Part shown: one piece after another, positions 1 to 32,000 of the stretch | How positions within the stretch are numbered: position 1 is the stretch's first letter | Layout of the letters: the number at the start of each line of letters is the position of its first letter | Assembly (NCBI RefSeq): GCF_000016745.1 | Contig: NC_009483.1 | Span: forward strand, 630,001 to 662,000 | DNA length: 32,000 nucleotides | Reading direction: 5' to 3' | From: Geotalea uraniireducens Rf4 | Lineage (GTDB): Bacteria; Desulfobacterota; Desulfuromonadia; Geobacterales; Geobacteraceae | Position numbers and translations under genes: made by a program | The notes under the pieces: model-generated | What the model was told of the DNA's origin: nothing | Databases searched by the model: none | Seen by the model: only the letters and a program-made list of their open reading frames with translations

Positions 1-32
1 TCAGTCCGTAAAGCCGCAGTACCTATCGACCG

Positions 33-488
33 TCACGGCAAGGATTCGAAATTGCCGAAGTAGGGAACGTCGCCGTATTGCCTGAATGCCGGTGGTTCTT
101 CCGCCAGCCAGTAGATATAGGTAAAACGGACGTGCGTCGGTGCAAAATCGGGTGAGGGACGGAACTCCATCCGGAACGGCTCGGATCTGCCCGGGGGGAT
201 GTAGGTAGGAAAATCGGCGTAGGTTTCCCTGGCGAGGATCTTGCGTCGTTCATCCGTGAGCCGGACGGTCAATTCCAGGTCGCGCAGGTAATAGCTCCGC
301 CGGTTCGTGACCGTCCCCGCCAAACTGACCATCTGGCCGGTACGCTCCGCCTGCCAGGCAATCTCTACATCATAGTAGCTGAAGTGGTGGGGGGAGAAGG
401 ACGGGTTTTTGTCCAGTTCCTTGTGGTAGACGCTGCAAGCAGCCGTCGCGAGGAGAAGCAACAGGACGAGAGCACATTGTTTTATCAT
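33..488 (-). CDS. small lipoprotein, function unknown
   Basis: ORF 33..584 trimmed to the internal ATG (cat at 486-488). MIKQCALVLLLLLATAAC reads as a signal peptide plus lipobox Cys. The 32 upstream codons have no signal logic. No family recognised. Confidence 0.55.
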   Translation of the reverse strand: MIKQCALVLLLLLATAACSVYHKELDKNPSFSPHHFSYYDVEIAWQAERTGQMVSLAGTVTNRRSYYLRDLELTVRLTDERRKILARETYADFPTYIPPGRSEPFRMEFRPSPDFAPTHVRFTYIYWLAEEPPAFRQYGDVPYFGNFESLP

Positions 489-526
489 GGTCTTTCCTTC
501 CGGCTCGCGAAAAACGGCACTTCTGC

Positions 527-703
527 CACAGAGACACGGAGAAATCACAGAGAAAATAAAACTGAATTTACCGCAAAGGACCAAAAGGGTCTAAATGCCT
601 AACATGCCGATATCGCAAAGGAAACCAGACGCTAACAGGGTTAGTTGGCGTTCTTTGTGGCTTTGCGGGAGACTGCTTTTTAATAAATCTCCGTGTCTCT
701 GTG
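527..703. repeat. 177-bp intergenic element bounded by a perfect 16-bp inverted repeat
   Basis: CACAGAGACACGGAGA at 527-542 and its exact reverse complement TCTCCGTGTCTCTGTG at 688-703. It lies between the lipoprotein start and the DUF2950 gene stop. No flanking direct repeat seen. Confidence 0.6.
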
Positions 704-749
704 ACTCTATGGCAAAACTGCTTTTTGAATTCGGGACATGAACTGCCGG

Positions 750-1724
750 TCACTGTTCTTCCACCAACTTCCAGCGCAGGTCCGGGTTGTACGACTTCAT
801 CCTGCGGGCGATCTCGGCGGTTTTCGGCCCCAGGTTTTTCTGGTAGACCCGGCCCCGCTGGCTGACGATGAAGGTCATTACCCCCGACACCCCCCATCGT
901 GCCGGGTAGGCGACCAGCGCATGGCCCGCCACCATATTGCCGTTGATGACGTAGCTGAACCTGCCACCGGGGGCGCTCGGCCCCTGCCGCTTGAGGATAC
1001 GGAAATAGTAGCCGTGGAATGGGCGGGGGCCGCTCTCGCCCGGATTGCGCTTCTGCATGTACCCCTGTTCCCTCGCCCTGGCGACCAGCGGGCCGAGCGG
1101 GCTCTCCTTCTCGCCGGCTGCCGTCGGCCAGTAGAGGCCGTCCCGTTTCCCCGCTCTGCTGATCATGTGCTGGGCGTACTTGGGTACCTGGACGCCGTCC
1201 GGCTCCGGCATGGTGTAGTATTCCCGCTGCGCTTCCACGTATGCACGGCAGGCATTGATGGCGAGCAGCTCGTTGCGGCCGATGCGCCGGGTGAGGATCT
1301 CCTCGCGCCCTGCCTCGGTGTCGAACCGCCAGGTGACCCCTTTTTTGACGATCGGCACGGGAAAGGGCCATTTATTGCCGCCGATGTGGAGGGCCGCCTT
1401 TGCTTCCCCTTCCTTGACCAGCTCGACACCTTCCTGCACATGGCGGGCAAAATGGTCGAATTCGGCAGCCTGTTCCACAGGGTCGCCCGGCCCAAGCTCA
1501 CGGGAAACCGGGCCAAAAATCGCTCTCAGGGCGGCATGGTCCTTTGCCTGGACCGCAGTGATCAGGGCCTGGCGGGCCTCCTCGGCCGAGTTGAACACCC
1601 GTTGCGTTGGTTCGGACTGAATGGCAAAGCTGCCGGACGGGATTGTCGCCATTACCAGCATTATGGCTGCCATCAGGCATAAACCCGTGCCATGCCCCAC
1701 AATTCTACCTATATTTTTCATCAT
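750..1724 (-). CDS. DUF2950-family secreted protein
   Basis: ORF 750..1790 trimmed to ATGATG at 1719-1724, preceded by AAGGAA. It has an N-terminal signal-like segment (GLCLMAAIMLVMATIPSGSFA). The body (WPFPVPIVKKG..WRFD, YAQH, GYYFRIL, NGNMVAGHALVAYPA.WG.SGVMTFIV) matches my memory of DUF2950. It follows a DUF3300 gene, which is the usual pairing. Confidence 0.75.
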   Translation of the reverse strand: MMKNIGRIVGHGTGLCLMAAIMLVMATIPSGSFAIQSEPTQRVFNSAEEARQALITAVQAKDHAALRAIFGPVSRELGPGDPVEQAAEFDHFARHVQEGVELVKEGEAKAALHIGGNKWPFPVPIVKKGVTWRFDTEAGREEILTRRIGRNELLAINACRAYVEAQREYYTMPEPDGVQVPKYAQHMISRAGKRDGLYWPTAAGEKESPLGPLVARAREQGYMQKRNPGESGPRPFHGYYFRILKRQGPSAPGGRFSYVINGNMVAGHALVAYPARWGVSGVMTFIVSQRGRVYQKNLGPKTAEIARRMKSYNPDLRWKLVEEQ

Positions 1725-1823
1725 ACCTGAGTTCCTTTCTCGATCAAGGGGGCACACCGGACGTGCCGCCGTTGAAGAGCCTAGCGCCATGTAACACTTA
1801 TTTTTGCGGATAACCCCTCTAAA

Positions 1824-1877
1824 TCTCCCCTTATCTAAGGGGAGACTTCAAGGCTTCCCCCCTTAGGTAAGGGGGGA
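1824..1877. repeat. two adjacent C/G-tract palindromic hairpins (REP-like)
   Basis: TCTCCCCTTA-TC-TAAGGGGAGA at 1824-1845 and TCCCCCCTTA-GG-TAAGGGGGGA at 1856-1877, both with 10-nt arms of the same design. Confidence 0.7.
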
Positions 1878-1910
1878 CTGAGGGGGGTTAGATTCAGATG
1901 TTACAGTGTA

Positions 1911-2078
1911 CTAGGAGCCTGTCGGACTTAGGAATGAATCTACTGCGAGAAGGAAAATCGGTCCATATTTCCGGAAATTTTCGACAAATAGGTCCACTAT
2001 TCGCTCTCAAATTTCCGAAAATCTGTCCTCGATTTGCCATTCTCTCGCTACGATTCCCTAAGTCCGACAGACTCCTAG
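1911..2078. repeat. 168-bp MITE-like element with 22-bp terminal inverted repeats
   Basis: CTAGGAGCCTGTCGGACTTAGG at 1911-1932 versus CCTAAGTCCGACAGACTCCTAG at 2057-2078, with 1 mismatch. The interior is AT-richer with an ATTTCCGGAAA/ATTTCCGAAAA motif. The right arm covers the stop codon (2075-2077) of the DUF3300 gene. Confidence 0.6.
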
Positions 2079-3361
2079 CGCCTCTGCCGTTGTTCTCCTC
2101 TGCCAGGGGTGGCCGGAGCCGCCTGCCGGGGCGCTTGCCGCACGGCAGGTCGCGGTGCAGACTGCCTGACGCCGGAAGCAGCCGGGCGTTGCACGGGTGC
2201 GGGACGCTGCGCAGGAACGGGCCGTGCAGCGCCAGCAGGCCGCCCGACCTGCACCGGCTGCTGCCGGTTATACTGACGCATGTTTTCCCTGCTGGTCTGA
2301 CCGCGTTCACGGTATGTCTTGACGTCCCTGCTGCTGCCGTAGCCGCCATAGCCGGAATAGGGCGCGGGCTGCGCCCCCCGCGGCTCTCGCCCCCGATAGA
2401 CGTCTTGCCGGGTCACCGGGGCGGCCGGTCGAGGCGCTGGAGCGGTCGGGCGTGGCTGAACTCCCTGAGTCACGCCCCTGTCGCGCGGACGTTGTTCCCC
2501 CCCTTGTGGCAAAGGACTGCCGGTGCGTTCGCGACGGGATTGCACGTCGCGGCGGATTTCGTTACGGAAGCGTGTCGTATCGTGCTGCTCCACCCGCCGG
2601 TTGACGTTGATCACCCGGTAATTGTTGTTTATGTATATGCGGTTCCGGTCATGGATATGCGGCCGGGCCCGGCTGATCCAGCCGCCGCCTTGCCAGCCAT
2701 GGTAGTAGACACGGTGCCGATTCCAGTCGCAATCGCGGTTCAGCCAGGCGCCGATCGTGAAGCCGATGCCGAAGGTAATGAAGCCGTAGGAGGGGTAGGG
2801 GCTCTCCACATACACCACCATGGGGTCGTACACAGGGACGTAGATCACCTCGGGTTCAGCCGGTACGATCCTGATGATCTCCCTTTCGACGACGACCTGT
2901 TGCTGGGGGGTGGAGGTAAGGTTGCCCGCAGCTTCCGCCTCGGCGCGCAGTCGCTGTATGGCGTCCATGACGTCCTGCTGCTGGTTGATGAAGGCCTGCC
3001 CCAGGGATACGGTCCAGTCGTACTTCTGGTCCATCATGTAAAGCACGTCGGGATAGTGGGCCACTGCCTTGACACTTACGTCCCACGGCTGGTCGTCGAT
3101 CCGCGCATATTTCCCATACTGCCTGGCATAACGCGCCGCTTCGTCGATCTGGTCGATGAAGGTTGCGGCAGGCAGTATCTGGGCTATCAGCGGGTCCGGG
3201 TAGAGGGCAATGGGCGCGAGCAGATCGTCGAGCTCATCCGGGGTGAAGAGGGTGTCGCCGTACACTACTGGCTGCTGGTCGTCTTCGGCCCACGACGCCT
3301 GCCCGGTGAGGAGGCACAGGGCAAAAAGTGCGGCCCGTATCGTGAGCAGAATTCTTTTCAT
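2075..3361 (-). CDS. DUF3300-family secreted protein with Pro/Arg/Gln-rich C-terminal tail
   Basis: ORF 2075..3373 trimmed to the ATG at 3359-3361, which has a GGAGA Shine-Dalgarno 5 nt upstream. Signal peptide MKRILLTIRAALFALCLLTGQASWA. LLAPIALYPDPLIAQILPAATF is the signature I associate with DUF3300. Confidence 0.75.
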   Translation of the reverse strand: MKRILLTIRAALFALCLLTGQASWAEDDQQPVVYGDTLFTPDELDDLLAPIALYPDPLIAQILPAATFIDQIDEAARYARQYGKYARIDDQPWDVSVKAVAHYPDVLYMMDQKYDWTVSLGQAFINQQQDVMDAIQRLRAEAEAAGNLTSTPQQQVVVEREIIRIVPAEPEVIYVPVYDPMVVYVESPYPSYGFITFGIGFTIGAWLNRDCDWNRHRVYYHGWQGGGWISRARPHIHDRNRIYINNNYRVINVNRRVEQHDTTRFRNEIRRDVQSRRERTGSPLPQGGEQRPRDRGVTQGVQPRPTAPAPRPAAPVTRQDVYRGREPRGAQPAPYSGYGGYGSSRDVKTYRERGQTSRENMRQYNRQQPVQVGRPAGAARPVPAQRPAPVQRPAASGVRQSAPRPAVRQAPRQAAPATPGRGEQRQRR

Positions 3362-3550
3362 TGGTCTCTCCATGGGGGTTCGGCTGGCGAGCTGTCTACC
3401 TCTTCAGTGTAGCAGAAACTCGCGGAGCGACAAGCCGGCAATGAAATGTCATAGGGCCCGCACAGTGCGAATAAATTTGCACTAATAAAATTGTTTTTAT
3501 ATACTTCGAAAGTTGCATTCCATTCTGTCCTGATCGCACGAGGCGGTGCC

Positions 3551-5314
3551 ATGATCGCAAAACCCGAACTGATCCGAATGCGGATTCTTGTCCCTACCGG
3601 CTGTGCCATATTGCTCATCCTGGTTGGGGCGATGGTAAGCATCTACTTGCTGCAGCGGCAGGAAGTGATGATTTCCGCCAACCAAAAGACAGCAGCAGTT
3701 CAGCACAACTTCCAGCAGCAACTGCTGCACGAGGAAGAACTCCTCGGCGGCCTTCTCGAGTTAATCGCGGACGATAGGCGATTGGCGCATCTCTGGCAGC
3801 AGAAGGATCGTGCCGGTCTTTTACGATACAGTAAGCTCCTTTTCGAGCGTTTACGCGGACGGGCCCGCATAACCCAATTCTATTTCATCACCCCTGACCG
3901 CACCTGTTTTCTCCGGGTCCACCTGCCGTCAAAATACGGCGACCGCATTGACCTCATTACCCTCGACAAGGCGGTACGCACCAACACGACTGCCGGTGGG
4001 CTGGAACTTGGCCCATACGGTCTGTTCACCTTTCGTATGGTAAAGCCGTGGATGGTGAACGGCCGGCTGGTCGGCTACATAGAGCTTGGCGTGGAGATCG
4101 ACCATTTCCTCCAGCAGATCGAGCAAGCCAATCATGTCAAGCTCATGTTCGCCGTCGACAAACAGCTCCTCTCCAGGGACAATTGGGAGGAGGGACAGCG
4201 GATGGTGGGGCATCGGCCGGAGTGGAACCGTTTCGATAAAATAGTCTTCAGCAATCCAGATCATTCCTCGTTGTTTTTCAACCTTGATCGTGGCCTCAGC
4301 TTCACCGGAACCAGCGCCGGTCGGCAGTTGTTTTATGCAGCAGCAGATGGCCGAAGCTACGTCTACGGTCTCGTTCCGCAGAAAGACGTCAGCGAACGGG
4401 TCAATGGCGGTTTCGTAGTCTTCAACGACATTACCCTTTCCAGGCATAAGCTGCGTTTGCTGGCACTCGAACTCACTGCCTTCTCCGTCATCGTGGCAGG
4501 CATCCTTTTCGTCATATTCAATGCCTATGTCAGGCGTATCCAAAATGGGATCATTGCCGCCAGGACCGAACTTACCAATGAGGTCGACGAACACAAACAG
4601 ACCGCCATGGCGCTTGCCAGGGCCAAAGAGGAAAGCGATGCGGCAAACCGTGACCTTCATGCCTTCAGCTATTCCGTGACACACGACCTGCGAGCCCCTC
4701 TAACCGTGATCAACGGCTATTGCGAGGCTATTCTGGAGGGGTACGCCTCCAGGCTCGATGCGCAGGGTATGGAGTATCTCCGCACCATCAGCAGCAGTTG
4801 CATGCGCATGAACAAATTCATCGACGCAATTCTCATCTTCTCCCTGGCCGGTCAGGAGGAGATTCGCCGGGAACCTGTCAACCTGAGCGAACTTGCCCGA
4901 CTCATCATGGCCGAGCTCAACTTTAACGAGACGGCCCGGCAACTCACCTGGACGATAGCCGATGGACTCACAACGAGCGGCGACCCCCTCCTTCTTCGGA
5001 CCGTGCTGGATAACCTCCTTGGCAACGCCTGGAAATTTACCGGCAAAAAAACGCAGTCGGTGATCGAGTTTGGCGTCACCGAACGCGCCGGTGAGCGGGT
5101 CTTTTTTGTCCGCGACAACGGAGCGGGATTCGCTATGGAACGGGCGGCGGAACTGTTCGTCCCATTCACGCGCCTCCACGACCGACATGAGTTCGTCGGC
5201 AGCGGAATCGGCCTGGCCACAGTTCATAAGATCATCACCCGCCATGGCGGCCGTATCTGGGCTGAGAGTGCCCCGGGCGAGGGGGCGACGTTTTTCTTCA
5301 CCATTCCGGACTGA
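3551..5314 (+). CDS. membrane sensor histidine kinase (large periplasmic sensor domain, HisKA + HATPase_c)
   Basis: Start ATG at 3551 (MIAKPEL). Two TM segments flank a ~280-aa extracytoplasmic region. H-box SVTHDLRAPL, N-box DNLLGNAWKF, G1 VRDNGAGF, G2 GSGIGLATV. No response regulator is adjacent. Confidence 0.85.
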   Translation: MIAKPELIRMRILVPTGCAILLILVGAMVSIYLLQRQEVMISANQKTAAVQHNFQQQLLHEEELLGGLLELIADDRRLAHLWQQKDRAGLLRYSKLLFERLRGRARITQFYFITPDRTCFLRVHLPSKYGDRIDLITLDKAVRTNTTAGGLELGPYGLFTFRMVKPWMVNGRLVGYIELGVEIDHFLQQIEQANHVKLMFAVDKQLLSRDNWEEGQRMVGHRPEWNRFDKIVFSNPDHSSLFFNLDRGLSFTGTSAGRQLFYAAADGRSYVYGLVPQKDVSERVNGGFVVFNDITLSRHKLRLLALELTAFSVIVAGILFVIFNAYVRRIQNGIIAARTELTNEVDEHKQTAMALARAKEESDAANRDLHAFSYSVTHDLRAPLTVINGYCEAILEGYASRLDAQGMEYLRTISSSCMRMNKFIDAILIFSLAGQEEIRREPVNLSELARLIMAELNFNETARQLTWTIADGLTTSGDPLLLRTVLDNLLGNAWKFTGKKTQSVIEFGVTERAGERVFFVRDNGAGFAMERAAELFVPFTRLHDRHEFVGSGIGLATVHKIITRHGGRIWAESAPGEGATFFFTIPD

Positions 5315-5373
5315 TAAGGGAAAATACGAAGGGATTTGAATTATATCTGTTCGTCTGTGTGTAACAGCTTTTT

Positions 5374-5883
5374 TCAGGATAAATGAAGGGAAGGGGTGAT
5401 GGACGGACCTTGGCAAAGATCCGCTTGCACCCCCCAGTTTGCCAGTTCAGTCAGAACGTTTTCCGTAAGTTGAGCGACCTGTTCCGCAACGACAGGGGAC
5501 AATTCCATCCCCATTTCAATGCACTCCGGCTGTACTCCCCACAGCACCATCTCAGCAGGGTCGAAACCCTGCAACGATGCCACCGTCAGCAGATCCTTGA
5601 GCCCCATCTGGTGAGGGGACACCTTTGTCTCCAGCGCCAGCGGGATATCGTCGCCGGAAAGCCTGAGCAGAGTTCCGGGTGCGCCGCCGGTTTCAACAGC
5701 GTCGACCACGAGAAGCCTTTCCACTCCTTCAAGTTTCGGCAGCAGATCAAGCCCCAGCGTACCGCCGTCCAGAAGCGTGACTTTTTCCGGAAAGCGGTAG
5801 CGCTCCTGCAGAAGCTGCACAACCCTGACCCCGACACCATCATCGGACATGATCAGGTTTCCTATTCCGAGTACCAGAACCAT
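5374..5883 (-). CDS. hyaD: [NiFe]-hydrogenase maturation endopeptidase (HyaD/HybD family)
   Basis: MVLVLGIGNLIMSDDGVGVRVV...LLDGGTLGLDLL...VVDAV is the canonical N-terminus of the HyaD/HybD/HycI protease family. It is the last gene of the hydrogenase operon. Confidence 0.9.
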   Translation of the reverse strand: MVLVLGIGNLIMSDDGVGVRVVQLLQERYRFPEKVTLLDGGTLGLDLLPKLEGVERLLVVDAVETGGAPGTLLRLSGDDIPLALETKVSPHQMGLKDLLTVASLQGFDPAEMVLWGVQPECIEMGMELSPVVAEQVAQLTENVLTELANWGVQADLCQGPSITPSLHLS

Positions 5884-5889
5884 CGGTGT

Positions 5890-6546
5890 TCACTCCCTCT
5901 CGCGCACGGCCTTGTAGCCGCCGAAAATGCTCGACATGACGCCCCCGCGCTCCTTCACGTCCATCAGCCAGGCGCTGTAGATGTGGTGGATGGCGAAGGC
6001 GATCAGGAACCACATGATCATGTGGTGGGTGAGGCGGATATCCTGGTTGGAGAAAAGGGTCAGCAGCCAGCCGAACGCCATGTGCATAACGGAATGGGGG
6101 GCGCGTTCAGAGTAGAGGGCGAAGCCGGTCAGTATCATCACCAGGTAGAGCAAGAATACCACGGAATAGGCAGCTCCTGCCAGTGCATTGTGACCGACGG
6201 TGTGTGGAGCTTTTTTGCTCATGAAGGTGTAATAACGGAAGGTGTCCAGCATCCGCCGGCGCCCCTCGGCGGTGACTATGGGGAAAAACTCCTGCCAGGA
6301 TGCATACTTGTTGCCGACAAATGACCAGTAGACGCGACCCATGACGCTGATCGCAAAGGCGTAGGCGGCTACGAAATGCACAAAGCGCACCCATCCCATC
6401 GCGTATTGGGAGGTGCTCAGGGCCAGCGTCTTCGGCGAGCCGATGAAGATGCCGGTAACGGAAAGGGTGATGATGGCGAGAAAGTTTACCCAATGGGTGG
6501 CACGTACCGGCACCTCCCATACATATTTTTCATACAGGTTTCCCAT
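5890..6546 (-). CDS. hyaC: Ni/Fe-hydrogenase b-type cytochrome subunit
   Basis: Four predicted TM helices with conserved His residues (RATHWVNF, FVHFVAAY, HTVGHNAL, HHMIMW...HHIYSA). GGAGG RBS. It directly follows the large subunit. Confidence 0.85.
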   Translation of the reverse strand: MGNLYEKYVWEVPVRATHWVNFLAIITLSVTGIFIGSPKTLALSTSQYAMGWVRFVHFVAAYAFAISVMGRVYWSFVGNKYASWQEFFPIVTAEGRRRMLDTFRYYTFMSKKAPHTVGHNALAGAAYSVVFLLYLVMILTGFALYSERAPHSVMHMAFGWLLTLFSNQDIRLTHHMIMWFLIAFAIHHIYSAWLMDVKERGGVMSSIFGGYKAVRERE

Positions 6547-6556
6547 GGCATGCCTC

Positions 6557-8257
6557 CTAGAGCACGTTGACTTTCACCATTTCGTTGCCGCTTGCATCGA
6601 AAACATGGACAGCGCAGGCAAGGCAGGGGTCGAATGAGTGAATGGTCCTGAGGATCTCCAGCGGCTTATTGGGGTCTGCCAGCGGAGTGCCGACCAGCGC
6701 CGCCTCGTAGGGGCCCCTGAGCCCTTTCGCATCACGGGGGGAGGCGTTCCAGGTGGAGGGTACCACCGCCTGGTAGTTGAGTATTTTTTGGTCCTTGATC
6801 TTGATCCAGTGCCCCAGCGCTCCGCGCGGTGCCTCATGCCAGCCGTAACCTGCCGCTTCGGCGGGCCAGGTGGCGGGATCCCACTTCTCGTTGTTGTGGA
6901 CCTTGTAATCTCCTTTGCCGATATTGTCGATGAGCTGGTCGAGCCATTTCGGCGTTTCCTGGGCGATCAGGAGGCAGTCGATGCCACGTGCCGCGGTACG
7001 CCCCAACGTGGAGAAGAGTGCCTCGGGTCCGACTCCCAGTTTATGCAGGACGCCGTCCACCGCGCCTTTGACCTCTTTGTGTCCTGACGCGTAGGCGACC
7101 AGCAGCCGGGCCAGCGGACCGACTTCCATCGGCTGGTCCTCATACCGCGGCGCCTTGACCCAGGAGTATTTGCCGTCGGTGTCCAGGTTCTTGAAGGGAG
7201 GTTTCGGGCCGCTATACTTGTGCTCCGACTCCCCTTCCCATGGATGAAGACCCTTGCCGGCTCCGCCGGAATATTCATACCAGGAGTGGTCCACATACTC
7301 GGTGACCTTTTCGTGGCTGACAGGGATGACTTTGGACAGGTCCTTACCCATGATGGCTCCTGAAGGCATCCAGAGCTGGCCACTGCCGGGCTGGGGGAAG
7401 TCGCCGTAAGAGAGGAAATTGCCGACTCCGCCGCCGATGCCTGCCCACTCCTTGTAGAAGGATGCCACCGCCAGGAGATCCGGGATGTAGACCTTTTCCA
7501 CGAACTCCCTGGCCTTGGCGAGGAGCCGCTTGATCTCCATCAGCTTGTCGGCGTTGAGGGCGTTCTGGGAATCGGGATCGATGGCGATCGCCATGCCGCC
7601 TACCAGGAAAGTCTGAGGATGGGGATTCTTGCTTCCCAGGATGGCGTGTATCTTGATGACGTCCTTTTGCCACTCCAGTGCCTCCAGGTAGTGGGCGGTG
7701 GCCATCAGGTTCGCCTCGGGGGGAAGTCTGTAGGCCGGGTGCCCCCAGTAGGCGTTGGCGAAGGGGCCGAGACGCCCCTTGGCGACGAAGGCCTTCAGCT
7801 TCTCCTGCACCCCTCTGAAGTAGGTGGCGGAGTTTAGGGGCCAGTCGGAAATGGAGGCTGCCAGGGCGGCAGTCTTGGCCGGATCGGCCTTGAGCCCCGA
7901 GGTGATGTCCACCCAGTCCAGGGCGTGGAGGTGGTAGAAGTGGATCACGTGGTCCTGGACGTTCTGGATGCCGATGATGATGTTTCTGATCAGCTCGGCA
8001 TTGGCAGGGATCTTGATGTTGAGGGCGTTCTCCACGGCGCGGATCGAGGCAATGGAATGCACCGTGGTGCAGACGCCGCAGAACCGCTGGGTAAAGAACC
8101 AGGCGTCGCGTGGGTCCCTGGTCTTGAGGATTTTTTCAATGCCGCGGAACATGGTACTGCTGCTCCAGGCGTCGGAAACCTTTCCGTTATTCACCTCTGC
8201 TTCGATACGGAGATGTCCTTCTATCCTGGTAATTGGGTCGATAACGATCTTGGCCAT
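6557..8257 (-). CDS. hyaB: [NiFe] hydrogenase large subunit (group 1 uptake type)
   Basis: Start trimmed to the ATG at 8255-8257 (MAKIVIDPITRIEGHLRIE), with GGAGG upstream. It has the N-terminal RFCGVCTTVH Ni-binding CxxC and the C-terminal DPCLACAVH, followed by a 15-aa extension (VFDASGNEMVKVNVL) that the maturation protease removes. Confidence 0.95.
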   Translation of the reverse strand: MAKIVIDPITRIEGHLRIEAEVNNGKVSDAWSSSTMFRGIEKILKTRDPRDAWFFTQRFCGVCTTVHSIASIRAVENALNIKIPANAELIRNIIIGIQNVQDHVIHFYHLHALDWVDITSGLKADPAKTAALAASISDWPLNSATYFRGVQEKLKAFVAKGRLGPFANAYWGHPAYRLPPEANLMATAHYLEALEWQKDVIKIHAILGSKNPHPQTFLVGGMAIAIDPDSQNALNADKLMEIKRLLAKAREFVEKVYIPDLLAVASFYKEWAGIGGGVGNFLSYGDFPQPGSGQLWMPSGAIMGKDLSKVIPVSHEKVTEYVDHSWYEYSGGAGKGLHPWEGESEHKYSGPKPPFKNLDTDGKYSWVKAPRYEDQPMEVGPLARLLVAYASGHKEVKGAVDGVLHKLGVGPEALFSTLGRTAARGIDCLLIAQETPKWLDQLIDNIGKGDYKVHNNEKWDPATWPAEAAGYGWHEAPRGALGHWIKIKDQKILNYQAVVPSTWNASPRDAKGLRGPYEAALVGTPLADPNKPLEILRTIHSFDPCLACAVHVFDASGNEMVKVNVL

Positions 8258-8261
8258 GCAG

Positions 8262-9383
8262 TTAATCCTCCTTTGCCCCTTCAGATTCATCTCCGTGCCG
8301 GGTAGCACTGATAATGCCATGGGCGGCGAAAGCCGCTGCCGTAGCCACCGCGATGCCTATGCCTATCTTGTCGGCTGTCGCCTCGATGCCGAAGCCCGGA
8401 ACATTAGGCAGCCGCTTGTAAAGCGGGGTCATGGTATCCCAGAACTGCGGTTCCGAACAGCCGGCACAGCCGTGCCCGGCGCCTACCGGCCAGGAGGTCT
8501 TGTCGTTGTATTTCTGGGTCGGACAGTTGTGATAGGTTTCAGGCCCCTTGCACCCCATTTTGTAGAGGCAGTGCCCTTTCGCATGGGCTGTGCTTCCCCA
8601 CTGCTCAACATACTGACCTGCATCGAAGTGGGGACGGCGCTCGCAATTGTCATGGATCCGCTTGCCGTAGGCAAAGAGGGGTCTGCCAAAGCTGTCGGTG
8701 GCGGGGAGTTTGCCGAAGACCAGGAAATGGACGATGGTCGCCGTCAGGTTGTCGGCATTGAGCGGGCAGCCGGGCAGATTGATCACCGTGGCTCCCGGAA
8801 CAGCTTGCTTTACGCCGACAGCGCCGGTCGGGTTGGGGTTGGCGGCGGGCAGCCCGCCGAAGGATGCGCAGGTGCCGACCGCAACGGTAGCCAGGGCGCT
8901 GCCGCATACCTCCCGCGCCGTGGCAAGGGCTGTCTTGCCTGCGACACAGCAGTAGACGCCGTCATCCTTCATGGGAATGGAACCTTCCACAACGACGATG
9001 TATTTCCCTTTCTGCTCCTTCACCACCTTGGCAAGGATTTCTTCCGCCTGGTGCCCTGCGGCAGCCATGATGGTTTCATGGTAATCCACGGAGAGGACGT
9101 CGAGGACTATCTCCGCGACGGTCGGATTCGAGGCCCGCAGGAGCGCCTCGGTGTCGCCTGCGCAGTCCTGGAATTCAAGCCAGACCAGCGTCGGCCGCTT
9201 GACCTCGTCCAGCGCCTGGGCAATTTTGGGCGCAAAGGTCGCCGGCAATGCCAGTGCTGCCGACATGGCCGAGCAAAACTTCATGAAGTCACGCCGGGAT
9301 ACACCCTTCTTTTCCAGTAGTCGTGAAACAGTATAATCGAGTTCTAACACTCCATTGTCTACGCTTTCCCGTGAATCTCCCAT
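8262..9383 (-). CDS. hyaA: [NiFe] hydrogenase small subunit, Tat-exported, with C-terminal membrane anchor
   Basis: Twin-arginine signal SRRDFMKFCSAMSAALALPATFAPKIAQA. Fe-S cluster Cys motifs (FQDCAGD, GTCASFGG, GCPLN, HDNCERRPHF, CLYKMGCKGP, CAGCSEPQFWD). Hydrophobic C-terminal helix IGIGIAVATAAAFAAHGII. Confidence 0.95.
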   Translation of the reverse strand: MGDSRESVDNGVLELDYTVSRLLEKKGVSRRDFMKFCSAMSAALALPATFAPKIAQALDEVKRPTLVWLEFQDCAGDTEALLRASNPTVAEIVLDVLSVDYHETIMAAAGHQAEEILAKVVKEQKGKYIVVVEGSIPMKDDGVYCCVAGKTALATAREVCGSALATVAVGTCASFGGLPAANPNPTGAVGVKQAVPGATVINLPGCPLNADNLTATIVHFLVFGKLPATDSFGRPLFAYGKRIHDNCERRPHFDAGQYVEQWGSTAHAKGHCLYKMGCKGPETYHNCPTQKYNDKTSWPVGAGHGCAGCSEPQFWDTMTPLYKRLPNVPGFGIEATADKIGIGIAVATAAAFAAHGIISATRHGDESEGAKED

Positions 9384-9399
9384 CGCAAACCCTCCTTAC

Positions 9400-9620
9400 A
9401 CTGTAATGCAAGTTTATTGCGCATCTACGCTGTTTAAGCTATAAATCGGTGAGATGTAAGACTTATTGACAACCTGCCGCAAACAATAACATTGTTTTAC
9501 TGTAATTAATTTAATTGTCAAGAAATAACAGATTGTTTGATGAATTAATTTGCGCCAACAAAAATGGGTTCCATACATTCACGGAATCCCTTTTGGTTCA
9601 TCGATCAGCTCACTTAGATA
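9400..9620 (-). promoter_or_regulatory. AT-rich upstream control region of the hydrogenase operon, with palindromic half-sites
   Basis: A sharp AT-rich stretch upstream of hyaA. Perfect palindrome AAACAAT-AAC-ATTGTTT at 9481-9497. Further ATTGTTT, AATTGTCA and AATTAATTT repeats at 9500-9550. No confident -35/-10 or -24/-12 assignment. Confidence 0.3.
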
Positions 9621-9678
9621 GATTAGACTGGATTCGGCAGTTGGAGGGGGGCATTAGCGGGATACGGGGTGCGCGCGG

Positions 9679-10479
9679 CTAAAGCGGAGGAGTGCCGATG
9701 ATCAGCACCTTGGGGCCGTAGTTTATGTAGCGGAATTTTCCCGTCTGCCGTTTTGTGGCGACGGCCCATTCGTAGAGCCTTTTGGCGTCCTTGAGGAGCG
9801 GCTTACGCGGTTCGTGGTAATACTCTCGCTGCATCTCCTCGTCGTATAGGCCGATGCAGCCGTGCGAAGCCGGGTGTCCGGGGACGTCGCGGCCGTGGAG
9901 CCAGTAGGAGATCCAGGCATCCACCTTTTTCTCCACATAGAACCTGAGTCCGTAATGCATCGGATAGGGACGATCGGTCCCTTCGACCGGGTAGATGCTC
10001 GACTCGTGGCGGCGGTCGGCCGCATCGATCCTGAACGAGCCGTTGGGGACCCGGTGCCCGTCGATGCCGACCGCCACCGGGGTGGAAAAGACCAGGGTGC
10101 CGTATTCATAGGCACCTAGGAACATCTCGGACTGATCGACCAGGATGAATTTCGGCTCCTGTGCCGCGTCCGGGTAAGTTGCCGGCATCGGGGTGAACCC
10201 CTTGATCTCCTCCAGCCGCTTCGGGACCTTGATCCACATGCCTGCGAGGAAGTGGCGCCGGTCCATCCTGTTGAAGCGGAGCCCGTCCCGCCAATACTTG
10301 CCGAAGAGCCGGTACGGCGAGTCCTTCCGCTTCAGCTGCACGCATTCCCATTCGACGCGGCTGTCGCTGGGGTAGTGGACATCGCAGAGCGAATTGATTG
10401 CGTCCGCTGCGGCTACGGAGCGGAAGTTTAAGAGGAGGGAGGCGAGGAGGGCAATGCCGATGAGGATGAACGGTTTCAT
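9679..10479 (-). CDS. L,D-transpeptidase (YkuD) domain protein, secreted
   Basis: Signal peptide MKPFILIGIALLASLLLNFRSVAA. Catalytic motif HG....HPASHGCIGL typical of YkuD L,D-transpeptidases. Confidence 0.8.
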   Translation of the reverse strand: MKPFILIGIALLASLLLNFRSVAAADAINSLCDVHYPSDSRVEWECVQLKRKDSPYRLFGKYWRDGLRFNRMDRRHFLAGMWIKVPKRLEEIKGFTPMPATYPDAAQEPKFILVDQSEMFLGAYEYGTLVFSTPVAVGIDGHRVPNGSFRIDAADRRHESSIYPVEGTDRPYPMHYGLRFYVEKKVDAWISYWLHGRDVPGHPASHGCIGLYDEEMQREYYHEPRKPLLKDAKRLYEWAVATKRQTGKFRYINYGPKVLIIGTPPL

Positions 10480-10744
10480 CTTCTTACCTCACCTGTGGTG
10501 CGTAAGGTCCCTGACATGGGTGGAGATTTGGCGGCGGCCCTTGCCTGCCGCCGTCCGTCCCTTAAGAAAAGTGTAGCAAGGAGAGGGTAAATGTAAAGAC
10601 GGCCCGTCCGTTCAGTGCCGATGCGGTTTCTTTAAGATGTTTTTGTAATTGCTTTTCCCGTGTGGTATACGTCTTCGGTGTTTAGTGACTTATGTGGCTG
10701 TCGCTATAGAACCGATTACCATCATGGGAAAAGGATTCTAAATA

Positions 10745-13700
10745 ATGAGCTTCAATGAAAACGCCAGAGTGAAAATACCGGCAATATTACATTTATGCCG
10801 TTTGGGCTATGACTACCTGTCGCTATCGGCAGCAATCCGTGATGAAAGCACCAATATTTTCACCGACCTGTTTTCTGAAAGCATCAGGCGCATCAATCCT
10901 GATCTTGAGGAAAGCGCAATAAAGCGGTTATTGGAAGATATTTCACTGATTCTGGATAATGAGGACCTGGGCGAAGCATTTTACCGGATGCTCACCGCTC
11001 GTTCTGGCGTGAAACTGATCGACTTCAATGACTTCAGCAACAACAGTTTTCACGTAGTAACTGAATTGACCTGCAAAAACGGCGATGACGAATTCCGACC
11101 GGATATCACGCTTTTGATCAACGGTATGCCCCTCGCTTTTATCGAAGTCAAAATACCGAACAATCAGGAAGGGATTCTCAAAGAACGGGACCGGATGCTT
11201 GTTCGTTTCCGGAACAAGAAGTTCCGGAAGTTCATCAATATTTCCCAGCTGCTGGTCTTTTCCAATAACATGGAATACGATCAGGACTCAGTTGAACCTA
11301 TCCAGGGAGCGTTTTACTCGTCTACCTCCACCGGTGACGTTCACTTCAACTGTTTCCGCGAAGAAGAACAGTTCGACCTGTCACAACTGCTGCAGCCGGA
11401 AGACAACGCCCGGGAAGACTTAGTCCTGAAGGACAACAATCTTAACGTCATCAAGCATTCACCGGAGTTCATCACCAACAAGGAACCCACCACCCCCACA
11501 AACCGGCTGCTCACCTCGCTGTTTAGCTGTAATCGTTTGGCAATGCTGCTTCAGTACGGTTTCGCCTACGTGCAGGAATCGAAGGGTGTTGAGAAGCATA
11601 TCATGCGCTATCCGCAACTGTTCGCCACCAAGGCGATCCAGCATAAGCTCGATAACGGCATCAAAAAGGGGATCATCTGGCATACCCAAGGAAGCGGCAA
11701 GACGGCGCTTTCCTATTACAACATCCACTACCTGACGGACTATTTTCAGCAGAAGGGAGTCATTCCCAAGTTCTATTTCATTGTTGACCGCATCGACCTG
11801 ATGGAACAGGCCAAACGGGAGTTTTCCATCAGGGGGCTGGTCGTCCATACCGTAAATTCCAGAGAAGAGCTGCTGAAAAGCTTTCGGGTGCGCAAGGCGA
11901 TTCACAACCTGTCCGGCAAGCGGGAAGTTACGGTCGTCAATATCCAGAAGTTCCAGGACGATACCCATCTGCTCCAGATGCAGGACTATGACATCGCTAT
12001 CCAGCGGGTCTATTTCCTCGACGAAGTGCACCGGAGCTACAACCCGAAAGGGAGTTTTCTGGCCAACCTTATCAGTTCAGATCGGGAGGCCATTCTCATT
12101 GGCCTGACCGGCACCCCTCTTATTATGGCAGACCGGAAGTCCAGGGATCTGTTCGGCGACTATATCCATAAATACTACTACAATGCTTCCATCGCCGACG
12201 GTTATACCCTGCGGCTGATCAGGGAAGGGATTGAGACCAACTACAAAATCCAGTTGGAGCAAGCGCTGAAGGAAGTGGAAATTCTCAAAGGTGATGCGGA
12301 TAAGCGGGTGATTTTTGCCCACGAAAAATTCGTTGAACCGATGCTGGATTATATCGTCGAGGATTTCATCAACAGCAGAATCCGCCTGGGGGATCACACC
12401 ATCTGCGGCATGGTGGTCTGCGATAGTGCCGAGCAGGCTCGCAGGTTGTTCGACATCTTTATCGCCAAGTACAATCCTGATCAGAAAACGGTCGAAGATG
12501 TTTCAACGGAGTATCTCAAGGTCGCCGAACCGGTTGTCGCCTATGGGGAGTATCTGAACAAGCGGAAAAGCAGACTGACCGCCTCGCTGATCCTGCATGA
12601 CGTTGGCTCAAAGGATGACCGCAAAGACGAAGTAGAGGATTTCAAGGAAGGCAAGATCGATTTTCTTTTTGTCTATGGTATGCTCCTGACCGGCTTTGAC
12701 GCCAAGCGCCTGAAAAAGCTTTATCTTGGTCGGATTATCAAGGATCACAACCTGCTGCAAACCCTTACTCGGGTCAATCGACCGTATAAAAAGTTCCGCT
12801 ATGGTTTCGTGGTTGATTTTGCCGACATCCGCAAGGAGTTTGACGCCACCAACAAGGCATATTTCGAGGAATTACAGGAGGAGCTTGGTGATGAAATCGG
12901 GACCTACTCCAACCTGTTCAAGACCAAGGAAGAGATTGACGACGAGATCAGCGACATCAAGGAAAAGCTGTTCCACTACGACCTGACAAACGCTGAAATT
13001 TTTTCACAGCAGATCAGCCGGATAGAAGACCGGAAAACAATGCTGGAGATCAAGAAGGCTCTGGAGAATGCCCGCAACCTCTACAACATCATCCGACTCC
13101 TCGGCCATTTCGAACTGCTGGAACATACCGACTTCAATAAACTGAACCAGCTTTATCGAGAGGCGGTTCGGCACCTGGAGCTGCTGAGTCTGAAGGAATC
13201 GGTACAGAACAATGTCGATGCCACTAACCTGCTGAATGTGGCCCTGGAAAACGTGCTCTTTATGTTCCGCAAGGTTTCGGAAGAAGAACTGATTATTGCA
13301 GACAAGCTGAAGGACATGCTGCGCAAGACCAGGGAAGCGCTGGGGAATAACTTCGACCGGAAAGACCCGGAATTTGTTTCCCTTTACGAAGAACTAAAGC
13401 GGCTTTTTGGCAAGAAGAATCTGGACGAAATAACCCAGGACGAGATGAAGCGAAATATCGGCTCGTTGCAGCAAATTTTTGATAAAGTGACCGAGCTGAA
13501 CCGCAGGAACAACCTGCTAAAAGCGAAGTACGAGAACGACGCCAAATATGCCCGCATTCACAAACGGTTGGTGGAGAAGGGAACTGTCTCAAAACGGGAA
13601 AGCGCCATCCATGCCACCTTGATGGGCATAAAAAAACAGGCTGACGATCAGGTGTTGTTGAATGCCAAGATGCTTGAGAACGAGGCCTATTTCGACCAAA

Positions 13701-13831
13701 AACTTATGCAAATGGTAATCGGCGGCTTCGGCAAGGCAAAGATCAACCTCGATCCGGAGAGTGCCCATTTCATCAACTCCTGCGTGACGCGGGAGTATCT
13801 TAACGAATACCGGGGAGTAGCTGCGTGGTAG
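10745..13831 (+). CDS. hsdR: type I restriction endonuclease subunit R
   Basis: 1028 aa. N-terminal nuclease-type region (PDITLLINGMPLAFIEVK). SF2 helicase motif I HTQGSGKTA and motif II DEVHRS. Later motifs LTGTP and VVCDS, plus a long helical C-terminus. First gene of the hsd operon. Confidence 0.95.
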   Translation: MSFNENARVKIPAILHLCRLGYDYLSLSAAIRDESTNIFTDLFSESIRRINPDLEESAIKRLLEDISLILDNEDLGEAFYRMLTARSGVKLIDFNDFSNNSFHVVTELTCKNGDDEFRPDITLLINGMPLAFIEVKIPNNQEGILKERDRMLVRFRNKKFRKFINISQLLVFSNNMEYDQDSVEPIQGAFYSSTSTGDVHFNCFREEEQFDLSQLLQPEDNAREDLVLKDNNLNVIKHSPEFITNKEPTTPTNRLLTSLFSCNRLAMLLQYGFAYVQESKGVEKHIMRYPQLFATKAIQHKLDNGIKKGIIWHTQGSGKTALSYYNIHYLTDYFQQKGVIPKFYFIVDRIDLMEQAKREFSIRGLVVHTVNSREELLKSFRVRKAIHNLSGKREVTVVNIQKFQDDTHLLQMQDYDIAIQRVYFLDEVHRSYNPKGSFLANLISSDREAILIGLTGTPLIMADRKSRDLFGDYIHKYYYNASIADGYTLRLIREGIETNYKIQLEQALKEVEILKGDADKRVIFAHEKFVEPMLDYIVEDFINSRIRLGDHTICGMVVCDSAEQARRLFDIFIAKYNPDQKTVEDVSTEYLKVAEPVVAYGEYLNKRKSRLTASLILHDVGSKDDRKDEVEDFKEGKIDFLFVYGMLLTGFDAKRLKKLYLGRIIKDHNLLQTLTRVNRPYKKFRYGFVVDFADIRKEFDATNKAYFEELQEELGDEIGTYSNLFKTKEEIDDEISDIKEKLFHYDLTNAEIFSQQISRIEDRKTMLEIKKALENARNLYNIIRLLGHFELLEHTDFNKLNQLYREAVRHLELLSLKESVQNNVDATNLLNVALENVLFMFRKVSEEELIIADKLKDMLRKTREALGNNFDRKDPEFVSLYEELKRLFGKKNLDEITQDEMKRNIGSLQQIFDKVTELNRRNNLLKAKYENDAKYARIHKRLVEKGTVSKRESAIHATLMGIKKQADDQVLLNAKMLENEAYFDQKLMQMVIGGFGKAKINLDPESAHFINSCVTREYLNEYRGVAAW

Positions 13832-15450
13832 CACGGGATTTTACTGCAAAAACGAAAGAACTGATCGATAACCTCAAAGGGGTCTGTGCCTCATACGGCT
13901 TGGGAAACGACGGTAATGAGTTCAAAATCATTACCCAGGTCTTTCTCTACAAATTCATGAATGACAAGTTCGGCTACGAGGTGAAGGAGATGGAGCCGAA
14001 GCTGAAAAAAGCCGCCATATGGGAACAGGAGATCGCCAAGTATTCGGACAAGGATTACGAGATGCTGCTCTTGAAGATGAGCCCGGACAGCGCCCGGCTG
14101 AAGCGGGAGCATTTTCTTCCCCGGCTGCACAACCGCCAGAACGAGGGGGAGTTTGCCAAACTCTTCGACGACACCCTGCGGGACATCGCCATTTTCAACA
14201 ATGACATTTTCTCGGTCAAGACCGGCACCGGCGCCAAGGTGACCCTGTTCGACGAGCTATCCAACTTCATCACCGATAGTTCTCGACGCGACGACTTCTG
14301 CCGCGCCATCATCACTCAATTAATACCTTTCAGCTTCGAGAAAATCTTCCACCAGAAGTTAGACTTCTTCTCCACCATCTTCGAGTACCTGATCAAGGAC
14401 TACAACAAGGACGGCGGCGGCAAATATGCCGAATACTACACCCCCCATGCCGTGTCAAAAATCATGGCTGCCATCCTGGTGGACAAACCGGTGAAAAATG
14501 TCACCTGTTACGACCCCTCGGCCGGGTCCGGCACCCTGCTCATGAATCTGGCACATGCCATCGGCGAGGACCGCTGCACCATCTACTCCCAGGACATCTC
14601 GCAAAAATCCACCAGCATGCTGCGACTCAACCTGATCCTGAACAACCTGGTCCACTCCATCCAGAACATCATCCAGGGCAACACCATGCTGACGCCGTAT
14701 CACAAGAGCGGCGACAAGCTGATGACCTTTGATTACGTCGTCTCCAATCCGCCGTTCAAGCTGGATTTCAGCGACTTCCGCAACGACCTGGAGACCAAGC
14801 AGAACCGAGACCGCTTCTTTGCCGGCATCCCCAAGATTCCCAACAAGGATAAGGACAAGATGGCCATCTATCTGCTCTTTATCCAGCACATCATGTTTTC
14901 CCTCTCTGCCAAGGGGAAAGCCGCTATCGTCGTCCCCACCGGTTTCATTACCGCCCAGAGCGGCATCGAAAAGAAGATCCGGGAAAAGCTGGTTGTGGCA
15001 AAGATGCTGCGGGGAGTGGTTTCCATGCCGAGCAATATCTTTGCCACCACCGGCACCAATGTGTCGGTGCTCTTTCTGGATAAGACCAATACCAAGGGAG
15101 ACATCGTCTTGATGGACGCCTCCAAGCTTGGGACTACGGTCAAGGAGGGGAAGAACCAGAAGACCGTTCTGTCAGTGGCAGAAGAAGAGCTGATTATCAA
15201 GACGTTCAACGACCACAAGGCGGTTGAGGATTTCACCGTGGTGGTTTCCTATGAGCAGATTAAGGAGAAGAACTATTCGCTGAGTGCCGGGCAGTACTTT
15301 GATGTGAAGATCGAATACACCGATATTACCCCGAAGGAATTTACCGCAAAGATGGCGGGGTACTGGAAGAATCTTGATCAACTGTTCGGCGAGTCACAAA
15401 AGCTGGAAAAGGAGATAAAGAAGCAGTTGGTGGGGTTGAAGTATGAGTAA
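13825..15450 (+). CDS. hsdM: type I R-M N6-adenine DNA methyltransferase subunit M
   Basis: GTG start overlapping the hsdR stop by 7 nt. HsdM N-terminal helix (IITQVFLYKFMNDKF). AdoMet motif I YDPSAGSGTLL and catalytic motif IV VVSNPPF. Confidence 0.95.
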   Translation: MVARDFTAKTKELIDNLKGVCASYGLGNDGNEFKIITQVFLYKFMNDKFGYEVKEMEPKLKKAAIWEQEIAKYSDKDYEMLLLKMSPDSARLKREHFLPRLHNRQNEGEFAKLFDDTLRDIAIFNNDIFSVKTGTGAKVTLFDELSNFITDSSRRDDFCRAIITQLIPFSFEKIFHQKLDFFSTIFEYLIKDYNKDGGGKYAEYYTPHAVSKIMAAILVDKPVKNVTCYDPSAGSGTLLMNLAHAIGEDRCTIYSQDISQKSTSMLRLNLILNNLVHSIQNIIQGNTMLTPYHKSGDKLMTFDYVVSNPPFKLDFSDFRNDLETKQNRDRFFAGIPKIPNKDKDKMAIYLLFIQHIMFSLSAKGKAAIVVPTGFITAQSGIEKKIREKLVVAKMLRGVVSMPSNIFATTGTNVSVLFLDKTNTKGDIVLMDASKLGTTVKEGKNQKTVLSVAEEELIIKTFNDHKAVEDFTVVVSYEQIKEKNYSLSAGQYFDVKIEYTDITPKEFTAKMAGYWKNLDQLFGESQKLEKEIKKQLVGLKYE

Positions 15451-16600
15451 GCCTGTCAATAAAAGATTGGGGGATATAGTCAACTTTAAGAGAGGTTATG
15501 ATTTACCATCCTATAAGCGCAAAGAAGGCCCATATCCCATCGTAAGCTCTTCCGGAATATCTGGCTATCATGCTGAATATAAAGCCAAAGGAGAAGGATT
15601 AATCACAGGCCGATACGGTACACTTGGCGAAATGTACTATGTGAATGGCAAATACTGGCCCCATAATACGGCACTATATGTTACTGACTTCAAAGGGAAT
15701 TATCCGAAGTATGTCTACTTTCTTTTAAAATGCCTCGGTAGTTTAAAAACGTCAGATAAGAGCACTGTTCCAGGTGTTAACAGAAATGATTTGCATGAAT
15801 TACTGGTTCCTTATATCAAGCCTGAACTTCAGAAACCTATTGCAGATTTTCTTTTCTTATTAGAATCAAAAATTGACCTCAACAACCGCATCAACTCCGA
15901 GTTGGAAGCTATGGCAAAAACGCTGTACGACTACTGGTTTGTGCAGTTTGATTTTCCCGACAAAAACGGCAAACCCTACAAATCCTGCAGTGGGAAGATC
16001 GTCTGGAACAAGGAGTTGAAGCGGGAGATCCCTGAGGGCTGGAAGGTTGGTTCATTACTCGACATTGCAGAGTACATCAATGGCTTACCGTGTCAGAAAT
16101 ATAGACCGATAGGAACTGATTTTTTATACGTCATTAAAATCAGAGAAATGCGCGACGGATTCACCAGCGAATCGGAACTGGTTAGACCTGATATCCCGCA
16201 AAAAGCAATCATTGAAAATGGCGATGTTCTTTTTTCATGGTCAGCTTCTTTGGAAGTACAAATCTGGACTGGCGGAAAAGGTGCATTGAATCAGCATATC
16301 TTCAAAGTAACATCGAAAAAGTATCCAAAGTCATTTTATTACTATCAACTAGTGAACTACCTCCAACATTTTAAAATGATGGCAGACAATCGCAGAACAA
16401 CAATGGGGCACATTACGCAGGACCACCTGAAACAAAGCAGAATTGTTTTACCTCCAATAGAATTAACTGAGAAACTCGAATGCAAACTTGGCCCCATCCG
16501 TACTGCAATCACAAGCAACCAATTAGCAAATAATACTCTTTCCTCTCTCCGGGACTGGCTCCTCCCCATGCTCATGAACGGCCAGGTGAAGGTGGGTTGA
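15443..16600 (+). CDS. hsdS: type I R-M specificity subunit S (two target-recognition domains)
   Basis: The ATG overlaps the hsdM stop (ATGAGTAA). It has the central conserved region LEAMAKTLYDYWFVQFDFPD and the C-terminal conserved region LSSLRDWLLPMLMNGQVKV, separated by two variable TRDs. Confidence 0.9.
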   Translation: MSKPVNKRLGDIVNFKRGYDLPSYKRKEGPYPIVSSSGISGYHAEYKAKGEGLITGRYGTLGEMYYVNGKYWPHNTALYVTDFKGNYPKYVYFLLKCLGSLKTSDKSTVPGVNRNDLHELLVPYIKPELQKPIADFLFLLESKIDLNNRINSELEAMAKTLYDYWFVQFDFPDKNGKPYKSCSGKIVWNKELKREIPEGWKVGSLLDIAEYINGLPCQKYRPIGTDFLYVIKIREMRDGFTSESELVRPDIPQKAIIENGDVLFSWSASLEVQIWTGGKGALNQHIFKVTSKKYPKSFYYYQLVNYLQHFKMMADNRRTTMGHITQDHLKQSRIVLPPIELTEKLECKLGPIRTAITSNQLANNTLSSLRDWLLPMLMNGQVKVG

Positions 16601-16647
16601 GTCAATCTGACAACGCCCTAAAAGGTACTTTTCCTATAGGAGTTACG

Positions 16648-18261
16648 ATGAAGAACGCGATTCTGAAACGCCTGAAAAGAACCGATCATCTGCCGATGCT
16701 GTTTATCGGTTCCGGCATGTCAATCCGCTATCTCGGCCTCGAAAACTGGAAAGGATTGCTGCGCAAGTTTGCCCGGCTGGCGACTGACAACGACTATGCC
16801 TATGAAATGTATGAGCAGCAGGCGAAAGGGCTGGAGTGCAAGGAAGGGCTGCTGCCGAAGGTGGCGGAACTTATCGAGCGGGATTTCAACCTGGGTTGGT
16901 TCAAGGACGATCAGTTTAGGGAGAGCCGGGAACAGTCGACGGATGAGATAAACCGTTCCGTCTCGCCGTTCAAGATCGAAATCGCCCGATACATGCGCGA
17001 CAAGAGCCGGCAGCATAACGCCGAGTATGCTGCTGAAATTGAACTGTTCAAGCAGCTTGAAATGCGCAGCATCGGCGGGGTGCTGACGACAAACTACGAC
17101 AGTTTCATCGAGGACCTCTTCACCAGCTACACGAAATACATCGGCCAGGAAGAACTGCTCTTTTCCACACTGCACGGCATTTCCGAAATCTACAAGATTC
17201 ATGGCTGCTGTACGAAGCCGGAATCCATCGTCATTAATGAAGCTGACTATGCCGACTTTTCGGAAAAGAACGCCTACCTGGCGGCAAAGATTCTCACCAT
17301 ATTCCTTGAACATCCCATCGTGTTCATCGGTTACTCCATCAATGACACCAACATCGAAAATATCCTGAAATCAATCATCAAATGTCTTTCCCCCGAAAAT
17401 CTCGACAAGATCAGAGAGCGGCTCATGTTTGTTGAGCGGGCAAGAGAAGGGGTGCCGGAGGAGGTTTCCACCTACAGCAAGTCGTTTGAAGGTGGCAAGT
17501 CCATTGATATGACGCGTATCCGCCTGAAGAACTACGAGGTCTTGTATCAGGCCTTACTGGAAAACCAGGCAAAATATAATGCCCCGATGCTGCGACGCTT
17601 GAAGCAGGACATTTACGAGCTGGTGTTGACGAACAAACCGACTGGTAAGATCAGGACCGTCAACCTGGAAGATGAAAAGCTGGAAGATGTTGAGGTGGTG
17701 ATAGGGGTCGGAATCCCTTCAGATTTCGGTCAGAAGGGGTATGCGGGGATTACGGCAGAAGATATTTACGCCGATGTCGTTTTCGATGACAGAGAGTATG
17801 AAGTCGACAGGATTGTCACAACAACGTTGCCGTCACTGCTACCAACCAACAGCATTCTCCCGATGCACAAATATATATCCCAATACACTGGAGAACTCCC
17901 GATTAATCCGGATAAAATCATCAAAGATTTTGATGGATTCATCGCCTCGTCAATCAAGAAGAACCGGGAGCGGAGCGGTTACAGAAACGAAACAATAAGT
18001 TCGTTACGGCGTAAATGGTCATTGGAGAGGTGCTTGTATGCTCTTCAGTTTCTAAAGGAAGAAAACATCGATCCTGCGGAACTCCTTGACTTGATAAAGG
18101 GTGTAATTGAAGCCAATCCGTCGGCTCTTTCAACCGCTGAAAGGGATAAACAGAATCTCAAATCCGATATAAAAAGAGCCATCCGGATTTACGATTGGCT
18201 CAGATACCACAAAAACAAAGGAGCCCTAGCTGCAGCGGCCACGAACTGTCCACCTTGCTAG
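16648..18261 (+). CDS. SIR2-family (SIR2_2-like) putative NAD+-consuming effector with uncharacterised C-terminal domain
   Basis: ATG at 16648 with an AGGAG RBS 5 nt upstream, preferred over the TTG at 16597. Motifs in order: LFIGSGMS (Gly-rich NAD loop), LTTNYD (catalytic Asn), IYKIHGC (catalytic His), VFIGYSINDTNI. This resembles the ThsA/DSR-type SIR2 layout. The C-terminal ~250 aa has no motif I recognise. Same strand as hsdS, 47 nt downstream, with no terminator between. Confidence 0.8.
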   Translation: MKNAILKRLKRTDHLPMLFIGSGMSIRYLGLENWKGLLRKFARLATDNDYAYEMYEQQAKGLECKEGLLPKVAELIERDFNLGWFKDDQFRESREQSTDEINRSVSPFKIEIARYMRDKSRQHNAEYAAEIELFKQLEMRSIGGVLTTNYDSFIEDLFTSYTKYIGQEELLFSTLHGISEIYKIHGCCTKPESIVINEADYADFSEKNAYLAAKILTIFLEHPIVFIGYSINDTNIENILKSIIKCLSPENLDKIRERLMFVERAREGVPEEVSTYSKSFEGGKSIDMTRIRLKNYEVLYQALLENQAKYNAPMLRRLKQDIYELVLTNKPTGKIRTVNLEDEKLEDVEVVIGVGIPSDFGQKGYAGITAEDIYADVVFDDREYEVDRIVTTTLPSLLPTNSILPMHKYISQYTGELPINPDKIIKDFDGFIASSIKKNRERSGYRNETISSLRRKWSLERCLYALQFLKEENIDPAELLDLIKGVIEANPSALSTAERDKQNLKSDIKRAIRIYDWLRYHKNKGALAAAATNCPPC

Positions 18262-18467
18262 GACCCCTTTAATTTGTTTCTGGTTACTCATGTCAGTTGG
18301 CAAGCACGGACTGCTCACGCCGACATGGCCCCCTGTTTGTTGATAAATAATTACATGAATTAAGGCGGAATTCAAGCTGAATATTGTATACACCAAGCCG
18401 ATGAGGAGATAATCCTTCTCGACGTCGGAGCAATGACGAGGTGTATCGGTGAGCGGGGCGGAAAAAC

Positions 18468-21281
18468 CTAGCTTATCTTCACCGTCTTGTACAAAAAGTT
18501 CTTGAACTTGAAGAAACGTTTCCTTTCTTCCTCTTCATTGTTGATATCGCCGCCGACGGCTTTCAGGTGGCGGGCGATCTGCGGCATCCCCTTTCCCACC
18601 GCCATCCTCGTTTTCTCTATGACCAGCCTGACCACGTCCCGGGAAATAAGGTTCTGTGAATAGGGTTCATAGACCGCTTGCCAAAAGTCCTTGTTGTTCC
18701 CGATCTGCGTCATGATCTCGTCCGCGACCTCTTCGGTCAGCTTTGCCGCGGCCTGGGTCGGCGCTTCTCGCATCCCGTCCCTGATGGCCCGGCGGATGTC
18801 CTCGCCGCCGATGAGCTTTCCCTTGCGGAAAAAGAGCGCCCGGAGGAGTAAGCTGCGCAATTCCCGGATGTTTCCCTTGTACGTGTGCTTGACGAGCACC
18901 TGTTTGGCCTCTTCCGTCAGGAGCGGCGCGTCGTCCCGCGGTTCGTCCTTCCCCCGGTAGGTGCGGTAGAGCTTGCCGAGGAAGTGGGTCGCCAGGTCGG
19001 GGATGTCCTCACGCCGTTCATTGAGGGACGGCACCGTTACCGACAGCTCCGACAGCCTGTGGTAGAGGTCTTCACGGAAATTCCCCTTGCCGATCTCTTC
19101 CAGGAGGTTCTTGTTGGTGGCGGCTACCAGCAGCACCCTGCTGAAGCGTTCCTGGTTGTCTCCGAGACGGACGAACCCGCCGTTGTCCAGGAAGCGGAGC
19201 AGCTGCACCTGGGTCTTCAGGTCGGCGTCGCCGATTTCGTCGAGAAAGACGATCCCTCCCCCCGCTTCTTCGAGGATTCCCTTGCGGTCGTTGTAGGCGC
19301 CGGTGAATGCTCCTTTCTTGTGGCCGAACAGCTCGGAATAGGTGAGCTCGCCGCTGTAAGCGGCAATGTTGGTCTTTTTCACGTGGAGTTCGCCGTTCGG
19401 GTTGATCTCCTGCCGGTACAGTTCATTGAGCTTGTTGTAGAGGTTGTTGAAGAAGAATTCCTTTCCTGCTCCGGTCTGGCCAAGGACGAGGATGGAGGGG
19501 AGGCCGATGGTCGCTTCCTGGAGGACGTTCTTGCTCCAGAGAGCAATGCGGTTGAAGAGCGGCTGGGAGACGGTGTTGATGAAATCGACGATTTCCTGGG
19601 CCTTGCGGCTGTTGCCGATGATGTTCCCCAGCCGGTAGGAGGAAATCTGCGGGTCCTTGTAGGCCACGTCGCTCTGGAGGCGGGTGACCTCGTTCTGCAG
19701 TCGCTCGATGCGCTGGATGTCCGCGATGTGCCGGGAGGTGAGTCGGTCGATGATCTGCAGGATCCGTTTGTGCTCTTCGGTGAAGTAGGCGGGTTTCAGC
19801 GAGTTGAGGCAGATGACGGCGGTGACTTCGTCGCCGCTGATGACCGGCACCGCTATTTCGCTCTTGATCAGCTCGCTCATGGAGCGGTGGAATCCCCCTC
19901 CACGTTGCTCTTCCTCCACATTGGCGATGATCTTCGGCTGCTTGGACCAGGCGACGAAACCGGTGAGGCTCCGCTCCTCGGGGGGGAGCTCCTGCCCGCC
20001 GATCTTGAATGGGGGGATATACTTCTTCAGCCACTCCTTGTTCTTGGCGCCGACGATGGTTCCCTCCTCGTCCTCGACCACAAGCCACTTCTCGCCTTCC
20101 CGCTCCTCGATGATAGCGATGCTGCCGGTGTCCGCGCCGATCAGCTCGGTGGCCTTGGACAACACCTTGGTCAGGAAGGGTTGCAGCTCTTCGTTCCGCT
20201 CCTGGAGCAGGTCGGTGATCTCGGCGAGCACCTTGATTTCCAGGTGTTCGCCGCCGATTTCGCGGATGACGCTTTCCACCATTTCCGCATGGGTCTGCAA
20301 AAGCCCCATTTCAAACTCGGAAAAGCGGTACAGGTCGCGGGTGAAATAGTTCACCAGGCAGATCACCCGCCGGCTTTCGGGCTCGAAGCGGGGGACCAGG
20401 TAAACGGAGCGGAGCGCCATCTTTTCGGTAAGCGCCCGCTTTTGCAGGCTGTGCTGGGTCAGGTCGGCGATGAAGAGCGGACGCAACAACCTTTCATCGG
20501 ATATGACGCCGTTGTCGTCCACATATTTCGAGATCAGCGACTTCCCCTTTTGCAGGTCGATGGAGCCCTGCTCGTCGTAGAGTGCCTTCAGCTGGGGTTC
20601 TTCCGAATAACTTGCCAGGATTTCCAGGGCGCCTTCGCCGCCTCTGCCTGAAATCGGCACCAGCACCGAGGCCAGCGACAACCGGTCGATGAGCCGGACC
20701 GCCGATTTCATCATGAAGGCGGCGGTTTCGCGTTTTTTGTATTCCTCTACGCTGCGGGCAAGGAGGAGTTGCTGGTGGTACTTCCTCGCGTAATCGAGAC
20801 GTTCTCCGATCGATGCGACGAAGTCGCCGAGAAGTCCTTTGTCGCGGCCGTTCACCACTTCGCCCGCCATTTCCCGGTCGATGCAGATCACGCCGAAGGA
20901 TTTTCCCAGGCTGGTGATGGGGAGGAGGTAGGATGCCGCGATTTTGAAGCTTTCGGCGAAACCTTTGTCGAGACTCAGGTTCTGTTTGGCGGCATTGCGG
21001 AACTCCGCCGGATACTGGGAGACGAAAACGCTGGAGACAATTGCATCGCGGGAGATGATGGGGAAGGTTGCTTCACGGATTTCGCCGGCAAAGGGGCCTG
21101 ACGCGTAAGCGCAGGAGAGCGCCCCCTTGGTCAGATCTTCCAGATAGATCCTGATCCGTTCCTGTTCGGTCACCAGCCTTAATCCTTCGGCAACCGTATG
21201 GAGCATCTCGTCCAGATTTTCCTTGCCGAAACCGGCAATTTTTTCGCTGAGTTTAAGTAGTTGGAGTTTTAACGATTCCAT
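18468..21281 (-). CDS. sigma54-dependent enhancer-binding protein with three N-terminal GAF-like domains
   Basis: 937 aa. AAA+ sigma54-interaction domain with Walker A GQTGAGKE, the diagnostic ELFGHKKGAFTGA loop, Walker B VFLDEIGD, then ATNKNL...FREDLYHRLS. About 540 aa upstream fold-wise resemble three GAF units. The C-terminus has a weak HTH-like segment (GMPQIARHLKAV). Confidence 0.9.
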   Translation of the reverse strand: MESLKLQLLKLSEKIAGFGKENLDEMLHTVAEGLRLVTEQERIRIYLEDLTKGALSCAYASGPFAGEIREATFPIISRDAIVSSVFVSQYPAEFRNAAKQNLSLDKGFAESFKIAASYLLPITSLGKSFGVICIDREMAGEVVNGRDKGLLGDFVASIGERLDYARKYHQQLLLARSVEEYKKRETAAFMMKSAVRLIDRLSLASVLVPISGRGGEGALEILASYSEEPQLKALYDEQGSIDLQKGKSLISKYVDDNGVISDERLLRPLFIADLTQHSLQKRALTEKMALRSVYLVPRFEPESRRVICLVNYFTRDLYRFSEFEMGLLQTHAEMVESVIREIGGEHLEIKVLAEITDLLQERNEELQPFLTKVLSKATELIGADTGSIAIIEEREGEKWLVVEDEEGTIVGAKNKEWLKKYIPPFKIGGQELPPEERSLTGFVAWSKQPKIIANVEEEQRGGGFHRSMSELIKSEIAVPVISGDEVTAVICLNSLKPAYFTEEHKRILQIIDRLTSRHIADIQRIERLQNEVTRLQSDVAYKDPQISSYRLGNIIGNSRKAQEIVDFINTVSQPLFNRIALWSKNVLQEATIGLPSILVLGQTGAGKEFFFNNLYNKLNELYRQEINPNGELHVKKTNIAAYSGELTYSELFGHKKGAFTGAYNDRKGILEEAGGGIVFLDEIGDADLKTQVQLLRFLDNGGFVRLGDNQERFSRVLLVAATNKNLLEEIGKGNFREDLYHRLSELSVTVPSLNERREDIPDLATHFLGKLYRTYRGKDEPRDDAPLLTEEAKQVLVKHTYKGNIRELRSLLLRALFFRKGKLIGGEDIRRAIRDGMREAPTQAAAKLTEEVADEIMTQIGNNKDFWQAVYEPYSQNLISRDVVRLVIEKTRMAVGKGMPQIARHLKAVGGDINNEEEERKRFFKFKNFLYKTVKIS

Positions 21282-21323
21282 ATATATCCTATCCTTGAGT
21301 AGAAAATGTACACTAATGGATAT

Positions 21324-21352
21324 ACTTTAGATAAAAAGAGGGTGGGAGTCAA
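21324..21352 (-). promoter_or_regulatory. sigma70-like promoter candidate for the EBP gene
   Basis: On the minus strand: TTGACT (21347-21352), a 17-nt spacer, then TAAAGT (21324-21329), about 40 nt upstream of the ATG at 21281. Confidence 0.4.
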
Positions 21353-21365
21353 GGGGGGAGAGGCG

Positions 21366-21414
21366 GTCGGCAGTCGGCAGTCGGCAGTCGGTGGTCGGTG
21401 GTCGGTGGTCGGTG
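21366..21414. repeat. heptanucleotide tandem repeat, 3x GTCGGCA then 4x GTCGGTG
   Basis: Seven uninterrupted 7-bp units read directly. The complementary segment CGACCGCCGACCG at 21431-21443 can pair with the array (12 bp, 1 mismatch). Confidence 0.9.
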
Positions 21415-21448
21415 GTGAAGGTTCAACTATCGACCGCCGACCGAATCT

Positions 21449-23302
21449 TCAGTTAAGCCCTTTCCTGATCTGGTAGAGCTCTTCCATGTTGAGGTCGTTC
21501 AACTCGTAGTATTCCCGTTCGAGCTCTTCTACGTAGAAGCGGTCCAGGCCGGAGTTCTCCAGAAAGTCTTCGCGGAGGGACGTGTCTTTTTCGACGATGA
21601 TGATGGGGAGCAGGTTGTGCAGGTAGATCGCTTCTTTCTTGATGGCAAGGATGGTTTCGCGAAAAAGAGTCTCGGGGATGTCGCCGGTCAGGAGTCTTTT
21701 GTGGCGGAGTTCTTCGGTGACTTCGCGTTTTAAGGCGTCCTGGTCGGCCCTGGTGGCGTATTTGGAATAGAAGTTCCGTATCCGTTCCCGGACGTGTTCC
21801 AGGAGGGTGATGAAAATCCGTTCTTCTTCGTCGATTTTCAGGAGCTGCTCTAAAAGCGCTGATATGGTGAGGCGATTTTCTTCAATCTGATTAAGCCCCT
21901 TGATGAGGGCTGAGACCTTTTTCCGACCGTAGGTTCCCAGGTACTTGTTTTCGAATATGCCGCTGAGAAACAGCTTTTTGAAGAGGTCCGGAGCCAGGTT
22001 GTCGAATTCGCTTTTGTTGCCGAGAAGACTTCTGATCATCTCCTCGGATATCTTGACGTTTTCCATGAAGGCCAACTGGTTGATTATGGAGGAGGTCGAG
22101 TCGTAGCGGTCAAAGTAGGTTATTATGTAGGAAAACCCTTCCAGGAGTGAAATGTCTGCGCCGTCGCGGATCTTTTCGTCGCAGAGTTTGCTCGCATCGA
22201 GCAGTATCTCTTCGAATGTGTGGTCGCGGTTTTCCGCCGCTTGTTTCTTGGCGTAGAGCAGCTTCAGCATGTCCTCGCGGTCAATGGCGTTCTCTATCTG
22301 CCGTTCGCTGAGAAACATCCCTTCCAGAATCTGCCGGGTTTCAGAAATATAATTGTTTTCTTCAAGATCAACCAATTTCTTGTCCTTTTTCAGCATTTCG
22401 TCAAGGGTGTAAAAGAGCGCGCCCGGTATCTTGTTGCGGACCGACAGGGTTTTCAGCCTGGTCAGCCTGGCATTTTCCAGCTTGTTGATTTCGCCTTTGC
22501 GGTTGCAGGCAATGAGGATGTTTTTGTACTCATCGACGATTCTCTTGTTGTCGGGGTGCTTGTACATGATGTCGATGCGGATGCGCTCCTGCTGGTAGCG
22601 GTCGATGGAGTGCTCTTCCGCCAGCACGGAGAGCCTGGTGAAATCCTCATCGGCAATTTTTTTGTTCTTGAAGTAGAGGGATTTGAAAAAGTCGCTGTAT
22701 TTCTGGTGCTTCTTGTTGATGAGCTTAAAAAGGAATAGTTGGGCCTTGGGATCGTGCAGAAGGTCGAAGAGCTCGGCAATGATGCGGTTGTCATCCTCTT
22801 CCCACACCGCAATGGAACGTTTGAGAGCCTTGCCGAGGCGCCTTACGATCTCTTCCTGCTGCTTGTCGAGGTCTCCGCTGATTTTTTTTGAACTGACACA
22901 GAAAAAGTAATTACAGACCGCGTTCCCGTCAAAAAATATCTTTTCGTAGCTCTGGGTGCCGTCGGTTCGGTTGCTGAATTTGAGGGTTCCATTCTGGTTG
23001 CTGTAGTGGGTGCCGTACATCACCAGGCGGTTAATGGCGTCTCCCTTGGCAAGGTCGGCAATCGGCTGATCGACGCCGAACATGTATTCGCAAAATGAGC
23101 CGCCGTTGCCATGGTGGGTGATGGATTCCTTGCCGATGATGAATTCATTGCCTGGACTGAAGATACGGAGTTCGCGTCCGTCTTCCTGGTTGGTGTTGAA
23201 AAAATAGCGGTTATGCGCTTCGGTCCCGGCGACGATGGCAAAATACTCGATATCTTTGTCTACGTAGCCGTGGAGGCGAATGTCGTTATGCATCAAATCC
23301 AT
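21449..23302 (-). CDS. 617-aa conserved-looking hypothetical protein (beta-rich N-domain + long helical region)
   Basis: A long uninterrupted ORF with coding-like composition, on the same strand as and between the MBL hydrolase and the EBP genes. No catalytic or binding motif recognised. I have a vague, unverifiable memory of a Geobacter-restricted uncharacterised family of this size. Confidence 0.7.
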   Translation of the reverse strand: MDLMHNDIRLHGYVDKDIEYFAIVAGTEAHNRYFFNTNQEDGRELRIFSPGNEFIIGKESITHHGNGGSFCEYMFGVDQPIADLAKGDAINRLVMYGTHYSNQNGTLKFSNRTDGTQSYEKIFFDGNAVCNYFFCVSSKKISGDLDKQQEEIVRRLGKALKRSIAVWEEDDNRIIAELFDLLHDPKAQLFLFKLINKKHQKYSDFFKSLYFKNKKIADEDFTRLSVLAEEHSIDRYQQERIRIDIMYKHPDNKRIVDEYKNILIACNRKGEINKLENARLTRLKTLSVRNKIPGALFYTLDEMLKKDKKLVDLEENNYISETRQILEGMFLSERQIENAIDREDMLKLLYAKKQAAENRDHTFEEILLDASKLCDEKIRDGADISLLEGFSYIITYFDRYDSTSSIINQLAFMENVKISEEMIRSLLGNKSEFDNLAPDLFKKLFLSGIFENKYLGTYGRKKVSALIKGLNQIEENRLTISALLEQLLKIDEEERIFITLLEHVRERIRNFYSKYATRADQDALKREVTEELRHKRLLTGDIPETLFRETILAIKKEAIYLHNLLPIIIVEKDTSLREDFLENSGLDRFYVEELEREYYELNDLNMEELYQIRKGLN

Positions 23303-23359
23303 CCGTTTATGAGTTTCCGCTCAATACTATCGCAGTGTAAACCGTATTGCAAGGCGGCT

Positions 23360-24115
23360 TTACATGTCAATGGTCATGCCGTCATATGCGAATTCCACGC
23401 CGGCAGGGAGTTTTTCCCCATCCCGATAGGGGACTTCATGGGTCAGGTGGGTAAGCACCGCCCGCTCCGGCCGCAGTTTCTCCACTACCTGGAGTGCCCC
23501 TTCGATGTTGAAGTGGTTGGGGTGCGGGGTGTAGCGGAGGGCGTCGATTATCAGAAGCTTCAGCCCGCCAAGTTTTGCCCGGGAATGGTCGGGAATCGCG
23601 CTGCAGTCGGTCAGATACGCCATATCGTTGAAACGGTAGCCGGTGGCCGGCATCGTGCCGTGCAAGAGGGGGATGGGGTCGATGGCGCAGCCGAACAGTT
23701 CAATCCGGTCGTTGACAACGTGCGGTTCCAGGAGCGGTGAATAGCCTGCTGTTTCCATTCCCTTGAAAATATAGGAAAAATTCCTGGCTATCGTCTCAAT
23801 GGAGTCTTCGCTGCCGTAGCAGGGGATGACTCTATGGTGGATGAAGTGGAAGCCGCGCAGGTCGTCGATGCCGTGTATATGGTCTGCGTGGGAGTGGGTG
23901 AAAAGCACGGCATCGATGTGCGGAATCCTTTCCCGGATTGCCTGTTTTCTCAGGTCGGTGGAGGTGTCGACCAGGATGTATTTGCCGCTGCATTCCACAA
24001 TGATGGAGGCGCGCGTCCTTTTGTCCCGCGGGTCCTCCGAAGAGCAGACCGGGCAACTGCAGCCGACCATCGGCACACCAGTGGAAGTGCCGGAGCCGAG
24101 GATGGTTATTTTCAT
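23360..24115 (-). CDS. MBL-fold metallo-hydrolase (PhnP / COG1235-like)
   Basis: Start trimmed to the ATG at 24113-24115 (MKITILGSGTS), with GAGG upstream. Metal motif HSHADHIHG, later His/Asp residues, and an N-terminal CSCPVC knuckle typical of PhnP-like members. Confidence 0.85.
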   Translation of the reverse strand: MKITILGSGTSTGVPMVGCSCPVCSSEDPRDKRTRASIIVECSGKYILVDTSTDLRKQAIRERIPHIDAVLFTHSHADHIHGIDDLRGFHFIHHRVIPCYGSEDSIETIARNFSYIFKGMETAGYSPLLEPHVVNDRIELFGCAIDPIPLLHGTMPATGYRFNDMAYLTDCSAIPDHSRAKLGGLKLLIIDALRYTPHPNHFNIEGALQVVEKLRPERAVLTHLTHEVPYRDGEKLPAGVEFAYDGMTIDM

Positions 24116-24296
24116 TAGCTTTACCTCGGAACTTCTTAACTTAAATATCACGTTTGTCCAGCTCAGGCAAGGGGTTTGTCCTTGCCGTGGGGGAGGGGTG
24201 AAGCTAAAACGGAGGGGCGAACGAAGGTGGACTGTCCTGATGTGTGAATGGTGCGATTACCCCTTGTTTTTCCTGTTAAAAAAATATTAATACTGG

Positions 24297-24447
24297 CTGA
24301 CTCCCTTTTGGGGGCGGGTGTACAAAGATGGGGGCTTTTATTTCATGCGTATTGTTATGGGAGTCGGGGGATGGTTGGAGCAGTGGCAAATATATAGAAT
24401 GTAGTTGAAGCCGCCGGGTCAGGGATATGCTGATTGGTGGCTTTTTT
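24297..24447 (+). ncRNA. candidate sRNA module, copy 1 (promoter-like element + ~115-nt transcript + intrinsic terminator)
   Basis: CTGACT (24297-24302), 18 nt, TACAAA (24321-24326). Terminator stem GCCGCCGGGTCAG/CTGATTGGTGGC at 24410-24441 with G-U pairs, then TTTTTT at 24442-24447. Homologous to the copies at 25448 and 27728. Similarity also extends upstream to ~24240 with copy 3. Confidence 0.45.
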
Positions 24448-24548
24448 GATTTCGGGGGTAAGTGTTGTACGCTTCCGGAAATTACGAATAAAGCAGAGGT
24501 GATCGGCGTGTGGAGAGAATACAGCGGAGAAAATAGTTGAAGAATGTT

Positions 24549-24769
24549 TCAGCGTTGTCCGGTTTGGTTTTTGCTTACGTCCCGTAGGGACAGAATACTG
24601 GTAGCCGGGGAATTCATTCCCCGGTCATCCAGGCGAAATATCATCACGTCACGTACGTGACGTGGGGAAATATAGCATCTCATCCGGGGGATGAATCCCC
24701 CGGCTACATTCGAACGCCCCTAATGGGGCTTAACAACCTTGATGCACAAACCAAACCGGACAACGCTGA
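24549..24769. mobile_element. 221-bp MITE with 22-bp perfect terminal inverted repeats and 7-bp target-site duplication
   Basis: TCAGCGTTGTCCGGTTTGGTTT at 24549-24570 and its exact reverse complement at 24748-24769. Flanking direct repeat GAATGTT at 24542-24548 and 24770-24776. The interior is one long imperfect palindrome centred on CACGTCACGTACGTGACGTG, with matching sub-hairpins in both arms. Confidence 0.8.
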
Positions 24770-24953
24770 GAATGTTTATATGTTAAACCTGACCTTCCAG
24801 TTTTTCTCTCCAGTTTTTCCTCGATTTTTAATGGCAATAGGTAAGGGAATCTGGTAAAACTTTGAATGGATAGGGTTTGCAGCAGTTGTCGGAAAGATGT
24901 CTGCCTTGGCTTGTCCAGGCAAAGAAGCAGCGGACGCGGGAAGGAGCCACGTG

Positions 24954-25163
24954 ATGAAAAGAGAATATACCGTTATTATCGAACAGGATGAGGCCGGATT
25001 TTACGTGGCCGAGGTGCCTGAGCTGTATGGCTGCCACACCCAGGCCAAGTCGCTTGATGAACTGATGGAGCGAGTGCGCGAAGCAATTGAGCTCTGCCGG
25101 GAAGAGGACAAGGGGAAACGCCCACGGAAACACCTGATCGGCATACAGAGAATCGCCGTATGA
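24954..25163 (+). CDS. hicB: type II antitoxin, HicB family
   Basis: ATG at 24954 with an AAGGAG RBS 7 nt upstream. YTVIIEQDEAGFYVAEVPELYGCHTQAKSLDELMERVREAIELC matches the HicB/UPF0150 N-domain consensus. Confidence 0.8.
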   Translation: MKREYTVIIEQDEAGFYVAEVPELYGCHTQAKSLDELMERVREAIELCREEDKGKRPRKHLIGIQRIAV

Positions 25164-25402
25164 CCCGGTTCCCTGCTCTGGAGGGGAAAGAGGTTGTCGC
25201 GGTACTGGTGAAGTACGGTTTTGTCGTTGACCGGCAACGAGGCAGTCATTTCTTCCTGAAACATGCTGACGGCCGGGCGACGGTCGTTCCAATCCATGCG
25301 GGCGAGAACATCGGCCCCGGTCTGTTCGCCAAGATTCTTCGTGACGTTGAACTTACCAGGGAAGATTTTCTCAAGGACAAAAAACGGAAACCGAAGATGT
25401 GA
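25160..25402 (+). CDS. hicA: type II toxin, HicA family mRNA interferase
   Basis: ATGA overlap with hicB. LEGKEVVAVLVKYGFVVDRQRGSHFFLKH.DGR.TVVPIH matches the HicA (YcfA-like) consensus, including the catalytic GSH. Confidence 0.85.
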   Translation: MTRFPALEGKEVVAVLVKYGFVVDRQRGSHFFLKHADGRATVVPIHAGENIGPGLFAKILRDVELTREDFLKDKKRKPKM

Positions 25403-25447
25403 ACATTCCCGATCCCCGATCCCCGTTTTAAATATTATTAATACTGG

Positions 25448-25595
25448 TTGACTCCTTGTTGGGGGCGGGTGTACAAAGGTGGGGCTTTTATTTCATGCGT
25501 ATTGTTATGGGAGCCGGGGGATGGTTGGAGTAGTGACAAAAGTATTGTGCAGTTGAAGCCGCTGGGTCAGAAATATACTGATTGGCGGCTTTTTT
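25448..25595 (+). ncRNA. candidate sRNA module, copy 2
   Basis: TTGACT (25448-25453), 18 nt, TACAAA (25472-25477). Terminator GCCGCTGGGTCAG/CTGATTGGCGGC at 25558-25589, then TTTTTT. Similarity with copy 3 continues downstream into a 34-codon ORF (25617-25721). Confidence 0.45.
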
Positions 25596-25859
25596 GTTGG
25601 GTGGGGAAGAGGAGGCATGGCGGTGAAGGTTGATCTTTCGAGGCTGACTGGTGATTTGTCTTGTGTCGAGGCAGACCCCTTCTCTTGCCTGAAGACCCCA
25701 TTGAAATTGATCCGGAGATAATAAGTAGATTGGGGGGTGTGGAACCAAGATGAAGTGTCCGAAAATATCGGACAGTTGAAAATGTCTCTTTTGTTCTTAT
25801 AGCGGACGAGTGGAAAATTCGCGGAATTTGACACCATCACACACCAAAGGCTACCTTAC

Positions 25860-26687
25860 ATGAGCAAAGCAAAAAAGAGTACCATCGAGGTTCAGGGATC
25901 GTCCATTAGCATCCTTTCGCAACAAGGAGAGGACTATATTTCGCTCACCGACATGGTGCGGAACTTTGATGGCGGAGGCGCGCTGATTGAGCAGTGGCTC
26001 AAGAACAAGGACACAGTCCTGTTCCTCGGTGTCTGGGAACGTATCAATAACCCCGATTTTAATTCCCTCGAATTCGAGGGAATTAAAAATGAGGCTGGCC
26101 GGAACAGCTTTTTCCTGTCTGCCAAAAAATGGATCGAACTTACTGGAGCCAAAGGGCTGATCGCGAGAGCAGGCCGCTACGGTGGTACTTACGCTCACCG
26201 CGACATTGCTTTTGAGTTCGGTTCGTGGCTAAGTCCGGAGTTCAAACTCTACCTCATAAAGGAATTTCAGCGTCTCAAGGAGGATGAAAATCGCCGCCTG
26301 TCGCTCGCCTGGAATTTGAATCGCACCCTTTCCAAGCTTAACTATCGTATCCACACCGATGCGATCAAGGCGCATCTGGTTCCAGCTGCAGTAACCGCCT
26401 CGCAGGCCACCATCATCTACGCCCACGAAGCGGACGTGCTTAATGTTGCTCTCTTCGGCCAGACAGCCAAACAGTGGCGGGATACCAACCCCGAGATGGA
26501 AGGCAACATGCGCGAGTACGCCACTATTGAGCAATTGCTGGTGCTGGCCAATATCGAGGGAATGAATGCCGAACTCATTCACATGGGACTGTCGCAAGGG
26601 GAACGCCTCAAGCGTCTCAACGCAATAGCCATTCGCCAGATGCAGGTGCTTACTTCTGCGGCTGCGATTAAACAACTTAAGGAATAA
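25860..26687 (+). CDS. KilA-N domain-containing protein
   Basis: ISLTDMVRNFDGG..LIEQWLKNKDT..FLGVWE...GTYAHRDIAFEFGSWLSPEFKLYLIKEF is the KilA-N DNA-binding domain pattern. The C-terminal half is helical. Confidence 0.85.
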   Translation: MSKAKKSTIEVQGSSISILSQQGEDYISLTDMVRNFDGGGALIEQWLKNKDTVLFLGVWERINNPDFNSLEFEGIKNEAGRNSFFLSAKKWIELTGAKGLIARAGRYGGTYAHRDIAFEFGSWLSPEFKLYLIKEFQRLKEDENRRLSLAWNLNRTLSKLNYRIHTDAIKAHLVPAAVTASQATIIYAHEADVLNVALFGQTAKQWRDTNPEMEGNMREYATIEQLLVLANIEGMNAELIHMGLSQGERLKRLNAIAIRQMQVLTSAAAIKQLKE

Positions 26688-26690
26688 CCC

Positions 26691-26822
26691 ATGCTCGACA
26701 GCGATGCCAAACTCCGCATTGACACCGCCCGAGATATCCTCGTCGGCAAGAGGTCTGACCTGAATGGCATAGTGGAGAGTAGTCAACTGGTAATAAACTG
26801 TTACCGGTTAAATGACCGCTGA
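26691..26822 (+). pseudogene. remnant of a second type I methyltransferase (hsdM) N-terminus
   Basis: A 43-codon ORF. Its first ~20 aa, MLDSDAKLRIDTARDILVGK, match my memory of the N-terminus of a class of type I R-M M subunits that often follow KilA-N genes. The sequence then diverges and stops. Confidence 0.45.
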
Positions 26823-26848
26823 GAACGGCAAACAGGAAGAAACCGACA

Positions 26849-26940
26849 GTGTCAGGTCTCCACTTATGACATTGTCACAGGTGGAGACCTGGCACCCATG
26901 TGGCCTCTGACACCCATGTGGTGACACCCATGTGGCCTCT
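26849..26940. repeat. 15-nt-arm inverted repeat followed by three tandem (T)GACACCCATGTGG(CCTCT) units
   Basis: GTGTCAGGTCTCCAC at 26849-26863 versus GTGGAGACCTGGCAC at 26881-26895 (1 mismatch). The CACCCATGTGG core occurs at 26893, 26911 and 26924. The array ends at the TTG start of the ORF6N gene. Confidence 0.75.
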
Positions 26941-27470
26941 TGCTACCTGTAGAAACAATCCAGGATAAAATTCTCCTGCTGCGCGGGCAGAAAGTCATGC
27001 TGGATGAGGATTTGGCGGAGCTGTACGGGGTGGAGACCAAGGTTTTGAATCAGGCGGTTAAACGCCACTCCAAGAGATTTCCCCCCGATTTCATGTTTCA
27101 GTTGAGCGAAGAGGAATATACCGAGTCGACAGCTTTAAGGTCACAATTTGTGACCTTAAAGAAAGGGCGAGGCTCACATCGGAAGTATCTGCCGTATGCC
27201 TTTACCGAGCAAGGAATTGCCATGCTCTCCGGCGTTCTCAACAGCGACCGGGCCATCGAAGTGAACATCCTTATCATGCGGGCGTTCGTGAAGCTCCGGG
27301 AGATGATCGCGTCCCACAAGGATTTAGCGAAAAAGCTGGATGAACTGGAAATGAAGTACGACGCTCAATTCGCCATAGTTTTTGATGCCATGCGGCAGAT
27401 CATGACGCCACCGGAACCGAAGCGGAAGAAGATAGGGTTTGTAAAGGAAGAGAAAAATAAAGCTGATTAG
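26940..27470 (+). CDS. ORF6N domain-containing protein (KilA-N-related DNA-binding)
   Basis: [49 protein letters not shown] is the ORF6N signature. The only in-frame start is the TTG at 26940, so the start is uncertain. Confidence 0.8.
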
Positions 27471-27499
27471 TACGAATGTTCCGCAACTCCGAAAATACT

Positions 27500-27604
27500 C
27501 CCTCCCCCTTGATGGGGGAGGGCTGGGGTGGGGGTGCAACCAGCTGATTTTTAATGTCTCATTTTGCCCCCTCCCCCCTGCCCCCTCCCATCTAAGGGAG
27601 GGGG
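27500..27604. repeat. C/G-tract palindromic hairpins (REP-like)
   Basis: CCCTCCCCC-TTGAT-GGGGGAGGG at 27500-27522 and CCCCCTCCC-ATCTAA-GGGAGGGGG at 27581-27604. Same style as the hairpins at 1824-1877. Confidence 0.7.
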
Positions 27605-27727
27605 AGAAGAATGGAGCGGAAGATTAGTTCTAATCAGGAAAATAAATAACCGAGGTTGCTCGATGCCGCCACGAGGCGTCGTAGTGTGAACCCTTTGTTT
27701 TTGCTGTTAAAAAAGCATTAATACTGG

Positions 27728-27877
27728 TTGACACCTTGTTGGGAGCGGGTGTACAAAGGTGGGGCTTTTATTTCATTCGTATTGTTATGGGAGTTGGGGG
27801 ATGGTTGGAGTAGTGGCAAATATATAGAGTGTTGTTGAAGCCGCCGTGTCAGGGATATGCTGATTGGTGGTTTTTTT
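27728..27877 (+). ncRNA. candidate sRNA module, copy 3
   Basis: TTGACA (27728-27733), 18 nt, TACAAA (27752-27757). Terminator GCCGCCGTGTCAG/CTGATTGGTGG at 27840-27870, then TTTTTTT. Followed by a 34-codon ORF (27898-28002). Confidence 0.45.
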
Positions 27878-28177
27878 ATTAAGTGGGAAGAAGAGACATG
27901 GCGGGGAAGGGTGACCTATTGAGGCTAGCTGGAGATTTGACCTGTGTCTTTACTATTAAAAGCGATCTTTTGAAATTTGACAGCGTCAAAAGGACCCAAT
28001 AAAAATGGATGACTTATCTCCTTCTGATTTAAAAACAATCATGCACTCCAAACGGGTGGTCAAGCCGATTTGACTGGACAGTGATTCCGGTTTTGTCTGG
28101 ACAGGGTTTCCGATTTTAACTGGACAGTGGTTTTCTTCTGTTCTTTCTGTCGTGGTTGTGGTTTCAGGGTGTCCAGT

Positions 28178-28918
28178 TTACTTGTTCTTTGACAACAGTT
28201 TTCGCATCGATTCTCCTTTCATGGTGATCATGTGTGCATTGTGAACCAGCCTGTCCAGTACTGCATCGGCAATGGTGGGATCACCGATGGCGTCGTGCCA
28301 TTTTTCCGTGGGGATCTGGCTGGCGATGATGGTTGAGGTGATGCCGTGTCGGTCTTCCAGAACCTCCAGGATGTCCCGGCGTTCTTTGTCGTTGAATTTA
28401 GCCAGACCCCAGTCATCAATAATCAGAATCGCATACTTGGCGAGACGGGTCAGCAGCTTGCCGTAGCTGCCGTCCCCCCTGGCTATGTGTAACTCTTGGA
28501 GCAGTCGCGGTAACCGGATGTAGTGGGCGCTGTGACCGTTACGGCAGGCGCTGTTGGCCAGAGCGCAGGCAATGAAGGTTTTGCCGCTGCCGGTGGGTCC
28601 GGTAATGATGACATTCTGTTTCCCCTTTACCCAACTGTTCTGCATCAGAGAGAGGACAACATCTTTGGCAAGGCCCCGTGGTGTCCGGAAGTCGATCTCC
28701 TCTGGACAGGCGCTGGCGTAGCGAAGCCTTGCTCCCCGCAGCAGATTAGTCAGTCGGCGGTTGTCCCGCAGGGTCATTTCCCGGTCAACAAGCATTCCCA
28801 GGCGCTCTTCGAAGGAGAGTCCGGTGTAGATGGTGCTCTGGGTCTGCTCGGTCAAGGCCTCGGCCATGCCGGAGAGTTTGAGCTGGTTCAGTTTGCCGAG
28901 GGTCATTTCCAACATCAT
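28178..28918 (-). CDS. istB: IS21-family helper ATPase IstB
   Basis: Walker A GPTGSGKT, Walker B LIIDDWG, and the C-terminal AVLDRLVHNAH motif. ATGA overlap with istA. Confidence 0.95.
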   Translation of the reverse strand: MMLEMTLGKLNQLKLSGMAEALTEQTQSTIYTGLSFEERLGMLVDREMTLRDNRRLTNLLRGARLRYASACPEEIDFRTPRGLAKDVVLSLMQNSWVKGKQNVIITGPTGSGKTFIACALANSACRNGHSAHYIRLPRLLQELHIARGDGSYGKLLTRLAKYAILIIDDWGLAKFNDKERRDILEVLEDRHGITSTIIASQIPTEKWHDAIGDPTIADAVLDRLVHNAHMITMKGESMRKLLSKNK

Positions 28919-30471
28919 TGGACACCTCCCGCAAAGTACTCGCTCCCTCTGACGTTGTCATGGAGCAGCGGCAGTGACTCCTCGTCATCCTTCGGTATGT
29001 CGGCTGTTTCGAGACCTTTATCCAGGATATTCTTGACGCAGTGGTAGCCGATGGCCTGGAGCTTGAGCGCCCGGTCGCAGGCCAGTTCCAGTCGGCCATC
29101 GCCGTACCTTGTAGCCAGTCTCAAGAGCCCCAGGCAGCGGCGGTAGGCCTGATCGGGATGAGCCGCTGTCCGGATGATGGCTTCGATCATTGCGCCGGTT
29201 TGCGCACCGATGCTTTCTCCCCAGCGCCGCATCCTCTCCGGGGTCCACTTCAGGTACTGTTGGTGACTGGGGGGACGATGGGCTTCCAGGGTAATATAGA
29301 CATTCTTCTTGTGGGTGCGGGCATGGGACGCAACGCGCTTGCCGTCATGGAGGATGGCTACCATTGTGGCAGTGATACAGACCGTCACTTCCTTGCCAAT
29401 CAGCGTATAGGGCACGCTGTAAAAAGAGCCCTGCACCGCCACATGGTAGTCAATGTGGACTTTGGCTTTCTTCCAGTCTTGCAGCAGAAACCGCTGTGCG
29501 GGCAAAGCCTTCAGCGCCGGTTGGTCAATCTCGGCAAAGAGTTGGTTTCTCGATTTGCCGACCCCCTGCATGGGGCGGTCGTTCAGTTTCTCCAGCTCCA
29601 CAGCAATGGCGTCGTTCAGCTCCGCCAGCGAGAAGAAGGTGCGATTACGCAGGGCCGCCAGTATCCGCCGTTGGGCGATGAGGACGCTGTTTTCCACCTT
29701 GGCCTTGTCGCGGGGTTCACGGGGCCGGGCGGGGATCACTGTCACGCCGTAGTGGGCACAGAGTTCAGCGTAAGCCGGATTGATTTCCGGGTCATACTTG
29801 CAGGAGGTCTTGACCCCCGACTTCAGTTGATCCGGAACCACAACGGCTGGAACGCCGCCAAAGTATTCGAAGGCGCCGATATGCGCCATGGTCCAGTCGG
29901 GGATCTGCTGACTGGCGACCGCCACGGCAAAAATCCGGGAACTGGCTCCCAAGGCCGCGACAAACAGTTCCGGCACAACAACTTCACCGGTCTCACGGTC
30001 AACATATGAGGGGCGATCTCCGGAGAAATCGACGAACAGTTTCTCCCCGGCCTTGTGATCGAAGCGCATGACCGGATCTAGTCTCTTGCCGTGCTTCTGG
30101 TAAAGTTCGCAGAACTGGCTGCGGCTATAGCCGTCAGGATGGATTGACCGGTATTCTTCCCAGAGAAGTTGAAGGGTTACCCCTTTTTTCTTCATCTCCA
30201 GGCGCAGATAATCAAAGTCGGGAAGAGGCTTGCGAGAAGGAGCGCCACGACCTTCGGTGTAGAGACGAGTTTTCAAAGAACTGTCGTCAAGGGCAGAAAT
30301 GGCGGCCCAGGCCAAGCCTGATCGTTTGATGCGCTCCAGGTAATCGCCGACGGTCGTGGGAGAAACTGCACAGGCCCGGGCAATGGCCCGCCTGCTCAGG
30401 TCGTGCTCAAAATGGAGTCTTAGAATTTCACGTGCTGTTCTCATTGATTTCTTTCTGCCTTTCTTCACCAT
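28915..30471 (-). CDS. istA: IS21-family transposase IstA
   Basis: Start trimmed to the ATG at 30469-30471 (MVKKGRKK..REILRLHF..LSRRAIARA, an HTH), with GGAGG upstream. The DDE integrase-type core runs from DFSG..., and a C-terminal region typical of IstA follows. Confidence 0.9.
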   Translation of the reverse strand: MVKKGRKKSMRTAREILRLHFEHDLSRRAIARACAVSPTTVGDYLERIKRSGLAWAAISALDDSSLKTRLYTEGRGAPSRKPLPDFDYLRLEMKKKGVTLQLLWEEYRSIHPDGYSRSQFCELYQKHGKRLDPVMRFDHKAGEKLFVDFSGDRPSYVDRETGEVVVPELFVAALGASSRIFAVAVASQQIPDWTMAHIGAFEYFGGVPAVVVPDQLKSGVKTSCKYDPEINPAYAELCAHYGVTVIPARPREPRDKAKVENSVLIAQRRILAALRNRTFFSLAELNDAIAVELEKLNDRPMQGVGKSRNQLFAEIDQPALKALPAQRFLLQDWKKAKVHIDYHVAVQGSFYSVPYTLIGKEVTVCITATMVAILHDGKRVASHARTHKKNVYITLEAHRPPSHQQYLKWTPERMRRWGESIGAQTGAMIEAIIRTAAHPDQAYRRCLGLLRLATRYGDGRLELACDRALKLQAIGYHCVKNILDKGLETADIPKDDEESLPLLHDNVRGSEYFAGGVQ

Positions 30472-30682
30472 AGCCTCCGGAAAGTTTTTCCGAAGATGGT
30501 AGATGATGTGACAGGAAGATGAAAAAAAGTTAGTCCGGAAAAGATTGGACACCTATTCCGGAAATCCCGAAAAAGTGTCCAGTTAAAACCGGAATCGGTG
30601 TCCATTCAAAACCGGAATGACTGTCCAACCTTTTCCGGAATTGGTGTCCAGTTTATATCGGAATCGGTGTCCAGTTTACTCC

Positions 30683-31381
30683 GGATTTTGCATCCTGCAT
30701 ACCTGGACAAGAGCTCTGGAGCACCATCCCCACGTGCATATGCTGGTCCCCGCCGGCGGACTTGATAAAGACGGCCAATGGCGGGAGTCCCGCAAGAAGT
30801 ACCTCGTGCCGGTGAAAGCCCTGTCAAAGGGCTTTCGCTACCGGTTCATGAAGATGGCCAGAAAAGCACTTCCCGAGGTGATCTTTCCTGGGCAAGTCTG
30901 GGACAAGGAGTGGGTGGTCTTCTGCAAACCGACCTTCAACCGGGCAAAAAAGGTGTTCCATTACCTTGGCAGATACGTCCACCGCATCGCCATTACCAAT
31001 AACCGTATTCTTGCCCTGGATAACGGTCAGGTCGTCTTCCGCTACCAGAATTCCGACACCAGAGAGTGGAAGAATATGCGGCTACCGGTAAAGGAGTTCC
31101 TGCGTCGCTACCTGCAGCACGTCCTGCCGCAGGGGTTTCACAAGGTCCGCTACTACGGACTTTTAAGTCCAGGAAATAGAGTAACCCTGAAACGGTTGCA
31201 GCTCCTGCTTGCAGAGAGAAGAAAGACAAAAGAAGAAAAGAACGAAGAGACTTCTCCGCCACCGGCAGAGCGCCGCTGTCCCTGCTGTGAAGAGGGGACA
31301 ATGGTGATAATCAGCTGGCTGCCGCGTAAAGCGAGAAGCCCGCCGCAAGGAAGGGCACGGACAATAACGACAAAACAGTGA
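30683..31381 (+). pseudogene. 5'-truncated IS91-family (Y2-type) transposase gene
   Basis: Homology starts abruptly at GFCILHTWTRALEHHPHVHMLVPAGGL...YLGRYVHRIAITNNRIL, which is the central and C-terminal part of IS91/Y2 transposases. The N-terminal zinc-binding part is missing. The upstream part of ORF 30617..31381 is read-through of the IS21 terminal repeats. Confidence 0.75.
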
Positions 31382-31623
31382 AAAGCAGCGCGGGACAAAA
31401 CCGGCGCAACGCCACAACTGCGCCCGAAGTTGGCAAAAATTGTAAAGTCCGATGGTTAAACAAGGCAGGGAATCAGAGAAATTCTGATAAATGAGACAAT
31501 CAACAACAATTCTTTATTGAATTGCCCTCATAAAACCCGTATTATCCACGCACCCAAAGACAAAAATCGGTATAAAAATCCAGATAGCACGTGCACAGGC
31601 CCGAAGACGGTTTAGTCCAACAC

Positions 31624-31667
31624 GACTTTATGCGGCGGCTCCGCTTCGCTACGCACCGCATAAAGTC
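31624..31667. repeat. 12-bp-stem hairpin downstream of the IS91 transposase remnant (possible IS91 end structure)
   Basis: GACTTTATGCGG at 31624-31635 pairs with CCGCATAAAGTC at 31656-31667, with a 20-nt GC-rich loop. Confidence 0.5.
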
Positions 31668-31701
31668 TTATTCGTTGGACAAAAAAGGAGGGACTGAAAA
31701 T

Positions 31702-31929
31702 ATGTTAGTTTCAGCTAATTGGGCTGTAAAATTGTGTTACGCCTCTTCGTTGCTTTTTTTGTTACAAGGATGCTGTATGATAACAAAAAATTTAAACAAT
31801 GCCGGTGTTAGCTATCAAGTTATTAGCGAGCCTAAATCTGTAAAACTAGATAGCAAAAAGCTTTACATTCTATATTCTACAAATAGCCATAAACATGAAA
31901 TAAGTTATTTTGGCTCCTCGACGAATTGA
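31702..31929 (+). CDS. small AT-rich lipoprotein, function unknown
   Basis: ATG at 31702 with an AAGGAGG RBS about 8 nt upstream. Signal plus lipobox LLFLLQGC. Composition is much more AT-rich than the rest of the window. Confidence 0.5.
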   Translation: MLVSANWAVKLCYASSLLFLLQGCCMITKNLNNAGVSYQVISEPKSVKLDSKKLYILYSTNSHKHEISYFGSSTN

Positions 31930-32000
31930 GTGGGTAGCCTGGGCCGGGTTGATGTAAGATAGGCCACCATCACTCAGCCTGGAGGTTAGTAATCGCTATG

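Follow-up and report, generated by a model that had tools for sequence, protein, structure and literature searches.

In this study, we asked what the SIR2-family gene at the end of a type I restriction-modification (R-M) operon of Geotalea uraniireducens Rf4 encodes, and whether its product would act through the restriction enzyme that it accompanies or by itself. All coordinates refer to the window, i.e. the whole analysed stretch of 32,000 nucleotides (contig NC_009483.1, positions 630,001 to 662,000 of the forward strand). A sequence-only reading had suggested that the gene may be a second-line NADase which guards the R-M complex or is triggered through it.

Gene layout of the locus

Four genes and one spacer on the same strand make up the locus:

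10745..13831, + strand: hsdR, restriction/translocase subunit of the type I R-M system, 1028 aa (Pfam, NCBIfam)
13825..15450, + strand: hsdM, methyltransferase subunit, 541 aa, GTG start (Pfam, PADLOC)
15443..16600, + strand: hsdS, specificity subunit with two target-recognition domains, 385 aa (Pfam, PADLOC)
16601..16647, + strand: hsdS-SIR2 spacer of 47 nt, containing AGGAG (sequence reading, consensus scan)
16648..18261, + strand: SIR2-family gene, 537 aa, member of PDC-S25 (PADLOC, Pfam)

The overlaps of 7 nt between hsdR and hsdM and of 8 nt between hsdM and hsdS, which had been read from the letters, are borne out by the ORF coordinates, as is the position of the SIR2 ORF, which starts on the same strand 47 nt past the hsdS stop and has a ribosome-binding site of its own (AGGAG at 16638-16642, 5 nt before the ATG). 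The frame of this ORF is open from TTG 16597. We take ATG 16648 and not the TTG to be the correct start, since all homologues begin MK... and since independent gene calls in public assemblies give 537 aa for the identical protein. In line with the earlier impression that neither a hairpin nor a T-run separates hsdS from the SIR2 gene, a consensus scan of 16601-16647 returned no promoter-like or terminator-like site.

The assignment of the hsd genes is straightforward. HsdR matched Pfam HSDR_N (1.6e-26), SWI2_SNF2 (6.5e-39), ResIII and T1R_D3-like models as well as the NCBIfam model hsdR TIGR00348 (1.5e-77), with EcoR124I HsdR as its nearest solved relative (E 6e-23). HsdM matched Pfam N6_Mtase (2e-64) and, over its full length, the PADLOC model MTase_I PDLC03033 (2e-272), its nearest solved relative being the EcoR124II M protein (3e-37, as compared to 6e-7 for EcoKI M). 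For HsdS, Pfam Methylase_S matched in two stretches (3e-26) and PADLOC Specificity_I with 6e-114.

With a GC content of 0.485 against 0.58 in its flanks, the R-M-SIR2 cassette is, as far as composition indicates, a foreign low-GC insertion gained as a block. No tRNA gene, terminator or promoter marking the cassette was found, and in the search for an empty site exact-protein look-ups of the flanking YkuD gene gave only contigs that already carry the cassette. The reported absence of TIR, HerA and Argonaute partners held for all scanned ORFs, namely the hsd operon plus the long ORFs on either side, a subset of the ORFs in the window.

SIR2 domain and catalytic residues

The N-terminal half of the protein contains the following elements:

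16648..17532, + strand: SIR2 domain of NADase type at the N-terminus, aa 1-295; a helical insert covers about aa 34-135 (Pfam, PDB profile, model)
16699..16722, + strand: Gly-rich NAD-binding loop LFIGSGMS, aa 18-25 (alignment)
17092..17100, + strand: Asn149-Tyr-Asp151 of TTNYD, with the catalytic Asn (alignment)
17200..17202, + strand: codon of His185, the catalytic His of IYKIHGC (alignment)

Pfam PF13289 (SIR2_2) matched aa 145-264 with an E-value of 7.2e-24 and 84.9 bits (cut-off 24.5), and the same Pfam scan gave no match to the classical sirtuin family PF02146. The four motifs recognised by eye, LFIGSGMS (aa 18-25), LTTNYD (aa 146-151), IYKIHGC (aa 181-187) and FIGYSINDTNI (aa 226-236), are all present in this order. 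Alignment with the proven NADases KomC, ThsA and DSR2 further confirmed that the Gly loop and the catalytic Asn and His are in place, and these residues are conserved in the homologues: N149, D151 and H185 are invariant in 78/78 sequences, and G21 and G23 are present in 75/75 aligned ones. The Gly loop aligns with LFVGAGVS of KomC, while the TTNYD motif is identical in KomC, SeThsA and DSR2. His185 aligns with His146 of KomC, which is mutated in PDB entry 9xvc ('KomC(H146N)'), and with the histidine in the KVHGD motif of DSR2, which we take to be His171, the residue changed in the 'DSR2 H171A' entries.

Structural comparison led to the same set of relatives. Searching the PDB with the family profile gave KomC (3e-14) and SeThsA (1e-11) as the best solved matches and also recovered DSR2. 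The AF2 model of the SIR2 protein has a pLDDT of 81, with values mostly of 87-97 over aa 1-160, and Foldseek matched it with probability 1.0 to the SIR2 domains of DSR2, KomC, ThsA and Avs5, with DSR2 on top and TM-scores, normalised to the isolated SIR2 chains, of 0.55-0.66. From this combination of fold and residues, the 537-aa protein is a predicted NAD+ hydrolase.

C-terminal domain

Two features were delineated in the remainder of the protein:

17533..18258, + strand: all-alpha, family-specific C-terminal domain, aa ~296-537 (AF2 model)
17617..17733, + strand: conserved segment, aa 324-362 (ELVLTNKPTGK...VEVVIGVG...FGQ), AF2 pLDDT <50 (model, alignment)

The C-terminal ~250 aa had been described as not being an obvious SLOG, TIR or HerA-type region, and we likewise obtained no Pfam, PDB-sequence or fold match for them. 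The Pfam scan gave nothing past aa 264, and the PDB yielded no sequence match for the domain. When aa 290-537 were modelled alone (pLDDT 76, pTM 0.64), Foldseek found no match in the PDB (best E 1.5) and nothing below E 0.38 in BFVD. Around the conserved segment, Y323, N329, P331, G355 and G364 are near-invariant.

A profile search with this domain against 1.84 billion representatives returned 851 matches, the best 150 of which are all proteins of ~520 aa with the domain at ~285-535, or fragments. The idea of a shuffled sensor module was consequently rejected, only the PDC-S25 architecture being seen among these best 150 of 851 matches. The ~240-aa helical domain presumably serves as the sensor or regulatory module of the protein.

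Membership in PDC-S25 and comparison with named systems

The earlier statement that the gene fits no described system did not hold. Residues 2-521 match the PADLOC PDC-S25 model PDLC04968 on profile positions 11-515 of 517 (E 1.1e-163), and a second PDC-S25 model, PDLC04967, matches with 9e-59; the protein is thus a full-length member of this candidate family. At the family level there is no difference to PDC-S25, of which the gene is a member and, as such, a single-gene candidate. Homologous protein clusters number at least 1248, and in the species-representative genome collection at least 579 stretches encode a relative.

The PDC catalogue lists 145 phage defence candidates (PDCs) obtained through 'guilt-by-embedding' (Payne et al. 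2024, bioRxiv 10.1101/2024.01.29.577857). Genes entered it by lying inside type I R-M, BREX or DISARM loci (10.1101/2024.01.29.577857), a criterion which describes the catalogue as a whole, so that the founding locus of PDC-S25 itself may be of any of these kinds. Compared with embedded PDCs, the gene studied here follows hsdS as a 3'-terminal addition to the R-M-S operon and is not nested. PDC systems are described as unvalidated candidates; no named PDC-S25 entry was found in the supplements of Payne et al. as far as they were covered, and the literature searched contained no published mechanism, anti-phage test or validation of PDC-S25, nor anything specific on a SIR2 gene functionally tied to type I R-M. 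Since the family has already been catalogued, and by the same linkage logic, we regard the gene as a good candidate and not as a new kind of system. The discovery value is limited accordingly, family and R-M embedding having been catalogued in 2024.

ThsA, DSR1/DSR2, Lamassu LmuA-SIR2 and SPARSA SIR2-APAZ were rejected as identities, because the respective PADLOC and NCBIfam matches cover the SIR2 core only. DSR1/DSR2 are also single polypeptides in which a SIR2 NADase domain at the N-terminus precedes a helical C-terminal part; in DSR2 the TTNYD and HG catalytic motifs align. However, DSR1/DSR2 are ~1000-1200 aa long as compared to 537 aa here, the NCBIfam model Dsr2 gives 20.5 bits (cut-off 1400), and no fold match links the C-terminal domain to the sensor region of DSR2, which senses the phage tail tube. 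With ThsA and KomC, the Gly loop, Asn and His all align. ThsA carries a C-terminal SLOG (gcADPR-binding) sensor and needs the TIR protein ThsB, whereas the SIR2 protein has no SLOG domain and the scanned ORFs include no ThsB-like TIR gene. KomC, in turn, has 264 aa and was solved in complex with KomB ('KomBC' PDB entries), and Kongming also includes KomA; neither partner was found among the scanned ORFs. SIR2-HerA, SPARSA and BPAS were rejected, as no HerA or pAgo partner occurs among the scanned window ORFs.

Linkage of the family to type I R-M

The suspected association with type I R-M proved to be genuine and recurrent, hsd genes being the only recurring neighbours among the homologues (families HsdR, HsdM and HsdS). 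Neighbour scoring found hsd genes beside 16 of the 21 informative close relatives versus 5-10 of the 57 distant ones (Fisher p 2e-8 to 3e-6), and overall, of the 80 loci sampled, roughly one in four to one in three are hsd-linked. Wherever the homologue is hsd-linked, it is co-oriented with the hsd genes at gaps of -4 to 250 nt, and in nine loci (L004, L010, L016, L018, L019, L020, L022, L032, L080) it occupies the slot between hsdS and hsdR.

At least seven unrelated HsdM lineages have captured the SIR2 gene. Orthologous SIR2 proteins of 70-87% identity sit in operons whose HsdM are only 26-35% identical, and at a SIR2 identity of at least 68%, HsdM identity is 35% or less in 20 of 37 pairs; the Spearman coefficient for SIR2-Hsd co-variation is 0.27. 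Pairing of similar SIR2 proteins with divergent HsdM is not a pattern expected of a co-adapted complex, and the missing SIR2-HsdM co-phylogeny argues, if weakly, against a specific one. In addition, PDC-S01, PDC-S02, pAgo, TIR, Schlafen, Abi_C and RhuM genes are embedded in these type I loci. With so many unrelated genes in the same place, the slot can therefore be considered a general landing pad.

Many members of the family live elsewhere. The close relatives L009, L015 and L051 have no hsd neighbours, and a further close relative of 76% identity is placed after a type III R-M system. At the 59 loci without clear hsd genes, the 148 neighbours share no family and comprise recombinases, HTH proteins and a few other R-M or defence genes. 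Stand-alone members were found on the B. anthracis plasmid pXO2, adjoining an integrase, in a B. cereus temperate phage (Bacillus phage phBC6A51), at a prophage end, in a Prim-Pol element and in P. sordellii.

Discussion

We propose a model in which the ORF encodes a self-contained, single-protein defence sirtuin, combining a SIR2 NAD+ hydrolase with a family-specific helical domain. On balance, this protein is probably an autonomous DSR-like abortive-infection NADase that is carried in an R-M operon and needs no Hsd proteins. Autonomy is favoured because no partner besides hsd recurs, because stand-alone copies and a relative behind type III R-M exist, and because no co-phylogeny with Hsd is seen. 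The two-domain layout, which appears fixed across the family on the evidence of the best 150 of 851 clusters, was also counted for a self-contained protein, and DSR1, DSR2 and AbiH, all single-protein sirtuin-type defences, provide precedents for autonomous action. The proposal is further backed by the catalytic residues and the SIR2 fold, by the full-length PDC-S25 match and by the GC contrast between cassette and flanks.

In mechanistic terms, the C-terminal domain would probably keep the SIR2 enzyme off until a phage cue arrives, and the switch could be conformational or oligomeric, as in DSR2, ThsA or KomC. The SIR2 gene closes an hsdR-hsdM-hsdS cassette gained by horizontal transfer, and a common transcript with the hsd genes is probable; restriction would then act as a first line and NAD+ depletion, i.e. 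abortive infection, as a second one. Linkage to hsd may then mainly serve co-transfer and co-expression. If active, the protein would be a compact 537-aa single-protein NADase defence whose sensor domain matches no known fold, and it would join DSR, Thoeris and Kongming in NAD+-depleting immunity. The family is widespread, with its at least 579 stretches and its copies on pXO2 and in a phage, and one validated member would therefore annotate many genes.

The strongest competitor of this autonomous model, which we nevertheless consider fairly unlikely, is a guard of the PrrC kind, in which the SIR2 protein is coupled to type I R-M and fires NAD+ depletion when a phage disables restriction, being either held inactive by the Hsd complex or equipped with a C-terminal domain that senses anti-restriction proteins (Ocr/ArdA-type DNA mimics, Stp-like peptides). 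The strong enrichment of hsd linkage in the close clade, the invariable co-orientation at short gaps, the filling of PrrC's own hsdM-hsdS-X-hsdR slot in nine loci and the independent capture by at least seven HsdM lineages all point in this direction. Persistence beside hsd across these lineages, often in the PrrC slot, suggests more than hitch-hiking and counts against the autonomous model, as does the failure to recognise a ligand- or protein-binding fold in the C-terminal domain. PrrC, the anticodon nuclease of the EcoprrI type IC hsd locus, shows the same genomic logic of an accessory suicide-type effector in or beside a type I hsd operon, and Payne et al. had already named it as a precedent (10.1101/2024.01.29.577857). 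Among solved structures, the window Hsd proteins are nearest to the EcoR124 enzymes, which are of type IC like the host system of PrrC. Silencing by a partner also has a precedent in GbbAgaS, a SIR2_2 effector from a long-B pAgo system (BPAS) which is toxic alone via NAD+ depletion and is silenced by its partner GbAgo.

Against a PrrC-like guard stands that most of the family has no hsd neighbours, including the three close relatives and the phage and plasmid copies mentioned above, and that one close relative follows type III R-M instead. PrrC is almost exclusively hsd-embedded (Payne et al., 10.1101/2024.01.29.577857), whereas linkage of PDC-S25 is frequent in the close clade (16/21) but not in the distant one (5-10/57). 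The two proteins share no sequence or fold similarity, PrrC being an ABC ATPase joined to an anticodon nuclease, for which the SIR2 protein gave no Pfam or PADLOC match. The lack of co-variation with Hsd and the many unrelated genes hosted by type I operons count against coupling as well, with the reservation that co-evolution with Hsd would not be required if DNA mimics are what is sensed.

In a broader version, which we judge unlikely, the close PDC-S25 clade would have specialised in guarding restriction as such, by way of NAD+ depletion. The C-terminal domain would here recognise something shared by anti-restriction attacks, for instance Ocr/ArdA-like DNA mimics or a stalled or disassembled Hsd complex, which would explain why type I operons of unrelated origin, and one or more of type III, have repeatedly recruited the gene, in many cases at the position of PrrC. 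If true, a guard of R-M would for the first time be of sirtuin type, and the PrrC principle would have a second example with an independent mechanism. The repeated capture of the gene offers a clean natural test of whether R-M-embedded genes are co-travellers or PrrC-like backup.

It is very unlikely that the protein has no role in phage defence and instead works as a deacylase or ADP-ribosyltransferase regulating R-M or host proteins, or as a selfish toxin stabilising the R-M cassette. SIR2 domains in general do include deacylases and ADP-ribosyltransferases, the cassette looks like a foreign low-GC insertion, and no antitoxin-like partner that would account for the regulation of the enzyme is evident. 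However, the top matches are SIR2_2 NADases from defence systems (KomC, DSR2, ThsA, Avs5) with no match to PF02146, the family lives on prophages, plasmids and in R-M loci, as is typical of defence genes, and it has been catalogued as a defence candidate.

Activation as in ThsA, in which the C-terminal domain would bind a signal (a small molecule or a protein) made by a sensor, e.g. a TIR protein, whose gene is unlinked or only variably linked, with R-M linkage being incidental, is highly improbable: the PADLOC ThsA models match the SIR2 part with 2e-20, but this match ends at profile position 228 of 478; the conserved VVIGVG...G-KGY segment is Gly-rich and poorly modelled, but no SLOG, Macro or other signal-binding fold was found; and the homologue in L019 is preceded, at a distance of 17 nt, by a 328-aa TIR/bSEFIR protein and that in L094 by a small TIR-domain ORF, but these are the TIR neighbours of only 2 of about 90 loci examined, and no TIR gene occurs among the scanned window ORFs.

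AbiH and bAgaS are likewise small abortive-infection effectors of sirtuin type, AbiH being an Abi of lactococci that acts as a single gene and has a sirtuin-like fold. AbiH, which is shorter than the 537-aa protein, was rejected as an identity, as neither Pfam nor PADLOC gave an AbiH match. GbbAgaS has 348 aa (sequence from the supplement of PMC10620215) and, being shorter like AbiH, cannot carry the 240-aa C-terminal domain. Membership in bAgaS/BPAS was rejected, since BLASTP of GbbAgaS against the SIR2 protein gave an E-value of 1.4 and the pAgo adjoining the homologue in L020 is of the long-A and not the long-B type, its best PDB matches being KmAgo, CpAgo and CbAgo. In L016, a pAgo of similar size from the same neighbour cluster also adjoins the homologue.

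Operon and catalytic domain

The SIR2-family gene closes an operon of four ORFs, all of which lie on the same strand of the window:

10745-13831, + strand: hsdR, with Pfam HSDR_N, SWI2_SNF2, ResIII and T1R_D3
13825-15450, + strand: hsdM, GTG start, N6_Mtase at 2e-64
15443-16600, + strand: hsdS, with two Methylase_S matches
16648-18261, + strand: SIR2 ORF, 537 aa

The hsd assignments, made from profile matches, can be considered solid, and the nearest solved structures for HsdR and HsdM are those of the type IC enzyme EcoR124, which HsdM matches at 3e-37 (EcoKI: 6e-7). The layout described in a sequence-only reading was recovered by measurement, with overlaps of 7 nt between hsdR and hsdM and 8 nt between hsdM and hsdS, 47 nt from the hsdS stop to the SIR2 ATG and an AGGAG at 16638-16642. 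A consensus scan of this 47-nt gap revealed no promoter-like or terminator-like site. ATG 16648 is the true start, since every homologue starts at the same point; independent gene calls in public assemblies likewise assign 537 aa to the identical protein, within the same set of four genes. The cassette of hsdRMS and SIR2 gene has a GC content of 48.5% versus ~58% in each flank and was therefore gained as a block.

The four motifs quoted in that reading (LFIGSGMS, LTTNYD, IYKIHGC and FIGYSINDTNI) lie at aa 18-25, 146-151, 181-187 and 226-236, and SIR2_2 (PF13289), the profile it had anticipated, is the sole Pfam match of the protein (E 7e-24). In a search of PDB sequences with a profile built from 61 homologues, only defence NADases were matched, namely KomC of Kongming (3e-14) and DSR2 (3e-12), followed by SeThsA, EcThsA and BcThsA. 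The resulting alignments place the Gly loop on LFVGAGVS of KomC, show an identical TTNYD motif in KomC, ThsA and DSR2, and pair His185 both with KomC His146, replaced in the deposited H146N mutant, and with the HG of DSR2. The Asn and His expected of an active enzyme thus occupy catalytic positions, and none of Asn149, Asp151 and His185 varies among the 78 full-length homologues compared, which come from many phyla (38-98% mutual identity). Foldseek with the AlphaFold2 model (pLDDT 81) matched the SIR2 domains of DSR2, KomC, ThsA and Avs5 with probability 1.0.

Membership of a catalogued candidate family

The earlier conclusion that no described system accommodates the gene was incorrect, since a PADLOC-DB search identified the protein end to end as PDC-S25 (E 1.1e-163; residues 2-521 against profile positions 11-515 of 517). 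Payne, Hughes, Fineran and Jackson (bioRxiv 10.1101/2024.01.29.577857) started from genes found inside type I R-M, BREX and DISARM loci, discarded those with known defence, mobility or housekeeping roles, and issued 145 "phage defence candidates" through PADLOC, citing the anticodon nuclease PrrC as the model for an embedded back-up system. A later preprint leaves these candidates out because they are unvalidated. In the literature searched, PDC-S25 occurs in one paper only, as a bare listing in an E. coli O157:H7 strain, and its own entry was not located in the portion of the Payne et al. supplements searched. Nominating defence candidates by R-M embedding is therefore an idea already applied systematically, with a catalogue that includes PDC-S25 as its yield; the window gene is a new member of this known, still unvalidated family, and family and embedding argument would be familiar at once to a specialist.

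The gene lies within the SIR2_2 defence NADase superfamily. However, the protein lacks the SLOG domain of ThsA, differs from DSR1/DSR2 in size and in profile score (NCBIfam Dsr2: 20.5 bits versus a cut-off of 1400), and differs from PrrC in architecture. Among the window ORFs scanned (the hsd operon and the long ORFs flanking it) there is neither a ThsB gene nor the partner gene required in SIR2-HerA, SPARSA and BPAS. The BPAS effector GbbAgaS, considered as a relative, was ruled out as unrelated in direct comparison.

C-terminal domain and proposed mechanism

The C-terminal region, in which no motif had been recognised, indeed showed no Pfam match. In the AlphaFold2 model aa ~296-537 form an all-helical domain, which, modelled separately (pLDDT 76, pTM 0.64), found no fold match in the PDB (best E 1.5) or BFVD (best E 0.38). 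Residues 324-362 are conserved among homologues, yet model confidence is low there. Searching 1.84 billion representative proteins with a profile of the domain gave 851 matches, and the best 150 of these were all ~520-aa proteins with the domain similarly placed, or fragments. A shuffled sensor was rejected on account of this constant placement, and we take the domain to be a family-specific module. The tail, aa 522-537 (18211-18258; KNKGALAAAATNCPPC), ends in CPPC, has pLDDT < 50 and is shared with the two nearest relatives, P0005 and P0012, while absent from the remaining family.

In the best-supported reading, which we favour with some reserve, the protein would work autonomously as a single-protein abortive-infection NADase of DSR-like type. 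Hydrolysis of NAD+ is predicted for the SIR2 domain, while the C-terminal domain would keep the enzyme off until a phage cue is sensed. The gene is probably co-transcribed with hsdRMS, so that the two layers would travel and be expressed together.

Linkage to restriction-modification operons

Context was analysed at 80 loci from species-representative genomes by ORF calling, HMMs built from the window Hsd proteins and clustering of neighbours up to four genes away. The only recurring neighbour families were HsdR (21 loci), HsdS (18) and HsdM (17), always co-oriented with the SIR2 gene. Enrichment beside hsd genes, in keeping with the R-M link first suspected, was found among close relatives (≥46% identity to the window protein), 16 of 21 informative loci being hsd-linked, versus 5 clear cases, or at most 10 including weak matches, in 57 informative loci of distant relatives (~40% identity; Fisher's exact p 2e-8 to 3e-6). 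Gene orders were R-M-S-SIR2, as in the window, M-S-SIR2-R, which is the slot of PrrC in EcoprrI, and M-S-R-SIR2. Pfam-annotated loci from a second collection added hsdS-SIR2 and hsdR-M-RhuM-x-S-SIR2 arrangements and two stand-alone cases. In Desulfuromonas sp. (L089/L090, 2555-8572), also from that collection, a 76%-identical homologue directly follows a type III pair, N6_N4_Mtase Mod and then ResIII helicase Res, in place of a type I system.

Among 148 neighbours in the 59 loci without clear hsd genes no common partner was found; these neighbours were serine recombinases, HTH proteins, integrases and a few other R-M or defence genes. The close relatives without hsd have a Prim-Pol element as neighbour or lie at the end of a prophage. 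Full-length homologues (35-38% identity, 96-98% coverage) reside on the B. anthracis capsule plasmid pXO2 (L086, 5992-7617), adjoining a site-specific integrase, and in the temperate B. cereus phage phBC6A51 (Bacillus phage, 52675-54240). Both are annotated merely as 'SIR2 family protein' or 'hypothetical protein'.

SIR2 orthologues at 70-87% identity were found in operons that share no more than 26-35% identity in HsdM and HsdR (L013 versus L014: SIR2 87%, HsdM 28%). HsdM identity is ≤35% in 20 of the 37 pairs with SIR2 identity ≥68%, and the overall rank correlation between SIR2 and Hsd identity is 0.27. The gene occurs with at least seven HsdM lineages, indicating repeated movement among unrelated type I operons. 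This lack of co-variation argues weakly against a co-adapted complex with one R-M enzyme, and the same data show an association with R-M loci that was re-established many times.

A PrrC-like guard of restriction would agree with the persisting hsd linkage and with homologues in the PrrC slot, and a sensor for generic anti-restriction DNA mimics would need no Hsd co-evolution; many family members, however, occur without hsd, and we consider a guard unlikely, albeit a notable result if true. A non-defence or addiction role is very improbable. With its capture by several Hsd lineages, its homologues in the PrrC slot and its orphan C-terminal domain, the gene is a well-defined experimental target.

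The SIR2-bearing type I operons also hold PDC-S01, PDC-S02, long-A pAgo, TIR/bSEFIR, Schlafen-like, Abi_C and RhuM genes; hsd operons serve quite generally as landing sites for defence cargo, in agreement with Payne et al. (10.1101/2024.01.29.577857). In loci L004, L018, L091/L092, L007, L043 and L013 such genes occupy the hsdM-hsdS or hsdS-hsdR position and encode PDC-S02 (DUF1016/YhcG nuclease), PDC-S01 (AAA_14/DUF4143), RhuM, Schlafen AlbA_2 proteins, a GHKL ATPase and an Abi_C protein. In a Clostridium operon of order hsdM-hsdS-pAgo-SIR2-hsdR (L020), a 705-aa Argonaute (7747-9861; PADLOC pAgo 4e-266; best solved relatives long-A KmAgo, CpAgo and CbAgo) immediately precedes the SIR2 homologue. 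Clostridium locus L016 has, at the corresponding position, a gene of equal length (705 aa) that falls into the same neighbour cluster; the Argonaute matches are those of the L020 gene. A 328-aa TIR/bSEFIR protein in L019 (8997-9980; PADLOC 6e-52) ends 17 nt 5' of the SIR2 homologue, and a 79-aa TIR-domain ORF (6068-6307) lies upstream of that in L094, making Thoeris-like pairings possible in a minority of loci. A Thoeris-like signal-activated effector, a reading that draws on these two TIR neighbours in ~90 loci, is very improbable.

Other features of the window

A 617-aa ORF (21449-23302, - strand) without Pfam or PADLOC match is flanked by an MBL-fold gene and a GAF/sigma-54 activator (18468-21281), the latter convergent on the SIR2 gene. 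Two further PADLOC candidates lie ~8 kb downstream of the cassette and adjoin an IS21 istA/istB pair (28178-30552):

25860-26687, + strand: KilA-N protein, PDC-S22 at full length, E 1.5e-130
26940-27470, + strand: 176-aa protein, PDC-S05, E 5e-58

The stretch to the right of the cassette looks variable and mobile.

Follow-up and report, generated by a model that had tools for sequence, protein, structure and literature searches.

A repeated non-coding unit at the 5' end of accessory gene cassettes, read as a candidate leader RNA and homology anchor

What is the short non-coding segment that recurs between the accessory cassettes of this locus, and what does it do for the genes around it? The window analyzed here is the whole stretch of DNA, 32,000 nucleotides long. 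The initial annotation described three copies of a module made up of a promoter, an RNA of ~115 nt and an intrinsic terminator. A repeat search and a MAFFT alignment of the window bear out three direct copies on the same strand, with pairwise identities of 87–90%, at ~24259–24447, ~25424–25690 and ~27690–27957 (all +). Their start-to-start distances, given earlier as 1151 and 2280 bp, were measured as 1150/1151 and 2280 bp. The starts placed at 24240 and 27683 did not hold; homology between copies 1 and 3 begins at 24259 and 27690. The 16-mer GGGGCTTTTATTTCAT occurs three times, compared to 0.34 expected. The features of the region are as follows.

24259–24296, +, unit 1 upstream extension: pyrimidine-rich, then an A/T-rich tract, ...CCTGTTAAAAAAATATTAATACTGG
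24297–24326, +, unit 1 promoter-like element: CTGACT 24297–24302, 18 nt, TACAAA 24321–24326
24331–24447, +, unit 1 RNA body (from the fold, a covariance-model match of 147 bits and pair counts): P1 hairpin GGCUUUUAU/AUGGGAGUC, invariant G-rich stretch 24366–24380, then an A/U-rich linker
24407–24444, +, unit 1 predicted terminator hairpin, T-run 24442–24447
24448–24860, +, Type-A downstream leader, common to L013a and L001 (window/L013/L001 alignment)
24550–24768, MITE of 219 bp interrupting the Type-A leader, with a 9-bp target duplication AGAATGTTT
24897–25402, +, cargo 1: hicB 24897–25163 and hicA 25160–25402 (Pfam HicB_lk_antitox, HicA_toxin)
25424–25477, +, unit 2 upstream A/T tract and promoter-like element: TTGACT 25448–25453, TACAAA 25472–25477; CCCGATCCCCGATCCCCG lies just 5'
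25481–25597, +, unit 2 RNA body (covariance-model match 146.3 bits): G-rich stretch 25516–25530, predicted terminator 25555–25591, T-run 25590–25595
25598–25690, +, Type-B downstream extension of unit 2, non-coding, containing ...GAAGAGGAGGCATGGCGGTGAAGGTTGATCTTTCGAGGCTGACTGGTGATTTGTCTTGTGTCGAGGCAGACCCC...
25860–27470, +, cargo 2: KilA-N protein 25860–26687, a 43-codon fragment 26691–26822, a disrupted region, ORF6N protein 26940–27470 (Pfam KilA-N, ORF6N)
27671–27684, small hairpin ACGAGGCGTCGTAG 5' of unit 3, also present in L011 and L012
27690–27757, +, unit 3 upstream extension and promoter-like element: TTGACA 27728–27733, TACAAA 27752–27757
27761–27878, +, unit 3 RNA body (covariance-model match 146 bits): G-rich stretch 27796–27810, predicted terminator 27837–27873, T-run 27871–27877
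27879–27957, +, Type-B extension of unit 3, breaking off at ...TGTGTC

Position 24259 is also where unit 1 begins to match L013a, L001, L007, L010, L011 and L012, and homology to the core flank of relatives stops at ~24190–24260. Past the terminator, copies 2 and 3 have in common a non-coding extension of ~80–90 nt; this Type-B extension is found in ten or more copies. The DNA 3' of unit 3 is an IS21 copy and its flanking sequence.

The suggestion that the family is unannotated agrees with Rfam 15, which gave no match at the gathering threshold over the whole window and, at E≤10, none overlapping any copy in 24150–28100. The unit had no blastn match among 50,697 phage and 72,556 plasmid records. 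Among 185,579 species-representative genomes, a 22-base core pattern matched only a single Geobacter MAG. Together with the window and metagenome contigs, this MAG brought the collection to 19 distinct copies (136–161 bits), of which the window copies score 146–147 bits (E~1e-34). Tandem arrays hold three copies in the window and two each in L006, L008, L012 and L013/L020. Between the -35 element and the T-run, orthologous copies are 81% identical, which is no higher than core coding genes (84%). The best reading is that the unit is restricted to one clade of uncultured Geobacter.

Copies recur at cassette boundaries, as was first noted, and each unit travels with the DNA downstream of it. Co-oriented accessory genes lie directly downstream in each of ~15 independent contexts. 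The cassettes are 0.8–2.3 kb in size, and their cargo includes HicBA, KilA-N...ORF6N (PDC-S22 and PDC-S05 by PADLOC), RelE with an HTH protein, AbiJ_NTD4/DUF7014 with an AAA protein, a BglII-like protein with a 1059-aa metallophosphatase/TPR protein, a type I-B cas operon (Cas8b-Cas7-Cas5-Cas3-Cas1-Cas4), a trypsin-like protease, a DUF676 hydrolase and an RT-containing cassette. This cargo is biased toward defence and toxin-antitoxin genes. Where islands adjoin core genes, the unit is the first feature at the left edge; this holds for L006, where it comes after UPF0182, and for the MBL locus in the window, L013, L020 and L025. No copy follows the final cassette of an array. The unit is a 5' element of cassettes, not a 3' element.

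The promoter-like element was read in all three window copies as claimed: -35 hexamers CTGACT, TTGACT and TTGACA, an 18-nt spacer and TACAAA. Among 18 aligned copies, TTGACa and the -10/discriminator block GGGGGCGGGTGTACAAAGGTGGGGC hardly vary, unlike the upstream flank and the spacer's 5' half. Compared to the -10 consensus, TACAAA has T1 and A2 and is without the usual final T (T6). Because of this missing T, a simple consensus promoter scan of the window made no call at the TACAAA elements. The unit thus carries a candidate sigma-70-like promoter, whose activity we infer from sequence.

The body and terminator also stand close to the initial description, with a body of ~117 nt and a GC hairpin, GAAGCCGCYGKGTCAG / CTGATTGGYGGYTT, followed by 6–7 T. 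The predicted terminator stem has 15 pairs, one bulge and a 7-nt loop before 6–7 U, and 99.6% of its cells pair among 19 copies, consistent with an intrinsic terminator. A simple terminator scan missed this hairpin, probably because of the bulge. The proposal that the stem pairs only in a plus-strand RNA stands, since its four G·U pairs would become A·C mismatches on the opposite strand. Over all stems, 99.5% of cells pair among the 19 copies, and the full-length RNA folds with a minimum free energy between -31 and -34 kcal/mol (z between about -2.1 and -2.4). Substitutions between copies do keep the pairing, as had been claimed. They do so by one-sided wobble only: the window copies differ by C<->U opposite G, and recurrent stem changes among all copies are C<->U or A<->G. 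With no compensatory pair in 19 copies, no covariation measure exceeded shuffles, because variation among the copies is too low. Structure beyond the terminator is predicted from thermodynamics and wobble-only changes. The invariant G-rich stretch, GGGGGAUGGUUGGAG, is predicted to be single-stranded; it is 15 nt long and has GGA motifs.

The unit itself is non-coding. The short internal ORF is not conserved, in agreement with the earlier reading: its ATG is ATT in copy 3 and is also gone in L008a and L013b, its stop varies, and 1-nt indels break the frame (L011 and L018). Direct reading of the minus strand found no ORF longer than two codons. In L025, gene callers placed a 31-aa ORF within the Type-B extension. 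This ORF gave no coding signal, with variable columns at 11/12/12 by codon position and a synonymous to nonsynonymous ratio of 12:42, no better than in other frames; its start is deleted in L004 and L006a. A type I toxin-antitoxin repeat was considered and rejected, since neither strand has a conserved short hydrophobic ORF.

We give a probability of about 0.5 to the reading that the unit is a leader or sRNA that gates read-through into the cargo and also serves as a homology anchor for cassette exchange. In such a scheme, the sigma-70-like promoter (TTGACa, 18 nt, TACAAA) would start a transcript that folds into the 5' P1 hairpin, an exposed G-rich stretch, the A/U-rich linker and a strong intrinsic terminator. 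The majority of transcripts would end at the terminator to give the ~117-nt RNA, and the read-through fraction would form the mRNA leader of the downstream cargo. A unit of this kind would shield its cassette from transcription entering from upstream and would also set, or gate, how the cassette is expressed. At the same time, since the same block of ~200–300 bp heads many cassettes, comparison shows it acting as portable homology: recombination between copies inserts, deletes and reshuffles cassettes and gives rise to short tandem arrays.

The leader part of this reading draws on position. As in an attenuator leader, the unit lies upstream of its cargo, co-oriented with it, and ends in a predicted terminator. 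In L011, L015 and L018, 17 nt separate the T-run from the RBS and start codon of the BglII-like gene, and in L012 the ORF6N start is 76 nt past the T-run. These gaps leave little space for a separate cargo promoter, and read-through seems to be needed for some cargo. It would not be needed for all, since the RelE/HTH cargo in L006 and L008 has a good promoter of its own. A candidate antiterminator pairs the 5' UGGGGCUUU with GAAGCC-G-CCG. In 13 of 18 copies this pairing is the minimum free energy fold of the truncated transcript, and the sequences are compatible with it (94.4% paired). It had no covariation support and was not supported over controls: the z-score of the truncated-transcript fold is about 0, the same end-to-arm pairing arises in 1.1% of shuffles (a post hoc comparison), and the terminated fold is favoured over it by ~10 kcal/mol. 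This leaves regulated read-through as a candidate only, and leak-through past the terminator may suffice without regulation.

That same energy difference of ~10 kcal/mol suits the strongest alternative, in which the copies are multicopy "sibling" genes for trans-acting sRNAs, each independent and with no cis role for the cargo. The G-rich stretch would then pair with C/U-rich targets or titrate an RNA-binding protein, and the position in islands would merely reflect where new DNA builds up. The anatomy is that of a classic sRNA gene (promoter-like element, ~117-nt body, strong terminator with U-tail, invariant 15-nt stretch), and the promoter found on some cargo fits as well. However, co-oriented cargo follows directly in each of ~15 independent contexts, two cargo types begin 17 and 76 nt beyond the T-run, and conserved type A/B extensions run past the terminator, the last of these being surprising for an sRNA gene that stands alone. 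In the DNA searched, no complementary target turned up, and the reverse complement of the G-rich stretch was matched only by the units themselves. We consider this alternative unlikely, yet worth keeping in view.

The exchange part of the preferred reading, a leader that doubles as a homology anchor, draws on comparisons between strains. In the L013/L020 strain, whose flanks are 98–99% identical, the whole KilA-N...ORF6N segment is absent and a hybrid copy, L013b, stands in its place. L013b corresponds to window copy 2 upstream to about -25 and to copy 3 from +32 through the terminator, at 16 consecutive diagnostic sites. The crossover maps to the longest run of identity, which is where homologous recombination would be expected to place it. 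Many pairings of upstream-flank type with downstream type occur among the copies. Cassettes are exchanged by recombination inside the unit, with direct evidence from this one recombinant. A single recombinant establishes that recombination happens; it does not follow that the unit is maintained for that purpose.

Site-specific exchange would account for the same variation if a recombinase encoded elsewhere acted on a site in the unit, and the initial annotation had raised an integron-like boundary. Same-orientation repeats between 0.8–2.3 kb cassettes rich in toxin-antitoxin pairs do resemble chromosomal integrons. In L004 and L008b the Type-B extension also ends in small tandem duplications, and a GTTRRRY-like GTTGGGT follows the T-run in ~8 copies. 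However, neither copies 1 and 3 nor the copies of types A, C and D have GTTGGGT, and on either strand of 24150–28100 there was no RYYYAAC...GTTRRRY pair with complementary arms and no attC-type palindrome; an attC regex and arm scan gave one spurious candidate with 9/25 arm matches, located inside or adjoining the MITE. Neither the window ORFs scanned nor the annotated island loci include a tyrosine or serine recombinase, and there is no intI or Phage_integrase-family protein in those ORFs, L020, L021 or L025. The unit sits at the cassette 5' end and the island edge instead of cassette 3' ends, and the sole mapped crossover lies in the longest identical stretch. This makes a site-specific system improbable.

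A further proposal was that integrative elements accreted in tandem at a single resident sRNA gene, each bringing in a copy of its target. It would fit the whole-unit duplication seen in the arrays and the MBL-adjacent locus, where the window and L013 have cargo different from that of L025, each headed by a unit. Location does not support it: the unit is found at several unrelated chromosomal loci (after UPF0182, after NrfD/Fer4 genes, beside the GPMC MBL gene and after hipBA/vapBC). The orthologous MBL locus of L023, L024 and L027 (75–78% nucleotide identity) has no copy, which means that the unit was no ancestral resident at this site. The cassettes are just 0.8–2.3 kb and without an integrase, none being present within or next to the islands examined, and we regard accretion as very improbable. 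Hardly credible is the idea that the unit is a small protein-coding gene or one end of a known IS, MITE or prophage: IS21 follows copy 3, the region is rich in mobile elements and L025 has its 31-aa call, but only window copy 3 adjoins an IS, terminal inverted repeats and target duplications are missing from the unit, the phage and plasmid collections gave no match, and neither the internal ORF, with its lost ATG and 1-nt indels, nor the Type-B ORF behaves as coding sequence.

The preferred reading, a read-through leader and homology anchor, places the unit between several known systems. Integron cassettes can carry sRNAs or promoters, such as sRNA-Xcc1 and ORF-less cassettes with promoter activity (PMC8876359, PMC6557892). 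Like chromosomal integron arrays (e.g., the Vibrio VCR/attC repeats), the family consists of species-specific repeats of ~120–300 bp in one orientation between small cassettes, many of them toxin-antitoxin cassettes, with content that varies between near-identical strains. Unlike integrons, it has no attC core sites or fold and no intI or attI; the unit heads its cassette instead of ending it and holds a predicted promoter and terminator; and its arrays are short (2–3) and spread over several loci, with the one mapped exchange resembling homologous recombination.

Terminator-based 5' leaders, such as attenuators and riboswitch platforms, have the same order of promoter, structured leader, intrinsic terminator and co-oriented genes. 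Some unit copies likewise have genes 17–76 nt past the T-run, and the possible competing helix uses the 5' arm of the terminator. In contrast to such leaders, one unit leader precedes functionally unrelated cargo with no evident ligand or sensor, is confined to one narrow lineage without an Rfam match, and has an antiterminator that is unsupported over controls.

LhrC1-5, Qrr1-5 and OmrA/B are multicopy sibling sRNAs, each with its own promoter and terminator. The unit is like them in having several near-identical copies per genome, some in tandem, each of which combines a promoter-like element with a conserved, predicted single-stranded stretch and a Rho-independent terminator. Unlike them, it is linked to variable cassettes, at whose 5' boundary its copies lie, and it has conserved extensions beyond the terminator. 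Its conserved stretch is G-rich and Shine-Dalgarno-like rather than anti-Shine-Dalgarno, and any trans-acting or sensing role for it is putative.

Dispersed repeats that bring promoters or terminators are represented by Correia/NEMIS in Neisseria and by BOX and RUP in pneumococcus. These are also lineage-restricted, multi-copy, non-coding repeats of 100–300 bp, and they alter the transcription of neighbouring genes, a likeness that we infer for the unit here. Unlike them, the unit is without terminal inverted repeats or target duplications, occurs in accessory islands only and keeps a strictly fixed orientation to the genes downstream.

The repeat search returned two overlapping repeat families of three copies each in the window, which bears out three direct, co-oriented copies of the non-coding unit with start-to-start spacings of 1150/1151 and 2280 bp. 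The initial annotation had started copies 1 and 3 at 24240 and 27683; these positions are corrected here to 24259 and 27690, where the homology begins. When the three segments were aligned with MAFFT, mean column identity was 82% over ~300 columns, with long invariant runs, and pairwise identity between copies, counted from the -35 through to the T-run, is 87–90%. The 16-mer GGGGCTTTTATTTCAT was observed three times against an expectation of 0.34.

Features of the three window copies (+ strand)
A/T-rich tract, ending in ...ATTAATACTGG in copies 1, 2 and 3 (read from the sequence)
-35-like hexamer: CTGACT at 24297–24302 (copy 1), TTGACT at 25448–25453 (copy 2), TTGACA at 27728–27733 (copy 3)
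Spacer: 18 nt in copies 1, 2 and 3
TACAAA: 24321–24326 (copy 1), 25472–25477 (copy 2), 27752–27757 (copy 3)
RNA body of ~117 nt: ~24331–24447 (copy 1), ~25481–25597 (copy 2), ~27761–27878 (copy 3)
3' end: GC hairpin followed by 6–7 T in copies 1, 2 and 3

TACAAA lacks the usual final T, and a simple promoter scan gives no call there for this reason. Past the terminator, copies 2 and 3 have a further ~80–90 nt in common (type B extension), and copy 1 is followed by another conserved extension (type A). The hairpin is strand-specific and its pairing is preserved between copies, both as first proposed: on the minus strand the G·U pairs would turn into A·C mismatches, and the stem differences are C↔U changes opposite G.

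A 219-bp MITE (24550-24768) is inserted in the type-A leader of copy 1. It is bounded by terminal inverted repeats (CAGCGTTGTCCGGTTTGG... / ...CCAAACCGGACAACGCTG) and flanked by a 9-bp target duplication (AGAATGTTT, at 24541-24549 and 24769-24777), and it is absent from L013, a locus of the 98% strain, and from the Geobacter MAG L001. Both of its arms match Rfam Acido-Lenti-1 just under threshold (36.3 and 32.8 bits vs 37). The 43-codon ORF directly 3' of the KilA-N gene (~26690-26940 region) had been read as an hsdM remnant. This reading gained no support, as the 43-aa fragment has no Pfam match and only a weak 13-residue match to the window's HsdM. Three direct copies of GRCACCCATGTGG follow that ORF at ~26890-26940. 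Relative to the comparison locus L012, the 5' end of the window's ORF6N gene is replaced. Between the ORF6N stop and unit 3 (27480-27640) is a ~110-nt G/C-rich long palindrome (27497-27607) that attracts many spurious miRNA-precursor matches; it is missing from the orthologous junction of L012 and thus looks like an inserted REP-like or MITE-like hairpin. The 28070-31381 region holds an IS21 copy (IstA 28915-30552, IstB 28178-28918) with multiple TGTCCAG-type terminal repeats (~28070-28126 and 30534-30690). A partial IS91-family (Y2_Tnp) transposase ORF (30617-31381) follows, probably a remnant interrupted by IS21. Together, these elements cut off whatever lay 3' of unit 3.

Judged by its indels and substitutions, the unit is non-coding. 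The only plausible internal ORF carries 1-nt insertions in L011 and L018, a 1-nt deletion in L008a and a 2-nt deletion in copy 2, and its ATG is lost in copy 3 (where it is ATT), L008a and L013b. It was rejected as a gene on these grounds, and the stop position also varies among the window copies, in line with the earlier view that the ORF is not conserved. An ORF in the type-B extension (MAVKVDLSR...) was first suspected to be coding since several changes looked synonymous. It was rejected as well: its variable columns are spread 11/12/12 by codon position, synonymous to nonsynonymous changes are 12:42, other frames are equally good, and its start is deleted in L004 and L006a. Three readings made by eye also failed. 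A sigma-54 promoter (CTGGTTGAC...TTGT) was rejected since the copies do not share conserved GG and GC elements, and a LexA box and a XerCD/dif site in the A/T tract were rejected as poor matches.

Rfam 15 gave nothing for the unit at the gathering threshold across the whole window, and no match overlapping any copy at E≤10 across 24150–28100, so the unit is indeed unannotated. ARAGORN found no tRNA or tmRNA, and distant-mode blastn against 72,556 plasmid and 50,697 phage records gave no match. Papers on a Geobacter 'multicopy nucleotide sequence' exist; none that we found matches the unit. An exact scan with 22 specified bases from the invariant core, run on 185,579 species-representative genomes, hit a single genome among the matches listed, the Geobacter sp. 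MAG (L001). A looser metagenome scan returned at least 17 loci, 14 of them true copies; the other three (L003, L005, L019) and the sole viral-contig match (L002) were rejected as chance matches. A covariance model built from 15 copies added tandem copies in L006, L008 and L012 and one copy in L025. The total is at least 19 distinct copies, scoring 136–161 bits except for one truncated copy at 97 bits, and at least 7–8 of them come from one single metagenome. These scores mark the unit as a real multi-copy family which, as far as the core pattern goes, appears restricted to a narrow Geobacter lineage.

Genes 3' of a copy always lie on that copy's own strand, whatever the locus. Pfam and PADLOC were used to identify this cargo, and Cas5, Cas3, Cas1 and Cas4 of L016 were assigned by reading the ORF sequences.

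Cargo 3' of the unit (co-oriented with the unit)
HicB/HicA
KilA-N (PADLOC candidate PDC-S22), 43-codon fragment and ORF6N (PDC-S05)
RelE and HTH antitoxin (L006 and L008)
AbiJ_NTD4/DUF7014 and AAA protein (L006)
BglII-like protein and 1059-aa metallophosphatase/TPR protein (L011/L015)
Complete type I-B-like cas operon: Cas8b (TM1802), Cas7, Cas5, Cas3, Cas1, Cas4 (L016)
Trypsin-like protease, then DUF4062 and HATPase_c_4 proteins (L013/L020, the 98% strain)
DUF676 hydrolase (L009)
RT-containing cassette (L025)

One unit copy lies between core NrfD/4Fe-4S genes and the cas operon (L016 369-9758; L007 3744-3870), with ~580 nt of unannotated DNA from terminator to cas8b. The L025 cassette, behind the unit at the same MBL-adjacent locus in an 84% relative, encodes a 476-aa reverse transcriptase (451-1881, - strand) whose best PADLOC matches are generic RT and UG17-type models; it may be either a defence RT or the protein of a group II intron. 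On the upstream side, units frequently adjoin further toxin–antitoxin pairs (HipBA, PIN, HTH). The association is thus with accessory cassettes for defence and toxin–antitoxin functions.

Some of this cargo probably depends on read-through from the unit. In L011, L015 and L018, the RBS and GTG start of the BglII-like gene stand 17 nt past the T-run, and the differences between L011 and L018 in this start region fall mostly at third codon positions, which supports the reading frame. The ORF6N start in L012 is 76 nt past the T-run. Such distances leave little room for a promoter of their own, so read-through is probably needed. RelE/HTH is an example of cargo that carries its own good promoter.

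The unit is the 5' element of each cassette, and no copy follows the last cassette of an array. Copy 1 is bordered on its left by a gene of the Geobacteraceae core, annotated as 'GPMC system MBL fold metallohydrolase', and the same gene in relatives has different neighbours.

The MBL gene locus in relatives (nucleotide identity of the MBL gene to the window)
L013/L020/L021: 98% (measured in L020), two units, hicBA and protease cassette alongside
L025: 84%, one unit, entirely different cargo alongside
L024: 78%, no unit, α/β-hydrolase gene alongside
L023 and L027: 75–76%, no unit, glycosyltransferase gene alongside

Homology to the relatives' intergenic region stops ~60–130 bp before copy 1. 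The unit is thus the first element of the island and not a resident core sRNA gene; with no copy at this locus in L023, L024 or L027, the proposal that elements accreted at a single sRNA locus is not supported. In L006 too, the unit follows a core gene, UPF0182. A second variable hotspot (10745-18261), between the YkuD gene and a sigma-54 activator, holds a type I R-M system (HsdR, HsdM, probable HsdS) and a SIR2-domain protein in the window, and a ParE/HTH toxin-antitoxin pair in L020. The covariance model found no unit copy there, so the unit is not used by every hotspot in the genome.

Over the stretch from -35 to T-run, copy 1 shares 99% identity with the orthologous copy of the 98% strain and 81% with that of L025, a relative whose core coding genes show 84% identity; intergenic DNA near the unit soon becomes unalignable between relatives. 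By this measure the unit is conserved about like coding sequence and is not ultra-conserved, and its paralogous copies do not undergo strong homogenisation.

Exchange between copies is visible in L013b, the second unit of the 98% strain. Its upstream flank and promoter region are those of window copy 2, and from +32 through the terminator it agrees with window copy 3 at 16 consecutive diagnostic sites. The KilA-N...ORF6N cassette is absent from this strain. A copy 2 x copy 3 crossover, or the reverse integration of a circle, is what would give such a unit. Family-wide, the upstream flanks fall into three types and the downstream sequences into four (A, B, C, D), found in many combinations, and gene remnants have been left beside units: in L009 a C-terminal piece of BglII-like type, in L018 a 5' piece. 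Neither an integrase nor a resolvase turned up in the window or among the island loci that were annotated, which answers the recombinase check that the initial annotation had asked for, and an attC scan found no attC-like site. With the unit at the cassette's 5' end, these results do not support an integron-like cassette boundary, and homologous recombination is the simplest mechanism of cassette exchange.

Some copies are incomplete. A degenerate unit in L008 (as stored, + strand, ~990-1095) retains its upstream flank and TTGACAC, which lead directly into a type-B-like extension (...TGACCTTTGCGGGTGTATTAAC...GGGATTTGTCCCGTGTCAATGGAGACCC), and lacks the entire RNA body and terminator. In L004 and L006a the type-B extension is missing its initial ~35 nt, and the endpoints are the same in both. 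Tandem duplications of ~23 nt sit exactly at the end of type-B homology in L004 (~850-905, AGGGCAGACCCCTTCTCTTCTGCT twice) and L008b (L008 ~2880-2925, oriented, AAGGCCAGACCCTTTGGTTTGTA twice), and could mark a preferred breakpoint.

RNAalifold and the per-copy folds agree on four elements.

Predicted elements of the RNA, 5' to 3'
P1, the 5' hairpin: GGCUUUUAU / AUGGGAGYC
G-rich stretch: GGGGGAUGGUUGGAG, unpaired, invariant
Linker: A/U-rich, variable
Terminator: 15 pairs, one bulge

Among the 19 copies, 99.5% of stem cells are standard pairs, and every recurrent change in the eight variable stem columns is wobble-compatible. There were no compensatory pairs and no covariation measure above shuffles, since the copies resemble each other too closely. 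The fold is thus plausible and specific to one strand, but covariation lends it no support. Most of the variation falls in the linker and in the loops of P1 and the terminator. Hardly any is seen in the -35, TACAAA, the 3' half of the spacer, the G+C-rich discriminator, either stem or the G-rich stretch.

When the terminator 3' arm was left out of the fold, the 5' end (UGGGGCUUU) paired with the terminator 5' arm (GAAGCC-G-CCG) in 13/18 copies, and so looks like the terminator 3' arm. In that case P1 would serve as an anti-antiterminator. The alternative pairing is compatible with all copies (94.4% paired, no covariation support). Truncated transcripts fold no more stably than their shuffles; only the specific end-to-arm pairing is uncommon, arising in 1.1% of shuffles in a post hoc test, and the terminated fold is ~10 kcal/mol more stable than the alternative. 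The antiterminator model is possible, yet not supported over shuffles, and regulated read-through is a hypothesis.

Taken together, our preferred reading, to which we give a probability of about 0.5, is that the unit is a promoter–leader/sRNA–terminator, restricted to its lineage, which stands at the head of cassettes for defence and toxin–antitoxin functions, serving as both their cis leader and their homology anchor for recombination. The main idea of the initial annotation, an unannotated sRNA or attenuator-leader family that arrives with each cassette, has thus held up. The main rival, a purely trans-acting multicopy sRNA, seems unlikely. The invariant G-rich stretch could equally be a trans-target seed or a protein-binding site; in the DNA compared, its reverse complement matched units only. 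At a minimum, the unit is an unannotated RNA family specific to one Geobacter lineage, and a practical marker of accessory-cassette boundaries in these Geobacter genomes.

If the cis-leader and anchor reading is true, any gene placed behind the shared, transcribed leader would be both expressible and exchangeable via ordinary homologous recombination, which would be a simple way to build and reshuffle defence islands without a recombinase. Functionally unrelated systems, both defence and toxin-antitoxin, would stand under a single common cis element, so co-regulation of the island is directly testable. A bolder version, which we consider improbable, likens the unit to an integron. The invariant G-rich stretch, which is Shine-Dalgarno-like and has GGA motifs, would be the sensor. 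A cellular or phage factor bound to it would open P1 and free the 5' end to pair with the terminator 5' arm, turning all cassettes on together. One transcribed module would then be both the expression gate and the recombination anchor of an integrase-independent, integron-like system, and the cassettes so gated and anchored would be anti-phage and toxin-antitoxin ones.
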